Made by a program: the position numbers and the translations under genes
Shown: positions 1-64,000 of the stretch, piece by piece
How the letters are laid out: each line of letters starts with the position of its first letter
How positions within the stretch are numbered: position 1 is the first letter of the stretch
From: Candidatus Cloacimonadales bacterium
GTDB lineage: Bacteria; Cloacimonadota; Cloacimonadia; Cloacimonadales; DAONDQ01
Assembly (NCBI GenBank): GCA_963662275.1
Contig: OY759316.1
Span: forward strand, 1,664,001-1,728,000
Direction: 5' to 3'
Length of the DNA: 64,000 nucleotides
The notes under the pieces: model-generated
Database searches by the model: none
The model's input: only the letters and a program-made list of their open reading frames with translations
What the model was told of the DNA's origin: nothing

Positions 1-1350
1 CCTATAGTTTCTTCCACGAATGTTGTATTTAAGCTCGTTGACAGTATTGCACCTAATTATTCTGTTAGCAGTACAGCATTTACCATCATTCTCCCGAATA
101 TTTCAGTAAACAAGACATCAATGGCTTTCGGAATCCTCCTTGCCAATACAACTGCAACAGATACGTTCTCTATATCAAACACAGGAACTGTACCTTTGAG
201 CGGTAACATTACGACACCTACAGGATATAGTGTCGATATAAGCAGAGGAACCGATAAAGAACTTACTATGTCGAAGAATAATACCCAAAGAAAAACAAGA
301 AATGCTGATTTGGGTAGAAATACTCTATCTTATACAGTACCCGCCAATAGCAGTGCGAGCTTTACCGTCACATTCGCCCCTATTCTGGCACAGGCATACA
401 ACGGAAATGTTTCCATCACCCATAATGCCGCCGGGAATACTAAGACAATTTCTCTCACAGGGCAGGGAATAACTAAACCAACAATAGCTATTTCAGATAC
501 AGTATTTACAATCGTCGATCGTTATACACTTCAAGGTGTTCTAAATGTGAATTTTGCCAATATCGGTTCGAAGACATTACATTATAGTTTGGCTCTTTCG
601 GGAACGGTAAGCTGGCTCACAAATATATTATTTGATGATGGAATTAATGCTGTTAGCGGAACTTCTTTTGCTGATTCCATAGCCGTGGGTGCTGATCCTC
701 AATATCTTCATATAGAATATTTGCTTAGCGAATTGCCAGCAGGTACACATACAGCCACATTTATCGGCACTTCGGATGATCCTGCTCGCCCGACCTTTAC
801 TATCACTGTGACAGCGATCGGCACATCAACGGTTAGCTTCATCTCACCTGCTGGTGGTGAAATCTGGGCTGCAGGTTCTGTTCAAACGATTAGCTGGAAC
901 TATTCGGGGACTGGACATACCGTACTAATGCAATATACTACCAATGGTGGAGCTAATTGGTCAAGCGCTGTCAGATTATCCACTGTACAAGGAGTAAATA
1001 CTGCAACATGGGAACTACCCAATGTGACGTCCAGCAATTGCAAAATTACTCTGAAAGATTTCTCTGGTGGATTTTATACCTTTACAAGTAATCTTTTTAC
1101 CATAGAACCGGCACCTACAATACCAACTTCCGTGAATTCCACAAGGTATCCTGCCACGGGTGATATAGTGCTCACCTGGGGTCAGTCCATCGGATTAGTA
1201 CATGGATATAAGATATACAGCAGTCTCGACGGTTCTTTCCAGGGTGATAACAAAATACTTGAAGCAACTACCGATCCATCAACCAGATCATTTACAATAC
1301 CAGCAGCAAGTACTGTTCGTGCCAACTTCTATCGGGTTACTGCTTATTAG
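1..1350 (+). CDS. Secreted/surface protein with Ig-like (ASH/choice-of-anchor-D-like) repeats, 5'-truncated by the window
   Basis: Frame is open from base 1 (PIVSSTNVVF...) into the listed ORF. Thr/Ser/Gly-rich beta-strand repeats (FSISNTGTVPLSGNIT, SPAGGEIW); ends FYRVTAY. Confidence 0.7.
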   Translation, partial: PIVSSTNVVFKLVDSIAPNYSVSSTAFTIILPNISVNKTSMAFGILLANTTATDTFSISNTGTVPLSGNITTPTGYSVDISRGTDKELTMSKNNTQRKTRNADLGRNTLSYTVPANSSASFTVTFAPILAQAYNGNVSITHNAAGNTKTISLTGQGITKPTIAISDTVFTIVDRYTLQGVLNVNFANIGSKTLHYSLALSGTVSWLTNILFDDGINAVSGTSFADSIAVGADPQYLHIEYLLSELPAGTHTATFIGTSDDPARPTFTITVTAIGTSTVSFISPAGGEIWAAGSVQTISWNYSGTGHTVLMQYTTNGGANWSSAVRLSTVQGVNTATWELPNVTSSNCKITLKDFSGGFYTFTSNLFTIEPAPTIPTSVNSTRYPATGDIVLTWGQSIGLVHGYKIYSSLDGSFQGDNKILEATTDPSTRSFTIPAASTVRANFYRVTAY

Positions 1351-1377
1351 AAAGCATAATCTCTTCAAAATATAAAT

Positions 1378-1411
1378 TAAAGCGGTTGTCCAAACTGGGC
1401 AACCGCTTTTA
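1378..1411. terminator. Bidirectional intrinsic terminator
   Basis: aaagcggttg-tccaaactggg-caaccgcttt hairpin with A/T tails, between convergent genes. Confidence 0.8.
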
Positions 1412-1422
1412 CATTAAATGAT

Positions 1423-1734
1423 TCAATTACAATCAAACTGACCCATAAAACTCATCACTTCCTTCAAACTGCAATTGTCTGAAAAACGATAGAGGATACG
1501 ATTGCCTTGTCTTTCATAATCCAGTACTCCGCTATCTTTCAGGATTTTGAGATGTTTGGAGATATAGGGTTGAGGAATATCCAAATCGGTGAAGATATCA
1601 CTGACGCTGCATCCGTTTTCAATGCGTTTGCAACACTCATTCAGTAAAAAATGAAGAATTCTTAAGCGTATTGGATTGGCAAGCACTTGGAACAATTCAG
1701 TGAGACGCTCATAGTTCCATTCTTTTTCCTTCAT
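1423..1734 (-). CDS. arsR: ArsR/SmtB family metalloregulator
   Basis: LANPIRLRIL...IPQPYISKHLKILKDSG...RQGNRILY winged HTH; CC..C cysteines. Start at 1734 overlaps the hgcB stop (ATGA). Confidence 0.85.
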   Translation of the reverse strand: MKEKEWNYERLTELFQVLANPIRLRILHFLLNECCKRIENGCSVSDIFTDLDIPQPYISKHLKILKDSGVLDYERQGNRILYRFSDNCSLKEVMSFMGQFDCN

Positions 1735-2021
1735 ATACCACACCCGCAGCCTTTCTTATCTTTTTCGTCTCCACATCCACAGCCTGAGCCTTTTGGCTGA
1801 GTTTTCAGAATATCTTCTTTCAACACTGCAATCAAACAGCCGGTTCCCTTGGTCAGTTCAATTGCATTGACAGGGCAATTCAAACTGCAAGCACCGCATT
1901 CCAAGCAACCGATCTTATCAAATACGACTGCTTTGTTAGATTCCATCCTGATTACTCCGGGAGGGCATATTCCAGGGCATAGACCACAGCCTGTGCATAT
2001 TTCAGGTTTGATTTCTATCAT
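1731..2021 (-). CDS. hgcB: HgcB-type 2[4Fe-4S] ferredoxin (mercury methylation)
   Basis: CTGCGLCPGICP and CLECGACSLNCP motifs; Cys-rich tail GCGCG...GCGCGI; directly after hgcA with ATGA overlap and AAAGGAG RBS. Confidence 0.8.
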   Translation of the reverse strand: MIEIKPEICTGCGLCPGICPPGVIRMESNKAVVFDKIGCLECGACSLNCPVNAIELTKGTGCLIAVLKEDILKTQPKGSGCGCGDEKDKKGCGCGI

Positions 2022-3007
2022 GAGATGACTCCTTTCCAAATGATGGATACAAAAGATATTAGTAGAATAAACACGGATATGGGAAGATAGATGATCGTTT
2101 CTCTTCGTACTTCACTGTAATTGCTGACACCGCTATTGCCAGTGTAATACAAGCTGAAGAAAAGACTTGCACCAACTGTAAAGCTAACGTAAAAAACCCA
2201 ATCAAGTACCCTGTGAATTCCATAATGATTAAGAATGGCAACAAATAAAGCTGAAAGGATAAAGAAAAGAGAAATTCCCTTCTTGGCAAAGCTCTTAGTC
2301 GGCAACCAGGGGAACATTAAGATATAGATAGTGGTAATAGTAAGCCCGATTGGTATGACCTGCCACCAAATACCCGTATTCAGCCATAAATGAATCGCTA
2401 AAAGAACAATAGCTCCAATGCCGAGATATACCGTGAATTGAATGAATGTTGGTATAAGAGTGAATAACCGATCTCGAAGGTCAAACTTGTAATGGGAATC
2501 AATACTGTTCTTAAAGGGTCGTTTCGTTAGAAAAGCAGGCAGTTCTTCCAAATAGATAGGACCAATGATCGGATCGATATCATAGGGACGAAGATCTGAA
2601 AGCTTAACACCGGAAAGGGATAGTTTGGGTAGGATCAATTGAAGCTTGGCTTCATTCGTAAGTATTTCTTTGGGATACTTTGCCAATTGCTTAAGAATCT
2701 CCTGGGCATTGAATTGTCCTTTACCTGCTGAACACCAGACATTGATACCTTTGGTATCGATAACAAGAACTCGAACAGGAATTCTGCGCATCTTTCTCCA
2801 TACCAGGAAGACAGTCATATGATAATTGCATGTGACGATCATGGGAGTATTCATATCGTACTCTTTTCCCGTAAAGTATAATCCGGGTTCAATAGAAAAG
2901 GTTCGTCGATAGGAGAGAATCCAGGATATAAGAACCTTGAAGTAATCAAGTATCGTAAAGTTAAGGGATATTGGTGCTTCAGTAGCATTTCCACAACATT
3001 TATTCAT
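2018..3007 (-). CDS. hgcA: HgcA mercury methylation corrinoid protein
   Basis: PGLY..G, VTCNY, cap helix GINVWCSAGKG, LPKLS, GP motifs, then about 5 TM helices. Start reassigned to ATG 3007 (GAGGA RBS, MNKCCG). Confidence 0.88.
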   Translation of the reverse strand: MNKCCGNATEAPISLNFTILDYFKVLISWILSYRRTFSIEPGLYFTGKEYDMNTPMIVTCNYHMTVFLVWRKMRRIPVRVLVIDTKGINVWCSAGKGQFNAQEILKQLAKYPKEILTNEAKLQLILPKLSLSGVKLSDLRPYDIDPIIGPIYLEELPAFLTKRPFKNSIDSHYKFDLRDRLFTLIPTFIQFTVYLGIGAIVLLAIHLWLNTGIWWQVIPIGLTITTIYILMFPWLPTKSFAKKGISLFFILSALFVAILNHYGIHRVLDWVFYVSFTVGASLFFSLYYTGNSGVSNYSEVRRETIIYLPISVFILLISFVSIIWKGVIS

Positions 3008-3048
3008 GGTAATTTCCTCTTGAATTAATATTAGATATTCCATTAAGG

Positions 3049-3079
3049 GTATATACTGTATACGGCATATACTTGTCAA
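3049..3079 (-). promoter_or_regulatory. hgcA promoter -35 (TTGACA) with an adjacent 24-bp palindromic operator
   Basis: TTGACA on the minus strand at 3079-3074. gtatatactgtatacggcatatac (3049-3072) pairs at 10 of 12 positions. Confidence 0.55.
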
Positions 3080-3339
3080 GGGAAATCGATAAAATCATGA
3101 ATACTTCTTGTAGCACCGCCTTTAACATGAAAGCTGAGGATTTGGAGTTCAAATGCCCTAAACAAATTATCATTGAATACCTGATTAAAAGGGCATTCGG
3201 ACTTCAAACCCGACCTTTCATCATCGGTAGCGAAAACTCGTTTTCTGGGAAGTTCAAACCGAACACATATTGCACATGATATATACTGGAATAAATCCTA
3301 ATTCTTACTTAACTTAAACCTATGTCATACCAAATTCAC

Positions 3340-3405
3340 GAAACAGGAATGAAACAGGAATGAAACAGGAATGAAACAGGATTGAAACTGGATTGAAACT
3401 GGTAT
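3340..3405. repeat. 11-bp tandem repeat x6 (GAAAC[A/T]GG[A/T][A/T]T)
   Basis: gaaacaggaat x3, gaaacaggatt, gaaactggatt, gaaactggtat. Confidence 0.9.
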
Positions 3406-3452
3406 AAATTAAGGGGTATCTAAAGGAGTTCAGATTCACCCACAACCATCCA

Positions 3453-3545
3453 GAATCTCGTAGAGATGACAGATAATAACCCATAGCGTGAGCTATGGGA
3501 AAATAACCCCCACAAACCTTTAAAACCCCTGCAAGGGGTGGCACT
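3453..3545. repeat. REP-like palindromic element (aatctcg.agagatga / cccatagcgtgagctatggg / aaacccctgcaagggg family)
   Basis: Related copies at ~37848-37937, 15030-15112 (reverse), 17180-17262 (reverse), 38345 onward and 41045. Confidence 0.7.
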
Positions 3546-3699
3546 TCCTTTGTTTGATTTTTGTTATTGACATAAATATTTCACTTTGATATCTGCATAA
3601 ACTAAAGATTGTTCCTGTGCAATTGAGATTTATCATGTGCGAGATGAAATCCTGAATCAAAGACACACTGTTAATAAATCATCAAAGAGGATGCTAAAT

Positions 3700-4455
3700 A
3701 TGAATAAGAATGAACTTTTAGATTTGTTTTTGGAAGATCCTGAATTGTTGGGTGAGGTGGTTGAAGAAATTGTAGCCCAGTGGAAAGTCATTTTGCAGCA
3801 GGAACAATCAAACGATACAAAGCAACAATTGTTAGAAGTTTCCAAGGCAATTACACGATTGGAAAAAACTCATACTACTGTCAGACCAGAGCTAATAACT
3901 CTTCAATCAAATCTCCTTTATGAACAGTCAAAATTAGATGAATATAAAGCCAAATACGAAAAGCTGATGAATGTGATAATTAGCGTTAATAATCGCAGTG
4001 GTACAGCAAAACAAATCAGATCAAAACTGCCTAGAACAAGAAGAACTGAGACAGATTATTTCTGGAATCGGGAACAGCTTCAAGACCAGGATAGTTCAAT
4101 AGAAAATGAACTATCCCAAACAATTGATTCTGATAGGATTACAGATTTCCGCTTTATGAAAGTAATGAGAGTTTATGTCATTGATACGTGGTATCCAACT
4201 TCAAACTGGAGAGATGTAAAAAAGAATGTATATAATTGCATCATTACTGAAAGACCAGAGGTTGTTCTCAAAGGAGTTCTTGAATATTCTAAGGATGCAA
4301 GCAGATTTAGAACTCCCATAAATCTAATAAATGGTTATTACACGGAAGGAAACCGCTCAGCAAGCGCGATTGTGAAGGAATGCCGTGAAAGCTTGAAGAT
4401 TGCAGGTTTTTCACCCTTTGAGCATTTTCATTTAGAAATTGATATGAAGTCTTAA
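3700..4455 (+). CDS. Coiled-coil protein with SeqA-C-like putative DNA-binding domain
   Basis: N-terminal coiled coil. C-terminal FRTPINLINGYYTEGNRSASAIVKECRE resembles SeqA-C-like domains of restriction-associated proteins. GAGGA RBS before ATG 3700. Confidence 0.45.
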   Translation: MNKNELLDLFLEDPELLGEVVEEIVAQWKVILQQEQSNDTKQQLLEVSKAITRLEKTHTTVRPELITLQSNLLYEQSKLDEYKAKYEKLMNVIISVNNRSGTAKQIRSKLPRTRRTETDYFWNREQLQDQDSSIENELSQTIDSDRITDFRFMKVMRVYVIDTWYPTSNWRDVKKNVYNCIITERPEVVLKGVLEYSKDASRFRTPINLINGYYTEGNRSASAIVKECRESLKIAGFSPFEHFHLEIDMKS

Positions 4456-4583
4456 CGCTTTTTGTTAGGGTTTGTATAAGCATGGGATGATAAATTCCGC
4501 TTTGCCAATGCCGAATCAGAATTCTGTATCCCGTTATTGGTAAATATGTCTTTTAGTATTATCATCATCACCAAGGAGAACCT

Positions 4584-7500
4584 GTGGAATATGAAAATGA
4601 CTATTATCACATTATCTCTAAGTTTTTGAATGACTCTGTAAAAGATATTACCCGCTATTTAAATACTCAATTACCTGAAATCTCAAACAATTGGTGGGTT
4701 GAATTAGTTCTAACAAGCTTGTCTCATCAGCAGAAAGAACGAATTACCAGAGCTAACAACACTTCTCTTGAAGGTTTAGATTTAGCAGCATTATTAAGAG
4801 TCTTCGACGGTAACTGGTATGGTATTTCCTCTCATTTGAATCTTGCACCTGAGATGAGACACTATGTAAAAGAAATGCAGACAGTTCGAAATAGATGGTC
4901 GCATGTAAGCAGTGTAAGAATTGCAGATGACGATATCTACCGTGATCTTGATACACTCCAGAGGTTTCTGATATTAATAAATTCCGATAATGAACTGATA
5001 GAAAGAGTCAAAGAACAAAAAGGTCTTGTATTGGGCAAAGCTAAGAATCAGGAGGATGGTAATTCTATGAATATCAATAAGCAAAACTCAACTGAATCTG
5101 AATTCACAGTTGGTCAGATTGTACGTTTAAAAGCAAATCCTGATCTTCATGGTGCCGTTGTAGTCATCAAGAACGGACAACCGGAAAACCGTTATTCTGT
5201 TTTTATCAATGGTGAAGTGCAAACCTATTATGCTTCACAATTAGATGTACTTGAGAAAGAGCCAGAGTATAAGAAAATATCTGCAGATGAGTTTCATGCT
5301 CTACTTACCGCATTGCAGATTAGATTTCCCAATCTCTCCACTTTATATTCTCTCAATTCAGCCAGAATAGATTTTATCCCTTATCAGTTCAGACCCGTGC
5401 TTAAATTTATTCGTTCTGATCGTCCCCGATTGTTGATTGCAGATAGTGTAGGTGTTGGAAAGACTATCGAAGCTGGCTTGATTTTAAGAGAACTTCAAGC
5501 CCGCAGAGATATCAAGTCTGTTTTGATCATCTGTCCTCGTCCTTTGGTTGTAGAAGAGAAATGGCTGAAAGAAATGAAAAGATTTGATGAGCGGTTTACA
5601 CAATTAAATAGTGCTCTTTTAAGACATTGCATTAGCGAGACTAATTTGGATGGTGTCTGGCCTGAACAGCATAATAAAACAATATTACCGTATTCCCTGT
5701 TTGATGAAACACTGCTTGAAGGAAATCAGAAAAAAGGTGGTAGAACGAAAATAGGTTTATTGAACCTTGATCCACCTCCAAGATTTGATATGGTAATTGT
5801 GGATGAAGCCCATCATATCAGAAATCAGAATACATTCAGACATAAGGCAGTGAAGTTCTTCTGTGATAATGCAGAAGCAGTTGTTTTCCTAACAGCAACA
5901 CCGGTTCAACTTGGAAGTCATGATCTTTTCGTTTTGCTTAACACACTACGCCCTGATTTGATCATTGATCAAGAAAGTTTTACACATTTAGCTGAACCAA
6001 ACGCTTTTATTAATCAGGCTGTATCTTCTGCCAGGAATGCTGAACAGGATTGGCAGTTAAAAACACAGGAAGCCATGAAAGAAGCTGCAAATACTGCCTG
6101 GGGTCAATCAATAATGCAGCACAATCCAGAATATATTAGGATTATTACTGAATTAGCAAATGAATCAGTTACTCCAGAACAAAGAGTCCAAATGATTACG
6201 GAAATTGAGAACCTGCATACCTTTTCCAGTATCATTAATCGTACAAGACGCCGTGACATTGGTAACTTTACGCTCAGAAAGCCCGAAACAGTCATGGTTG
6301 AATTTACTCTAGAGCAGAGCCTGATTCATGATGAGTTACTGAATATTCAAGCCAAGATACTGACAAAGCTTCATGGCGATACCAGTATAAATTTCATGAT
6401 GTCAACTATCAGGAGACAGGCAGCCAGTTGCATCTTTGGATTAGTTCCTTTTCTAAATAGTATTTTATCGCGTCATTTAGATGAATTTGAAGTAACGGAA
6501 TATGATGATTCAGATACCTCTATCATACCCGATAATATCAGTGCAATTCAAGATCAGATTGATGTGATTGTAGATTTGGCTAAACAGATTAGCGAAGATG
6601 ATCCAAAGTTGGAAGCTCTCAGAAAGATTATTGCTGATAAACAACACACGCCAAATAATAAGTTGATGTTATTTAGCAGTTTCAGGCATACATTGAAGTA
6701 CATTTATGAAAACCTTGTTGCAGATGGTTTTAGGGTCGGTTTGATTCATGGTGGAGTACATGATGATGAGCGTCTAGAATTGAGAAGACGATTTGAATTA
6801 CCAAAAGAAGATATTGAAAGCCTCGACATTGTACTCTTTTCAGAAATTGGCTGTGAAGGTCTTGACTATCAATTTTGTGATGCTATGGTCAACTATGACC
6901 TGCCTTGGAATCCCATGCGTATTGAACAGAGAATTGGACGTATCGATAGAAATGGTCAGAAAAGCGAGAAAGTGGTTATCTATAACCTCATTACTCCTGG
7001 AACCATCGATGCTGATATTTATGAACGCTGTCTAATGCGTATAGGTGTTTTCAATAACACAATTGGCGCAGGTGAAGAAATACTGGGTGAGATTACCAAA
7101 GAAATCAAAGATATAGCTGAAAACCTTTCTCTGAATGAAGAAGAACGCAGGGCACGGCTACAGCAATTATCTGATAATAAAATACGTCTGATTCAAGAGC
7201 AGAACGAGCTTGAACAAAAACAGTTGGAGTTATTTGGTATCTTGCTTCCCCAAAACCAGATGAAGAAGGAAATAGAATCAGCAAGCAGTTACTGGCTCAC
7301 TTCTAGTATGCTTGAACACTTGATTAACCGCTATTTAATAACAAAGCTTGGGCTGGATCAAGAGTTTATATTAGGAGAAAAAGAGCTGAAAACGCTGCGT
7401 CTTTCCCAGGAAGCTCGGGCGTTGTTGTTGAAAGATTTGCACCAATTAATACTACCTAAATCATCTGTTCTAAAAGAATGGGAAGATTGGCTGAAAGGCG

Positions 7501-8150
7501 GGAACCAGCATCTGAATATTACTTTTGATTCACAAACCGCCATGATAAATCCTAAGGCTGTGTTAATCAATCCAATTCATCCCTTGATAAAACAAGCTGC
7601 CCATTTTGCTAATACAGAGAAGAATTCTTATGTCATGTTGAAAGTATCTGATGTTGAAGTTCCAGCAGGGTCATATGAGTTCGTTATCTATCAATGGCAA
7701 TTGCATGGCATTAGAAGCGACCTGATTCTTAAGCCTATCACAACATCAGATGTCGTAACGAATAATTTCACAAGATTACTGGAAAAAGCCACTGATATTC
7801 AAACTGCAAATGAACCAATTACAGATAATACTGCATGGGAAAACCTGGAAGAAACACACTATTCGATTTGGAAGAAAGCCAGGGATGAACACAAATCAAA
7901 GACCATCCAGCTCTCTGCCTACCAAAAGGAAAGCCTGAATAAGAGCCACAATGCTCGTATGGCACTTCTGGAAGAGCAATTATCTCAGTCAACAGACGAG
8001 AAAATTCAAAGAATGCGTAGGTCCCAGATTACCAATGCGGAAGCTGATTTTGCAAGAAGAGTACAAGACTTGGATATTGCAGTAGAGAGAGCAGAGATAA
8101 CTGCTGGGGTTGTGATGCATGGGATTTTGACTGTAGAAGTAGAGGATTAG
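4584..8150 (+). CDS. SNF2/RapA-family helicase with N-terminal Swt1-like HEPN domain
   Basis: LDLAALL...RNRWSH (RxxxxH); ADSVGVGKT, DEAH, LTATP, EGLDYQ, NYDLPWNPMRIEQRIGRIDR. AAGGAG RBS before GTG. Confidence 0.85.
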   Translation: MEYENDYYHIISKFLNDSVKDITRYLNTQLPEISNNWWVELVLTSLSHQQKERITRANNTSLEGLDLAALLRVFDGNWYGISSHLNLAPEMRHYVKEMQTVRNRWSHVSSVRIADDDIYRDLDTLQRFLILINSDNELIERVKEQKGLVLGKAKNQEDGNSMNINKQNSTESEFTVGQIVRLKANPDLHGAVVVIKNGQPENRYSVFINGEVQTYYASQLDVLEKEPEYKKISADEFHALLTALQIRFPNLSTLYSLNSARIDFIPYQFRPVLKFIRSDRPRLLIADSVGVGKTIEAGLILRELQARRDIKSVLIICPRPLVVEEKWLKEMKRFDERFTQLNSALLRHCISETNLDGVWPEQHNKTILPYSLFDETLLEGNQKKGGRTKIGLLNLDPPPRFDMVIVDEAHHIRNQNTFRHKAVKFFCDNAEAVVFLTATPVQLGSHDLFVLLNTLRPDLIIDQESFTHLAEPNAFINQAVSSARNAEQDWQLKTQEAMKEAANTAWGQSIMQHNPEYIRIITELANESVTPEQRVQMITEIENLHTFSSIINRTRRRDIGNFTLRKPETVMVEFTLEQSLIHDELLNIQAKILTKLHGDTSINFMMSTIRRQAASCIFGLVPFLNSILSRHLDEFEVTEYDDSDTSIIPDNISAIQDQIDVIVDLAKQISEDDPKLEALRKIIADKQHTPNNKLMLFSSFRHTLKYIYENLVADGFRVGLIHGGVHDDERLELRRRFELPKEDIESLDIVLFSEIGCEGLDYQFCDAMVNYDLPWNPMRIEQRIGRIDRNGQKSEKVVIYNLITPGTIDADIYERCLMRIGVFNNTIGAGEEILGEITKEIKDIAENLSLNEEERRARLQQLSDNKIRLIQEQNELEQKQLELFGILLPQNQMKKEIESASSYWLTSSMLEHLINRYLITKLGLDQEFILGEKELKTLRLSQEARALLLKDLHQLILPKSSVLKEWEDWLKGGNQHLNITFDSQTAMINPKAVLINPIHPLIKQAAHFANTEKNSYVMLKVSDVEVPAGSYEFVIYQWQLHGIRSDLILKPITTSDVVTNNFTRLLEKATDIQTANEPITDNTAWENLEETHYSIWKKARDEHKSKTIQLSAYQKESLNKSHNARMALLEEQLSQSTDEKIQRMRRSQITNAEADFARRVQDLDIAVERAEITAGVVMHGILTVEVED

Positions 8151-8153
8151 ATT

Positions 8154-11100
8154 ATGAGTAAGCAATTTGAAGATATTAAGCAAATTAGAAGAGATAAGTA
8201 CTTGTTAGATGATTCTGAATATAGCAAGGTTATAATTCCAATGTATCAAACATTAAAAAATATTCTAGGGAGTTTGGCAGAAGATCTTAACTCAAAAGAA
8301 ACTCATTTTATATTTGAACTGATTCAAAATGTAGAAGATAACTACTATGATAATTGCAAACCTTCACTTAGTATTCATTTACTAAGACATGATCCCACAA
8401 ATACACCGAACTCAGATGGAGCTTTGCTAATAGTCAATAATGAAATTGGTTTCAATTATTCAAATATTGATGCTATATGTGATGCTAAACATTCAACAAA
8501 AAAGGATATAACGGGATACATAGGGGAGAAAGGTATCGGTTTCAAGTCAGTTTTCAAAGTTACCACCACTCCTCATATCATTTCAGGAGGTTATCAGATA
8601 CGACTACCGAAAGAGCTAAAGTATTCTGACCTTGGATACATAGTACCTGAATGGGTTGAAGATATTCCTATTGGAATAGATACCACAAAAACAAATATCA
8701 TCCTACCGCTTGATGTAGAAAATTATGGGTTTAATAGCATGGCTAAATATCTACGTGATTTTTCTCCTGTGACATTTCTATTTCTTTCAAAATTAACGGA
8801 ACTTAATTTTGCTTCTGATGATGGCTTTAAAAGATCAATACTGAAGGAAGGCACCGCTAATGGGATAACCACTATCAAGGTAAATGGATACAATGGAGAT
8901 GAGATGATTGATTACTCATCTCGATACTTAATGTTTTATGATGATTATAAGAGGCCAGCAGATTTGCATGAGCCTGAGAGAAAGAATGTAAAGACCAGTA
9001 GAATGTATATAGCTCTTCCACTTGATGCAGATAACGAAGAAGGTAAACTTTTTGCTTATCTACCGCTTAACACTGAAACTGGATTACCATTTATCATAAA
9101 TGCAGATTTTATCATCACTAGTTCTAGGGATACTTTACATGAAGACAGACCATGGAACTGCTGGCTTAGAGACAATTTAAATGACCTATATCTTTCTGCC
9201 TTCTCCCATTGGGTACAATCAACAGATCAATTACTTAATCTTTTTTACTATGTTCCTTTAGAAACTAATTCTGACTTCTTCAAGCCAGTCATCCAGCCAA
9301 TCATAGAAGGCTTAAAATCAAAGAAAATTGTGCCAACAGAACCTTTTCAAGAAGGGCAGGATGTATTTTTGGAAATACATTATAAAGTCTTCAGACCTCT
9401 CTCTAAATTCAGGGAACTTCTGAATAGAGATGGCTATCCACAAGAGTTATTGCAAAATAGAATTTTACATGAAGCACTTGATAAGGACAAACTTTCCGAA
9501 GTTTGGTCGAAGTTGGGAGTTGAGACGATTTCATCTGATTCAATTATTCAATGCTTCAAGGATAATCATTGGCTTGAAAAGCAATCTTTGGAATGGTTTG
9601 AAGAAGCACATATTTTTCTTTCAAGCCTTGAGATTGACACTGAAATTCTGAGAGAGTGCTCCATAATACCAATTGCTGACGGAAGTAAATTTACTCTTTC
9701 TAATTGTAAAAAGCAACAGATATTCTTTGCAGGTGCAAGTCAGTTTGACGATTTGTTAACTAAGACTCCAAGTTTTATCTCAGTGTCTGTAGGGTTTATG
9801 TCCGAGGAATTGTATTCAAGAATAATGGAAAATGATAAACTCATGAAATGGTATAAAGAAGTTATGGAAGTTAAAGAACTTACTCTTGATAGCTATATCA
9901 AAGAGATTGTCGGTTTTCTTCACCATAACGACTTACAATGGAGTGATGAAGAAATTTTAGAAGCAACTGAGTTCTTAATTGATTCCGGTTGTGGAAAGTC
10001 ACTTCTCTCTGATATGCCACTTTTAATCAATGATGGTACGCGCAAATCAAAGAATGAAAAGAAAGAGATAGTTACTCCTATGGGTCTTGATATCGAAAGT
10101 GGCTGGCAAAACATCTTCGTTAGTGATGATGACCGTCAACATCTATTAATTCTCTCAGATAAGTACCTATCTATTGAAGAGTCAAAAATAGGAAAGTGTT
10201 TTGAAATGCTATCGGCTACAGAATCTCCGCTATTAAGAACTGATAATTTAAAAGACTTGTATCGTGATACAGAATTTTATGATTATGATTTAATTGTTAG
10301 TGAAGATAAGTTTAGCACTAATGAACTGAAAGAACTAAAAAGAATTGCATATAGATCAACAGGCAATAAAAGGCATATGATGGAGCTGGAGAGAATTATT
10401 TCTCCATCGATAATTTATAAGTCGATTTCTGAATGCCTCAGCATATCTATTCTTAAGTGGTTGAAAGGAATTTCTAAGAGAGGAAAAGATAATGATTATT
10501 CACTGAAGAATAAATTGTTATCGAAAATTACGTATAAATACCGAAATGAAGGACCAGAACCAATCGATTCCGAATTACTGATTTTTTTGAAAACACGCCC
10601 ATGGTTAACCACAAATACTGGATTCTGCATTCCACGTGAAACATTTCAGATGAAGGACGGTATCTATGAAGAGCTAAAAGATGCCGTACCATATGCACCG
10701 AAGGATTTACCTGATTCAATAATACGTCTTCTTGAAATAAATACGGAAGTAACTTTAACACACCTATACGCATTGTTGAAACATCACTCAGAGCATAACA
10801 CGGGAACACTTGCTTTAGTGCAAAGTTTATATTTTGCTCTTAATAGAAGATTGTTAAATGCTGATTCAAACCAGTTGAATGCAGTGAAAGAGTTTGCTAA
10901 GCAAAGAGTAATTCTAAACCCATCAGAAACGGAAAATAGATGGGTATATCGCAAAAATTCTATCTGGAGCGATAGAAGCGATTTATTTGGGGATGAATTC
11001 ATCTACCTTAGTTCTATTTACTCACAGAAGCTCAAAGATTTCTTTATTCAGCGTTTGGGTGTGGAAGAAGATGCTTCAGAAGAGCATTATGCAACGCTTT

Positions 11101-12731
11101 GGTTGAATATTCAAGAATCTGAGATTGTTAGTATACAAAAAACTGAAGAAATCCTAACAACGGTTTATAATGTACTGAAACCCATTTTAGAAAAAACACC
11201 ATTTCCATTACCAGACTGGTTGAAAGGACTTCAATTTAAGTCAAAGATTTGGACGCTGAAAAGTACTTTTTCCCCTAAAAACAAAGTATTCATTCCAGAT
11301 TGTGGTACATTAGTAGAAGCATTCCATAGCCATGACATCGAGTTTATGTGGTATCCTGAAGGTTCATATAACCCGTGGAATGCATTTCACAGAACTTTCA
11401 ATATAAGGTCATTGAGAACTACTGTACAGACAAAACGACAAAGTATTGAGTATTCAGAAAAAGTGCAATCTAACACGTATTTTACGAGTTCAGCTAAGAA
11501 GCTTATTGCTGTTAAGTTAAAAGAAGAACAACGACCAATATATGATTTGTTATATGGTGACGGTCGTTTGAAGAAGTTGATGACAATAATTGAGTTAAAG
11601 ACTCAAGTTATCAAAGTTTCTTATACCTTGGATAGTATATCTGAAATACTGGAAAGAGATTGTTATTGGGACACAGTGGAAAATTCAATATTCTACACAG
11701 AAGAGTGCAGTAAGTATTTGATTGCTAAACATGTCGCCGAAGAATTAAACACGTCTAAAATGAATGATTTGCTTAATTTATTACAATCCTGTTTATCTTC
11801 TACTGAAAAAGAATTGTATGCTCTACTCAAAGAAGAAAACTGGAGTATACCCGAAGAAATCAAATTGATTCTGAATGAAATAGAACTGATTGAAGATATA
11901 TCAAAATCTGAACCTGAGTCTCAAGTTGTTGATGAACAATCACCTAAACTATCAGCTACCGAAAATGAGCAAATACACAATACTGAGCCACATTATAGTA
12001 TGCAACAACAGCTCCAGAGAAACAAACAAGTGCAAAGCATTCATAGTGATGGTTTCAATCCAAAACCAACAATGGAGTCAATTCAAAATTCATTTAGTGG
12101 TGCTTCATCCAAAGTACAACGAAATAAATCCTCTGATGAAAATGATACTATAGAACAATCAACTGATTATTCGCTTCTGATTTCAAAGCGATTTAGTAGT
12201 AATGATAAGCCTATAGTAGACTTAATTGAAGTGCCAGATGAAGTAGTCAATCCTGCTAGGAGAAGAGCAAAAGAACTCCAAAATCACCAAACTAGAATTG
12301 CAAATGAACCTGACCATGAAAGTCGTAGAAGAATTGTTGAAAAAGCAATTCTTGAAGGTCCTGATGAGAGCATTAGAATGAGTCTTCTAGACTGGTATCG
12401 AGGTAAATGCCAAATTTGTGGTTGTGATAATGGGTTTATACAAAGAAATGGATATCCGTACTATATTTCAACATATATTGTAGAAAGGAAGTTTGCTTCA
12501 CATGCAGACAATAAAGGCAATGCGTTATGCTTATGCGCTGAACATTTCGCTAAACTGAATCTTGCAAGAGAAAATAATCAAAATGATTTAATCAATCAGC
12601 TTCATGAGTTAAGCACTGAGAATGGCAATCAAGATGTTCATTTTATCCTCTATGGTAAACCAGAAAGAATTAGATTTGTTAAAGATCATATTATAGCCCT
12701 TCAAACATACTTAAATAAATTAGGAGTATAA
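8154..12731 (+). CDS. Sacsin/NOV-like GHKL ATPase with C-terminal HNH-like domain
   Basis: HFIFELIQNVEDN, GEKGIGFKSVF, GLPFIINADF; C-terminal CQICG...GNALCLCAEH. Confidence 0.8.
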   Translation: MSKQFEDIKQIRRDKYLLDDSEYSKVIIPMYQTLKNILGSLAEDLNSKETHFIFELIQNVEDNYYDNCKPSLSIHLLRHDPTNTPNSDGALLIVNNEIGFNYSNIDAICDAKHSTKKDITGYIGEKGIGFKSVFKVTTTPHIISGGYQIRLPKELKYSDLGYIVPEWVEDIPIGIDTTKTNIILPLDVENYGFNSMAKYLRDFSPVTFLFLSKLTELNFASDDGFKRSILKEGTANGITTIKVNGYNGDEMIDYSSRYLMFYDDYKRPADLHEPERKNVKTSRMYIALPLDADNEEGKLFAYLPLNTETGLPFIINADFIITSSRDTLHEDRPWNCWLRDNLNDLYLSAFSHWVQSTDQLLNLFYYVPLETNSDFFKPVIQPIIEGLKSKKIVPTEPFQEGQDVFLEIHYKVFRPLSKFRELLNRDGYPQELLQNRILHEALDKDKLSEVWSKLGVETISSDSIIQCFKDNHWLEKQSLEWFEEAHIFLSSLEIDTEILRECSIIPIADGSKFTLSNCKKQQIFFAGASQFDDLLTKTPSFISVSVGFMSEELYSRIMENDKLMKWYKEVMEVKELTLDSYIKEIVGFLHHNDLQWSDEEILEATEFLIDSGCGKSLLSDMPLLINDGTRKSKNEKKEIVTPMGLDIESGWQNIFVSDDDRQHLLILSDKYLSIEESKIGKCFEMLSATESPLLRTDNLKDLYRDTEFYDYDLIVSEDKFSTNELKELKRIAYRSTGNKRHMMELERIISPSIIYKSISECLSISILKWLKGISKRGKDNDYSLKNKLLSKITYKYRNEGPEPIDSELLIFLKTRPWLTTNTGFCIPRETFQMKDGIYEELKDAVPYAPKDLPDSIIRLLEINTEVTLTHLYALLKHHSEHNTGTLALVQSLYFALNRRLLNADSNQLNAVKEFAKQRVILNPSETENRWVYRKNSIWSDRSDLFGDEFIYLSSIYSQKLKDFFIQRLGVEEDASEEHYATLWLNIQESEIVSIQKTEEILTTVYNVLKPILEKTPFPLPDWLKGLQFKSKIWTLKSTFSPKNKVFIPDCGTLVEAFHSHDIEFMWYPEGSYNPWNAFHRTFNIRSLRTTVQTKRQSIEYSEKVQSNTYFTSSAKKLIAVKLKEEQRPIYDLLYGDGRLKKLMTIIELKTQVIKVSYTLDSISEILERDCYWDTVENSIFYTEECSKYLIAKHVAEELNTSKMNDLLNLLQSCLSSTEKELYALLKEENWSIPEEIKLILNEIELIEDISKSEPESQVVDEQSPKLSATENEQIHNTEPHYSMQQQLQRNKQVQSIHSDGFNPKPTMESIQNSFSGASSKVQRNKSSDENDTIEQSTDYSLLISKRFSSNDKPIVDLIEVPDEVVNPARRRAKELQNHQTRIANEPDHESRRRIVEKAILEGPDESIRMSLLDWYRGKCQICGCDNGFIQRNGYPYYISTYIVERKFASHADNKGNALCLCAEHFAKLNLARENNQNDLINQLHELSTENGNQDVHFILYGKPERIRFVKDHIIALQTYLNKLGV

Positions 12732-12997
12732 AATGACACTTGTCTGTGATGTTAAGAATAATATGTGTAAAAGATTTCAAAGTAATGAGTGACGGAGAAG
12801 AGCTTTAAGAATGGAAAGATTGAAAAGAGGAGATTGATATCCACATTTTCATAAATCTTGACATCAAACCAAGTTCTATGATTATTCATTAATAAGAATA
12901 ATCGATAATATGAAAATGATAAACGGGGAATGAAAATTAGACTTGACTTTGCAAATTAACTAAGATTATAGAGTTAATCAAAAAAAGGTGTAGCTAA

Positions 12998-14320
12998 ATG
13001 GCGCATATTCATATTGAGAATTTTAATCAGATTTCTTTATTTGATGCTGACATTACTGACTTGATGGTTTTCATTGGACCGCAAGCAAGTGGTAAAAGCA
13101 CATTAAGCAAATTGATATACTTTTTTAAAGCAATTCCGCAAGAAGTAGTTATGAATTTATTTGGGAAGCTTTCTAATAAAGGAGATCAAGATTATTTAGA
13201 TGGATTATTAGATGCATTGCGAAAGAAATTTGAGCGAATATTCATAACTCATACATTTAGTAAAAAATTCAGAATTGATTATCATTTTCATGAAAATGCG
13301 ATCATTACTATTTCAATTCAGGACAGTCCAGGAATAACAATCTCTTTATCAACTCCACTACGAAAGAGCCTTGAAAGTACATCAGAAATAATAAAGCCGT
13401 CTATTAAAACTATTAATGAACATGAAATATCCGACACGAATTCATCTGAAAGAACTGATATCTCATCTTTTGGACAACGAATTATGATTAGACAGATTGT
13501 TGAAGATGCATTTAAGGATTATTGCCAACCGCTATTTATTCCTGCAGGAAGAAGCATTGTTTCATTTATTCCAGATATTACGGCTTTGAGGACTTATGAA
13601 GAGATTACACATAAAAAAGCTCTTTTTCTTGATCTTGTTATGTCACAATTCTTCTTTTCGACAGCTAATATCCGGGACTACTTTGAAACTGAATATAGCT
13701 TAAGAACAGAAGTGAAAGAAAATAGCAGTTCAAATGCAATTCAAGAACTAATCGCAGATAAAATCAGAAAGATAATAAAAGGTGATTATGAAGCAAATGA
13801 CAATGGAGATTGCATTTACTACTCTCCAAACGAATGGATTACACTTTTAGCTGCTTCATCGGGTCAGCAAGAATCAATATGGATTTTATTAGCAATTTAT
13901 TTCAATTTTATAGAAATTAATTTCCAAAGAACATTTTCTGTTATTGAAGAACCTGAAGCTCATCTGTTTCCAGATGCCCAAAGAGATATTGCAGAGCTGT
14001 TAGTTTTGTTTAGTAATTTGGAAAATAACCAAATGATTATTACAACACACAGTCCCTATATACTGACTTCGCTCAATAATTTGATCTATGCTTTCCAGGT
14101 AGGTCTGAAAAAGCCAAAAGAAGTACAAAAGATTATAGATAAAAATTACTGGCTAAACCCTAAGAAAGTCAGTGTTTACTTCCTTGACCCCAATGCACCT
14201 GTATTTGCCAGATCAATTATGGATTCAGAATTGAATCTAATTAAGGCAGAGGAGATTGATGCTATTTCTTCTAAGTTGAATGATATATTTGATAAATTGG
14301 AAGACATTGAGAATTCATAA
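12998..14320 (+). CDS. ABC/AAA_15-AAA_21 family ATPase
   Basis: Walker A GPQASGKS, signature ASSGQQ, Walker B IEEPEAHL, TTHS H-loop. Confidence 0.85.
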   Translation: MAHIHIENFNQISLFDADITDLMVFIGPQASGKSTLSKLIYFFKAIPQEVVMNLFGKLSNKGDQDYLDGLLDALRKKFERIFITHTFSKKFRIDYHFHENAIITISIQDSPGITISLSTPLRKSLESTSEIIKPSIKTINEHEISDTNSSERTDISSFGQRIMIRQIVEDAFKDYCQPLFIPAGRSIVSFIPDITALRTYEEITHKKALFLDLVMSQFFFSTANIRDYFETEYSLRTEVKENSSSNAIQELIADKIRKIIKGDYEANDNGDCIYYSPNEWITLLAASSGQQESIWILLAIYFNFIEINFQRTFSVIEEPEAHLFPDAQRDIAELLVLFSNLENNQMIITTHSPYILTSLNNLIYAFQVGLKKPKEVQKIIDKNYWLNPKKVSVYFLDPNAPVFARSIMDSELNLIKAEEIDAISSKLNDIFDKLEDIENS

Positions 14321-14769
14321 TGTCTAATTGTATTCCAAATTATCAGGAGAGCATAGAGCAATCCGGCAAACATCAGATAATTGTATGTCAGGAGAAAAAT
14401 CGGGTATTTGAACTCACAAACGCTAATAGTCATCATTTCGAGAAAGTTAAAATAGATAAGGGATTGATATCTCAAAAAGATCCGAGAAAACGCTGTGATT
14501 TTGGGATTTATTTTAACCAATTAAATATCTGTTATTTAATTGAATTAAAAGGCAGTGATTTTCGCGAAGCAGTTTCTCAAATCAACTCAACCCTTGATAT
14601 TTTTGCACAACATCTATCTTCTGTAGATCATGTCAATGCAAGGATAGTTTATAAGAAATCAACACCAGATATCAGAGACACAGCTAGCATTAAATTAAAA
14701 AGCAGAGTAGAAAAACAATTCAAGGGTACGTTTCTATATAGTACAATAAAGATGACTGAATCTATCTGA
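14320..14769 (+). CDS. Small PD-(D/E)xK-type nuclease partner of the ATPase
   Basis: D...RCDF...IELKG motif; start overlaps the ATPase stop. Confidence 0.6.
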   Translation: MSNCIPNYQESIEQSGKHQIIVCQEKNRVFELTNANSHHFEKVKIDKGLISQKDPRKRCDFGIYFNQLNICYLIELKGSDFREAVSQINSTLDIFAQHLSSVDHVNARIVYKKSTPDIRDTASIKLKSRVEKQFKGTFLYSTIKMTESI

Positions 14770-14977
14770 TTAAAACGTAACTAATTCCTTCTATAAATAT
14801 TTCGGACTAAGAGAGGGCATAGGGTACGCTCCAACAGAGCCACTTAATTTGGAGGTGATAGCCACCTTACTTTTGGGAATATATGATTTATTAGGCTTTT
14901 TCGAAGTCAGTAAGAAAAACAGAATCTAACTGTCCCTCTTGAAGAAGGTTGTAGGTGGTTGGGTGTTGGTTGTAGAA

Positions 14978-15183
14978 CAGAGCATAGCCGTTTGAAAACA
15001 GCGTTCTGACAGATGTCACCCCTAAAGAGGTTTGGAATGGGATTATGTTGCATGCTTCCTGTGGTTCCACTTCGTTCCACTACAGGCTATCGGATCTCAT
15101 CTCTACGAGATTCAATTGAATGTTTGAGTCTCATTTCACCGGATTGAAATCCAGTGTTAATATGCTTCTTCCCTCTGGGAATT
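14978..15183. repeat. ~200-bp composite palindromic element, copy 1 (copy 2 at 17143-17263 + 19160-19231 is split by IS1182)
   Basis: Both copies share cagagcatagccgtttgaaaacag...gatgtcacccctaaag...caggctatcggat...caccggattgaaatccagtgttaatatg..tcttccct.tgggaatt. Confidence 0.85.
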
Positions 15184-15326
15184 TGCTGTCGGAACGCTTA
15201 ATTTAAGCTATGAGATTTCACTCCTGTGGAGTTTCGTATTTCCTAACTTTCTCATAAATCTTGACATCATAACAATGTTATATGATTTTTCATTACAGAA
15301 AGTAACCGATAATGAATGAGGCATAA

Positions 15327-16406
15327 ATGAACAGTTTAAATAATAGCGATAATCATTTTTTGAAAACACTAGAAATTCATGATTACAAGTGTTTTAAAAA
15401 CTTGTATATTACTACAAATCTAGAATTTGAGAGAGTAAATCTTATAAGTGGTAATAACAACATTGGGAAAACCGCATTGCTAGAATCATTGTTACTTTTC
15501 TCTTTTGAACGTCAAACACATAGTGATTCTTCCGAGGTTAAGCATAGTGAGCGATATCTTGCAAATGTAATTTATCAAATATTAAGCAATAGGAAATGCT
15601 TTGAATTAACAGAATCTGAAAAACTACAAAATTCTCCTTTCCCTTCATATAAACTGCTAAAATCCTTTCGAGATAGAACTCCCAGTTTCTACATATGTTC
15701 ATATGAGAAACATGTAAGAAATTTAAGACCTATATTCAGTTTAAAGATGGATTCAAGATCTTTTGAGATATTCAATGCAAATGAATATTCGGTTAATTTC
15801 GAAAATCTCGATATCGAATTATTTGATTTAAGTTTCAATGCCTTTTTTGGTACAGCTAATGGATTTGAACGAAATCTTCCTACATTAATAAATGCTGCCA
15901 AGAAAGCATTTAAGATAGACAGCATTAACAAATCAATCAATCAATTTGATTCAAGATTTGATGAAGTCGATGTGATTGACAAAGAAGTTATGCTAAAAAA
16001 TCAAAAAGAATCCAAATACGAATCCATTCATAACGTTGGGGCTGGTTACGAAAGGTACATTTCGATGCTTGCTGCAATCTGGGCATATTCGGGGCAAATC
16101 CTGTTTATTGATGAAATAGAAAATGGACTGCATTACAGCAAATATAAAATGCTTTGGGAATTGATATTTAAAGTAAGTAAGGAAGCCAATTGCCAGGTAT
16201 TTGCCACAACTCATTCATTGGAATGCATCAAAGCTTACAATACAGTTCAAATGCGTGAGGATATGTCAGAGGCGTCTGAAGGTACAGCCTATTATGAATT
16301 GTTCAAAGAAGAGGATACCGGAAAGATTGATATCTTCAAACTGGATAAAGATCTTTTAGATTATAGTCTAAAGAGTGGGAAGGGTATTCGCGGTGAGCAA
16401 GAGTAG
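15327..16406 (+). CDS. ABC/AAA_15-AAA_21 family ATPase
   Basis: GNNNIGKT, VGAG, FIDEIENGLH, ATTHS. Confidence 0.85.
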   Translation: MNSLNNSDNHFLKTLEIHDYKCFKNLYITTNLEFERVNLISGNNNIGKTALLESLLLFSFERQTHSDSSEVKHSERYLANVIYQILSNRKCFELTESEKLQNSPFPSYKLLKSFRDRTPSFYICSYEKHVRNLRPIFSLKMDSRSFEIFNANEYSVNFENLDIELFDLSFNAFFGTANGFERNLPTLINAAKKAFKIDSINKSINQFDSRFDEVDVIDKEVMLKNQKESKYESIHNVGAGYERYISMLAAIWAYSGQILFIDEIENGLHYSKYKMLWELIFKVSKEANCQVFATTHSLECIKAYNTVQMREDMSEASEGTAYYELFKEEDTGKIDIFKLDKDLLDYSLKSGKGIRGEQE

Positions 16407-17085
16407 GATCTTTGTTGAAGGGACAAGCGACGCTACATTCATTCGACAACTTATTAAGAAGAAATTCGGTATTGAATCCGTACAAGTTGAATCGACGGTT
16501 GATGAAGATGCTGAATGTCTGTTTGATATTGATCCTATAGGTGGTAACTTAAGTGAACCAGCTTTAAGAGAACCGATAAGAAATGTAATAAACCGAATGC
16601 CTAAGCATAAGAATGTCAATACAATTGCCATCATTGTTGATGCTGACAATAACATCGATGATAAACGTATTTTGTTTGGGCAATTGATGACAGAATTAGA
16701 ATTTCAATGTATCGCTCCAGATGAATATCAACATGCGAGAGAAAACCTAACAGTAAAATGCTTTTTCATTGGTATTAAGACTGGAGATTCGGTTGTTGGA
16801 GAGCTTGAAGATATTCTTACCTTGATAAGAAAGTCAGAAACTACACATCATGCTGATTGTTTGGATAAATGGAATGAATGCCTTAATGCTAAAGATAAGC
16901 CATTTAATGCAAAAGCTCTTAAGAAGTTGAAGACCTATTTCTATTGGCGTTTTGATATTTTCAAATCTAATCAAAGTAATGCCAAAGAGAATTGCACGTT
17001 TGAGAAATCATTTGATAAGGATGGTTGGGATTTAGAGCATCCGATATTAGAAGAACTAACGGCATTCCTTGCTTCCTTGGTATAA
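16393..17085 (+). CDS. DUF3226-like TOPRIM-fold protein
   Basis: IFVEGTSD, IIVDAD, GELED. Likely GTG start at 16393 overlapping the ATPase end. Confidence 0.65.
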   Translation: MSKSRIFVEGTSDATFIRQLIKKKFGIESVQVESTVDEDAECLFDIDPIGGNLSEPALREPIRNVINRMPKHKNVNTIAIIVDADNNIDDKRILFGQLMTELEFQCIAPDEYQHARENLTVKCFFIGIKTGDSVVGELEDILTLIRKSETTHHADCLDKWNECLNAKDKPFNAKALKKLKTYFYWRFDIFKSNQSNAKENCTFEKSFDKDGWDLEHPILEELTAFLASLV

Positions 17086-17263
17086 CAATTACAAATACGA
17101 GTCCAAAAGAAGATGGGTCTACTTCCGCAGACCCCTACATTGCAGAGCATAGCCGTTTGAAAACAGAGTTCCGGTAGATGTCACCCCTAAAGGGGGTTGG
17201 GAATGGGGGTGTGTCGCATGTTTCCTGAGGTTTCGCTTCGCTCCACCACAGGCTATCGGATTT

Positions 17264-19159
17264 CGGAGATGTCCCGAAACTAGCATGATTTTATTTTCTT
17301 CTGTTGTAAAATATGTGATTGTTTTTACAGGCAAACTAAATTACTCAATAGTTTCCGAAAAGCGATGCAAAGACAAGGAAAAACGGAGTAATATTTACCT
17401 AATTCATGTTTGAATTCTGGTAGGAAGAGTCTTCATCAGGCTTTTCCTTCAGTATTTTGTAAGTGCAGAAACATTTTCCCTATATTATGTCCTAAAAAGA
17501 GGAGGGATAACTGTTCCTTGCATTTTCTCAATGAACGGACAGTAAATCTCTCAAACTTCCTGTTCCACTTCATGAAAGCAAATACAGCCTCCGGTTCGAT
17601 GCCTCTTTGCTTTCTCAGCTTGTCGCCTTTTTCAGAAAGCAGATTATTGACGGTCTGACGTTTTAGTGGAGCTATATGAGGATCGTAGGTCAGTGATTTA
17701 TGTGTTTTATCCTTGTAGGGAATACACTTTTTATTGTGAGGACATTCTCTGCAGTCATTACATATATAGGTTTTCACGATTCGTTTCGGACCGTTCTTCT
17801 CTGTCTCTTCTTCCTTGATTTTGACCAGTCTCCGATTAAATTGACAGACCCACTCATCATGCTCCTCATCATAGCTGAAGCCTGTCAGAAGAGAGTCCCG
17901 ATAATCTCTCTTATAATCCTGGGTCTTGAGATAGCTTGTTATCTCTTTTTCAGCAGCATAATTCAAATTCAGCGCAGTGCCATAGGCAGCATCTCCAACA
18001 ACGTCGGTAGGATATTGTCCCAATTCATCATGCATTTGCTCCATGAGATTGGGAAATTCAACGGTTTCTTTAGGGATATTGAATAAGTGAATGCCTGTGA
18101 CAAATTGCTCTGAAGTTCCGATACTGGCAACATAACCCGGTGCCAGCTGTCCATTTTTCAATCGCATAAATGTGGCATCATTATCAGTCTTGGATGTGCT
18201 GCTGCGTCCTTCTCCAATTATCTCAAGCTGTTGCTCATATTTCTCCAGCTTAGTTATATCATTGCTCTTTGATTTGGAGATTTCGCGCAAAAGAGATTTG
18301 ATTTTCTTGATAGCCCGAGTATCTGACGGATGATTTTTCTGTAGTCGGGACATTGCTTCTTTCAGCTTGTTTTCTGCTGAGACCAGTCTATCTCTGATCT
18401 GTTCAGATGCGACTGTAGCAGTTTTCTCTGATTCAACCGCATGCAATTGCTCACCAAGCTCAAGAAGATCAGCGGTTCCATATTGCTGTTGCTCTTCCTG
18501 ATTATATTCCTCGATCTTTTTAAACAATCCCTCAACTCGTGTCTTGACCAGTTCCTGATAACGAAGCGCATTGCTTTTCCAGATGTAGGAATTCTTGCCG
18601 GCATTTGCGTGAATCGTCGTCCCGTCAACAAAACAGGTGTCGAGATCAAGATATCCTAATGATGATGCTTTCAGTACTACCTGATAAAATACATCAATAA
18701 GAATATCAGAACACTTAGTCCAGGCAAAGGTGTTGATCGTTCTGAAATCAGGTTCCTGTTCTCCTGCCAGCCAGATAAAATTGATGTTCTCCCGAACAGC
18801 CTTAGCTATCTTCCGACAGGTATAAATACCATTGATATAGGCGTATACAATGATCTTCAACATCATCTTGGGATGATAAGCAGGTGTACCTTCATCAGAG
18901 TATCTTGTATATAGCTCAGATAAGTCCAGTTGCTCAACGACATCGTTAACATAACGAACCATGTGCTGGGGAGGTATTCTCTCTTCAATATTAAGTCCAT
19001 AGAGTGTCCCCTGATTCGGATTGTGCTCTCTGAAATTCATAATTCTCTCTATGCTTAGTTTTTAAAGGCAACAATACACCCTATAACAATATGTCAAGAT
19101 ATATAACTAATTATTTAATAGTTGCTATTTTTCTATCATTTAGTTTCGGGACATCTCCG
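17264..19159 (-). mobile_element. IS1182-family insertion sequence
   Basis: Perfect 19-bp terminal inverted repeats, cggagatgtcccgaaacta (17264-17282) and tagtttcgggacatctccg (19141-19159), around a transposase. Confidence 0.9.
17436..19040 (-). CDS. IS1182 family DDE transposase
   Basis: GTPAYHPKMMLK, PDFRTI, VDGT, SKTDNDATFM, GDAAYG, IEPEAVF. Confidence 0.92.
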   Translation of the reverse strand: MNFREHNPNQGTLYGLNIEERIPPQHMVRYVNDVVEQLDLSELYTRYSDEGTPAYHPKMMLKIIVYAYINGIYTCRKIAKAVRENINFIWLAGEQEPDFRTINTFAWTKCSDILIDVFYQVVLKASSLGYLDLDTCFVDGTTIHANAGKNSYIWKSNALRYQELVKTRVEGLFKKIEEYNQEEQQQYGTADLLELGEQLHAVESEKTATVASEQIRDRLVSAENKLKEAMSRLQKNHPSDTRAIKKIKSLLREISKSKSNDITKLEKYEQQLEIIGEGRSSTSKTDNDATFMRLKNGQLAPGYVASIGTSEQFVTGIHLFNIPKETVEFPNLMEQMHDELGQYPTDVVGDAAYGTALNLNYAAEKEITSYLKTQDYKRDYRDSLLTGFSYDEEHDEWVCQFNRRLVKIKEEETEKNGPKRIVKTYICNDCRECPHNKKCIPYKDKTHKSLTYDPHIAPLKRQTVNNLLSEKGDKLRKQRGIEPEAVFAFMKWNRKFERFTVRSLRKCKEQLSLLFLGHNIGKMFLHLQNTEGKA

Positions 19160-19257
19160 CGAAGAATAGTGTCGGGTCTCGTTGCACCGGATTGAAATCC
19201 AGTGTTAATATGTTTCTTCCCTTTGGGAATTCGGAATATCTCACGCAACCCTAAAAC

Positions 19258-20616
19258 TCAGATAAACGAACCCAGTAATACAATAGCTAGTATTCCCATA
19301 ACAACAAAAGCGGTCCATAACCCCAACTTTGACATCCACCCGCTTTTATGAACACCCATAATATTTTCACGGCTGGAAACTCTTGCGATTAAATAAATAA
19401 GCGGGACGGCTGCAACGCCATTAAAGACAGCGGTAAAGACTAAAGCCTTAATAGGATCAAAACCGATGAAATTAAACATCAAACCAACCAAAGTACCGAT
19501 TATAATGATAAAATAGAAATTACGAGACTGTTTGAATTTATGATACAGTCCTTCTTTCCAACTCAAAGTTTCGGCTACCGCATAAGCAGATGAACCGGCA
19601 AGAACGGGAATGGCTTGAAGACCAATACCGATAATCCCGATAGAAAAGATTAACTTAGCCAAATAGCCGGCGTTAGGAAATGTGTTGACTAATGGCTCTA
19701 GCGCTTTAGCAGCATCTGCCGCCGTATTAATATTGGTTATGCCCGCACGATTGAGCACTACAGCTCCAACAATAATAATAAACCAAGCTGTTACATTAGA
19801 AAATAACATGCCTATAGCCGTATCAATTCGCAATCGCTTTAGATATGGTTTTGTCAGTTTAGGGATACCTCCTTTTTGTGGTAATCGCTTGTCGGCTATT
19901 TCATCCTCAACGACATTACTGGTTTGCCAAAAAAAAAGATAAGGTGAAATCGTTGTTCCAAAAATTGCGACAATAATGTAAATATATTCTTTTCTAAATT
20001 CAAAATGTGGAATAAGCGTTGCCTTAAGCGCTTCCGCCCATGGAACATTAATTAAAAAAGCGGTAATAAAATAGGCAAACAAAGCCATGGATAACCATTT
20101 AAGAAGATGAATATATTTACGATAAGGAATAAAAACCTCTAAGAGCATAATAAGTAAGGCTATCCCCACAGCCAAAACTGAATGGGAAACACCAGGAATA
20201 AGTAATTTAATGCTTGCCGCCATTGCCCCAATATCCGAACCGATATTTAAAGTATTGGCGCAAACAACCAGCAACACCACCGGGAAAAGTATTTTTTTAG
20301 AGTAATGATCACGAATTATTGCCGCCAATCCTTGACCCGTTACAGCGCCGATACGCATACAAGCTTCTTGAACTGCCGTCATTAAAGGATAGGTAAAAAG
20401 CATTGTCCATGGCAATTGCAAACCGAACTGTGCTCCGGCTTGAGAATAAGTGGCAATGCCGGATGGATCATCATCAGCAGCGCCAGTGATGATGCCCGGA
20501 CCTAAAATACGCAGAAATCGACTAATTCTTGTTGGACGCTGAGGTTTTGTTTTTTTAGTGCCTGAAAATTCGCTGGCTTCAGCCTCTTGAATTATTTCAT
20601 CAGGAAACTTAACCAT
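19258..20616 (-). CDS. NRAMP-family divalent metal transporter
   Basis: GPGIITGAADDDPSGIATYSQAG, GTTISPY; about 11 TM segments. Confidence 0.9.
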   Translation of the reverse strand: MVKFPDEIIQEAEASEFSGTKKTKPQRPTRISRFLRILGPGIITGAADDDPSGIATYSQAGAQFGLQLPWTMLFTYPLMTAVQEACMRIGAVTGQGLAAIIRDHYSKKILFPVVLLVVCANTLNIGSDIGAMAASIKLLIPGVSHSVLAVGIALLIMLLEVFIPYRKYIHLLKWLSMALFAYFITAFLINVPWAEALKATLIPHFEFRKEYIYIIVAIFGTTISPYLFFWQTSNVVEDEIADKRLPQKGGIPKLTKPYLKRLRIDTAIGMLFSNVTAWFIIIVGAVVLNRAGITNINTAADAAKALEPLVNTFPNAGYLAKLIFSIGIIGIGLQAIPVLAGSSAYAVAETLSWKEGLYHKFKQSRNFYFIIIIGTLVGLMFNFIGFDPIKALVFTAVFNGVAAVPLIYLIARVSSRENIMGVHKSGWMSKLGLWTAFVVMGILAIVLLGSFI

Positions 20617-20752
20617 ATTAATTGCTGCTTCGCATATTATCGACCGTGGTTGATGAAAGAGCTTGTTCCAGTTTTCTGATTTTCTCTTTGAGTGCTTTAT
20701 TAATGTCTTTCTCGCCTTTCATTTCAATCCTTACACTTTTTCTGATTAACTG

Positions 20753-20927
20753 CCTAACACCTAGCACCTAACACCTAGCACCTAACACCTAACACCTAAC
20801 ACCTAGCACCTAACACCTAACACCTAGCACCTAACACCTAGCACCTAACACCTAGCACCTAACACCTAGCACCTAACACCTAGCACCTAGCACCTAGCAC
20901 CTAACACCTAACACCTAGCACCTAGCC
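20753..20927. repeat. Heptamer tandem array CCTA[A/G]CA x25
   Basis: 175 bp of cctaaca/cctagca units. The same heptamer (reverse strand) occurs inside the 38.3-39.2 kb units. Confidence 0.95.
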
Positions 20928-20935
20928 TCTTCTGC

Positions 20936-21841
20936 CTACCTATACTCCAGCATCCTGTTTATACTTTCCCGTGCTTTATCCATGATTGAAGGATCGACAT
21001 TTACTTCGAATTTCATGTCTTGTAACGACCAGAGTATTTTTTCCATAGTAGTCATCTTCATATTAAAACATATGGCAAATTCAGTTGCAGGATAATACTG
21101 CTTATTCGGATTAGCAAGTTTCATCCGGTGTATGACGCCAATTTCCGTGGCAATAATGAATTCCTGTTTATCGGATTCAATGGTATAATTCAGCATCCCT
21201 TCGGTCGAAAGCACGGCATCTGCCATTTTAATCACATCCGCACGGCATTCGGGATGCACCAGCACAACAGCCTTCGGGTGCAGTTTCTTCATTTCTTCGA
21301 TGTTATCAGGTAAGATTCGAGCATGAGTGGGGCAGAAACCATCACCGATGATCAATTTATGACCGGTCTTATATTGCACATAAGAAGCCAGGAAACGATC
21401 CGGGATAAAAATGATTTCATCTTCAGGTTTGAAGGCTTTTTCCACGATCTGTATAGCATTGGCTGAAGTACAGATAATATCACATTCTGCTTTCACTTCT
21501 GCGGAGGAATTTACATAACACAGTACCTTTGCCTTGGAATGTTGTTTTCTTAATTCACGTACTTTCCTGGGGGTGATCATATCTGCCATAGGGCAACCGG
21601 CTATTTTTTCAGGTAGTAGTACAATCTTTTTAGGGTTAAGAATTTTGGCTGTTTCCGCCATAAAGAGAACACCACAGAAGACGATCACATCAGCTTTGGT
21701 TTCAGCAGCTTGAATGCTTAAGCCTAAAGAGTCACCTACGAAATCAGCGATATCCTGTATCTCGGGACGCTGGTAATTATGTGCCAATATCACGGCATTT
21801 CGTTCTTGTTTAAGTTTCAGTATCTCAGCTACGATATCCAT
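20936..21841 (-). CDS. nadA: Quinolinate synthase
   Basis: ILAHNYQ, DFVGDSL, FCGVLFMAE, GCPMA, YVNS, HPEC, ATE. Confidence 0.95.
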   Translation of the reverse strand: MDIVAEILKLKQERNAVILAHNYQRPEIQDIADFVGDSLGLSIQAAETKADVIVFCGVLFMAETAKILNPKKIVLLPEKIAGCPMADMITPRKVRELRKQHSKAKVLCYVNSSAEVKAECDIICTSANAIQIVEKAFKPEDEIIFIPDRFLASYVQYKTGHKLIIGDGFCPTHARILPDNIEEMKKLHPKAVVLVHPECRADVIKMADAVLSTEGMLNYTIESDKQEFIIATEIGVIHRMKLANPNKQYYPATEFAICFNMKMTTMEKILWSLQDMKFEVNVDPSIMDKARESINRMLEYR

Positions 21842-22895
21842 GTTCTACCTCAGATATAACACCACCACCAATGACCATATCTTCCTGATAAAAAACAATC
21901 GCCTGCCCGGGTGTGATGGATTCCTGGGCTTCTTTGAAGATGATTTCAGCTAAATTGTCATATATTTCAATTTCGATAGCAGCAGACTGATGCTGATAGC
22001 GAATTTTTGCTGTTATGTTTAATGGAATTGAATCAACAAACAGATTCAAATCCTGGGCTTTCAATTTCCTGGAATTCAAGTATTTCTTTTCTCCTACAAT
22101 AATTCTTTTTTTTTCAGCATCAATTTCCAATACATAATAGGGGACAGGTGCATTCGCTCCCAAGCCCTTACGCTGACCTATTGTGTAAAAAGCAATTCCT
22201 TCATGCGTACCGATTTGTTTTCCATGAATATCCATGATAGGACCGGGCTGCATATTCATTTTCCTAGCTTTTACCAGTGCTCTGTAATCACCACTCGGAA
22301 TGAAACAAATATCCTGGCTTTCCTTTTTTTCTGCTACGTGTAAATGCATACTCTTGGCAATTTCACGGACTTCATTTTTACACAGTTCTCCTAAAGGGAA
22401 GAGAATAGAAGACAACATTTCCTTAGGTATCCTGTATAAAAAATAACTCTGGTCTTTTTTCATATCCACAGCACGATATAAAGACCACTTTTCTCCATCC
22501 TGGATAATCCTGGCATAATGACCGGTGGCAATAAAATCACATTCATACTCATGCGCCGTATTCCAGAGTAGATCGAACTTCAAATCCCGGTTACAAAGAA
22601 TACATGGATTAGGTGTTTTGCCTAGCCTATAGGATTCCAGGAATGGTTTGATGACTTTATTTTCAAATTCCTGGTAATAATCAACAACTAAATGGGGAAT
22701 ATCCAATTGTTCACAAACCCGGCGAGCATCTGCTATTCCTGCAGTACCGCAGCATTGACCTGTACCATCGCTGATCTCAGCCACCCCAAGATACATGGTA
22801 ACACCCACAACATCGTAACCTTGTTGTTTCAATAAAAAAGCTGTTACGGAGGAATCTACACCTCCGCTCATAGCAACGAGTACTTTATTTTTCAT
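21825..22895 (-). CDS. mnmA: tRNA 2-thiouridylase
   Basis: SGGVDSS, TPNPCILCN, ATGHYA, KDQSYFL, ESQDICF, TPGQ. Confidence 0.96.
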   Translation of the reverse strand: MKNKVLVAMSGGVDSSVTAFLLKQQGYDVVGVTMYLGVAEISDGTGQCCGTAGIADARRVCEQLDIPHLVVDYYQEFENKVIKPFLESYRLGKTPNPCILCNRDLKFDLLWNTAHEYECDFIATGHYARIIQDGEKWSLYRAVDMKKDQSYFLYRIPKEMLSSILFPLGELCKNEVREIAKSMHLHVAEKKESQDICFIPSGDYRALVKARKMNMQPGPIMDIHGKQIGTHEGIAFYTIGQRKGLGANAPVPYYVLEIDAEKKRIIVGEKKYLNSRKLKAQDLNLFVDSIPLNITAKIRYQHQSAAIEIEIYDNLAEIIFKEAQESITPGQAIVFYQEDMVIGGGVISEVEHGYRS

Positions 22896-23976
22896 CTTTC
22901 TTCTTATTCAGATAATGGGGGCTATCCCCGTGTTCATTGTAGCCAACTTCTTCACCAATTGATTTGACCCTGCATCCCATACACTCTTTACACTGTTCAC
23001 CCTGTTCATCCATACAAGGTTTGTTATTATACAGTTTATAATTAGCTCGGTATTTAGTCTCAGTAATATTTGGCATTACAATATTGGCACCGGCTTGCAG
23101 TCCTTGCTCACGTCCGAGTGGATGGAGTGCCTGGAGAGCTGTTGTTGAAGCGATATTGATATCTTTCAGCAGGATTCTTGCACAGGCAATCATTTTTAAG
23201 CCCAATTCCAGTTGTTGATCCTTGATGGAATCGAAGTCCTTAATCCAATCATACATGGGTGTGTCGCTATGAGGAATGTAAGGTCCCATGCCGATCATAT
23301 CGATGTCCATATGTTTAAAGAAAAGAAGATCATCAGCCAGATCAGCGGTTGTTTGTCCAGGCAGTCCGATCATCACGCCTGTACCGTTCTGATAGCCAAT
23401 ATTCTTGAGAGATTTAAGACATTCCAACCTTTGCTCATAATTGTGATCAGCAGGATGGTACTTTTTATATAATTCGGAATTGGAAGTTTCTATGCGTAAT
23501 AAATAACGTTTTGCTCCGGTATTGAACCATCTTTTATATGTCTCTGGGGTCTGTTCCCCAAGTGAAAGAGTAATTCCCAACTCACCTTTAGAGAGTTTAA
23601 CAATTCCTTTCAGGATATCGGTGATAAAGTCTGAATAGGCAATATCCTGGCGTTCTCCTGATTGCAGGACAATTGACCCATAAGCATTTTGATATGCCCA
23701 GGCTGCTCCGGCAAGTATTTCTTCCTTTGTCATTTGGTAACGGGCAATATTGGTAATATCACTTCTGATTCCACAATAATAGCAGTTTTTACTACAGATA
23801 TTACTAAGTTCAATGATACCTCTATAATACACACGGTTCCCAACATATTGAAGTTTGATTTCATAAGCTTTTTTATAGAGAAGTTGAACTTCCTTAGGGT
23901 CATTCAAAGATAATAATGCTATTAAATCTTCTTTTTGATATTCAGCTTGATTTAGCAAATCCTGTAATTTATTCAT
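22885..23976 (-). CDS. hydE: [FeFe]-hydrogenase maturase, radical SAM
   Basis: RGIIELSNICSKNCYYCG, LQSGE, LLRIET, GANIVMPN, YKLYNNKPC. Confidence 0.85.
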   Translation of the reverse strand: MNKLQDLLNQAEYQKEDLIALLSLNDPKEVQLLYKKAYEIKLQYVGNRVYYRGIIELSNICSKNCYYCGIRSDITNIARYQMTKEEILAGAAWAYQNAYGSIVLQSGERQDIAYSDFITDILKGIVKLSKGELGITLSLGEQTPETYKRWFNTGAKRYLLRIETSNSELYKKYHPADHNYEQRLECLKSLKNIGYQNGTGVMIGLPGQTTADLADDLLFFKHMDIDMIGMGPYIPHSDTPMYDWIKDFDSIKDQQLELGLKMIACARILLKDINIASTTALQALHPLGREQGLQAGANIVMPNITETKYRANYKLYNNKPCMDEQGEQCKECMGCRVKSIGEEVGYNEHGDSPHYLNKKKDEK

Positions 23977-24071
23977 GTAATACCTACTTTATATTTCTTA
24001 CAAAAGGAAATGTTTAAAAAATCTGTCAACAAATAAGTTAGTTTTAAAATGGCTGATGTCAATTACAAATT

Positions 24072-24821
24072 TTAGAAAATTCCAATAAATGCAGAATTAG
24101 ATAAAACATTCGTCTTCTTTTTTAGAAATCGTAACACAAGATAGATAACCGTACCAATTGAAAAGAAAATAATCCAGGATAAGGATAAGGAAAAGATGTG
24201 GAGAACTAAGTAGTTTTGATAGATGACTAAGACTACAAAAGAAATAATCATGGCATAAAAACTGGATATTTCTTGCCTCAAAGCCTTTTTCCAACGGAAT
24301 TTCAAACTGGGTGATTGCCAACGAGACCAATACAGAGGTAGAAACGGAGGTGTTGTTTTTGAATATTCGAGGTATGCTTCACCAAATTTCTCTCGAAGAA
24401 AGGATTCCTCAGCAAACATGATTCGTTCATAATACAGCCAGTAGCCTAGACAGAAGATAATGTTGATCCACCACATGCGAGTAAATAACCCCAGTCCAAG
24501 CCACATGAGAAAGTTGGCAAAATAGAGCGGATGCCTGATCATCGAATAAGCACCTGTGACATTGATAGCATCAGCGACCTGTTTTTTGGTATTCCTACCC
24601 GATGTATTATCAGCAGAATGTCCGACCACATACATTCTAATTGCTTCACCAATGGCTGAGATAACAACACAGAAAAGGTTCCATTGCCAGGGATTTTGTA
24701 TCATAGTCTGTCTTCTAAAAAACATACATATCATAACTACTAATATCAGTACTACAGGTAAATAACTTCGCCATCTGAATAGCCAGTTACCTGTGTCTCT
24801 AAATTCTTCAATCATTGCCAT
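24072..24821 (-). CDS. ICMT/PEMT-family membrane methyltransferase, lipid A phosphate methyltransferase (LmtA)-like
   Basis: MAMIEEF..GNWLFRWRSYLP, TSGRNT..QVA, RHPLYFAN, YYERIMFAEE. GGAG RBS before 24821. Confidence 0.75.
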   Translation of the reverse strand: MAMIEEFRDTGNWLFRWRSYLPVVLILVVMICMFFRRQTMIQNPWQWNLFCVVISAIGEAIRMYVVGHSADNTSGRNTKKQVADAINVTGAYSMIRHPLYFANFLMWLGLGLFTRMWWINIIFCLGYWLYYERIMFAEESFLREKFGEAYLEYSKTTPPFLPLYWSRWQSPSLKFRWKKALRQEISSFYAMIISFVVLVIYQNYLVLHIFSLSLSWIIFFSIGTVIYLVLRFLKKKTNVLSNSAFIGIF

Positions 24822-24971
24822 TGGCAAACTCCAAAACAATCTTTTGAGTAGTAAATTTGTCCATACTCTTTCCTTGTCCAGTGAAAACTACAATTTTTTC
24901 TTGCATTTTATTATCTGTCTCTGAGAAATGCTCAATTATAAATCAATCTCAGGTGATTTTATTGGAGTTGA

Positions 24972-26474
24972 ATGTCAAATTTAGTTAAGCAAGCTGGTTT
25001 GTTATCTGCAGCAGATATCAGCAGATTAGCCATCAAAGCCTTGATAGGTTTCATCCTGGCTCGCTTATTCTCACAAGCAGATTATGGCACATACAAGCAA
25101 ATTTATCTTGTTTATACTACTTTTTCGGCATTGCTGCTCTTAGGATTACCTCAAAGTATTCTCTATTTTTTACCTAAGATTCAAGATGAATATAAGCGGT
25201 CTCAGTTCATTCGACAATGCATGATTGTCTTTTCCGTTTTAGGAATAATGTTCAGTTTGGGGTTATTTTCGTTCCGACATTTGATCTCTGTTCTTTTTCA
25301 CAATCCCGTTTTGGAAGTTCTACTTGTATTATACTGCTTATATCCTATTTTTGCCTTTGTTTCATTCTTTTATAACTGTACAATGCTGGCTGTGCAAAAG
25401 CCACGATCTGTAGCTATATTTACGATATTCTCCATCATCGTCGAAGCGGCATGTGTCTTAGGAGTAGCATACTTTACCAGGAGCCTGTATTACACAACGA
25501 TTGGTATCTTGGCAGCAGCACTGATTCAGTACCTCTATGCGATGATTAGCTTGAGAAGTTATTCCATCAAGGACTTTCACTTTGACTTTGATTTACTACG
25601 GGAACAACTGCATTTCTCTTTACCAATAGGATTAGCTGCTATTGTCAGTTTAGTGGCGATTCAGATAGATAAAATCGTTATTTCCAGTTATTATTCACCG
25701 GAAATCTTTGCTGTATTTTCTGTCGGTGCGATGGAAGTACCTTTAATCGGTACAATTCTAAATGCTGTTAATTCTGTATTAATGCCGGAGTTATCAAAAC
25801 TGAATATCATCCATGATCGGGATCGTATTGAAGATATATTTCGTAGTTCAGTACGTAATAATTCTATGATGATCTTTCCCATGTTTGTCTTTTTCTTTAT
25901 TTTTGCCAAAGATTTTCTTATTATCCTGTATTCTGAAAGATATGTACACGCTGCTGTATTTTTTCGAATTTACCTGATGATTATGCCTTTAAGGATTGCT
26001 ATATACAATACACTTATCCAGATAGGAGCTAAGACCAAGTTTATATTTTACTCATCTGTTATCGCTTTTGTTCTTAATCTTGTACTGAATCTTGTCTTGG
26101 TGCATTTCGTTGGTCAAGTCGGTCCTGCCTGGTCTACTGTCATTGTCATCTATTTGAATATCTTTCTCTATATTTGTGTGTTTAAATATTCATTGCATTT
26201 TAGACTCAGACGTCTTTTCCCGATTCCGGATATTCTAAAAACAGCGATGACTGCTATCATTACCGGTGTATCAGTTCTTCCAGTTTTATTACTGCATTGG
26301 AACTCCTGGTTCCGTTTTATGCTTGCTGGTGTGCTGTATTTTGCCCTGTTCATCTTTTTAGGATGTGTGTTGAATGTGATCAAACCCTATGATAGAAATT
26401 TATTTATGAAAATAGTCAGCAGTGGATGGAAGCGGATACATGGAACTCCAGCAGCGGATAAAACTGTAGGTTGA
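24972..26474 (+). CDS. Wzx-type polysaccharide flippase
   Basis: About 14 TM helices, ILARL..DYG and IDKIVIS motifs; first gene of a glycosylation operon. Confidence 0.85.
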   Translation: MSNLVKQAGLLSAADISRLAIKALIGFILARLFSQADYGTYKQIYLVYTTFSALLLLGLPQSILYFLPKIQDEYKRSQFIRQCMIVFSVLGIMFSLGLFSFRHLISVLFHNPVLEVLLVLYCLYPIFAFVSFFYNCTMLAVQKPRSVAIFTIFSIIVEAACVLGVAYFTRSLYYTTIGILAAALIQYLYAMISLRSYSIKDFHFDFDLLREQLHFSLPIGLAAIVSLVAIQIDKIVISSYYSPEIFAVFSVGAMEVPLIGTILNAVNSVLMPELSKLNIIHDRDRIEDIFRSSVRNNSMMIFPMFVFFFIFAKDFLIILYSERYVHAAVFFRIYLMIMPLRIAIYNTLIQIGAKTKFIFYSSVIAFVLNLVLNLVLVHFVGQVGPAWSTVIVIYLNIFLYICVFKYSLHFRLRRLFPIPDILKTAMTAIITGVSVLPVLLLHWNSWFRFMLAGVLYFALFIFLGCVLNVIKPYDRNLFMKIVSSGWKRIHGTPAADKTVG

Positions 26475-26478
26475 TCTG

Positions 26479-27675
26479 ATGAAATGGCTCTTATTCACGT
26501 CACTATTTCCTCAACAAACAGCCCTGGATAATGGTTTATTTAATCTTGCCAGGATAAATGCGCTGAAAAAAGCCGGAGAAGATGTAAGTGTTATTGTACC
26601 CATCGATTTGACTCCACATATGAGATATTTACTTAAAAATCTATCTCTTTCAGTTTTCAAAAAAAAATGGCTGGATTTGTATAGTATTCCCGAAAAGGAA
26701 CTATTTGAAGATATTCCAGTCTACCATCCCAAATGGTATTCTCCACCAAGGTCACATTTCTGGAAACATGAATATCAATGGCTTCATTTATTTTGTTCCA
26801 AAGTCATTGAGGAAATCATCAAGGCAGAAAAACCAGATATCATGATATGTTCCTGGCTTAGTCCATTTGGAATTTATTCTACCTATATCAAGAAGGAATT
26901 TAACATTCCGGTGTTTGTCATTCCAGAGGGTGATGATCTATTGATTTATCCGGAGAAATATCCAGGCTGGAATCAGCTTTCTATTATCCTAAATGATAAT
27001 TGTGATCGAATGATTTGTGCTTCTCAATACATGTTTGATATGGCTTCCGGAAAACGCAATTTAAATCATTGTGTAAAAGTACCTAATGGGTTTGATCATA
27101 CAAAGTTCAATTATCTTGAGAATCAAGGTAATGCTTCAGGAAAAGTGCATCTGCTCTGTGTTGGTTACCTGGATCATGTGAAAGGACAGGATATATTGAT
27201 ACAGGCAATGGCAAAATTGGATGATCGTTTCGACTTGACTCTTGTTGGAAATGGAACACTACGAAAAGAACTTGAAAAGATGGTTCAAACACTGGGATTA
27301 CAGCAGAGGATTCATTTTGCAGGATTTCAAAACCAGGATAAGCTGATATCTTATTATCATGAAGCTGACATCTTTTGTCTTGCTAGTCGTTCTGAAGGTT
27401 TTGGAATCAGTATCCTTGAAGCAATGGCTTGTGGTTTACCTGTTGTCGCAAGCGATGCAGGTGGAATACCGGAAAAAATCACAGAAGGCAGAAATGGATT
27501 CATTGTTCAAAAAGAGAATATCGATGAATTTGTACAAAAGATAAGCGATGCTGCTATAACCAAATGGGATAGAAGTTGGATAGCAGAAAATGTTAGAAAG
27601 AATTACAGTTGGGAGAAATGGGCTTCTGAAATGATGTCTCAATACGACGAAGTAAAGCAAGGATATTCAAGATGA
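26479..27675 (+). CDS. GT4 glycosyltransferase
   Basis: KGQD, SRSEGFGISILEAMACGLPVV. Confidence 0.9.
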   Translation: MKWLLFTSLFPQQTALDNGLFNLARINALKKAGEDVSVIVPIDLTPHMRYLLKNLSLSVFKKKWLDLYSIPEKELFEDIPVYHPKWYSPPRSHFWKHEYQWLHLFCSKVIEEIIKAEKPDIMICSWLSPFGIYSTYIKKEFNIPVFVIPEGDDLLIYPEKYPGWNQLSIILNDNCDRMICASQYMFDMASGKRNLNHCVKVPNGFDHTKFNYLENQGNASGKVHLLCVGYLDHVKGQDILIQAMAKLDDRFDLTLVGNGTLRKELEKMVQTLGLQQRIHFAGFQNQDKLISYYHEADIFCLASRSEGFGISILEAMACGLPVVASDAGGIPEKITEGRNGFIVQKENIDEFVQKISDAAITKWDRSWIAENVRKNYSWEKWASEMMSQYDEVKQGYSR

Positions 27676-28436
27676 ATTATGATACTATGTCTCAAAATAG
27701 AAAGCACTGGGGAAAAAAGGAACAAGCACAGCTAGCAAAATCTACGATACCAGTCATTTTGGATTGGATTCCACGTGATGTGAAAACAATTCTGAATTTT
27801 GGCTGTGGAAACGAAACAATCACAAATGCACTTGTTGAAAGATTTGATGTAACATGTACTGACTTTTCCGAAAGTGCTTTGAAATTCGTGAAAGGTAAAA
27901 AGGTCTTGGCGTCTGTCGATAAGCTTCCCTTTGAGGATAACTCTTTTGACCTGGTATTATCAATTGCAATGCTTGAACACATACCTGATTCAATATTGAG
28001 GGATGCGATGGAAGAAATCAAACGAGTGACAAAAGGTTATGTCTTCCTCGCTGTACCGAATAGTGAATATTTAAAACAAGGGTACACAAAGTGCCCGAAA
28101 TGTGAAACGACATTTCATGTGTATGGGCATTTACGTTCTTTTAAACTCCAAACCTTGGATGATATGATGGGTCCGAGTTACAAACGCTACATGATGGGTA
28201 CTTTCAATCCAAAAGAGAAGAAATACAATCATTTTTTACTTATGCTGAGACAGAAAGCTGCAAATAAATGGTTCCAGGCAACAGAAAATACGATATGCCC
28301 TCAATGTGGAAATAACGAGTTTTCAAAACATGGAGGAAATATTCTATCAGTACTGATTGATGGATTGAATTGGATGATATCAGGCAGGCAAAAATACTGG
28401 CTGTTTGCCTTTTATGAAATAAAGGATATGATATGA
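27672..28436 (+). CDS. Class I SAM-dependent methyltransferase
   Basis: LNFGCGNE, LPFEDNSFDLV, LEHI; two CxxC pairs. Confidence 0.8.
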   Translation: MNYDTMSQNRKHWGKKEQAQLAKSTIPVILDWIPRDVKTILNFGCGNETITNALVERFDVTCTDFSESALKFVKGKKVLASVDKLPFEDNSFDLVLSIAMLEHIPDSILRDAMEEIKRVTKGYVFLAVPNSEYLKQGYTKCPKCETTFHVYGHLRSFKLQTLDDMMGPSYKRYMMGTFNPKEKKYNHFLLMLRQKAANKWFQATENTICPQCGNNEFSKHGGNILSVLIDGLNWMISGRQKYWLFAFYEIKDMI

Positions 28437-29716
28437 AAATTCTCTTCATCGGCTATTTCTTTCCTCCCTTGGGTGGCAGTGGAGTGCAAAGACTATTAAA
28501 ATTCGTCAAATATCTTCCTCAATTTGATGTAGAACCGGTGGTACTAACAGTTGATCCGTGTTTTGTACGTGCTCCGAAGGATAAAGGACTGTTGAAGCAG
28601 ATACCTTCGCATATCCGTATTATTCGAACGCCAACCTTTGATATGAATTGGATTTTCAAGATTTTCTGGGGATTGCGGTTACCCAAGGTTGTTAATTGGA
28701 TACAGGATTATTTACTGATACCGGATAAAGATATATTGTGGCTTCCTTTTGCGAAAAGGAAAGCTAAATCCCTTGTTCAGGAAGAGCATTTTGATTTAGT
28801 TTTCGTTTCCGGTAGTCCATTTTCAGCATTTAAGATAGCAGAATTATTAAAAGAAAAGTTCGGAATTCCATATGTACTTGATTTTCGTGATGAGTGGATT
28901 AATAATCAGACCAGGTTAATGCAAAAACATAATTCTTATCGGGATAAAATTGAATCTAAAATGGAAAAGACAGCGATAGAATCAGCTTCAGCAGTTACTT
29001 TTCTCTCGAGTATCATGTATCAGAATTTCCTGGAGAGATACAGGATTATTTCAAAAATACCAAAAGCAATTATAACCAATGGCTATGATGATGAAGATTT
29101 TGTAAAGCTGGCTGCTAATGTTAAGTCGAAAAAATACATGAGGATTATCTATACAGGTTCATTTTATGATAGTACAAGTCCTCGTCCCATTTTACAGGCT
29201 ATCCTGGATTTGATTCGCAGTGGGAAAATAGCCAAAGATAAAATCAGGCTGGAAATCTACGGCAAGAATACACCTTCGTTTATTTATGCCAATTTAGATG
29301 CTAAAGAGGACGAATTATCCTTTGTCTCTTTATTACCTTATGTTCCACATTCTCGTAGTCTCCAACTGCAAAAGGATGCAGATTTACTCCTGATCTATAT
29401 CATTACAGCAAAGAATACGGATGCGGTGTACAACGGTAAATCATTTGAATATATCCGCACTGGAACTCCTATCCTAGCAATTTGTCCTCCTCATGGATTA
29501 GCAGCAGATTTAGTTCGTACTACACATACGGGATGGATTTATGATTCAGCCAAGTCAGAGGATATTCGAAACGGATTCCTGGAATGCTTCCTGAAATGGG
29601 AAAAGGGTGAATTAACTGTAGACCTGGACTGGGGCGAAATCCGCAAGTATGAACGAAGTGCCCAGGCTGGTCAATTAGCAGATGTGATGAAACAAGTTGT
29701 TGAGAAGGCGAACTAA
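28433..29716 (+). CDS. GT4-like glycosyltransferase
   Basis: YFFPPLGGSGVQR, DFRDEW, ITNGYD, GKSFEY. Confidence 0.85.
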   Translation: MKILFIGYFFPPLGGSGVQRLLKFVKYLPQFDVEPVVLTVDPCFVRAPKDKGLLKQIPSHIRIIRTPTFDMNWIFKIFWGLRLPKVVNWIQDYLLIPDKDILWLPFAKRKAKSLVQEEHFDLVFVSGSPFSAFKIAELLKEKFGIPYVLDFRDEWINNQTRLMQKHNSYRDKIESKMEKTAIESASAVTFLSSIMYQNFLERYRIISKIPKAIITNGYDDEDFVKLAANVKSKKYMRIIYTGSFYDSTSPRPILQAILDLIRSGKIAKDKIRLEIYGKNTPSFIYANLDAKEDELSFVSLLPYVPHSRSLQLQKDADLLLIYIITAKNTDAVYNGKSFEYIRTGTPILAICPPHGLAADLVRTTHTGWIYDSAKSEDIRNGFLECFLKWEKGELTVDLDWGEIRKYERSAQAGQLADVMKQVVEKAN

Positions 29717-29719
29717 CCG

Positions 29720-31672
29720 ATGTGTGGAATTAGCGGAATTTATCATTTAGATGGTAGAATAGTCGATCCAGGACAACTGAAGCACATCACCAATATCATC
29801 AGGCATAGAGGACCAGATGACGAAGGATATCTGCTGGTAAATACGAAAGACAGCAACTGTCGTGATTATGCAGGAGAAGATACCATTCCTGAGCTAAAAG
29901 CAATTTTACCTCAATTAAAACAGGATATGAAAGCTGATCTGGGTTTTGGTTTCAGACGATTATCCATCCTGGATCTTTCCGTTCATGGTCATCAGCCGAT
30001 GTCATATCATCAAAATGAATTATGGATTGTCTTTAATGGTGAAATCTATAATTATCTTGAATTGAAAAAGGAATTGTTGGACTTAGGACAGGTTTTTACA
30101 ACCGGTTGCGATACAGAAGTAATACTGGCAGCTTATAAAGTTTGGGGAACCTCGTGCTTGCAGAAATTCAATGGTATGTGGTCATTTGCTATCTGGGATA
30201 AGCCAAATAAGAGGCTATTCTGTGCCAGGGATAGATTTGGTGTAAAACCCTTTAATTATTTCTTTGATGGGAAGACATTTGCTTTCGGTTCAGAAGTGAA
30301 ACAATTGATGAACTTCATTCCCAACAAAGATATCAATAATAAGATGATTTATCGAAGTCTCAAGATGGGATCGTTTCTGTTCTACGGAGATGAGACTTTT
30401 TACCGTGATCTCAAAGTACTTCCTCATTCGCATTTCCTGGTGCTTCAAAATGGGAAAATACATATTGAAAGGTATTTTGATTTGGAAGATAAGAATTTTG
30501 AAACTTCAAAACTTAATTTTAATGAAGCTTGTGAACAGTATAGATCTCTCTTTGAAGATTCAGTTCGTCTTCGCTTACGAAGTGATGTGGAAGTCGGATC
30601 ATGTTTGAGTGGTGGACTCGATTCCTCTGCAATTGTTTGTACGGCTCATCATTTAAATGACCGTTCATTCCAGACTTTTTCTGCCTATTTCGATAAACCG
30701 GCAGCAATCGATGAACGTAAATGGATTAGGATCGTTAATGAATATACCGGTAGTTTAGAACACCTGATCTCACCTAAACCGAATGACGTTTTACATGATT
30801 TGAGCAAAATCACCTGGTTCCACGATACTCCGGTTGTCGGTTCCAGTCCTGTTACCCAGTATTATGTTATGGAGGCGGCAAGAAAAAGTGGTGTAACTGT
30901 CATTCTTGATGGACAGGGCAGTGATGAAATTACAGCGGGTTATAATCATGCGTTCTATCGTTATTATGCGGATTTGGTTGTTCGTGGAAAATGGGATAGA
31001 ATTTCTCATGAATTGCTGCCTTACTTGCAGCATCAGCAGAAAGGAAATCCCTTATCTAAACTGATGCGAATATTTGCTGCGTTAGTCATGCCTGAATCTG
31101 ATATCTATAAAAATGAACTAAAGCATAATCAGCCTAATGTATTGAATATGGATTTCAATGGAGATGAACTCTTACCTGGGTTCCGAGATTTTAAGAAAGG
31201 AAAATTATCGAATTTTCTCTACAACCTGGTAATGTCCATATTCCTGCAAACACTACTGCACTTTGAAGATCGCAATTCCATGGCTTGGTCTATCGAGAGT
31301 AGAGTTCCATTCCTGGATTATCGTTTGGTAGAATTTGCCTTTTCCTTGCCAAATGAATTCAAAATTAAGGGACAATATGGCAAGTATATCCATCGTAAGT
31401 CTTTGGAGTCGATTGTTCCCAGGCAGATTGTAGAACGCAAGGATAAGGTCAATTTTGCTGCACCAGGTGAGAATTACTGGTTAAAGAAGGAGTTTCGTCA
31501 ATTCTATGAAGAAATGCTGAATGATTCGAATTTCAAGAATCGCGGGATATATGACGTGGTTAAGATCAGGAAATTATACCAGGACTACTTGAATGGAGAC
31601 AACCGGTATAGCAGTCTTCTCTGGAAGGTTATGGCGACCGAAATCTGGTTCCGTACTGCAAATCAGAATTAG
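29720..31672 (+). CDS. asnB: Asparagine synthase (glutamine-hydrolysing), probably polysaccharide amidation
   Basis: MCGI, HRGPD, FNGEIYN, RDRFGVKP, LSGGLDSS, ESRVPFLD. Confidence 0.92.
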   Translation: MCGISGIYHLDGRIVDPGQLKHITNIIRHRGPDDEGYLLVNTKDSNCRDYAGEDTIPELKAILPQLKQDMKADLGFGFRRLSILDLSVHGHQPMSYHQNELWIVFNGEIYNYLELKKELLDLGQVFTTGCDTEVILAAYKVWGTSCLQKFNGMWSFAIWDKPNKRLFCARDRFGVKPFNYFFDGKTFAFGSEVKQLMNFIPNKDINNKMIYRSLKMGSFLFYGDETFYRDLKVLPHSHFLVLQNGKIHIERYFDLEDKNFETSKLNFNEACEQYRSLFEDSVRLRLRSDVEVGSCLSGGLDSSAIVCTAHHLNDRSFQTFSAYFDKPAAIDERKWIRIVNEYTGSLEHLISPKPNDVLHDLSKITWFHDTPVVGSSPVTQYYVMEAARKSGVTVILDGQGSDEITAGYNHAFYRYYADLVVRGKWDRISHELLPYLQHQQKGNPLSKLMRIFAALVMPESDIYKNELKHNQPNVLNMDFNGDELLPGFRDFKKGKLSNFLYNLVMSIFLQTLLHFEDRNSMAWSIESRVPFLDYRLVEFAFSLPNEFKIKGQYGKYIHRKSLESIVPRQIVERKDKVNFAAPGENYWLKKEFRQFYEEMLNDSNFKNRGIYDVVKIRKLYQDYLNGDNRYSSLLWKVMATEIWFRTANQN

Positions 31673-32222
31673 CAATATATCTTGAAGTTTATTTGAAAGC
31701 TGAGGTTTGGAGTTTACATGAAAGCTAAGAGTCGGTTCATTGAGTGATTTCGACGAAGGAGAAATTGTATCGAAATGTATCGTTATTACATTCAAGACTC
31801 TGTTAATGTCGTCTCCTCGATACAAATAGATAAATCAATTCACTCGGAGAACTCAGCTTTCATCATCAGTAGCGAAAATTCTTTTCAGGGAAGTTCAAAC
31901 CGACAGCAGCGAAAGCTCGTTTTCAGGGTAGTTGAGAATTGATATTTGGTTTTTAATATCAGCTTTTCAAACTCTCCGACACTAAAGTGCCACCTCTCTT
32001 TACCCAAAGAGAGGAATGAGCAATACGCAGTCTGTCTGGTTTCCCTCCCTTTGGATAAAGGGAGGGATTAAGGGAGAGTTTGATTCTGCTACTGTGGAAG
32101 TTCAACCCCGACATTTTAATCACCAGCAGCGAAAGTTCGTTTTCAATTATGTTTATATGAAAACTGGGATGCCAAACTTCGATTTGGCATATGGCGAATC
32201 GGAGTTCGCCACTCCCGTTGTC

Positions 32223-33932
32223 TTATTCCTTATATAGAAATCTTTTAATCTTTTGTGTCGGTGTTTTCTCGAAAGGTTCTTTCTGCTCAATAATGCGATG
32301 AATCATCGAAAATGATGATACGTTGCGGTTCACATTATCTTTGATTTGTTCCAGCAAAGAAGTGATATTCTTTGCCGCTTGTACGTTACTCATTTTGCTG
32401 ATACCAAAGTTTTTATCAATGATCTCATAGTTCAAAAACACGCGTGCAGTTATTTTATGATTTGATTCATATACGAGTGATTCAAGCACATTCTCATTTT
32501 CATTGAGACTAGCTTCCAAACCTTCTGGATAAATGTTTTCTCCATTTGAACCGACAATGACATTCTTGATCCTGCCCTTAATATAGAGATAGTTCGCTTT
32601 AGTCAGGATACCCAAATCACCTGTTTTAAAATATCCGTCTGATGTGAAGACTTCTTTCGAACGTTCAGGATCACGATAATACCCTTTCATGACGGTATCT
32701 CCTTTCACCTGGATTTCTCCTTCACCTGTTTTACTGTCCGGATTAGCAATTCGAACATCCAGGGTTGGAAGAATGACACCTGTGGCACGAAATTTTACTA
32801 CATCTGGCGAACAACCTGCTATGAGGGGAGAAGTCTCTGTCAGTCCATAACCAATGGCATAGGGGAAACTGGCTTCCCACAAAAATCTTTCCACTTCCTG
32901 GGATAGAAGTGCTCCTCCAATACCGAAGAATTCGAGCTTACCGCCGAAAGTTTTCATCAGCTTTTGCCCGGATACCTGGTGGAGAATCTTTCGGAACATG
33001 GGAATATGATACAGTTTCTTCATGACGATGTTCTTGGTCAGTTGCGGATAGATTTGCATCTTGAATATTTTTTCAATAACCAATGGTACACTGAGTATCA
33101 TGGTAGGTCTGATTTTCTGCATGGCAGGAACAAGTACACGTGCTGTAGGAGGTTTATCCAGGTAATAGACACATGCGCCTTGCATCATGGGTATAATGAA
33201 ACCAATGGTGCCTTCATAAGCATGAGAAAGAGGCAGAATGGAAATCAATCGATCCTTTTCCGTTACATATTTGATGTGAAGAGTGATCCAGGCATCATAG
33301 ACGATGTTTTTATGGGTTAGCATCACTCCCTTTGAACTACCGGTTGTACCGGATGTATAGATGATAGCTGCAATATCGTCTTCCTTGACTTCCCTGGATG
33401 TAAGACCGACTGCCAACATTGCCTTACCTTTCAATATTGAAAGGCTTTTGCTTCCTTCACGAACCAGTTCTTTGATTTTATCTCGACCTGTCTCAATTGG
33501 AATTGAATCAAAAGTCTCAATCAGGATGATTTCCGGTCTGATTTCAAAATCTTCATAAGCGATCTTATCATACAATTGCGAAGAAACAAACACGATTTTG
33601 CATCCGGCATGGCGGAGTATATGATTGATCTCATTGGCATGGAAATCAACGAGTATGGGTACCGCAATCGCTCCCATCGTGGTAATTGCCAGGTACACTA
33701 CTCCCCAGTTGGGAGAGTTTTCACTCAGGATGGCTACACGGTCACCTTTAATAATACCATGTGAATGCAACAAACGGATCACATCTTCGATCATGGTTCC
33801 CATCTCACCATAAGTTATTGGAATACCATCAACCATGGATAAGGCGTTGCGCCTTGGAAAAGCATCAATTGTGCGATTTATCATAGAAAGAAGCGTAAAG
33901 GTCTTGAAGGGAGCAGGAGTCTCTTGTCTCAT
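32223..33932 (-). CDS. Long-chain acyl-CoA synthetase (AMP-binding)
   Basis: YTSGTTGSSKG, GYGLTET, TGDLG, KTPTQKIKR. AAAGGA RBS before ATG 33932. Confidence 0.9.
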   Translation of the reverse strand: MRQETPAPFKTFTLLSMINRTIDAFPRRNALSMVDGIPITYGEMGTMIEDVIRLLHSHGIIKGDRVAILSENSPNWGVVYLAITTMGAIAVPILVDFHANEINHILRHAGCKIVFVSSQLYDKIAYEDFEIRPEIILIETFDSIPIETGRDKIKELVREGSKSLSILKGKAMLAVGLTSREVKEDDIAAIIYTSGTTGSSKGVMLTHKNIVYDAWITLHIKYVTEKDRLISILPLSHAYEGTIGFIIPMMQGACVYYLDKPPTARVLVPAMQKIRPTMILSVPLVIEKIFKMQIYPQLTKNIVMKKLYHIPMFRKILHQVSGQKLMKTFGGKLEFFGIGGALLSQEVERFLWEASFPYAIGYGLTETSPLIAGCSPDVVKFRATGVILPTLDVRIANPDSKTGEGEIQVKGDTVMKGYYRDPERSKEVFTSDGYFKTGDLGILTKANYLYIKGRIKNVIVGSNGENIYPEGLEASLNENENVLESLVYESNHKITARVFLNYEIIDKNFGISKMSNVQAAKNITSLLEQIKDNVNRNVSSFSMIHRIIEQKEPFEKTPTQKIKRFLYKE

Positions 33933-34229
33933 TATTGATTCCTTTAAATTTACTGATGCTAATCTAAAAAATATATGCATTTCGTTGCAAGAGAAATATT
34001 ATTTTTAACAGGATGACCTAGATAGCGTGTGATTTGGTTTTTTTGCTTAGGTACAATAATTTGAAAATACTGATAATATTTGAATTGATTGACAAATCTT
34101 CCACAGCTACATTGACTTTAACAAAGAAGAGCAGATCTTACATTGTATCAATACAGCATTCTGAGGATTTTGGACTCCAGGTCGCTCATAAGACTTTTTC
34201 CACAAAGTCGAATTCACAATTGCCGAAGG

Positions 34230-36041
34230 CTAAACAGCTTTATTTTCATCCCGTTTACGATCGTTATGATTGAGAATCTTCTTACGGAGCCTCATGCTGT
34301 CTGGTGTTATTTCCAGTAATTCATCATCACCGATGTATTCAATGGCTTGTTCTAAACTGAAGATACGAGGCGGAATCAGTTTCATGGCATCATCTTTTCC
34401 GGCAGCACGGTTATTGGTAAGCTTTTTACCTTTACAGACATTGATGATCAAATCTTTATCTTTTGCATGCTGTCCGACGACCATTCCTGCATAAACTTCT
34501 GTATTTGGACTTATGAAGAAAGTACCGCGTGGCTGGAAGGCATTCAGAGAATAACCCAAGGCTACACCGTCTTCCAAGGCGACCATAGAGCCGTGGTTAG
34601 AACTGGTGATGTCTCCTTTGTATTCGGCATATTCAAAGAAACATTGGTTGATAATGCCTGTTCCGCGTGTTTCAGTGAGGAATTCATTCCTGAAACCAAT
34701 CAAACCTCGAGCTGGAACCTTAAACTCTAATCGTGAATATCCATCCACGGCAGCCGTCATGTGGACTAATTCACCTTTTCGACCACCCATCAGGTCAATC
34801 ACTCTTCCTACGTATTCTTCAGAAACATCAACCATAGCCAGTTCGATAGGCTCCAATAATTTACCATTGACTTCTTTAAAAAGCACTCTCGGTTTCGAAA
34901 CTGCGAATTCATAACCTTCACGACGCATGTTTTCCATGAGAATGGACAACTGTAGTTCACCACGTCCCTTTACGGTAAATTTGTCTGCAGTATCGGTTCT
35001 CTCCACGATGAGAGAAATGTTCGTCTGTAATTCCTTCTGGAGTCTTTCCCAAATCTTGCTGGAAGTAACCCATCTGCCTGACCTGCCCATAAAGGGAGAG
35101 TCGTTGATGATAAATTCTATGGCGATAGTAGGATCATCGATATCGATACTGGGAAGAGGGATGGGGTTGTCTTTATTGGCGACAGTTTCACCGACATCAA
35201 TCTGAGCCAGTCCGGCTATCGAGATAATATCACCAGCATAGGCAGTGGTGATTTCTTTTTTAACTAATCCCTCATAGGTAAAGATGTTCGTTACTTTATA
35301 GAGTATTTGCGAATCATCCCTTTTCAGGAGGAGTACTTCTTCACCGGCGCTGATTGTACCGTTTTCAATCTTTCCGGTACCCATCTTTCCCAAATAATCA
35401 TTATACTCAATGGCAGAGACAAGCATCTGGAATGGCTGGTCAATATCACCTTTAGCATCCGGAACTTCCTTAATGATCATTTCGAGAAGTGGGAAGATAT
35501 TCAAAGGTTCATCGATAATTTCATTCACAGCATAGCCTTCTTTCGCTGAAGCATAGATCACGGGGAAATCAAGTTGTTCATGATGAGCATTCAATTCTAT
35601 AAATAAGTCAAAAATCATATCTAAAACATCGTGAGGACGAGCATTGTGACGATCGATCTTATTGATGACGACGATCGGTTTCAATCCAAGTTCCAAAGCA
35701 TTCTTGAGCACATACTTCGTTTGGGGCATGGGACCTTCAAAAGCATCTACTATAAGAAGGACACAATCAACCATTTTCATGATTCGCTGCACTTCACCGC
35801 CAAAGTCAGCATGACCGGGTGTATCAACGATATTTATCTTATAATCTTTATACTCAAGTGAGGCATTCTTAGAAAAGATAGTAATTCCACGTTCTTTTTC
35901 GATATCATTAGAGTCCATGACTCTTTCCACTACACGTTCATTATCCCTGAATAGTCCAGTCTGACGGAGCATCGCATCCACGAGAGTTGTCTTTCCATGA
36001 TCAACATGTGCGATAATTGCTATGTTCTTGATCTTTTGCAT
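34230..36041 (-). CDS. typA: Translational GTPase TypA/BipA
   Basis: [41 protein letters not shown]. Confidence 0.97.
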
Positions 36042-36421
36042 CTTGTTCCTTTTCATTCATTTCAATAGAGTACCATTTTTTGTCGAGGGGGTTTTATAGT
36101 CAAGGCATGATAATGATTTAAATGAACTTCCCCTAAAAGCAAATAACTACAAGCTTCCTCATATTCTACCAGGGAATATGAAATCAATTACAAATAACGC
36201 ATCTTCTTAAGCAAATCTAAAATACTTCATGAATCGTGGCAGCATCGTTTACGTTGCTTTTTACGGAATTAGAAGAGAAGCCACCGCCTGAAGTCCCTCC
36301 CACACAGCTAAAGGAGTTGCCACAAGTGTAGTCGCAATTTGTGACCTCAAGTTGGGGGCGCGTAGTCAAGAAACACTTGACAACACTCATGTATCATTTA
36401 GGTTGTTAATAAGAGGTAACA

Positions 36422-36688
36422 ATGCCAACAATAAGTATGTTTTTTGGAATAATCATCAGGATGTATTGTGGAAATGCGGAACACAATCCACCACATTTTC
36501 ATGCATATTATCAGGAATATACAGCAACATATGATATTGTGCAGGAAGCTTTTCTGTCTGGTAATCTACCTTCAAAGCAATCTAAGATTGTGGAAGCCTG
36601 GGCTGCCATTCATAAAGATGATCTCATTGCTGATTGGCAATTGGCAACAAACGGTGAATTGCCTTTACCCATTGAACCTCTTAAATAG
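36422..36688 (+). CDS. DUF4160 family protein (putative TA toxin)
   Basis: MPTISMFFGIIIRMY...EHNPPHFHA...IEPLK. Confidence 0.85.
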   Translation: MPTISMFFGIIIRMYCGNAEHNPPHFHAYYQEYTATYDIVQEAFLSGNLPSKQSKIVEAWAAIHKDDLIADWQLATNGELPLPIEPLK

Positions 36689-36696
36689 GATTATAT

Positions 36697-36912
36697 ATGA
36701 TTAAACCAATAAAAGTAACCCCTTTAGATGACTATGTTCTTGAACTGACAATGTCGGATATGACGATTAAAAAGTTTAACGTTAAGCCATTCCTTAACAA
36801 AGGAAAGTTCAAAGAATTGATGGATATTAATCTCTTCCGCCAGGCAAGAATCTCTTTCGATGCCATCGAATGGCCCAATGGGGTAGATATTGATCCTGAT
36901 CTGCTGATATAG
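36697..36912 (+). CDS. DUF2442 family protein (putative antitoxin)
   Basis: V.PLDDY.LEL...F..L....LF......AIEWPNGVDIDP; directly after DUF4160. Confidence 0.8.
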   Translation: MIKPIKVTPLDDYVLELTMSDMTIKKFNVKPFLNKGKFKELMDINLFRQARISFDAIEWPNGVDIDPDLLI

Positions 36913-37026
36913 CGCAGCTCTGAACTATTCCCTATTAGCTACTCCCTATTCCCTTATTCAATTCTGCCCTGTCAGCTGTCCGCTGTAAGCTGTCACCTTC
37001 TGTATCGTGGTGATTACTTCAGGAAT

Positions 37027-37383
37027 CGTGGCAGCAGCACTCATGGTTATACTTATAGCGGAAGTAATGACATTGCAACTGTCGCATGGTATTATTCCAA
37101 TTCCGGTAATACGACTCATACAGTTGGCATCAAGGCAGAAAATGAATTAGGTCTGTATGATATGACCGGCAATGTCAACGAGTGGTGTTGGGACATTTTT
37201 GACGTTTATCCGAGTAACTCTCAAAATAATCCACACGGTGCTATCACTGGGTCTGACCGTATTTACCATGGTGGTGGCTGGGGCAGCAGTCCAGGCAACT
37301 GTACCGTTTCCAGTCGGATTAATGCGGGTGCTACTAGCTACGGCAATAGACTCGGATTTCGTCTTTGCAGGAATTCCAATTAA
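37027..37383 (+). pseudogene. C-terminal fragment of an FGE-sulfatase/SUMF1 (C-type lectin fold) protein
   Basis: In frame RG...YTYSGSND..VAWY..NS...TH.VG....NELGLYDMTGNVNEWCWD...HGGGW...RLGFRL. N-terminal part absent. Confidence 0.75.
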
Positions 37384-37386
37384 TTT

Positions 37387-37713
37387 TTAATTAGCTACTG
37401 CCCCGCAGCATTTCTTAAATTTCTTCCCGCTCCCACAGGGGCAGGGATCATTACGTCCAATCTATATTTTGAGTATGATCTGGTAAGACACTTCCGGGGC
37501 ATAGATTAGAGCTTTTTCCTGTATCTTTGACTCTAACATATAATCCATTATAATGGCAATCTGCTGTTTAACCGGCAAGCCATCCCAAGTGAGTTCTTTA
37601 ATCGAAGTCTTATTTTTGAAATATTCATATCTTTCTTCTGATACAAGCTCTTTTAAATAGCTCTTTAAACTGAAATAATTCTTTGGCAAAGGTTTAGCAT
37701 CTGATGTCACCAT
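37387..37713 (-). pseudogene. Internally deleted SEC-C domain protein paralog
   Basis: N-terminus homologous to 43667..44920, then TAG, then in-frame [24 protein letters not shown]. Confidence 0.8.
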
Positions 37714-38344
37714 AATGAAACTCCTATACTTATAAAACATACTTTAGGATGTTTTCTTGAATAAATAAATCAGAAAAATGGAAAAACTCGTCAATTAAAT
37801 TCATATATATATTTTTGGTTACATGATTTAAGTGATTCAACTCATATGAATCTCGAAGTGATGAAACACGATAGCCCATAGCGTCAGCTATGGGTAAAGA
37901 AGCCTCCAAACCTTTGAACCTCGGCAGGGGTGACACATCTGGAAATTCGAAGGACGAAGTTCGAAGGGGGAATCTTGATCGCAATTTGCTACTTTAAGCG
38001 GATGGTAGAAAAACAGAAAGAGAGTCACAAAAAATACTTGGGAAAAAGAAATGAATAACAACAACAATAGAACCAAACCACTATCGCTCATAGGAGCGGT
38101 AGTCCTGCGGTCGTTCTGCGGTAGTCCTGCGGTGCTGCTCTGGTTCTTTTTAAAGTGGAATCCTTGTAAGTTCGAAACTGTAACGCCTTTTGTAACGCGT
38201 TATTCCATAACGTGTCCCGCTGAATTCATTCAGTTCAATTGTAGCGTACATTGGTAATGTGTTGTATTCGATAATGGTATTATCGAAATGTTTCTGCATC
38301 GGGGATTACCAATCACCTATGATAAAAGAATACCATTCTATGTT

Positions 38345-39251
38345 GAATCTCGCAGAGATGAAAGATCATAGCCTGTAGTGGAATGAAATGGAACTACTTG
38401 CAGAAGGTGTTAGGTGCTAGGTGTTAGTAAGGAAGGAAATAGGGATTAGGGAATCGTTCTGATTGAATTCAAGAAGCGTTAAACCAATAAACAAAGATAT
38501 CCTTCATTCTGAATCTCGCAGAGATGAAAGATCATAGCCTGTAGTGGAATGAAATGGAACTACTTACAGAAGGTGTTAGGTGTTAGGTGCTAGGTGTTAG
38601 GTGCTAGGTGTTAGTAAGGAAGGAAATAGGGATTAGGGAATCGTTCTGATTGAATTCAAGAAGCGTTAAACCAATAAACAAAGATATCCTTCATTCTGAA
38701 TCTCGCAGAGATGAAAGATCATAGCCTGTAGTGGAATGAAATGGAACTACTTACAGAAGGTGTTAGGTGTTAGGTGCTAGGTGTTAGTAAGGAAGGAAAT
38801 AGGGATTAGGGAATCGTTCTGATTGAATTCAAGAAGCGTTAAACCAATAAACAAAGATATCCTTCATTCTGAATCTCGCAGAGATGAAAGATCATAGCCT
38901 GTAGTGGAATGAAATGGAACTACTTACAGAAGGTGTTAGGTGTTAGGTGCTAGGTGTTAGTAAGGAAGGAAATAGGGATTAGGGAATCGTTCTGATTGAA
39001 TTCAAGAAGCGTTAAACCAATAAACAAAGATATCCTTCATTCTGAATCTCGCAGAGATGAAAGATCATAGCCTGTAGTGGAATGAAATGGAACTACTTGC
39101 AGAAGGTGTTAGGTGCTAGGTGTTAGGTGATAGGTGTTAGTAAGGAAGGAAATAGGGATTAGGGAATCGTTCTGATTGAATTCAAGAAGCGTTAAACCAA
39201 TAAACAAAGATATCCTTCATTCTGAATCTCGCAGAGATGAAAGATCATAGC
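38345..39251. repeat. Tandem array of 166-187 bp units (5 complete, 6th interrupted by IS110)
   Basis: Units start at 38345, 38511, 38698, 38871, 39044 and 39224. Periods 166/187/173/173/180 differ by the number of TAGGTG[T/C] heptamers. The 6th unit resumes at 40991. Confidence 0.95.
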
Positions 39252-39333
39252 TTACTATAGGAAGGTTAGAAAATTAAGGTAGAAAAACCTCCCTCGTTGA
39301 TATACATAGATCAAATCAACAAAGGAGGTAACA

Positions 39334-40611
39334 ATGATTACCACATCAAAATCTAACCCAAAGAGGTTTTTTGTCAACTCAGAAATGATGCTTGTTGGCA
39401 TTGATATCAGCAAGCACAAACACAGTGTGTATTTTTGTGATTTTACAGGTGAACGGAAGCGTAAGCCATTTTTTATTACAAACAATCATGATGGTTTTCA
39501 GTATCTGCTAAAAGAAGCAGAACAGCAAAAGCGTTTGTGGAATCTGAACGAGATTGTATTTGGAATGGAACCAACAGGTTCATATGTAAAGCCACTCCAG
39601 TACTTCTTGGAAGAACGCTGCTATCAAATCCAAAGCATCAACCCATTACACACTAAAAGATGGAAGGATATTGAAGATAATCATCCATCCAAGAATGATT
39701 TGAAAGACAGTATTATCATTACCTCTCTGTTAAGAATGGGCAAGAGCATCCATCATCGGAGACCTGAAGGTGTTTTCGCGGAGTTGAACAACTATGCAGC
39801 TTATTATCACCAGTTAATCACAGATATTCGCAGGCAGAGGAACTATCTGGAAGCCTCTTATGCCTGTTACTTTCCTGAATTGAGTAACTTTTTCAAATTT
39901 AACAGTACGGGAGTAATGTATATCATGGAGTGTTTTCCTCTTCCTCAGGATATCGTAAATGCAGGATATGAGAATTTTCTGAAGATTATGAAAACAAAAA
40001 GCAAAGGGTGCATAGCTACAGAGAAGCTTCACAGTTTATATCAGGTATCTCTAACAAGTATTGGCATGAGTCAGGGAGCGGATAGTGCGAGAGTGGTCAT
40101 AAATGCGATCTATGAGGATATCAGCTATAAACAATACCATCTCAAACAAATCAAAACAGCAATCATGACATGTGTAGATAAAATCAGTTATGGATCGTTA
40201 TTGGTGACAATACCTGGTTTGAGTAAAGTATCAGTGGGGTTAATTCTGGCGGAGACTGGAGATATCAATCAATATGGTCGATATCAGGATTTAGTCAAAC
40301 TTGCCGGATTGAGTTTAAAACACAATCAATCAGGAGAATACCATGGGCAATATCATATCTCTAAGGTAGGAAGAGTAAGGTTGCGAAGGATCTTGTATAT
40401 GCTTACTCTGGAAATGATTATAAACAATCAATTAATCAATCAGATATATAATTATCAAGTAAAAAAGCGAGGTAATAACAAGGTCAAAACTATCGTTTCT
40501 TTGAGCAGTAAATTACTGGGAATCATGTACTCAATGGTTAAATATGAAAGGTCGTTTGATCCTGAACAGCGAAAGCTATATGCAGGTTATTTAACTGAAA
40601 ATAATCAGTGA
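39334..40611 (+). CDS. IS110 family DEDD recombinase
   Basis: VGIDISK, GMEPTG, KNDLKDS, IPG, AGL...QSG, ISKVGR..LR. AAGGAGG RBS. Confidence 0.92.
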   Translation: MITTSKSNPKRFFVNSEMMLVGIDISKHKHSVYFCDFTGERKRKPFFITNNHDGFQYLLKEAEQQKRLWNLNEIVFGMEPTGSYVKPLQYFLEERCYQIQSINPLHTKRWKDIEDNHPSKNDLKDSIIITSLLRMGKSIHHRRPEGVFAELNNYAAYYHQLITDIRRQRNYLEASYACYFPELSNFFKFNSTGVMYIMECFPLPQDIVNAGYENFLKIMKTKSKGCIATEKLHSLYQVSLTSIGMSQGADSARVVINAIYEDISYKQYHLKQIKTAIMTCVDKISYGSLLVTIPGLSKVSVGLILAETGDINQYGRYQDLVKLAGLSLKHNQSGEYHGQYHISKVGRVRLRRILYMLTLEMIINNQLINQIYNYQVKKRGNNKVKTIVSLSSKLLGIMYSMVKYERSFDPEQRKLYAGYLTENNQ

Positions 40612-40886
40612 GCCAAGAAAAAAAAGTAGTCAAAAAATAATGGAGGTGTTTAGATTGGTTCACTCGCCGGATGATGTAGTCATTAGGCACTAAGGCTTGT
40701 TTACAAGACCTTCTACCATAGCTCATTATAGCACACCGGCGGGTATTATCTCAGATAGGATAAAGTAAGAATAGGATACCATCAGAAGGTAATCCAGTAT
40801 ATCAGCAAGATCGGGATGTAGAACCAAGAGAGCTTTGATAAGTAATATTCGATTTAATCATAGAATTCAGATCGAAAATCAGCGTC

Positions 40887-40941
40887 TCTGGAACCCTGCA
40901 ATGACGCTTCGGTACCCTACGCGTCATTGCAGGGTTCCAGA
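40887..40941 (+). terminator. Perfect 21-bp stem-loop near the IS110 right end (terminator or ncRNA 3' boundary)
   Basis: tctggaaccctgcaatgacgc - 13 nt loop - gcgtcattgcagggttccaga. Confidence 0.6.
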
Positions 40942-41085
40942 AAGCCAAGTACTATGAATATATTATAATATATAACTATCTAACTATATCAGCCTGTAGT
41001 GGAATGAAATGGAACTACAGGGAAGAGTCCCCCCAAACCATTACAATCTCGTAGAGATGACACATCTGGAAGTGCGAAGATCACC

Positions 41086-41185
41086 GTAACGCGGTATTCA
41101 TACCGTGTTTCGCTGAATTAATTCAGTATTATTCAGAGCAGATACAATATAAATAATGCGGTACACGGTATAAATACCGCGTTAC
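41086..41185. repeat. REPIN-like inverted pair (gtaacgcggtattcataccgtgt / acacggtataaataccgcgttac)
   Basis: Same family at ~38192, 42794, 42845-42940 and 45029-45129. Confidence 0.75.
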
Positions 41186-41336
41186 AAACTTGATATCACA
41201 ATTTGCGACCTCAAGATTGTCTACGCACTGCATAGGCTTTTCTCTGTAATGCTTAATTTTTCATTATTAATTCTTAATGCATGTCTTCCAATCTGCTAAT
41301 CTGCTCTGATAATTCTTAATTTTTAACTTTTAATTT

Positions 41337-42689
41337 TTAATTGCTTACTGCCCCGCAGCATTTCTTATATTTCTTTCCGCTGCCGCATGGACATGGATCG
41401 TTTCTTCCGATTTTCGGAGCATTAGAAATGACCGGTTGAACAACAAATTCAATCTCATCTTTCTTTTTTGGTTTATATAATTCATCATCATCATCAAAGA
41501 ACGCTTTATACTCACCAATTGGGTCATCAGAGTTACTCCAGGGATCTTCTCCATCAGTAAACGGTATATCCTGATCCCAATCTATGGAAGAGTTTTTGTC
41601 ATAAAAATCGAAGCGAAGCTGATCTGCATTTTCATCGATGATGACAGGTTTAACGGATAATGAGAGTTCCTTTGGTGTATGACCTCTATGTATCCAGGAG
41701 CGGTAATGATTATAGTAATCAGTTACTGTAATATAGAGTCTGTTCTTTGTTTCAATATTGTAATCCTCAAGGAATAGGTCATCATACAAATCATTGATTT
41801 CGAATGGTTTCGCCCCATAATTGAAATCCATTGTGATATGTAAAATAAATACCATCGCGGCTGCTGGTTCAAGCCCGAAAGTACTTATCAGTAAGTCTTT
41901 TAATGCCAGATATTGAGGTGTTTCTTCAAAATAATCCTCTTTACCATACATCATTAACTCATCTTCCTTAGGGATATATAGTTTTTTGTACTTAATTCCA
42001 TGAGCCAATTTTTCGTAATCGTCCATATTTATAAGATTACATAGATTGACTATTCTGCCATCGATAAAACTGAAATATGGACATAGCAGACTATATTCTG
42101 TGATATATGAGTTCAATTGTTCATCAGTTAGGATATCTTCTTTCCAAAAGAAATGTGACCTATAAATTTTAATTAAATTCGCTGGTTCAAAGATTCCATA
42201 GAAATTCAGACATGGATTAATACGGGAAATGAGTGGTTGAACTAAGCTTCTTCCCAATTCTACTGTCTTTTCCTTAATTGCATACAAAACTTCTGCAATT
42301 TCGTCAAAAAGGATATACGTAGATTTTATCTGCTTTCGCTTATTCGGATTAGGATAGGAATCAATGCGGTAGATCATGAAATTATAATTCAAGTACCAGT
42401 ATCCGTTATTGATAGTGTTCTGTTCCAAGGGAATTTGTGAGCTGATACTCTGAAGTATGGTCAAGGAGGCTTCCGGTGCATATATAAGTACTTTTCTGAT
42501 ATATTCTTCATTGACAACGTATCTCTGCATTAAATCAACTTGCTGATGAGAATCTAATTTATCCCATTCATCTTCAATCATTTCAGTTTTCACACCGAAT
42601 AAAATAAAACGTTCAACCGAAGAAAGCTCTTTTAGATAACTTCTTAAACTAAATTTATCTGCAGCGATTTTCTTTTTGGATTTATTCAT
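41337..42689 (-). CDS. SEC-C motif protein (paralog 2)
   Basis: [19 protein letters not shown]-terminal [20 protein letters not shown]. Confidence 0.85.
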
Positions 42690-42844
42690 ATTTTTGCTTT
42701 GAAACTCCTTGTTTGTGTAAATCTGGAAATTTTAAAAATTAGTCAATTAATTTTGCTTAGCATTGCTCTGAGAATTGCAACGGGATGCAAACCGTAACGC
42801 GTTATTTATAACGTGTAACGCTGAATTCATTCAGTTCTTTACCT

Positions 42845-43356
42845 GTAACGCGTTATTCCATAACGTGTGCTGCTGAATTCATTCAGTTCCGTGCAGATAC
42901 TTTATAAATAAAGCGATACACAGTATGAATACTGCGTTACGATGTCTGACAATCTTGAAGTCGCAATTTGCGATATCAAGATGCAGTGGAAGAAGACAAT
43001 CGAACTATTGAGAAATCCTCAATAGTTGAGGTTACAATCCAAGTATAATCGGCATTTGAACGGCAGTTATTAACTAATCCTTAATAACTGAAAGAGGACA
43101 GATTCCCATCGGGAAGATAGATTCTAACACCGGATTTCAATCCGATGAAATGTAATGAGAGTGACTCCCTATTTCCCCCTTCTTTTGTAAAAGAGGGGGG
43201 AAATAGGGGGAGTTAGTTCTGCTCTGCTAATCTTTACCTGTCGTCCCCACTGGACTGATATGTTAGGGTGTACTCTGTCGCCGGATTGCTTCTTGAACTT
43301 GAAGTCTCAATATGCGACCTCAAGATTCTGAAAATCAAGAAACCCTTGACAATGCT
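42845..43356. repeat. ~510-bp mosaic palindrome block, duplicated at 45029-45547 + 47409-47453
   Basis: Same order in both copies: gtaacgcg REP pair, ORF6N-type palindrome, two RhuM-type palindromes, ggatttcaatcc element, tttccccct..agaggggg hairpin, ORF6N-type palindrome, TTGACA promoter. Confidence 0.9.
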
Positions 43357-43390
43357 ATTGTCTCATTTATGTTGTTATTAAGAGGTAACA

Positions 43391-43609
43391 ATGCCAACAA
43401 TCAAACCCATAAAAGTTACTCCCTTAGATGACTATGTACTTGAACTGACGATGTCTGATATGACGATTAAAACATTCAACGTAAAACCATATCTAAGCTT
43501 GGGTAAGTTTCAGGAGCTAAAGGACATCAGTCTTTTTCGACAGGCAAGAATCTCTTTCGATGCCATCGAATGGCCTAATGGTGTAGATATTGACACTGAT
43601 CTACTCTGA
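43391..43609 (+). CDS. DUF2442 family protein (orphan; starts with the DUF4160-type MPTI)
   Basis: Closely similar to 36697..36912. Upstream leader matches that of the DUF4160 gene at 36422. Confidence 0.8.
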   Translation: MPTIKPIKVTPLDDYVLELTMSDMTIKTFNVKPYLSLGKFQELKDISLFRQARISFDAIEWPNGVDIDTDLL

Positions 43610-43666
43610 TAGTCTGTTTCTGCCAATCTTCCATCTTAAATCTTCAATCTTAAATTCTGCCAATTC

Positions 43667-44920
43667 TTAATCAGCCACTGTCCCGCAGCATTTCTTATAC
43701 TTCTTGCCGCTACCGCAGGGACATAGATCGTTTCGACCTATCTTATCAGCTTTAGAGATAACAGGCAGTACTTGCTCTTCATCATCATCAAATTCATCAT
43801 AGTCATCAGGTTCTTCAACATCAGCGAAATCAAAAAACCGCTGGTCAGAGTCTATCTTTAGAATCCTGTATGGTTTCTCAGAAGATTTCTTTTTTATAGG
43901 TTCAATTCCATGCATTTTGTAATCAATTTCAAGAGGTGTGTGCCCTCGATTGAACCAAGTCCTAAAATGATTAGAAAAATCAAACCATAATTCTGTATAA
44001 TAATTTTTTAGTTCTAATTCAACCTTATTGATCTCCAAATTGATGATTTGTAGCGGATTCCTACCAAAGTGAAGTTCTGCAACCACGCGAGAGATAGTTT
44101 CAAGCGCAAAATCTTCCTCCAATTGAAGATCATATATCATGAATCGAGCTAACTCCATGAATTGAGGCGAGAAATTAATGCAGGAGATACCATAGCTCAT
44201 TAACTCAGATTTTGGGGGAACATATAATGGTTTGTCTTTGATTCCCTGGTGTAAGGAACGATAAGCTTCTAAAGTAACTCTGAGCACAATCTGATCATCC
44301 TTCAGAACCAGATCATTGTAGTAATGTTTATAGTTTTTCAGCAATTTCCGCAATTCCTGGTCAGGTAGAGAATCGATATTCTGTGATCTATAAATCTTGA
44401 TCAGGTTCTCGATCTCAAGTATGCCATAAAAGTTCAGGCAAGGTTCAATGTAGGAAATGAATGGCTGGATTACTTTTCTTTTAGTTTCAAGTTTCGTTAG
44501 GTTGAAAGAAGTCAGAATTGGAAGTAAATCTTCAAAAATAAAAAATTCATCCAGTTCCTCTTTATCTCTACATATTTCAAGGAAATTGCATTTATTATTA
44601 ATGATGAAGTTATTATAGAGATAGATTTCTCCATCTTCTGCTTCTTTTCGGGTTAGTGGCTTTTTGTTCAATAGCTTGAGTATTATGTGATAAGATATTT
44701 CAGGTGTATAGATGAGTATTGTCTCCAGGTTCTTGGGCTTTGTAAAATATTCGAACATGATGTTGATCTGCATTCTAACAGGTAAACCTTCCCAGATAAG
44801 TTCTTTGATAGAAGTCTTTGATTGAAAATATGCATACCTTTCATAGGATTCAAGCTCTCTCAAGTAGCTCTTTAGCCCGAAGTAATTCTTTGGTAAAGGT
44901 TTAGTATCTGATGGTACCAT
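43667..44920 (-). CDS. SEC-C motif protein (paralog 3)
   Basis: [38 protein letters not shown]. Confidence 0.85.
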
Positions 44921-45547
44921 AACAAACTCCTTATTCCGTATAAATCTGGAAATGGAATAAATCAGTCAATTAAATTTGCTTCTTATTGGATTGAGCCAAG
45001 AAAAGGAACTCTAAATGTAACGCGGTTTGTAACGCGGTATTTATACCGTGTTCCGCTGAATTCATTCAGTTCTCTACAGAGCAGATACTTTATAAATAAA
45101 GCGATACACGGTATGGAATACCGCGTTACGATGCGTTCCAATCTTGAAGTCACAATTTGCGACCTCAAGTTGGGGTGGAAGAAGAACAACTGAACTTTTG
45201 AGAAATCCTCAATAGTTGAGGTTACAATCCAACTATAATCAGCATCTTAATGTCAGTTATTAACGAATCCTCAATAACTGAAAGAGGACAGATTCCCATC
45301 GGGAAGATAGATTCTAACACTGGATTTCAATCCGGTGAAATGTACTGAGAGTGACTCCCAATTTCCCCCTTCTTTTGTAAAAGAGGGGGATAAAGGGGGA
45401 GTTAGTTCTGCTCTGCTAATCTTCATCTGTCATCCGCACGGGACTGATATGTTAGGTTGTGCTTTGGTCGCCGGATTGAAATCCGAGCGTTAATATGTTG
45501 CATCCGTACCGGATTGTTTCTTGAACTTGAAGTCGTATATTGCGAAC

Positions 45548-47408
45548 GAGACTGTTCATGAAGTTATTCATAATATTCAATAAGTTAGAAAGTAGCAAGT
45601 TGAAAAAAGTGGTCGAAACGGTCATAATTTAACATACCTTCCAGAATTGACAGATAAGCTCTGCTAAGGACACCAAATCACAAGTTAAGCTTTTTGACTA
45701 AAATTGAAAAACACGCGATTATAAGTAATGTTTCGAAGCCGTTTCTGACTAAATGTGTAGTTAAAATCATATAAAATAGTTCTTTACAAGTTTTTTGCTA
45801 TAGCTTCAATGGCATTTGTTACCTGGTAACAAAAGGGAGGATATTATGACAAAAAAACACTCCAATTCAAGAAGCGGTAAGTGTTAGTCATGAAAGTAAC
45901 CAATACCATGTAAGTATTAACGTACCATTTTCATTCACTTTGCCTGAGACAACATCAAACCACAAGTTCTTAATAGCGTTTCTACGCTTATTAGTAGGAA
46001 TAGGCGGAGACAACCTCCTTACACTTCAGCAAATAGCTGATCTGTTTAACTACGCAGACCGCAGGAATGTACATAATTTCTGGCAAGAGTTTGAGCAGCA
46101 TGGTCATGATATCCTGGCATATTTAAGCCGGAAAGTTGACCTGCTGGAGTGTATTCCTCAGATCGAGAATTTTGTTATCAATAACCTGCTTTTACCTTTA
46201 AATGTCATGTATCAGGAGTTCATCAGCCATCATGATTTTAAAATGTCCTATACCACTTTCTGCAAATATGCTTCTCAGGTCAATTCTCTGTCTGTAGTTA
46301 AGCAAGCTCAGAAGCTTCTTCTGAAAAAGACAGTAGGCGGTGATGCTGTACATCTGCTGAAACTGCTTGCCGGTCAGCAGAATACACCTGTTATCTGTGA
46401 CAGACTCCTGGAACAAATGAAGACTGCTAAAGGCAATACATCCCATAGAACCGCCGATGCAAAGCCGTTCCATAGTCTGGAACGCAAGAACCTGTGTCTG
46501 CTGGTACATTACCTGGTTGGAAGCGGTATGAACTTCGAGACGATAGCTTTGCTGCTCAACACCTGTAAAGCTACAGTCTCAAATCTCTGGCATGAAATCG
46601 CTGACCTGCAGAGCCTGATTCTGAACTCAATCGGTAAGTGGAGCGGAAAGATCAGCATTGATGAGAAATATGTGAAGATCAAAGGTATTCCGTACTATGT
46701 CATCAGTATTGTTGATTTTGTGACTCACATCCCTCTGTTTTGTGAGTTGTATCCTGACACAAAGAAAGAATCATTCGAAGCATGTTTCAGAACCTTCAGA
46801 CAGCTCTACAGGAAAGATCCAACCCTGATTGTCAGTGATGGCAGTAAATCGTTAGCAGTTGCAAGAAAAACAGTGTTTCCAAAAGTCCATTACCAACTCT
46901 GTAAGTTCCATAAGATACGAAATCTCTTCAAAAGAATCAGTCAATGTCATCTCCCTGAAGACAGGGACAAGTTCTTTAAGAAGAGGATTATGAAAGCTTT
47001 CCGAAGAGAAACGGCGGGCGGAAGGAAAAAGGGTATCGCAAGCCTGACAGCTATTACTCCCCCAACCGCCGCCGAATACATCAAAAGCAATATCATTAGT
47101 GATTGGAGACACCTCAGCAAAGGTTTGACTTCCAATGTCTCTGAACGCTGGAACCGCAAAATCAAGAAGGTGACATCCGGTAGATTTGGACTAAAATCTG
47201 AAGAAACCACCCGCAACCTTGTGTTTTCGCTTTGGTTCAAAGAACTGGTCGATAAAGGTCAACCAATCATGCGTCAGGAATCACTTTTAGCAAGTTTAAA
47301 TATCTCCCGCATATGTCAAGAAAATGTGGATTGGTCGCACTTAGACCACTTTTTCTCTGTCACTACCAATAAGGCTGCGTAAAATGGAGGTTAATTTTGA
47401 ACAGTCTC
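45548..47408 (+). mobile_element. Mutator-like (IS256/ISH6-related) insertion sequence
   Basis: Terminal inverted repeats gagactgttca / tgaacagtctc; 8-bp target-site duplication TTGCGAAC at 45540-45547 and 47409-47416. Confidence 0.9.
45846..47382 (+). CDS. DDE transposase; RBS-led ATG at 45846 is out of frame across an A7 run (track ORF 45940..47382)
   Basis: SIDEKYV, IVSDG, QLCKFH (CxxH), TSNVSERWN. GGGAGG RBS precedes ATG 45846. Confidence 0.8.
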
Positions 47409-47500
47409 TTGCGAACTCAAGATGCTGAAAATCAAGAAAAACTTGACAATGCTTGCTTACTTGTTTACTTGTTAATATGTTAGATAAAGCAGGAGTATCC

Positions 47501-47737
47501 ATGAAAACCAAAAAGAAACCAGACATTGAAGATAGCATATCTGATTTAGCTCGAGAAGCAACTAGTGAAGCTTATAAGAAGGCTATTGATGCAGGCTATA
47601 ACGTTGCGATCCGCAAAGGCAATCAAATTGTGGAAGTAAATAAGGATGGTATCGTAAGAGTGATTAAAGAAGTTGCTCCTTTGGTTGCAGTGAAAAAAGG
47701 TACAAAATTTACTACGAATGGTAAGTCAAACTCCTAG
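47501..47737 (+). CDS. Small hypothetical protein, putative antitoxin partner
   Basis: AGGAG RBS before ATG 47501; overlaps the downstream P-loop gene. Confidence 0.6.
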   Translation: MKTKKKPDIEDSISDLAREATSEAYKKAIDAGYNVAIRKGNQIVEVNKDGIVRVIKEVAPLVAVKKGTKFTTNGKSNS

Positions 47738-48464
47738 GGTTAGATTGTTTGCTGGTCCGAATGGATCAGGGAAAAGTACTATCAAGGCTAAGCTAAGCAC
47801 TAAGTTAATCGGAATATTCATTAATCCTGATGAAATTGAAGAACAAATCAAAAATGAACATACAATTAATTTCGATACCTACCAAATTGGCATAACTAAA
47901 CAGGAAATATCTGACTTTCTATCAAAATCTTCTGTATTACAAAAAGATGGAAAGAATCTGCAATTGGATGATCTTGTTATTGAAGATAATAAGATTTCAT
48001 TTATGAAAACTGCCATTAACTCCTATTATGCTTCAGCTATTGCAGAGATGCTTAGAAATTATCTCTTAAAATCTGGTATATCATTTTCGTTTGAATCGGT
48101 TATGTCACATGAAGATAAGGTGCAATTTCTGAAGAAAGCTCAAGAGTCAGGATATCGGACATATCTGTATTATGTTGCTACAGATGATCCTGCTATTAAC
48201 ATCATAAGAGTAAAGAATAGAGTTAACGCTGGAGGGCATCAGGTTCCGGAGCGGAAGATTATCGACAGATATTACAGATCAATCAATCTACTTAGAGAGG
48301 CTATAAAATATACAAATAGAGCCTATATCTTTGATAATTCTGGTGAACAAAGTATTTTGATGGTAGAAATCACAAATGGAACAGATTGGGAAGATAAGTC
48401 CGATATTATTCATTCCTGGTTTGTGGAGACGTACAATTATTTCCACTCTGATGCAAAGAAATAG
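47718..48464 (+). CDS. Zeta-toxin-like P-loop kinase/ATPase (COG4185-like)
   Basis: FAGPNGSGKST, INPDEI, FSFESV, RV..GGH.VP, IFDNS. Confidence 0.8.
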   Translation: MVSQTPRVRLFAGPNGSGKSTIKAKLSTKLIGIFINPDEIEEQIKNEHTINFDTYQIGITKQEISDFLSKSSVLQKDGKNLQLDDLVIEDNKISFMKTAINSYYASAIAEMLRNYLLKSGISFSFESVMSHEDKVQFLKKAQESGYRTYLYYVATDDPAINIIRVKNRVNAGGHQVPERKIIDRYYRSINLLREAIKYTNRAYIFDNSGEQSILMVEITNGTDWEDKSDIIHSWFVETYNYFHSDAKK

Positions 48465-48678
48465 ATACTGTCTGAGAATTCTCTTCTCTGCTCTGCTCAA
48501 TATTCCATTTTCCATCTTCCATTATGCACGTTCTTAACTCTTCAATCTTAAATCTTTCTCGTTTTCCTTGACAAAACAATTACTATTATTCTTTTATTCT
48601 ACAATATTTACATAGTATTGAATCACATAGGAGAAACTTGAAATCGCAAATTGCGATATCAAGATTGAGGGGGGAAGT

Positions 48679-49194
48679 ATGAATGAGCTAATACTAGCAG
48701 AAACTCAAATCGAAAAGCAAATCATCGAAATCAGAGGCATGAAAGTCATCCTCGATTCTGATTTAGCGATATTGTATGGTGTTGAAACACGAGTTTTGAA
48801 CCAACAAGTTAAACGTAACTTCGAACGCTTTCCAGAAGACTTCATGTTTCAACTAACTTCAGAAGAATTTGCAATCTTGAAATCACAATTTGTGATATCA
48901 AGATGGGGTGGTCGTAGAACTCCTCCTTATGTTTTCACAGAACATGGTGCTCTAATGGCAGCATCAGTACTGAATACTCCCCGTGCTGTTGAAATGAGTG
49001 TTTACATTGTCCGTACATTTGTTAAGCTACGCAGTTTGTATTATCAGCATAAAGAACTGGCAGGTAAAATTGAAGAACTGGAAGCAAAGCTGACTACCCA
49101 TGATCACGCTCTCAACCAAATACTCAAAACTCTGAAACTACTCTTAGAAAAACCTGTTGAAGAAAAACGGAAACCAGTTGGATTTAAGAAATGA
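48679..49194 (+). CDS. ORF6N domain DNA-binding protein
   Basis: RGMKVILDSDLAILYGVET..LNQQVKRN.ERFPEDFMFQLT..E...LKSQFVISRWGGRR.PYVFTEHG. Confidence 0.92.
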   Translation: MNELILAETQIEKQIIEIRGMKVILDSDLAILYGVETRVLNQQVKRNFERFPEDFMFQLTSEEFAILKSQFVISRWGGRRTPPYVFTEHGALMAASVLNTPRAVEMSVYIVRTFVKLRSLYYQHKELAGKIEELEAKLTTHDHALNQILKTLKLLLEKPVEEKRKPVGFKK

Positions 49195-49251
49195 TCTGAT
49201 GATTACTTCTAAATCTTCAATCTACCATCTTCAATCTTACATTTTGTACCG

Positions 49252-50265
49252 TTACTTCTTCTTTTCCAGTTTCTTCACGTTTTCCACAACTTCCACAAAA
49301 TGCTTTTCAACAGGTGAAGGCTGTTCGATTTGTTCCTGATGCCATTTCTCATATTCTGTACGAGCTTTATCTATTGCATCTTCATGTGCTATCTTACCGG
49401 CATGGGTAAGAATATCACGTCCTGTAAGTTTCAGGAATTCGTCGAGTTTAGTGATCCAGTCTTTCATGTGCATGGGAATTCGATTCAAAGCTTGTAGTTC
49501 TGCAAAGTCAAGGTACATGGTCACAATTCGTTTCAAGATATCCAATTCATCCGCATTTAAATAGTTTTTCGCTACTTCTGCATCTGCTTTATTCGGAGAA
49601 TCACCAAGCCAATTTGTCATTCCCATGTTTGGTTTATCAGCGCTTGCTCTTTCATAAATGATCTCTGCTGCTGTATGACCATGACTTGCCCAATGCATCT
49701 TATTCTGCATGACTTTAAAGAATGAATGCGATACTTCTGTTTGCGGATCATAGTCTATACTGGTGGCATAAATATCCAGTATCTTTCGCCAGAAGACTTT
49801 CTCGGAAGAACGGATATCTCTGATGCGTGCAAGTAATTCATCAAAGTAATTACCGCCACCGGATTCTTTCAAACGCTTATCATCCAGGACGAAGCCCTTG
49901 ATTATATATTCCCGTAACTGCTTTGTTGCCCATTGACGGAAATGAGTTGCCACAGAAGATTTGATACGATAACCGATGCTGAGTATCATATCAAGATTAT
50001 AGTGTTTTGTAGTGTATGACTTGCTGTCGAGGGCAGTTATTAAGTAATCCTTAATAACTGAATTTGGTTTTAGCTCATGTTCATCGAAGATGTTTTTAAT
50101 ATGAATATTGATGTTTTGAACTGTAGTTTGAAACAAATCAGCAAGCTGCTTCTGATTCAGCCATATAGTTTCGTTTTCCAATCGAGTCTCAATATGAATC
50201 TGACCATCTTTGCTTTGATATAAAAGGAATTCGGTATTTGACTGTACTTTCTTTGACTCTTTCAT
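49252..50265 (-). CDS. Virulence RhuM family protein (COG3943-like)
   Basis: ETIWLNQKQLADLF, HIKNIF, YNLDMILSIGYRI.S..A.HFRQWAT, GFVLDDKRLK, RIRDIRSSEK, QNKMHWA. Confidence 0.92.
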   Translation of the reverse strand: MKESKKVQSNTEFLLYQSKDGQIHIETRLENETIWLNQKQLADLFQTTVQNINIHIKNIFDEHELKPNSVIKDYLITALDSKSYTTKHYNLDMILSIGYRIKSSVATHFRQWATKQLREYIIKGFVLDDKRLKESGGGNYFDELLARIRDIRSSEKVFWRKILDIYATSIDYDPQTEVSHSFFKVMQNKMHWASHGHTAAEIIYERASADKPNMGMTNWLGDSPNKADAEVAKNYLNADELDILKRIVTMYLDFAELQALNRIPMHMKDWITKLDEFLKLTGRDILTHAGKIAHEDAIDKARTEYEKWHQEQIEQPSPVEKHFVEVVENVKKLEKKK

Positions 50266-50637
50266 TTTCTTCCCTCCAACTAGATGAATATAGAATAACG
50301 ATCAAGGGTCCTCTATACATGCATAACATAATAAGCATTTCCCATCATAGACATGATTGGATATGCTGTTGAACAAGCTCAAGTAGCAGGGTGATTTTGA
50401 ATATGTATTTGGAAATTGCTTTTTGAAGATTTCTTGGGTTGAATTGGATTTTTACAATTTTAGCAGAGTCTTTTACCAATGGAAGAGATGATTTTCTTTT
50501 CAGAAGTTATCAAATCACTTTGAGATCAGACTTTTTGTGTATGGGCTGATATTGTTTTCAAGTATTTTAGCAAATTGCCTGTAATATTTCGGTTGTTTCT
50601 ATAATTTAGGCAAGACAATCCCGTCGGTAAAATTAAC

Positions 50638-51780
50638 TTACAGTTTACCGCCATCAAAGCAATTTGCCAAAAACAACAGCGACCAAGGCGGTGATCTTGG
50701 TTTTCCGGTAATTGAAGCATGCTGTGTCATCTTTGATTTGCAATTAGGGCAGAGGTCTTTTTCAAATTTGGGAATTACAAAAGTTTTAGCTGTCTGATTC
50801 TTGTCATTAGAATCGGACTTTGCTGGGAAAAAGCTGTTGACCATCTCCCAGACAGATTTTGCCGCCGGACTGAGAAATCCGTAGTATCTGATTTTCTGAA
50901 ATCCCTGCGGCAGAACATGCATCAGGAACTTATTGATAAACTCCACGGAGTCGACGCTTTTAAAGGCGAATTTAGCTGAACCTGCCGGCTTGTATTTAAA
51001 GGTTACCAGCCCGTCCTTTTCCCAAAGGATGCGATTGTTGGTGATGGCGGTCCGATACACATAATTGGCCAAATAAGTCAGAGCCTCCCGACCTTTTCCG
51101 ACGGGTCGGGAGTCTGTGACAAACTCTTTTTGCTGCCAGACTAGCGGGGATATCCGACCAAACAGATGCTGATTTTCCAGTCGAAGCAAATCACGGAATT
51201 TTGCCCGGTAAATCACCGAAAGAGCTTTGACCGGAATCAGGAACTTATTGCCTGCTTTTTGCCATTCCTTTCGTTCTTTATTCCAAGCTCCGCCGGGGAC
51301 TATATAATGAATATGAGGATGATATTCAAGCTGCCTTGTCCAGGTATGAAGTACCCCGGTAAAGCCTGAAACGCCACCGGCATATTTGGGATCTGAAAGC
51401 AATGTCTTTAAGGCTTCAGATGATGCTTTGAACTGAAGATCATAAAGCAGTTTCTGATTTGACAGGCATGTTTTGTGCAGTTCCCGGGGTATGGTGAAAG
51501 TTACCATGAAGTACTTAACCGGCAGCAGTTTGGCAAGCTGCTTTTCCAGCCATTTCGCTGAATCATTACGGCCACACTTCGGGCAGTGACGGTTTTTGCA
51601 GGAATGATAGGAATAATGCAGTTCCGCACATTCCTGGCATAAATAGACTTCTCCGCCCAGTTCAGGTGTCCGGCAAAGGAGAATATCTCTGATCGCTCTT
51701 AAATGGCTTTCCGGTGACTGGTTTCCATATTTTTCCAGATACTCGGACAGGTTGTTTTTGAGAATCCTGCTAAAATCCAT
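50638..51780 (-). CDS. IS91/IS801-like HUH (Y2) transposase with Zn-binding domain
   Basis: CRT..LGG, HSCKNRHCPKC, LHTW....HPHIH, YLANY, HVLP.GF.KIRYYG, PRSPP. Confidence 0.9.
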   Translation of the reverse strand: MDFSRILKNNLSEYLEKYGNQSPESHLRAIRDILLCRTPELGGEVYLCQECAELHYSYHSCKNRHCPKCGRNDSAKWLEKQLAKLLPVKYFMVTFTIPRELHKTCLSNQKLLYDLQFKASSEALKTLLSDPKYAGGVSGFTGVLHTWTRQLEYHPHIHYIVPGGAWNKERKEWQKAGNKFLIPVKALSVIYRAKFRDLLRLENQHLFGRISPLVWQQKEFVTDSRPVGKGREALTYLANYVYRTAITNNRILWEKDGLVTFKYKPAGSAKFAFKSVDSVEFINKFLMHVLPQGFQKIRYYGFLSPAAKSVWEMVNSFFPAKSDSNDKNQTAKTFVIPKFEKDLCPNCKSKMTQHASITGKPRSPPWSLLFLANCFDGGKL

Positions 51781-52653
51781 TTACATCTTATTCATCAGTT
51801 CATTGATGATTTTACATGACTGCTCTCGGGAAACGTTAGTCAAATGCACGTATACCATGGTCGCTCTAAGACTTTCGTGCCCGAGCAAGTCTTTGATGAT
51901 GATGATACTGACACCTGCTTCCAATAAATGTGTGGCATAAGAATGTCTGAGTGTATGACAGGTTACATGCTTAGGGATGCGTGTCTCCTTTAAGGCTGAC
52001 TTCAGAGCTGACCGAAGAGTTTGGACAGAAATCTGGTTCGAGGTTGTCATTCTGTTAATATCAGCCTGTCTGGTGCTTCTGCTCGGGAATAAAAGCTGTC
52101 TGTTCTGATGGGTTTTCCAATATTCCCGGAGTTCCTGATACAATTTTTCAGGCAGAGGTATTGACCTGTCTTTGTTGCCTTTGGATTGCCTTACCGTGAT
52201 GGTCATCAATTCCCGGTTGATATCGGCTATTTTAATCTTGACTGCTTCCGAAATCCTTAATCCGCATTGATAGGTAAGAGTCAGTAAGAGTCGATAATCA
52301 TAAGTATGAATGCGGGAGATAAGCATTCTAACTTCGTCTGTGGTCAGAATCACAGGAAGTTTGTGCTCAATCTTTGCCTTAAAAAAGGTAAAATCCTCTT
52401 GCCTGAAACCAACAACATGGATGAAAAAAAATCTGATGCCATAATAGGCTGATTTTAAACTCTGAGGACTATAATTCTTGACGTTATGCAGGTAGACAAA
52501 ATATGTTCTTACCTGTTCAATAGATAGTGTGCCGGGGTCTTGACCATAATATGATGCTAAAGAAGTGACTTGTCTGATGTAATTGTATTTTGTCTCTCGG
52601 GACACGCCTCGAAGATCAAGGCACTCTAAAAAGCGAACTTCGTATGATTCCAT
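51781..52653 (-). CDS. Tyrosine recombinase/integrase
   Basis: GLRISE, KGNKDR, HTLRHSYATHLLE, LGH, VY. Confidence 0.92.
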   Translation of the reverse strand: MESYEVRFLECLDLRGVSRETKYNYIRQVTSLASYYGQDPGTLSIEQVRTYFVYLHNVKNYSPQSLKSAYYGIRFFFIHVVGFRQEDFTFFKAKIEHKLPVILTTDEVRMLISRIHTYDYRLLLTLTYQCGLRISEAVKIKIADINRELMTITVRQSKGNKDRSIPLPEKLYQELREYWKTHQNRQLLFPSRSTRQADINRMTTSNQISVQTLRSALKSALKETRIPKHVTCHTLRHSYATHLLEAGVSIIIIKDLLGHESLRATMVYVHLTNVSREQSCKIINELMNKM

Positions 52654-52965
52654 ACTTACCTCCAGTTAATTTTGGGGGTAAGTATGCTTTTAGTGAGGGT
52701 TCAGTATATCAATAGTTTAAATGCATGAAACACGAGTTTACTGCGAACGGTACTGCTGCTTGCAGCTTCGTTCAACTACAAGCAACAAGCTACAAGCTAC
52801 AAGCTTCTGCAAAGGAAGTCAAGAGCTAAATTTTGATGTTGAAGTATTAGTATTCTTCTCTTTTCTGCTCAATCTTCCATTTTACATCTTAAATCTTACA
52901 TGAATGAAGCAACTCTGGAAGAGCAGACTCCTAAAGTTACAAACTTAAGGAGATAACACAATAGA

Positions 52966-53598
52966 TTAATCTTTCATGTATACCATACAATCAGGAGCAT
53001 CACAACCTTCACATGGTAATGAAGGAAAATTAAGAAATTGCATAATATTATAGGTCTTTCCATTCATCGACTCTTTATTTTCTGGATTGCATTTACATTC
53101 ATAAGTATTAGTATAGAATTCGATTAAACCTGCTCTAATATAGCCATACAGTTTTCTTTTAGTATAATAAAGCCATTGATCATTTAGCGTGATTTCAGGT
53201 AATCCCATAATTCTAAGCATCTTATTTTTGGACTCAAAAGTTAGTCCTTTATAGAATAAATCTTCATTGTAGACCACAATTCCACTTTTAAGTATATATT
53301 CAGCTATCGAATCTGAGGAAGGCTGTTTGTCATTTGTAGATAAAAGTTCCTTGATCTCATCGTAATGTTTTTTGGTAATTCCAATCATTTCCAAGTCGGA
53401 TATCCATTGCAATTCACGATAGTGTTCTTCCCAAGCTCTGCTTACTATATCAACTTCATACTCTTGAACAAGATGAGGTTCTTTCTGCCACGGATATCTC
53501 TTTGAATAAACATAATTGCTGCAATTTGGACATTTAGTCTTTCTTTGTGGAACTTTAGTAAACAGATATGCACAATATGGGCATTTACTATTATACAT
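52966..53598 (-). CDS. Hypothetical Zn-ribbon protein
   Basis: N-terminal CPYC...KCPNC; further Cys cluster at the C-terminus. Confidence 0.55.
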   Translation of the reverse strand: MYNSKCPYCAYLFTKVPQRKTKCPNCSNYVYSKRYPWQKEPHLVQEYEVDIVSRAWEEHYRELQWISDLEMIGITKKHYDEIKELLSTNDKQPSSDSIAEYILKSGIVVYNEDLFYKGLTFESKNKMLRIMGLPEITLNDQWLYYTKRKLYGYIRAGLIEFYTNTYECKCNPENKESMNGKTYNIMQFLNFPSLPCEGCDAPDCMVYMKD

Positions 53599-53607
53599 TT
53601 CAGATCC

Positions 53608-53793
53608 TTATTTCATCTCTCCAATAATTAGAACTGAATATAATACCTTGTAATGCCCTATATCCGATACACAACAAGTCGAATATTTTATATCGATGAC
53701 TTTGTAACCTTTTTTTTCACTCAAATCTATAAAATCTTGAACTTTGGCTCGAAAGCTAGATGGGTTATTTTCTTCAATAATTTTGACTAACAT
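53608..53793 (-). CDS. Small hypothetical protein
   Basis: GGAGG RBS; VIDIKYS...YSVLII pattern; co-oriented with the next gene. Confidence 0.5.
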   Translation of the reverse strand: MLVKIIEENNPSSFRAKVQDFIDLSEKKGYKVIDIKYSTCCVSDIGHYKVLYSVLIIGEMK

Positions 53794-53982
53794 CTTATCC
53801 TCCTATGGTAATTACTAGAGCTTAGTCTATCCATAAAACAATAAATGATACAATTTAGCAAGTTTTAATCAAAAATTAAATCATAACCAGATTATTCATT
53901 TTTTTATTGACTCATAATCTAGCAAATATGAAGATTAATTTAATACAAATTACGAAAATCGAACTTTATTAATGGAGATATT

Positions 53983-55182
53983 ATGAATGCAACAGAGAAT
54001 TACAAGAAGATTGTAGAAGATATTTTCCAACAGAAAGTCAACATACCAATCACAAAGAATAACAATAATTGTATTGGGGCTTTGAATCATAATGACGAAT
54101 TTCTAATCTTTAAGAATAATTTTATTGAGAGACTTGTTAGAATTCGAGAATTTTACAAAAATGATAATGATACTTTAAATAATATACTTAAAACAGTGAA
54201 AGATATTTCTATTGCCAAAGATCTAAAATGGTCAGGTGCATATTCTGAATTGGTAGCTTTAGATTATTGGAGAGGTTTTGTGGATATTAGAGAGCTTAAG
54301 TTTATTGATAGAGGGGATGTCAATTCATTCCCAAATAGTATTGCTCGAAAAATCGGAAATCAAGAAATTGATTTGGATATCAGCTTCAGATTAGCCACAA
54401 AAAAGATATTTATGGATGTTAAGTCTCTAATACCTACGCATCTTGAATTAGTCGATAAGATACTGGTTCAGTTAAAAAAGAAAACTGGAAACATAGAATA
54501 TCAAATAGGAATTGATAACATATTTCGTGCAGATTATTTAGGAACAAAAGAAGATTATATTCATGAAATTAAAACAGGAAATCTTGTAAATGAACTAGAA
54601 AAATGTGTTGTAGATAGAAAAGCAAATTATAAGCATGTATTGCAAAGTGGTCAGGAAGCTACATTTAGTATGGCATATTCTAAACCAAAGAAAAACACAG
54701 TCTTAATGACTTTACGATCAATGAATGCTTATAGATTAGCAGAAGACTATAAATACAAAATTCTGGACTATTATAATAAGCTTTTAATCAAAGAACCAAG
54801 TTTTATTACGTTTGTATTTAATTCTTGGTTTAATACAGAAATATATGATTTTGATAAATTTAATGAGAGTTTTTATAGGGCACTAGCCAGAAGAACATTT
54901 ATTGAACTAACTAAGAATAAAGACGATATGGGTCTTTATTATCCTGAATTGATGGGTCGAGGTCTTAAAATTAAAAATGTTGCTAGTTTAATTACTGGAA
55001 TAATATTCATAGAAGATCATTCAATAACGAAAACAGGGAATGAAATGTATAATGCCTTTATTTATCTAAATCCTAATGCAAAAAATACAGTATTACACAT
55101 ACATGATTTTGATTGTTTAAAATGGTCTAAATCTCCGAAATATAGTCCTGTTATCGAAGATTTTGAATATGACAATTACTAA
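53983..55182 (+). CDS. Hypothetical protein, possible PD-(D/E)xK-like fold
   Basis: GGAG RBS; E...IDLD...IFMDVKS pattern; very AT-rich. Confidence 0.5.
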   Translation: MNATENYKKIVEDIFQQKVNIPITKNNNNCIGALNHNDEFLIFKNNFIERLVRIREFYKNDNDTLNNILKTVKDISIAKDLKWSGAYSELVALDYWRGFVDIRELKFIDRGDVNSFPNSIARKIGNQEIDLDISFRLATKKIFMDVKSLIPTHLELVDKILVQLKKKTGNIEYQIGIDNIFRADYLGTKEDYIHEIKTGNLVNELEKCVVDRKANYKHVLQSGQEATFSMAYSKPKKNTVLMTLRSMNAYRLAEDYKYKILDYYNKLLIKEPSFITFVFNSWFNTEIYDFDKFNESFYRALARRTFIELTKNKDDMGLYYPELMGRGLKIKNVASLITGIIFIEDHSITKTGNEMYNAFIYLNPNAKNTVLHIHDFDCLKWSKSPKYSPVIEDFEYDNY

Positions 55183-55205
55183 AGATTGATGTTATAGTAA
55201 TAATT

Positions 55206-56930
55206 ATGAATAAGAAAGTAAAAGAAGTAGAATTTGATATATTCAAGTTCCTTTACCTTTATGAGGATTTAGAAGATAATAGGTTATACTATATTTCTTT
55301 AAAACATGTTCGAGCTCGTTTAGAATTTTCTGAAGAATTACTTGATTCTATACAGAATTTTATTTCTTTTACAGATTTCTCGAGCTTAGTAGATCTACTT
55401 GAAAATCATGTTCTAAAATTCATCCGGAAAATAGATCAGGATTTTACGAATATCATAAAAGAAGCTAAGAAATTAAACCCAGAAGGTTTTAAATATCTTG
55501 AAATAGAGAATATATTGAATGAAGATATTTTGAAAAAGAAAAAGAATAAAGCTGCTATGATTTATCATCCTGATAAGGGTGGTAGCAATGAGATTATGAT
55601 AACAGTTCTTCAAGCGTATGAACAATTTAAAGCGCTAATTAGTTTGAGCAAGATAGAGATTGTAGATAGAGAAATACAAATAAATGCTCATGACTATATC
55701 TTTGAGCTCTTCATGTTAGCGATTTCTACTACAACACTTCAATACGCTCTTGATAGATCTTTAGCATATTATCAAATATATAAAAAATATGAATTAATAA
55801 TATCACCTAATGAACGGCAGATTTGTACAATTTTGAAAGTAATTACTGATTTACATGCGAAATTGTGTCATTATGAATCGAAAGAGATTCTTTATCGCTT
55901 ACTAGAGGATATTCAGATTTACACAATCAACTTTGAAAAAGAAGCTCAGATAAATTACGAAAATCGATTGAGAGTATCTGAATTAAAGATACAGCAAAAT
56001 GATCAATCTGAAATATTTAGACGAGGTTTTTTTGGAATACATAAACATAATATTCCTAATAGGAATTATGTAGATATTTGTATCTCACACATTAGTAGTC
56101 CACCAAGAATTACAATCAATAATGAAATCCAAGCAATGCACGCATTAAAACTTGGTATTATTACTCAAAAAAAGTACAATCAAATCAGTCTTAAGGATAA
56201 GGATATTGAAGAACATTTAGAGAATATGAAAATTTCATTAAATGCACAAAAAGCTGTTATTAATTTTATTATACCTTTATATAGTGAACAAAATGTATAT
56301 AGTGAAGTTTGTAATAAAAGATTGGAAAAATTTCTAGTTCCAGAAACCCAATATTATCAATGTGATATAAGAGATTTATCAGAAGACCAACAAATTGAGT
56401 ATTTTTTAAGTATGAAAGAACATGAAGATATAAAAAAAATGATGAAGTACTATTATGTTAGATTGCTCAGCTACATAAACAGTGCTGTATATGCTTACAA
56501 CTTAGATTCTGTAAAAGATATGGCTCAAGAACTTACTTTTCTCAACGATTTGTTAAAGCTGAGTAAATCTGGAACTGAGGGTTTTTATGGCTCAAGGGTC
56601 TTGACTTTCTTGAATAAACTAATTCTTTTAGATTCTCATTCATTAAATCTAAATCTAGAATACATTAAGATTATTATGAAACGAGAATCTGATCATTGGT
56701 TAAAAAGGCATTCTAGAAGTTCACTCACTAAAGAAAGAAAATTGATAACATCTGGTAAATCTATTCGAAATATTGAGGCTATTCAGAATATACTCCCCAT
56801 AACATTGCACCCTTCATTTGTTACTTTTTTATGTATGAAATTGGAGAAAATGAAAACAGTAGTCGAATCTAACTTGTTAACTAATGAACTTGCTTCAATA
56901 GATAATGAATTATTTGAGGAAACTATCTAA
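55206..56930 (+). CDS. Hypothetical protein with internal J-domain-like segment
   Basis: KKKKNKAAMIYHPDKGGSNEIM...AYE (HPD motif). Confidence 0.55.
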   Translation: MNKKVKEVEFDIFKFLYLYEDLEDNRLYYISLKHVRARLEFSEELLDSIQNFISFTDFSSLVDLLENHVLKFIRKIDQDFTNIIKEAKKLNPEGFKYLEIENILNEDILKKKKNKAAMIYHPDKGGSNEIMITVLQAYEQFKALISLSKIEIVDREIQINAHDYIFELFMLAISTTTLQYALDRSLAYYQIYKKYELIISPNERQICTILKVITDLHAKLCHYESKEILYRLLEDIQIYTINFEKEAQINYENRLRVSELKIQQNDQSEIFRRGFFGIHKHNIPNRNYVDICISHISSPPRITINNEIQAMHALKLGIITQKKYNQISLKDKDIEEHLENMKISLNAQKAVINFIIPLYSEQNVYSEVCNKRLEKFLVPETQYYQCDIRDLSEDQQIEYFLSMKEHEDIKKMMKYYYVRLLSYINSAVYAYNLDSVKDMAQELTFLNDLLKLSKSGTEGFYGSRVLTFLNKLILLDSHSLNLNLEYIKIIMKRESDHWLKRHSRSSLTKERKLITSGKSIRNIEAIQNILPITLHPSFVTFLCMKLEKMKTVVESNLLTNELASIDNELFEETI

Positions 56931-57058
56931 CCAAAGGTAAAAATCGATTATTTCATTGACGTATCAAATGCCTTCCCTCTTTTGTTCTCAGAACTAGCTC
57001 TCCCGGCTAAAGCCACCCTCCCTTTGCAAATGGGAGGGAGAGATTCATAAGGAACACC

Positions 57059-60000
57059 ATGTTCTATCACTTAATCAAGCATTATTTGGAAAAGTCGTCA
57101 TTCTTCCAGAGAATGGACGAGACGGTTCAGAACGCCCAAAATCATGTACAATTTCACAATCTCAATCAGTCGGCAAAGGCATTGGTGGTTTCCAAGTATT
57201 TCACGGATACAGGCAGGAATGTGCTTCTTATTTCGGGTGATGACAAGGCTGCCGAGGAGTTCAGTGATGACCTGGAAGTGCTGCTGGGCAGGGATAAAGT
57301 CTATCTGTTTCCTGATTTTGAAGTATTGCCTTACGAAGAAAGGTCACCGCATTCCTCCATTCGTTCCCAGCGCACAGATGCCATGTCGCATGTGGTTACG
57401 GGTATGCCTGCCATTTATACGCTTTCCCTTCGTTCTTTCCTGAGAAGGATCATCCCGCGTAAGCTTTTTGAGAAGAATGTCATTACTTTGCAGAAGGGGA
57501 TGGAGTATGATCCCGAAGTATTGGTTTCCGACCTGGTGGGTATGGGCTATGAAGTGGAATACCAGGTGTCGAAGATATGCCAGGTGGCAAGACGCGGGGG
57601 GATTCTCGATATTTTTTCTCCGAATATGCAGGAGCCTGTGCGTGTGGAATTCTTCGGTGATGAGATTCAATCCCTGCGTACCTTCTCCATCGTTTCCCAG
57701 CGAAGCGAGACACGGATCACTTCGAAAGTGCTGATCCTTCCTTCCAGGGAGTTCTCACGTCATGATATTCAAACCAGTGATGAGATGTGGGAGAAAGTGC
57801 ATACCACTGATTTCTATGAAGGGATAGAGAACGATATTTCCCTCTTATTCCCGGAAGTGCAGTTGTTCCTGGATTACTTCGAGCCGGAGAATGTCTGCCT
57901 GTTTTGGGATGAATTCCAATACACGGAAGATGATTACAGTGAATTGCTGGATGAGACGACCAAGCTCTATGAGAAGGCATTGATCAAGACCAAGAAGCCT
58001 TCCACCATTCCCAAGCCTACCCAGATATTTGCCGATGAAGCCAAGCTGAAACAGATTTGGCAGAAATACAACCAGCATTACCTCGCTCATTCGGAACAGA
58101 TCATTTCCTATTCGGAAGAATCGATTGGTGCAGCTATACAGTCACAGCCTATGCTGAATGGGGATGTGACAGAACTGGAGAAGGAGCTTTCTAAACGTAT
58201 TCACCAAGGTTTCAAAATTATCATACAGTCTGATAACAAGAGTCAGAGTAAAAGGATGCAGGAGCTTCTTGCCGAGCATGAAGAAGATATTCAATACACC
58301 ATCGGTGTGCTGCATAAAGGCTTCCTCCTGCAAGATATACAACTTGCCGTTTATACGGATCACGAGATTTTCAACCGCTACAAGCGCAAGCACTATACCG
58401 CCCGTTTCGCCAGGGGAGAGGCGCTTACCAATTATGAAGCTCTCAAGCCAGGTGACTACATCGTGCATATCGATCATGGCATCGGTATCTTTGCCGGTTT
58501 GAAGAAGATCTTGCTGGAAGGCAGTACCATTGAATGCATCATGATCAATTACGCTGAGAACGACCGCATCTATGTGCCTACGTTCCAGCTGCAGCTTGTT
58601 TCACGGTATGTCAGTGAAGAAGGCGGAGAGCCTACCGTTCATAAGATCGGTTCCAAGAAATGGGAGAATACCAAGAGCAAGGCGAAGTCACAGATCGAAC
58701 TGGTGGCTGAAGATATTCTACGTCTCTATGCAGAAAGAAAGATGCGGAAAGGCATTAGCCATGAGCCGGATACGCCCTGGCAGACTGAAATGGAAGATTC
58801 CTTTATTTTTGAAGATACGCCTGACCAGGCGCAGTCTTCCAAAGAGATTAAGGAAGATATGGAAGCACCGTCTCCGATGGAAAGGCTGCTCTGCGGTGAT
58901 GTGGGATTCGGGAAGACGGAAGTCGCAATCCGTGCAGCTTTCAAAGCTGTGATGAGCGGATACCAGGTGGCTGTCCTCGTACCTACCACACTTCTTGCAG
59001 AACAGCATTGGAGAGTATTTAGAGAAAGACTGGCGCAGTACCCGGTGCGGATTGCCATGTTCAGCAGGTTCCGTTCGGCAACAGCCGTGAAGAAAGATTT
59101 GGAGAAAATGGCGAAGGGTGAGATCGATATCGCTATCGGTACGCATCGTCTGCTTTCAGCGGATGTGAAATTCACGAAGCTCGGACTGCTGGTCATCGAT
59201 GAGGAGCATCGCTTCGGGGTGCGTCATAAGGATAAGCTCAGGCAGCTCAAAGCTAATGTGGATACTCTTTATATGTCTGCAACACCCATCCCTCGTACAC
59301 TGGGTATGGCTCTTTCCAAGCTGAAGGAAATCTCTTTGATGCAGACTTCCCCCAAGGAAAGACTTCCCATCCGTACTGTTGTAACGCAATACAACCAGGA
59401 AGTGGTGAAAGATGCCATCCAGCGTGAGATCGATAGGGGAGGACAGGTGTTCTACCTGCATAACCGTATCCAGTCGATACAGGCAACCGCTGACAAGCTG
59501 AAAGCCCTTCTTCCGAATGTACGCTTTGCTATCGGGCACGGTCAGATGCCTGAACATCTACTTGAAAACATCACCAATGATTTCGTTGATCATAACATAG
59601 ATGTGCTGATTTCCACTACCATCATCGAGAATGGTATCGATATTCCCAATGCCAATACCATCATCATCGACAGAGCAGATACATTCGGACTGGCACAGCT
59701 CTACCAGATACGCGGACGTGTGGGACGCAGTCCACGCAGGGCGTATGCCTATCTTCTCATTCCGAAAGGGATAACAGAAGACGCCAGGAAAAGACTGGAT
59801 ACGCTGACGGAATACGATTATCTCGGTGCAGGCTTCCAGATCGCCATGCGTGATTTGGAGATACGCGGCGCAGGTACGCTGTTGGGAATCAAGCAGAGCG
59901 GTATCATCACTGCTATTGGTTTCAATTATTACAATAAACTTCTGACACAGGCTATCGAGAACCTCGAGAAAGAGAATCCAGCAGGGCTATGGGAAGATGA

Positions 60001-60460
60001 GACTGCCAAAGGCTTGCAGAACCTGAATGTGGATGGGGATGCCTATCTTCCTGAAGACTATATTTCCGATGAAAGAGAAAGACTGGAAGTCTATAAACGC
60101 ATGATGCACCTTGTGAATGAAGCTGATTTTGAAGACCTGAAAGCCGAGCTTGTGGATCGCTTTGGGAAATTACCACCTGCTGCAACGCAGTCATTCTTAT
60201 ACTTCCGCTTACGTTCTTTAGCAGAGCAGGCTGGACTGGTGGCATGTCATTTGCACGAGCAATTTATGCAGTTGGAGTTCCATACGGAAAAGACACCACC
60301 TAAAGATGTGATCATGAACTTCCTGAAGAGTACCAACTTCAATGTGAAGTTTGATGCTTCGGGCAATTTCAAGCTGACTATTACCTTCCCGAAGAAGAAG
60401 TGGGAAGAAGCAGAGCTGCTGGAAATGGGGATTGGAGTGCTGCTGGCGTTTGTAGTCTAA
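57059..60460 (+). CDS. mfd: Transcription-repair coupling factor
   Basis: RGGILDIF, GDYIVHIDHGIG, GDVGFGKTEV, DEEHRFG, SATPIPRT, QIRGRVGR, RDLEIRGAG. Confidence 0.97.
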   Translation: MFYHLIKHYLEKSSFFQRMDETVQNAQNHVQFHNLNQSAKALVVSKYFTDTGRNVLLISGDDKAAEEFSDDLEVLLGRDKVYLFPDFEVLPYEERSPHSSIRSQRTDAMSHVVTGMPAIYTLSLRSFLRRIIPRKLFEKNVITLQKGMEYDPEVLVSDLVGMGYEVEYQVSKICQVARRGGILDIFSPNMQEPVRVEFFGDEIQSLRTFSIVSQRSETRITSKVLILPSREFSRHDIQTSDEMWEKVHTTDFYEGIENDISLLFPEVQLFLDYFEPENVCLFWDEFQYTEDDYSELLDETTKLYEKALIKTKKPSTIPKPTQIFADEAKLKQIWQKYNQHYLAHSEQIISYSEESIGAAIQSQPMLNGDVTELEKELSKRIHQGFKIIIQSDNKSQSKRMQELLAEHEEDIQYTIGVLHKGFLLQDIQLAVYTDHEIFNRYKRKHYTARFARGEALTNYEALKPGDYIVHIDHGIGIFAGLKKILLEGSTIECIMINYAENDRIYVPTFQLQLVSRYVSEEGGEPTVHKIGSKKWENTKSKAKSQIELVAEDILRLYAERKMRKGISHEPDTPWQTEMEDSFIFEDTPDQAQSSKEIKEDMEAPSPMERLLCGDVGFGKTEVAIRAAFKAVMSGYQVAVLVPTTLLAEQHWRVFRERLAQYPVRIAMFSRFRSATAVKKDLEKMAKGEIDIAIGTHRLLSADVKFTKLGLLVIDEEHRFGVRHKDKLRQLKANVDTLYMSATPIPRTLGMALSKLKEISLMQTSPKERLPIRTVVTQYNQEVVKDAIQREIDRGGQVFYLHNRIQSIQATADKLKALLPNVRFAIGHGQMPEHLLENITNDFVDHNIDVLISTTIIENGIDIPNANTIIIDRADTFGLAQLYQIRGRVGRSPRRAYAYLLIPKGITEDARKRLDTLTEYDYLGAGFQIAMRDLEIRGAGTLLGIKQSGIITAIGFNYYNKLLTQAIENLEKENPAGLWEDETAKGLQNLNVDGDAYLPEDYISDERERLEVYKRMMHLVNEADFEDLKAELVDRFGKLPPAATQSFLYFRLRSLAEQAGLVACHLHEQFMQLEFHTEKTPPKDVIMNFLKSTNFNVKFDASGNFKLTITFPKKKWEEAELLEMGIGVLLAFVV

Positions 60461-60467
60461 CGGTAAT

Positions 60468-60672
60468 CGCTGTTGTCGGTAGTCGCTGTCTTTAGCTTGC
60501 GCTATTTGTTGTTGGTAGTCGCTGTCTTCAGCTTGCGCTGCTGTTGTCGGTAGTCGCTGTCTTTAGCTTGCGCTGTTATTTCAGTAACCTAAAGGATACC
60601 ACTACCGGTAACTATTCGGTAACCTGAAGGATACCACTACCGGAGAAGAGTAACCTGAAGGATACTACTACC
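60468..60672. repeat. REP array upstream of RAYT (two REP classes)
   Basis: 3x ggtagtcgctgtctt[t/c]agcttgcgc, then 3x gtaacct[a/g]aaggatac[c/t]actacc at 60584, 60619 and 60650. Confidence 0.9.
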
Positions 60673-60689
60673 AAAAGTTAGGAGGGAAC

Positions 60690-61418
60690 ATGCAGTTTAA
60701 CAATAGATATCAGAGATATCACAAGGAAAAACTACCTCATATTCAACCGCAAGAAAGTATAATTTTTATTACAATTAGACTCGATATTCACTTAAATCAG
60801 GAGTATTTTGATCTTTTAATTGCTAAAAAAGCCGAGATTACCAATTCTGTTGAAAATATTCATAATGAAGATGAGCGTAAAATCATATTCAATAAGAAGC
60901 TTTTTGCTGTTCAAGATAAATACTTCGATTGCTATCAAGATACTGGAAATCTCTTTATAAACTCTAAATGTGCTAAGGTTCTCGAAAATGAATTGCATAA
61001 TTTTAATGGCATAATGTATGAATTATACGCCTTTACAATTATGCCTAATCATGTTCACTTTCTATGTAGACCTTTATTGAATTCATCTGGAGAAGAGTAT
61101 TCATTAGCAATCATTATGAATAGAATTAAAGGTCGAACTGCTAGATTTATTAACCAGGAAATGAATAGATCAGGCAGTCTATGGCAAAAGGAATATTATG
61201 ACCATTACGTTAGGAATGAACAAGAGCTTAATAATATAGTCAGATATATTGTTCTAAACCCGATGAAAGCAGGATTGGTTGATCAGCCGAGATTGTGGAA
61301 ATGGACTTGGGTGTCGGAGGAATATAGAAATGTTTTAGATGAGGATTATCTAAAAGAGGAAGATGCTGTTTGGGGAGCAGAGAAAGGTAACCTGAAGGAT
61401 ACCACTACCGATTGGTAA
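60690..61418 (+). CDS. REP-associated tyrosine transposase (RAYT, Y1 HUH)
   Basis: LPHI...FITIRL, IMPNHVH, WQKEYYDHYVRN, YIVLNP.KAGL; flanked by REPs. Confidence 0.9.
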   Translation: MQFNNRYQRYHKEKLPHIQPQESIIFITIRLDIHLNQEYFDLLIAKKAEITNSVENIHNEDERKIIFNKKLFAVQDKYFDCYQDTGNLFINSKCAKVLENELHNFNGIMYELYAFTIMPNHVHFLCRPLLNSSGEEYSLAIIMNRIKGRTARFINQEMNRSGSLWQKEYYDHYVRNEQELNNIVRYIVLNPMKAGLVDQPRLWKWTWVSEEYRNVLDEDYLKEEDAVWGAEKGNLKDTTTDW

Positions 61419-61683
61419 GCGCTGTTGTCGGTGGGCGCTGTCTTTAGCTTGCGCTTATTAACAGTAACCTAAAGGATACCACTACCAGTACATAAATCGG
61501 TAACCTGAAGGATACCACTACCGGAGAAGAGTAACCTAAAGGATACCACTACCGGAGAAGAGTAACCTAAAGGATACCACTACCGGAGAAGAGTAACCTA
61601 AAGGATACCACTACCGGAGAAGAGTAACCTGAAGGATACCACTACCGGTGAATAAAACGGTAACCTAAAGGATACCACTACCG
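61387..61683. repeat. REP array downstream of RAYT
   Basis: gtaacct[a/g]aaggataccactacc at 61387, 61464, 61500, 61531, 61562, 61593, 61624 and 61660 (31-bp period in the core); one class-2 copy at ~61420. Confidence 0.92.
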
Positions 61684-61762
61684 ATCGGGTAAACGCATGT
61701 TTCCTTTGACAAAAATCATCTTCTTATTTGCTTGTACATAATTGAAAGAATTGAAGGTTTTT

Positions 61763-62758
61763 ATGAATAGAAAAGAGATTACTTCATTAATTATCCTGAT
61801 CCTGGTTATCAGCTATGGTTTTTATCGTTATCAGCATCGTCATTACACAGAGAAACAGTCCCGAATCCTCATGGATACGGTTTTTGATATTACAGCCACT
61901 TCGCAGGATAAAAATATCAAAGTAGTCGTAGACAGCACTTTTGAACTGATTGCCAGGTTAGATAATAAACTTTCCAATTACAAGACGGATTCTTACTTAT
62001 GGAAGATTAATCACTCTGATCAAGAAACCTTCTCTATGGATCCGGATATATATGCCATGCTGGTTGTTGCGGATAGTTTATATAAGATATCACATACGAT
62101 GCTGGATGTAACAATTGGACCAGTCACAAATCTCTGGGATTATGACAGCCCTCATTTACCGAATCCTGATTCTTTGAAGATAGCCTTAAAACTGGTTGAC
62201 TTTTCCAAAATAAAATATACTCATGAGACATTATATAAACCAAAGGGATATCAGCTTAATTTTGGATGCATAGCGAAAGGGTACGCCGTAGATAAAGCAG
62301 TGGAATATTTAAAGAAATATGGTGTGAAAAGCGGTGTTGTAGATTGCAGAAGCAGTATTCGCATATTTGGACAGGAAAAGGAACCGTTTGTTGTAGGTAT
62401 CCAGCATCCACGAAAAGCGAATGAAGTGATAGGTGAACTGACTCTTCACGATCAGTCAATTGGCACTTCCGGCGATTATCAGCAATTCTTTGAATTGGAT
62501 GGAATACGTTATCATCACATTCTAGATCCTCATACCGGCTATCCTTATGAAAGTACGATTTCAGTGACAGTCATTGCTCCGAATGCAACAATGGCTGATG
62601 GTCTTTCAACAGCTTTATTTGTGATGTCACCTGAAGAAGCGATCAATTATGCAAAGGATCAGCCCAACACGGAAGCAGTGATCTATTACATGTCAAAGGA
62701 TGGTATTGTCTCGCTGAAAACTACTGGTATGAAGGATATCCTGAAAGAAAAACTATGA
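61763..62758 (+). CDS. apbE: FAD:protein FMN transferase
   Basis: MDT, DVTIGP...LW, GCIAKGYAVD, GTSGDY, YHHILDP.TG, ADGLSTA. Confidence 0.92.
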   Translation: MNRKEITSLIILILVISYGFYRYQHRHYTEKQSRILMDTVFDITATSQDKNIKVVVDSTFELIARLDNKLSNYKTDSYLWKINHSDQETFSMDPDIYAMLVVADSLYKISHTMLDVTIGPVTNLWDYDSPHLPNPDSLKIALKLVDFSKIKYTHETLYKPKGYQLNFGCIAKGYAVDKAVEYLKKYGVKSGVVDCRSSIRIFGQEKEPFVVGIQHPRKANEVIGELTLHDQSIGTSGDYQQFFELDGIRYHHILDPHTGYPYESTISVTVIAPNATMADGLSTALFVMSPEEAINYAKDQPNTEAVIYYMSKDGIVSLKTTGMKDILKEKL

Positions 62759-63552
62759 AAAAAGAATTGAAAGATCTGCAAGGCAGTCCTGATAAAAGGC
62801 AAGTCACTATCGATAAAGTAGGTGTGAAAGGCATTCAATATCCGATCATAGTTGAGGATAGATCAAATTCAATCCAGCATACAATTGCCGACCTGGATAT
62901 CTATGTAGAATTACCTCAAGAGCATCGTGGTACACATATGTCACGTTTCATCGAGATACTCAATCGTTACCATGAAGAGACTCTGATTCCCAAACTTCCT
63001 GATTTCCTGGCAGAATTGAAGAAAGAACTGAATGCTAATGCAGCTTATATCAAACTGCAATTCCCTTATTTTGTGAAGAAAACTGCTCCTGTCTCCGGAA
63101 TGAAATCACTTCTTGGATATGACTGTATCTTTGAAGCTTCCTATCTGGAAAACTACGATCTCGTGATTGGCGTTATTGTACCCATTACTACGCTATGTCC
63201 CTGCTCCAAGGAAATCAGTGATTTTGGAGCACATAACCAAAGATCGCTGGTAACGGTGAAAGTCTCTTTCAGCGACTTTATCTGGCTGGAAGAGATCATA
63301 GACTTAATCGAATCGGTCGCCAGTTGTGAAATCTATCCAGCCCTGAAACGGGTGGATGAGAAGTATGTAACGGAAAGAGCTTTCGACCGTCCTATGTTTG
63401 TAGAAGATATTGTTCGCGATATTACGGTAAAACTGAGAGCTGATAAAAGAGTGAAAAGCTTCTATGTCGAATCTGACAATTTTGAATCAATCCACAATCA
63501 TAATGCGTATGCATGTATAGATGAAAACAAGGGAAACAATGACCAATCATGA
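62755..63552 (+). CDS. folE2: GTP cyclohydrolase IB
   Basis: IDKVGVK, RGTHMSRF, TTLCPCSKEIS, AHNQRS, LKRVDEK, FVEDIVR, ESIHNHNA. Confidence 0.95.
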   Translation: MKKELKDLQGSPDKRQVTIDKVGVKGIQYPIIVEDRSNSIQHTIADLDIYVELPQEHRGTHMSRFIEILNRYHEETLIPKLPDFLAELKKELNANAAYIKLQFPYFVKKTAPVSGMKSLLGYDCIFEASYLENYDLVIGVIVPITTLCPCSKEISDFGAHNQRSLVTVKVSFSDFIWLEEIIDLIESVASCEIYPALKRVDEKYVTERAFDRPMFVEDIVRDITVKLRADKRVKSFYVESDNFESIHNHNAYACIDENKGNNDQS

Positions 63553-64000
63553 AATTGAATCAAATATTAATTCCTTTATCCTGACAAATGGACTGAAAGT
63601 AATCTATGGAGTTGATAATTCCAATCCGCTGGTAAGTATCCAGGTACACGTTCGTATGGGTTCCTGTTGGGAAAAGATAGACGAAGCAGGCTACTCACAT
63701 CTTACCGAACACCTGGTGTTCAAATCAACTGAACATTTCCCCAAGAATTCAATTATGGAAGCAGCTTCATTTATGGGTGGTTCTATCAATGCCTATACAG
63801 AATTTGATTCCACTTGTTTCTATCTGACATTACCCTCAGAATTCCTGGAAAAAGGAATAGAACTGCTTGCTGAGTTAGTATTTCGGACTAATTACTCTGA
63901 TGCCGAATTCAAGTCAGAGCGTTCTGTCGTTATCGAAGAACTGAAGCAATACCGCAATGACCCGGAAGATTTTTTTATTGAGGAAATACCGAAACACTAC
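63539..64000 (+). CDS. M16 family zinc peptidase (3'-truncated by the window)
   Basis: Own translation: LTNGLKV...GS..E...AGYSHLTEHLVFK (HxxEH)...NAYT...ERSVVIEE. Confidence 0.88.
   Translation, partial: MTNHEIESNINSFILTNGLKVIYGVDNSNPLVSIQVHVRMGSCWEKIDEAGYSHLTEHLVFKSTEHFPKNSIMEAASFMGGSINAYTEFDSTCFYLTLPSEFLEKGIELLAELVFRTNYSDAEFKSERSVVIEELKQYRNDPEDFFIEEIPKHY

Follow-up and report, generated by a model that had tools for sequence, protein, structure and literature searches.

A palindrome within ORF6N coding sequence as the probable binding site of its own product, with diverged copies in an accessory island of a Cloacimonadales genome

ORF6N genes from many phyla contain, at one and the same protein position, a DNA palindrome whose fourth base pair tracks the predicted recognition-helix residues 39, 42 and 43 of the encoded protein almost perfectly in two independent samples. 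The case described here lies in a 64,000-nucleotide window (the whole stretch of DNA that was analysed) of a Candidatus Cloacimonadales genome. Together with the extra copies found close ahead of ORF6N genes across many phyla, this covariation supports recognition of a self-encoded site: the ORF6N protein, predicted to combine a helix-turn-helix with a C-terminal helix, most likely binds the site encoded in its own gene, and the palindrome would be its matching double-stranded DNA site. Our account of the window further holds that the bound protein would act on its own expression through a leader copy, and that additional copies in an accessory island would be weak, foreign or relic sites; taken as a whole, we give this account a probability of about 0.55.

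The embedded palindrome and its covariation with the recognition helix

The ORF6N gene of the window (48679..49194, + strand; 171 aa) matches Pfam PF10543 over residues 14-97 (E 1.1e-35; score 122.2 bits, cut-off 27.8), with a weak Phage_pRha match besides (E ≤ 0.01) and no match to KilA-N at E up to 0.01. The family is very widespread and unstudied, being represented in roughly 7,100 stretches of the genome collection. In the AlphaFold2 model (mean pLDDT 81), a helix-turn-helix is predicted from helices 26-33 and 37-46, the second of which carries V39, Q42 and Q43 as recognition-helix residues; past residue 100 the model consists of helices only, including a long C-terminal helix (101-138). 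The homodimer prediction for two copies scored 0.16 against a mark of 0.42. Solved structures gave no sequence match at E up to 1, and the Foldseek comparison of the model with the PDB returned rows (a Ski/Dachshund domain at E 0.06, followed by MarR-type winged helices) that are too weak for a fold to be named.

An earlier note on this DNA had reported a 27-bp palindrome in the ORF6N codons, and it is indeed present: CTTGAAATCACAATTTGTGATATCAAG at 48876-48902 lies within the codons for ILKSQFVISRW, forms 12 of 13 Watson-Crick pairs around the core TCACAATTTGTGA, and has A.T at pair 4, the type predicted for the class of the resident V39/Q42 helix. The full palindrome reaches CAATCTTGA...TCAAGATTG, and the idealised form of the site is GGTCACAAWTTGTGACC. 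As in nearly all of the family, CAAWTTG forms the centre of the palindrome, some 200-250 nt from the start of the gene, and its pair 4 matches helix residues 39 and 42. It encodes residues 66-75, which in the AlphaFold2 model form the end of a helix (61-70) and part of a low-confidence loop (71-83). This end of a helix and flexible loop would be a stretch that tolerates change, so that the symmetry of the DNA could be kept even when the peptide or the reading frame changes.

Across 79 genome loci, 86 of the 88 ORF6N genes sampled had the palindrome, as did all 84 genes from 80 metagenome loci; the patterns used for the search left out the palindrome-coded residues. Its mean score was 11.4, compared with 3.5 upon synonymous resampling. 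Pairs 2-6 and 9-13 were Watson-Crick in 90-100% of cases, and weaker pairing at pairs 7-8 (65-76%) divides the palindrome into two stems. Pair 4 covaried, being G-C in 42 genes, A-T in 37 and C-G in 8, and the peptide changed in step with the arms (SQFVT, SQFAT, YQFGT, FQFGT, CQLGT and LQIAT); a second subfamily carries the same core in a different reading frame, read as EVVTNCDHL. The segment stays palindromic at the DNA level across homologs while its amino acids vary, as the earlier note had proposed to examine.

The identity of pair 4 followed the helix closely. Among the genome loci, R39 went with G.C in 42 of 43 cases, and a residue other than R39 combined with Q42 went with A.T in 34 of 34; the corresponding metagenome counts were 42 of 43 and 33 of 33, with R or K at position 42 accompanied by C.G in 7 of 8. 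Overall, the gene-internal site matched its own helix in approximately 98% of 170 genes. On a tree built without the helix and site columns, each trait changed 17 times and all six independent supported pairs agreed (P=0.031), although a recombination tract carrying both could mimic independent co-changes, since just ~100 bp separate the palindrome from the codons of the helix.

Sites outside the coding sequence were concentrated in front of the gene: between positions -200 and -1 of the start codon, 14 sites occurred in 11 of the 79 genome loci (1.2 in shuffles) and 18 in 14 of the 80 metagenome loci (0.4 in shuffles). Among external copies, the type agreed with that predicted for the neighbouring gene in 21 of 38 cases, was opposite in 10 and hybrid or other in 7. 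The copy in the leader of the window's own gene (48637..48663; 12 of 13 pairs, core TCGCAAATTGCGA) fits this pattern, which is found in about one-sixth of loci. It ends 15 nt 5' of the ATG, directly ahead of the Shine-Dalgarno sequence GAGGGGGG, just where the earlier note had placed a copy. Its outer arms are identical to those of the internal palindrome, and its centre lies 239 bp upstream of that of the internal copy; its pair 4 is G.C and does not match the A.T type predicted for the resident protein. The same 66-bp leader with its palindrome is found again at genome position 913898, in front of a DUF1016-like gene. Spacings of 240-400 bp between two sites suit looping. We infer that bound ORF6N most likely acts on its own expression by way of the leader copy.

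Diverged copies in a mosaic accessory island

Neither of the two search patterns matched in 100 dinucleotide shuffles. Scanning the 4.38-Mb genome for matches with at most five substitutions from the consensus 27-mer yielded eight, seven of them in a 12.6-kb part of the window; a structure-based scan of the genome found ORF6N-type sites here and at position 913911, and nowhere else. All variant copies of the earlier note were present, six of them between 36.3 and 47.4 kb, and none of these or of the two copies described above is assigned a strand. Three occupy similar places in front of genes. Copy A1 (36325..36351; 8 of 13 pairs) lies 25 nt before a TTGACA at 36377, ahead of DUF4160/DUF2442 genes; its left arm is cut at the junction 36328/36329 and replaced where a 678-bp DUF4160/DUF2442 segment (36329-37006) interrupts the remnant of a ~110-bp repeat unit. 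Copy A2 (43298..43324; 10 of 13 pairs, T-C at pair 4) is followed after 21 nt by a TTGACA at 43346 and then by a DUF2442 gene (43391-43609). Copy A3 (45526-45547 plus 47417-47421) is split by an IS256-like element of 1861 bp (45548-47408), on both sides of which stands the duplicated 8-bp target TTGCGAAC (45540-47 and 47409-16); this insertion sequence is active and recurs in many identical genomic copies. When restored, A3 lies 21 nt before a TTGACA at 47443, ahead of genes for a 94-aa ORF and a zeta toxin (47453-48464). The claim that three copies stand 21-25 bp upstream of TTGACA promoters therefore holds for the distances, while the promoters remain putative, since a consensus promoter scan lists only that at 43346 and its total (51) does not exceed the level in shuffles (45.7). 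The constant distance could mean function instead of shared descent.

The other copies are associated with SEC-C genes. Two stand upstream of SEC-C genes on the - strand: copy B1 (42954..42980; 11 of 13 pairs, G.C type) at 265 bp from the gene 41337-42689, and its paralogue B2 (45143..45187; 11 of 13 pairs, pair 4 being a hybrid A-C, with a further 18 nt reading WGGRRT) at 223 bp from the gene 43667-44920. Copy C (41189..41215; 10 of 13 pairs, hybrid) sits downstream of the SEC-C gene 41337-42689, and its similarity to the B2 module stops where the palindrome ends on the right (41215). A degenerate copy, TCGCAATTTGCTACTTTAAG (37974..37998), agrees with the reference at 80% across 20 nt and lies upstream of a fragment of a SEC-C gene (37462-37740, - strand).

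These copies evolve like their surroundings. The palindromes of B1 and B2 are identical at 24 of 27 positions and their flanks at 89% and 87%; in another comparison the values were 16 of 22 and 82% and 81%, so that palindrome identity did not exceed flank identity. The island copies retain 8-11 of 13 pairs, their changes are non-compensatory, and pair 4 is either G.C or a mismatch, which is hybrid (A-C, G-T) or the T-C of 43298. The readings in the gene's frame given in the earlier note are correct (ILKSQFATSSWGGRRT at 45141 and ILKSQFAISRCSGRRQSNY at 42952); similarity past the palindrome, which the note had taken as coding context, is confined to the paralogous pair 45143/42954 (WGGRR) and to 36325 (SSWG), what is shared elsewhere being the palindrome itself. 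A six-frame search with the family profile around five copies matched 17-20 residues each, with a best E of 0.0025 at 45143, and tblastn matched 16-19, with no longer decayed ORF6N pseudogene found around the copies.

Other origins were also considered. A cyanobacterial HIP1-type element was rejected because GCGATCGC is not enriched (12 copies), as were REP elements with a Y1 transposase, whose genome-wide dispersal is absent here; the REP role in this genome is filled by another, abundant palindrome family. The contig joint 36328>37007, tried as an empty site, is accounted for by tandem repeats of a ~110-bp family at other places in the genome. Within the account given at the outset, and at the odds stated there for the whole, the six island copies are ORF6N-type sites that have diverged, most of them belonging to the type that Arg39-type relatives would read. 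They would have spread with duplicated modules of promoter and 5' region in a mosaic island, and the WGGRR remnant suggests that at least one ancestral copy derived from ORF6N coding DNA. They look like hitch-hiking, weak, foreign or relic sites rather than a maintained regulon.

Alternative explanations

The earlier note had offered two readings, of which binding of the palindrome by the protein that it partly encodes is favoured by the family covariation and the upstream copies. Its extension to a working regulon, in which the resident ORF6N would control the DUF4160/DUF2442, zeta-toxin, SEC-C and unlinked DUF1016-like genes through the copies, we regard as doubtful. The spacing of three copies ahead of TTGACA, the shared leader at 913898 and the clustering of external sites ahead of genes in other genomes speak for it, and the resident helix has an unusual V39-Q42-Q43 mix, the other VLNQQ protein with an external copy (L047) also pairing with both site types, an anecdotal observation at n=2. 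However, the copies drift at the rate of their flanks with no compensating changes, their pair 4 is G.C or mismatched where A.T is predicted for the resident class, one is cut by a junction and another split by the insertion sequence, and the promoters themselves are putative. Moreover, the three promoter-linked copies belong to one duplicated unit, so that their common spacing represents a single event. The second reading, in which the copies are silent donor cassettes that diversify the segment by gene conversion, is very improbable. The plausible alternative peptides obtained in the gene's frame would suit it, but conversion from non-matching copies would break the agreement between internal site and helix seen in ~98% of genes; in addition, the palindrome segment differs no more than the rest of the gene in the closest relative found (L012, 70% identical), contigs from four runs, which hide rare variants, carry no other letters in 48560-49260, and no diversity-generating enzyme was noticed nearby.

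It is unlikely that the symmetry is kept for pairing as such, in an RNA or single-stranded DNA hairpin or a cruciform serving as a processing or pausing signal or as the substrate of a hairpin-binding enzyme. The division into two stems at pairs 7-8 would accord with such a structure, and so would the outer arms, which covary even in non-coding copies (for example GTCAC/GTGAC and GTACC/GGTAC in G037) and differ among the copies of one array while each copy remains self-complementary; a simple operator leaves this covariation unexplained, and it would suit a hairpin, a cruciform or template-switch correction of palindromes. Against a folded structure, G-T wobbles are not favoured above other mismatches, the internal palindrome is followed by no U-tract, and T stands at the centre in 43 genes and A in 42, a parity expected for a symmetric duplex site; pure folding, furthermore, gives no reason for the link between pair 4 and three helix-turn-helix residues. 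Less probable still is that the palindromes are attC-like or dif-like crossover or insertion points from which the island was assembled. Integron attC sites and the pdif modules of Acinetobacter are likewise short imperfect palindromes between small cassettes, often of toxin-antitoxin genes; the copies of the window are limited to the accessory island, module similarity breaks at 41215 and within the arm at 36328/36329, and ORF6N pseudogene fragments elsewhere (L098 and L094) break near the palindrome. The island modules, in contrast, have no copy at both ends, no dedicated recombinase was identified for them, and the element has its home inside a gene. An integron cassette array was rejected because the inserted segment 36329-37006 has a copy at a single end and neighbouring genes lie on both strands. 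The sole tyrosine recombinase gene (51781-52653) adjoins an IS91-type Y2 transposase gene and so probably belongs to that element. In hundreds of unrelated contexts the palindrome lies inside single ORF6N genes with no cassette array, and the helix-site code points to ORF6N as its reader.

Precedents and implications

Protein-binding sites in coding DNA include lac O2 in lacZ, parS in parB/spo0J and the lambda origin in gene O, the latter two lying in the gene of the binder itself; Roi of phage HK022, which we take to belong to the same wider domain network as ORF6N, reportedly also binds a site in its own gene. The predicted ORF6N site resembles these in its placement and, unlike lac O2, parS and the lambda origin, holds one protein position across phyla, dictates about ten residues, is read in two frames and covaries with the helix. 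The earlier note knew of no described system of this kind. No description of the embedded palindrome was found in the ORF6N or KilA-N/palindrome literature searched, subscription journals lying mostly outside that search, but a close precedent exists in BstA/aba (Owen et al. 2021, PMC8585504). BstA is linked to phage defence and has a KilA-N-like DNA-binding domain, and aba is a short element that overlaps the gene for BstA and acts as DNA, each BstA variant having its matching element. By analogy this would be the closest precedent for ORF6N and its embedded site, in that a DNA-binding protein is coupled to a matching element overlapping its gene, a coupling implied for ORF6N by covariation. 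As described there, aba differs in being a non-palindromic element of 63 bp that lies across the start codon and requires the direct CCCGCC repeats at its ends, whereas the ORF6N site is a palindrome in mid-gene. BstA also has a second, C-terminal domain, and the 171-aa ORF6N protein, with its helical tail and no KilA-N match, does not have the combination of KilA-N-like N-terminal and BstA C-terminal domains that distinguishes BstA.

A link to defence is suggested by PADLOC, in which model PDLC04856 of the candidate defence family PDC-S05 matches the ORF6N protein over residues 1-170 (E 2.1e-56, a match of sequence alone) and PDC-S05 models also match the neighbouring RhuM protein (E 2.4e-144), to which ORF6N showed no detected sequence similarity; in a preprint (10.1101/2024.09.26.614923), the representative that protected E. 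coli had a RhuM domain, not ORF6N. One tentative reading, to which we attach a low probability, is that the embedded palindrome is a self-mark and that ORF6N proteins serve defence or addiction by sensing DNA, with exemption for replicons that carry the gene. Lineages would then be coded as Arg39/Glu42 with G.C, Val or Ala39/Gln42 with A.T, and Arg or Lys42 with C.G. A matching site inside the gene would make protein and site inseparable, so that any carrier replicon would be exempt, a palindromic and family-wide counterpart of BstA-aba. Non-matching arrays, here and in the leaders of other genomes, would dock foreign or sister ORF6N proteins in a network of cross-talk between mobile elements.

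If ORF6N proteins do recognise a self-encoded site, the widespread ORF6N family would gain a DNA target and a simple residue-to-base recognition rule, and would provide a clear case in which selection on DNA outweighs protein sequence and even reading frame. The window also adds a caution: the island copies behave as passengers of module duplication, and look-alike sites clustered by toxin-antitoxin genes need not be a regulon. More broadly, the finding would hint at how small genes of defence islands may separate self from non-self, or regulate themselves.

Palindrome conservation across the ORF6N family

The only ORF6N gene of the window (48679-49194, forward strand; PF10543, E=1.1e-35) carries, in codons specifying ILKSQFVISRW, an internal 27-bp palindrome at 48876-48902. 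ORF6N genes were sampled using peptide patterns outside the palindrome-coded residues, yielding 79 loci in named genomes that span many phyla (genome set) and 80 metagenome loci (metagenome set). The earlier note proposed testing whether the segment stays palindromic across homologs, and it does: a CAA(A/T)TTG-centred palindrome lies about 200-250 nt into the gene in 86 of 88 genes of the genome set, and such a palindrome was present in all 84 ORF6N genes of the metagenome set. The mean palindrome score was 11.4, relative to 3.5 for the same proteins back-translated with random synonymous codons, and the observed score was matched by at least one of 200 synonymous resamples in 12 of 87 genes. 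Counting the 13 base pairs of the site from its centre, Watson-Crick pairing reached 90-100% at pairs 2-6 and 9-13 and was weaker (65-76%) at pairs 7-8; at pair 4, 42 genes have G-C, 37 have A-T and 8 have C-G.

The encoded peptide varies in step with the DNA core (SQFVT with TCACAATTTGTGA, SQFAT with TCGCAATTTGCGA, YQFGT with TACCAATTTGGTA, FQFGT with TTCCAATTTGGAA and LQIAT with TTGCAAATTGCAA), and in a second subfamily the same core is read in a frame shifted by one (GAGGTGGTCACAAATTGTGACCACCTC encodes EVVTNCDHL); the palindrome centre falls at codon position 0 in 81 genes, 1 in six and 2 in one. Given this stepwise variation and the second reading frame, DNA symmetry is the conserved property and the peptide is secondary to it. 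An AlphaFold2 model (mean pLDDT 81) places the palindrome-coded residues at the end of helix 61-70 and in a low-confidence loop (71-83), a segment that could plausibly tolerate peptide change. A literature search on ORF6N, and on KilA-N with palindromes, which covered a minority of subscription journals, found no description of an embedded palindrome.

Correspondence between helix residues and base pair 4

Alignment columns outside the palindrome were tested as predictors of its bases (residues numbered as in the window's protein, VETRV39LNQ42Q43V), and pair 4 was predicted by residues 39, 42 and 43 as well as by the codon that it forms. Arg39 (with Glu42) was accompanied by G.C in 42 of 43 cases in each set, V, A, I, M, T or S at position 39 with Gln42 by A.T (34/34 in the genome set, 33/33 in the metagenome set), and Arg or Lys42 by C.G, mostly in the genome set and in 7 of 8 cases in the metagenome set. 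In the genome set the rule was valid in both reading-frame subfamilies and several outer-arm classes. On a quick tree of this short protein, built without the helix and palindrome columns, helix class and pair 4 changed 17 times each, with co-change in all six independent, supported pairs (P=0.031). With only about 100 bp between helix codons and palindrome, a single recombination tract could carry both together.

Residues 39-43 lie in the second helix of a helix-turn-helix predicted in the AlphaFold2 model; Arg contacting guanine, or a small hydrophobic residue contacting thymine, would be ordinary direct read-out. The resident protein has V39 and Q42, and its internal site has A.T at pair 4, as the rule predicts. 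The internal palindrome is most likely the ORF6N protein's own matching site, which supports one part of the earlier reading of the palindromes as self-encoded operators, but the accompanying regulon over toxin-antitoxin genes found no support.

Palindrome copies in the accessory island

The palindromes lie in an accessory island of mosaic make-up, flanked by typA (34230-36056) and mfd (57059-60460). It holds DUF4160/DUF2442 pairs, a zeta-toxin-like gene preceded by a 94-aa ORF, two SEC-C-motif genes plus part of a third, a RhuM gene that runs convergently to ORF6N, and IS110, IS256-like and IS91-type elements. A pattern search confirmed each variant copy claimed earlier (36325, 37974, 41189, 42954, 43298, 45143, 45526/47417 and 48637); neither palindrome pattern matched in 100 shuffles, so no copy is expected by chance. 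Clustering was borne out genome-wide (4.38 Mb), with seven of eight matches, at no more than five substitutions from a consensus 27-mer, inside one 12.6-kb segment of the window. A scan based on structure rather than sequence found ORF6N-type sites only in the window and at genome position 913911. The genome has a second, distant PF10543 gene at 1535130.

Other repeats and mobile-element genes were noted. An IS110-family transposase gene (39334-40611) is immediately preceded by a 173-187-bp unit in five tandem copies that are 96-100% alike (38344-39320), and a 28-nt piece of the unit recurs at 40991. On the minus strand at 50638-52653, a gene for a 290-aa tyrosine recombinase is directly followed by one for an IS91-type Y2 transposase. 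Several genes of the island end in short runs of the heptamer TCTT(A/C)AA at their 3' side (43627-43656, 48539 and 49228), with 120 matches genome-wide, many in tandem arrays. A G+C-rich hairpin of 20 pairs (43165-43210) lies between the two palindromes of the SEC-C/DUF2442 intergenic unit, which has a paralogous unit, 80% alike, at 45357-45466. The palindrome family AACGCGGTATTTATACCGTGTT accompanies the CTGAATTCATTCAG palindrome in SEC-C gene 5' regions; seven of its 13 genomic matches are in the window (among them 41088, 41162, 42796, 42917 and 45031), and one, at genome 1534814, is about 300 bp upstream of the second PF10543 gene. Most of the 92 structure-scan matches belong to a second palindrome, abundant and perfect, GTAGAGACGCCCAA(C/G)TTGGGCGTCTCTAC, found genome-wide (for example at genome 681241 and 1124966, and in a tandem array at 4043232-4043672), which may form a REP and RAYT-type pair with the IS200-like Y1 transposase gene at 60690-61418.

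Six island copies are carried in duplicated units, a palindrome-plus-TTGACA unit occurring three times in the window and a SEC-C 5'-region unit two to three times. Between paralogous units the palindromes are conserved no better than their flanks: 42954 and 45143 share 24 of 27 positions versus 89% and 87% in the flanks, and 43298 and 45526/47417 share 16 of 22 versus 82% and 81%. The differences are non-compensatory, with 8-11 of 13 pairs kept; pair 4 is G.C in 42954 and in 45526/47417 (core broken), hybrid (G-T or A-C) in 36325, 41189 and 45143, and a T-C mismatch in 43298. The cut in copy 36325 is at the point where a 678-bp DUF4160/DUF2442 segment breaks into the remnant of a repeat unit of about 110 bp (36223-36328 and 37007-37390), which is joined to an FGE-sulfatase C-terminus; long tandem arrays of this unit, at genome about 2347800-2354400, are probably a giant repeat-protein gene. 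A 1861-bp IS256-like element (45548-47408; 8-bp target duplication) splits copy 45526. This element has 39 BLAST matches in the genome and is very active, given that the 21 of them inspected are all full-length and 100% identical.

This drift alongside the flanks, with one copy cut and one split, speaks against the proposed toxin-antitoxin regulon, and a maintained one is possible but unsupported. The alternative that the copies are donor cassettes for gene conversion is unlikely. The claim that some copies derive from ORF6N coding DNA fared better: the 45143/42954 pair retains 15 nt reading WGGRR and 36325 reads SSWG, extensions absent from external copies in other genomes, so that at least one ancestor came from the coding DNA of an SQFAT (Arg39-type) ORF6N gene. 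No longer ORF6N pseudogene was detectable around the island copies in the window, contrary to the possibility, named in the earlier note as one that would refute its reading, that they are parts of decayed ones. The island copies are most likely passengers or relics.

Sites adjoining ORF6N genes and their possible roles

Among the sampled loci, ORF6N-type sites outside genes are rare unless they adjoin ORF6N genes. In the genome set, 11 of 79 loci together have 14 sites between -200 and -1 relative to the start codon (1.2 in shuffles), and a few further sites lie just 3' of the stop codon; the metagenome set has 18 upstream sites in 14 of 80 loci (0.4 in shuffles) and five just downstream. External copies agree less closely with the type predicted for the neighbouring protein than internal sites do (n=38; 21 matching, 10 opposite, 7 hybrid or other), and within one array the outer arms vary between copies while every copy is still self-complementary. 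In a same-order relative (locus L024, G037:C23, 6800-7380), ORF6N has a one-base frameshift just past a perfect internal palindrome, and the interval from its stop codon to the next small gene holds four tandem palindromes with covarying arms. A plain model of one protein and one operator explains neither the type mismatches nor the outer-arm differences.

The leader copy (48637), upstream of the ORF6N start codon, has the same outer arms as the internal copy, A-A mismatch included; on both arms pair 4 is G.C, and the centre base is flipped. The 66-bp leader (palindrome, Shine-Dalgarno sequence and first codons) is repeated 0.8 Mb away before a gene at genome 913898-914592, which we take to be DUF1016-like from its N-terminus alone; it appears split into ORFs of 120 and 99 aa, and the region around it resembles another island of the defence type. 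The leader copy is most likely an instance of the common pattern of a site in front of the gene.

For the placement of a site inside the gene, the plain reading would be ORF6N autoregulation via two putative sites 239 bp apart. PDC-S05, a PADLOC candidate family, is matched by ORF6N as well as by RhuM next to it; within this family, protection is demonstrated, in a preprint (10.1101/2024.09.26.614923), only for a RhuM-type member. The DNA element aba overlaps the gene of the KilA-N-like defence protein BstA, and every BstA variant has its own matching element (PMC8585504). A bolder reading is that the internal site may be a self-mark like aba.

Follow-up and report, generated by a model that had tools for sequence, protein, structure and literature searches.

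A palindrome within RhuM coding sequences covaries with the recognition helix of the encoded proteins

RhuM genes carry, within their coding sequence, a short palindrome whose half-site covaries with the recognition helix of the encoded protein independently of descent and linkage, with one cross control that was not null. The palindrome is most likely a docking site for RhuM itself, a predicted dimer of winged-helix subunits, and would be an operator encoded within the binder's gene. With a probability of roughly one-half, we further propose that RhuM is an anti-phage protein restrained by this DNA site in its own gene, much as BstA is by aba, and that gene-free copies of the site are scars of lost genes and phage decoys. 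The covariation speaks for recognition and is silent on the consequence of binding.

The rhuM gene and its palindrome

The window (the whole stretch of 64,000 nucleotides that was analyzed) comes from a 4.38-Mb genome with two RhuM genes. Its rhuM gene (49252..50265, minus strand) encodes 337 amino acids that score 364 bits against PF13310 in a profile search, where the cut-off of 33.7 defines membership, and that match the PADLOC family PDC-S05 with an E-value of 2e-144. According to the accessible parts of earlier reports, PDC-S05 or Virulence_RhuM genes are passengers of restriction-modification operons, with a proposed toxin role in multi-level defense (PMC3710099, PMC9881135), and a RhuM-domain member lowers the plating of T7 and T5 about 1000-fold (10.1101/2024.09.26.614923). 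The main text of a further report (10.1101/2024.01.29.577857) mentions neither PDC-S05 nor RhuM.

The N-domain, which 25,033 clusters at 50% identity match, is predicted to fold as a winged helix and is joined to a predicted helical C-domain. It aligns with the pSK1 Par DBD (8csh; Z 7.5, rmsd 2.3, 53 residues aligned), and the RhuM model aligns with DdrC (7qvb; Z 7.2, rmsd 7.3, 198 aligned; Foldseek E 6e-4); Z-scores of 7.2-7.5, at 10-19% identity, are middling. The homodimer prediction scored 0.73, as against 0.00 for the best control. Of the chains used for calibration, 20 of 30 solved pairs attain this mark, as does 1 of 23 single chains, and likeness to DdrC may underlie the pass of RhuM. 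At least 89% of contacts agree between runs, with pLDDT of at least 76. RhuM is thus predicted, from models, to be a dimeric helix-turn-helix binder.

The proposed operator is a 27-bp palindrome at 50034..50060 (minus strand) that pairs at 12 of 13 positions. It spans codons 69-77, which encode the first wing strand, and contains two 7-bp half-sites (TATTAAG) around a 5-bp center. The recognition-helix codons (TTVQNINIH, residues 47-55; 50101..50127, minus strand), whose residues covary with the half-site, are located 40 nt ahead of it. A preliminary description, made from the sequence alone, had reported this palindrome together with related ones elsewhere in the window, and all of its coordinates and sequences were verified. 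Palindromicity in homologs, on which that description had staked its interpretation, proved to extend across the family, being present in 333 of 343 distinct RhuM genes. Among 268 distinct genes, the palindrome keeps a single register in 264, compared with 14 of 2062 control windows. Real genes have 11.3 pairs and synonymously resampled genes 8.2, and 123 of 143 sites reach p<0.05; the dyad is kept at the DNA level beyond the needs of the protein. Mismatches in pairs 3-12 of 139 sites were G-T in 23 cases and A-C in 19, with no strand bias. This speaks against an element that folds as a hairpin in RNA or in a single strand (REP, attC or terminator), which should tolerate G-T with a strand bias. 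A literature search, covering mostly papers free of subscription, found no description of a coding palindrome in RhuM.

Such palindromes are also borne by ORF6N, DUF1016 and dinD genes, and E. coli yhcG has three. The ORF6N gene of the window (48679..49194, plus strand; 171 amino acids; PF10543, also matching PDC-S05 models) is convergent with rhuM. It contains a palindrome with 12 of 13 pairs (48876..48902, plus strand) and has a second site in its own leader (48637..48663, plus strand), 15 nt upstream of the start codon; leader sites were found for 3 of 15 ORF6N genes. The N-domains of RhuM and ORF6N are not linked by profile comparison (hhalign probability 2.8%), nor is DUF1016, and the fold matches common to RhuM and ORF6N (8csh, 3ez9 and 8u1j) have Z-scores of 4.7-5.2.

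Helix residues and half-site bases

Among the 20 DNA-protein column pairs with the strongest covariation, 18 fall in the recognition helix. With positions counted from the invariant His, Glu at position -1 occurs with G10 in 97 of 97 cases, Arg or Lys with C10 in 73 of 74, and Leu, Met, Gln or Ile with A10 in 82 of 83. Half-sites and helices are related by a modular code (Glu-C, Arg/Lys-G, Asn-A) that is also factorial: residue -2 follows bases 6-7, and residue -1 follows bases 9-11. On a FastTree tree of C-terminal regions (241 of 264 genes, with short C-termini and duplicates dropped), independent pairs gave 11.9:0.6 of 13, 15:0 of 16, 12.9:0 of 16 and 10.6:0 of 14, and further tree-based pairs gave 18.8:0 of 19, 18.1:0.8 of 25 and 14.1:0 of 17. 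The cross control of Asn(-2) against C9 was the one that was not null (5.9:0.3, median p 0.039). Switches of half-site class number at least 40 on this tree.

Synonymous third bases sort by helix (24/24, 9/9 and 9/12; 42/42 and 17/17), and frameshifted classes follow the same code (8/8 and 4/4). As a linkage control, synonymous codons between helix and site were compared with the half-site and had no association with it. The rules were also applied to a held-out set of 80 domains, reduced to 75 by removing 5 already in training; 6 of the 75 had fewer than 10 pairs and were excluded. Correct predictions numbered 53 of 65 and 46 of 60, compared with shuffled means of 19.8 and 17.5; the rules failed for 12 and 14 genes, and for unseen helices the failures were 11 of 44 and 13 of 40. 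Because the link survives synonymous bases, frameshifts, the tree and the 75 held-out genes, and is absent from linked synonymous codons, the helix, and not the peptide encoded by the palindrome, is most likely the reader. On this pattern of covariation, the helix very probably reads the site in double-stranded DNA.

The preliminary description had proposed self-recognition, and that part of it is supported; the reader, however, appears to be the upstream residues 47-55 and not the palindrome peptide, since the core is read in two frames in RhuM as well as in ORF6N. A role for the peptide is suggested by its position, because it forms a wing strand, close to DNA in winged-helix proteins, and wing type associates with the form of the outer bases (A or B) as well as with Phe/Tyr at His+5. 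A small wing contribution at the outer bases is possible, but that the peptide decides recognition is very doubtful: a single core is translated as CANFAHT and as NVQILHI beside one and the same helix (KERSVITKH), and the ORF6N core likewise varies in frame (SQFVI vs ITICD). It is also improbable that RhuM does not bind at all, with the palindrome being a mutational attractor (template switching) or a selected hairpin and the helix link reflecting joint inheritance or helix-wing packing. The occurrence of central inversions as allele pairs (RKFR/RNFR), the mere 40 nt between helix and site, and a symmetric ATTGAG copy compatible with template switching would suit such an origin, whereas the unlinked intervening codons, the factorial code, its persistence through frameshifts and synonymous changes, and G-T mismatches without strand bias all speak against it.

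Copies of the site outside RhuM genes

Four gene-free copies are located in the window, all on the minus strand. One A-type copy (43064..43090) has a single mismatch to rhuM and one intact half-site; the longer match previously noted (43062-43092) is confirmed at 30 of 31 nt, but the reading frame of RhuM is interrupted in this copy by a stop codon (SVIKD*LIT). The neighboring B-type copy (43002..43028) has TATTGAG in both arms, is near-cognate, and is followed by RhuM-like codons (compare genes with ATIKDFLIVRL). In a duplicated block are a second A-type copy (45254..45280), a variant, as described, with three mismatches to rhuM, and a second B-type copy (45192..45218) with one broken pair. 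The minus-strand readings proposed for 43003-43027 and 45193-45217 (STIEDFSIVR and STIEDFSKVQ) were reproduced. The block cores (42996..43209 and 45186..45399) are 91% identical, and the first contains ORF6N-type, B and A sites and REP-like hairpins; the two pairs of copies are one event, by duplication of the block. Chance expectations in the 4.38-Mb genome are 3e-7 at up to one mismatch and 3e-4 at up to three. Three differences between the blocks fall within the RhuM-type copies, all unpaired and none compensating, and the four copies are decaying. The idea of two allele classes holds for the outer four bases (CAGT versus CAAC, both frequent in real RhuM genes), but the core TATT(A/G)A is common to all four copies and the resident rhuM. 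A search of the genome for a STIEDFSIV paralog found none, its half-site ATTGAG is absent from all 343 RhuM genes, and none of 15 viral matches to this allele is within a RhuM gene. A promoter scan gave no excess over shuffles and no promoter-like site over the copies of the window.

Other families have left similar traces in the window. An ORF6N gene scrap (45143..45188, plus strand) consists of the site and the subsequent codons ILKSQFATSSWGGRRT, 81% identical to the gene. Gene-free ORF6N-type sites are found at 42954..42980 (plus strand) and at 36325, 41189 and 43298. A weak DUF1016-type site (41215..41241, plus strand; 8 of 13 pairs) adjoins an ORF6N-type site and resembles that in the DUF1016 gene G000:914233.

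Across the family, gene-free copies are uncommon and were found close to 19 of 264 genes. The expectation that copies track the gene is weakly borne out: 4 of 21 are cognate, where 1.3 would be expected (p 0.038; p 0.055 for mean distance), and the 21 include 2 judged by eye to be within another gene or pseudogene; against it, one genome of 98% completeness contains a copy but lacks RhuM. Most of these copies are non-cognate, and they look like scraps of genes left at the junctions between other genes. At G000:3139360, a scar pair fills the hsdM-hsdS gap, and the equivalent slot at 355366 holds RhuM. Differing alleles form arrays at three loci (L168, L027 and L512). Leader copies just before the ribosome-binding site (RhuM L076 and L088) are a minority and often non-cognate. 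A loose A-type pattern searched across 61 relatives returned mainly noise.

In viral contigs, all 25 matches have the exact spacing, at which a permuted control gave none, and 10 of the 25 are without RhuM within 2.5 kb. The array at L512, which is viral, has four sites of mixed specificities. Phages ES18, HK639 and UPF_BP1 have sites within eaA/DUF551 genes, to be counted as one event because the sequence is common to all three; in mEp043, no site exceeded the threshold. Viral matches to the window's own class have operator spacing in only 5 of 12 cases, and 16 gene-free viral matches to a looser pattern of that class were discounted, as chance could by estimate account for several. Overall, the loose copies, whether close to the gene or in phages, resemble remnants or decoys of the site and not spare gene cassettes.

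Possible functions and related systems

In the mechanism that we favor, a RhuM dimer would dock on the palindrome in its own gene, and docking would restrain it, as the aba DNA element does BstA. Tight linkage would let helix and site travel and diversify jointly into orthogonal specificities. Gene-free copies would be remnants in which the site is the surviving part, perhaps because loss of the gene is safe for the cell only where the site persists, and phages might benefit from bearing the site as a decoy. The four copies in the window would then be scraps from the specificity group of the neighboring rhuM that were copied along with their block and have begun to drift. We infer restraint, scar selection and decoy action less firmly than recognition by the helix. 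More tentatively, RhuM, YhcG/DUF1016, ORF6N and DinD could all be widespread one-gene defense modules with an in-gene DNA site as antidote. Loss or degradation of the site, by deletion or by phage attack on host DNA, would free the effector; hosts would retain scars, and phages would counter with single in-frame sites hidden in accessory genes and multi-specific decoy arrays.

The main rival to DNA restraint is autorepression: binding would be the same, but the in-gene site would be an operator (a roadblock or looping partner) capping a promoterless passenger, with copies as neutral relics or secondary operators. We regard this as possible but not probable. Every recognition result fits it equally, the leader sites before ribosome-binding sites in ORF6N and RhuM and the decay of the window's copies agree with it, and autoregulated repressors and intragenic or auxiliary operators, such as lac O2 in lacZ and the PurR site in purB, provide precedent. 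Yet leader copies are few and often non-cognate, the window's copies overlap no promoter-like site, and autorepression leaves unexplained why sites alone survive in scraps and why exactly spaced sites and mixed arrays occur in viral contigs lacking RhuM. A different proposal, cassette-based diversification, was made in the preliminary description, with loose copies as silent alleles that would replace the resident one and so diversify the protein. The mixed-allele arrays and frequent class changes are in its favor, but it is not supported and is very unlikely: alleles change jointly with the helix, so swapping the site alone would disrupt a match that is almost never seen broken; copies are broken or contain stops; most genes have no copy nearby; and public contigs of four runs, which drop rare variants, show no difference at 50030-50065.

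If the site restrains RhuM, the BstA-aba arrangement would be generalized to a DNA-antidote class of defense, and a non-coding, DNA-only phage counter-defense would be revealed. Even under the simpler reading, RhuM genes would supply many helix-operator pairs of orthogonal specificity, as a library made by nature, and would show cleanly how a protein-DNA code coevolves over less than 100 bp. For this very large family, a candidate cognate DNA ligand can be predicted from the identity of nine residues, and the same design occurs in three other common restriction-operon passengers, including E. coli K-12 yhcG and dinD.

The window's rhuM belongs to PDC-S05, anti-phage activity having been reported for another member, and the accessible portions of the PDC-S05 literature (PMC3710099, PMC9881135, 10.1101/2024.09.26.614923) make no reference to a DNA site, a palindrome or classes of specificity. 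The predicted fold of the N-domain is that of MerR/Xis-type winged-helix binders, a middling similarity that alone says nothing about function, and the two-domain dimer layout of DdrC resembles that predicted for RhuM. As with lac O2 and the purB PurR site, a palindromic protein site (predicted for RhuM) is found within coding sequence; unlike these, the RhuM site belongs to the gene that encodes its predicted binder, directly behind the recognition helix, and has diversified together with this helix into many specificity classes. REP/RAYT palindromes are dispersed like the RhuM copies, and REP-like hairpins occupy the same intergenic blocks; Nematomorpha palindromes are in-frame, as in RhuM (PMC6649704, as far as its accessible text goes). 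However, those palindromes are high-copy or variable in position, whereas RhuM has 9 sites per genome, in one codon register and tied to a helix. The closest parallels are with BstA-aba, as described in the available part of PMC8585504. Both systems pair an anti-phage protein, whose N-terminal domain is of HTH type (by prediction in RhuM), with a short DNA element located in the protein's own locus. Variant BstA proteins have cognate elements, as RhuM does by covariation, and aba functions at the DNA level and, when present at high copy, also in trans. The aba element, 63 bp long and bounded by terminal direct repeats, overlaps the start of its gene, whereas the RhuM site is a 27-bp palindrome, in frame, at codons 69-77. 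Compared by description, RhuM further differs in its helix-base code, in the usual location of its genes in restriction operons, and in its gene-free copies.

The rhuM palindrome and its copies in the window

The gene at 49252-50265 (minus strand), identified as RhuM (rhuM), carries in codons 69-77 an odd-centred 27-bp palindrome with 12 of 13 possible pairs. The sequences of this palindrome and of its intergenic copies are as reported in a preliminary description. The copies at 43064 and 45254 differ from rhuM by 1 and 3 bases, respectively, a match far above chance, and the former contains a stop codon in the RhuM frame. A second-type palindrome lies 62 bases from each, and both pairs are parts of one duplicated block (91% identity), with between-block differences that are unpaired. 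Between 1 and 3 half-site changes separate these four copies from the neighbouring rhuM, which places them nearer to it than ~94% of alleles; the half-site ATTGAG, present among them, was found in no RhuM gene. Genome-wide, there are 9 RhuM-type sites (1 in a reversed control) and 2 RhuM genes, neither of which has STIEDFSIV, so the paralogue proposed earlier as a search target is absent. The two proposed allele classes (A and B) are outer-flank types, each seen with every specificity.

Several repeats and mobile elements lie nearby. A unit of SEC-C genes, DUF4160/DUF2442 or zeta-like pairs and a palindrome-rich block is tandemly repeated over 36300-48500, and repeats of 166-187 bp occupy 38344-39320. 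A multi-copy insertion sequence at 45548-47408, which encodes a 480-aa DDE transposase and is bounded by inverted ends (gagactgttc) and an 8-bp duplication (ttgcgaac), splits an ORF6N-type site (45526-45547 and 47409-47421); its contig depth is ~30-fold over single copy. Upstream of rhuM is an element with an IS91-like Y2 transposase and a tyrosine recombinase (50638-52653); a second such element, at genome positions 906247-908262, adjoins a DUF1016 gene whose leader carries an ORF6N-type site. The genome also contains numerous REP-like palindromes of the GTAGAGACG type and an IS200-like transposase gene (3137171-3137626).

Family-wide conservation and helix-site covariation

Checking homologues at the DNA level, as had been suggested, revealed the palindrome throughout the family. 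It occupies the same position in all of the first 80 homologues, in 37 versions, and at least 10 of 13 pairs form in 264 of 268 distinct RhuM genes versus 14 of 2062 control windows; with later genes added, it is present in 333 of 343. Observed pairing (11.3) falls to 8.2 after synonymous resampling (p<0.05 for 123 of 143 sites), and therefore DNA symmetry is kept beyond the needs of the protein. Because mismatches are not biased towards either strand (G-T 23, A-C 19), double-stranded DNA is favoured over RNA or a single-strand hairpin as the acting form. In some genes, both RhuM and ORF6N, one core is translated in two frames; the encoded peptide is therefore secondary.

Among the top 20 site-protein covarying pairs, 18 fall within the nine-residue stretch whose last position is the invariant His55. 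Residue -1, counted back from this His, corresponds to bases 9-11 (Glu, CGG; Arg/Lys, GCA; Leu/Met/Ile/Gln, AAG; Tyr, CGA), residue -2 to bases 6-7 (Ser, GT; Asn, AT; Thr/Val, TG), and residue -5 covaries with base 8. The resulting helix-to-base table is factorial. Glu-C, Arg-G and Asn-A are textbook contacts. On a FastTree phylogeny of the C-terminal part (241 rows), half-site class switches at least 40 times. All seven independent-pair tests point in one direction; synonymous codons between helix and site showed no helix link in these tests, and one cross control was weakly positive. The link persists at synonymous third bases and in frameshifted genes (8/8 and 4/4), which excludes helix-wing packing as its cause. 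Among held-out genes, drawn from three other phyla and from plasmids, rules set in advance match both arms of the site in 53 of 65 and 46 of 60 cases (shuffled maxima, 34 and 30); with unseen helices the figures are 33 of 44 and 27 of 40. The covariation thus gives good support (probability about 0.85) for the recognition helix reading the in-gene site. Self-recognition is supported in this form, through a helix encoded upstream, and not through the palindrome-encoded peptide, which fails specific tests.

The predicted RhuM structure (pLDDT 82.7) has a helix-turn-helix (38-61) and a wing (71-89); the folds it matches best, with middling Z, are those of MerR/Xis-type winged helices and of DdrC. 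The predicted homodimer scores 0.73 (best control, 0.00); of the solved pairs, 20 of 30 attained that mark, as did 1 of 23 single chains. At least 89% of the homodimer's contacts agree between runs, and pLDDT is at least 76. Likeness to DdrC may contribute to this score.

Sites outside rhuM and in other families

Judged by sequence, loose copies are gene scraps, because their flanks run on as RhuM or ORF6N codons. They occur near 19 of 264 genes, placed at junctions between genes, either at -250 to -330 or right after the stop. The expectation that copies track gene presence holds only weakly: 4 of 21 are exactly cognate (expected 1.3, p 0.038), but most are non-cognate, and one genome (98% complete) has a copy and lacks RhuM. 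At genome position 3139360 a copy pair fills the hsdM-hsdS gap, a slot occupied by RhuM at 355366. RhuM scraps with an ATTCGA-class site and ~13 codons immediately precede type III res-like genes (929008 and 4016749), and no resident gene has that class. In another genome, direct repeats (L168:367-436 and 1516-1620) flank a gene called KilA-N-like from its sequence; their flanks are alike, and their RhuM-type sites are different alleles. Elsewhere, the same non-cognate site stands on either side of one RhuM gene (L032:9916 and 11034).

For one class in viral contigs, 25 of 25 matches have exact spacing, 10 of them without RhuM within 2.5 kb, and a permuted half-site gave none at exact spacing; the window's class is weaker (5/12). 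In one contig (L512), four sites of mixed classes stand in tandem. ES18, HK639 and UPF_BP1 share one site within eaA/DUF551 genes, in a different frame.

Other families carry comparable palindromes. At least 10 pairs form in 14 of 15 close ORF6N members (leader copy in 3/15) and 8-10 pairs in seven distant ones; 7 of the genome's 9 strong ORF6N-type sites fall within the window. Palindromes occur in 19 of 20 DUF1016 members, in which visual inspection suggests helix-site pairing. In E. coli K-12, yhcG contains three sites (12, 11 and 12 of 13 pairs) and dinD an even-centred one (11/13). A gene at L008:232, presumably Bro-N-like, has a palindrome (ELSPICRQF) at the equivalent place. RhuM, ORF6N, DUF1016 and dinD all match PADLOC candidate defence models. 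The DUF1016 genes of L438 (1828-2955, yhcG itself), L412, L425 and L428 have tandem in-frame sites within a variable linker. Two others, at genome positions 908481 and 913898, share their leader, palindrome included, with the ORF6N gene in the window: one site used across families.

What binding might do

RhuM has been proposed as a toxin in restriction operons (PMC3710099), and a RhuM-domain PDC-S05 is reported to lower T7 and T5 plating ~1000-fold (10.1101/2024.09.26.614923). BstA is restrained by its cognate DNA element, which lies within the BstA locus and acts in trans as well (PMC8585504). By analogy, RhuM would be held in check by its in-gene site. We give this slightly better than even odds, because it explains both the retention of sites in scraps and their carriage by phages. 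Plain autorepression, with loose copies as neutral relics, is the main rival, at clearly lower probability; it accounts for the gene but leaves the copies unexplained. The remaining accounts fail specific tests: an attractor or linkage behind the palindrome and the helix link is improbable, and it is more doubtful still that the peptide reads its own palindrome or that loose copies are silent alleles. The cassette-based diversification proposed earlier was thus not borne out.

A literature search of partial coverage found no description of the RhuM palindrome. Restraint of RhuM would resemble that of BstA, except that the putative site lies in frame at codons 69-77, whereas the BstA element (aba) overlaps the start of its gene. 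The intragenic operator and the aba-like element are known kinds of site, of which the RhuM palindrome would be a variant.
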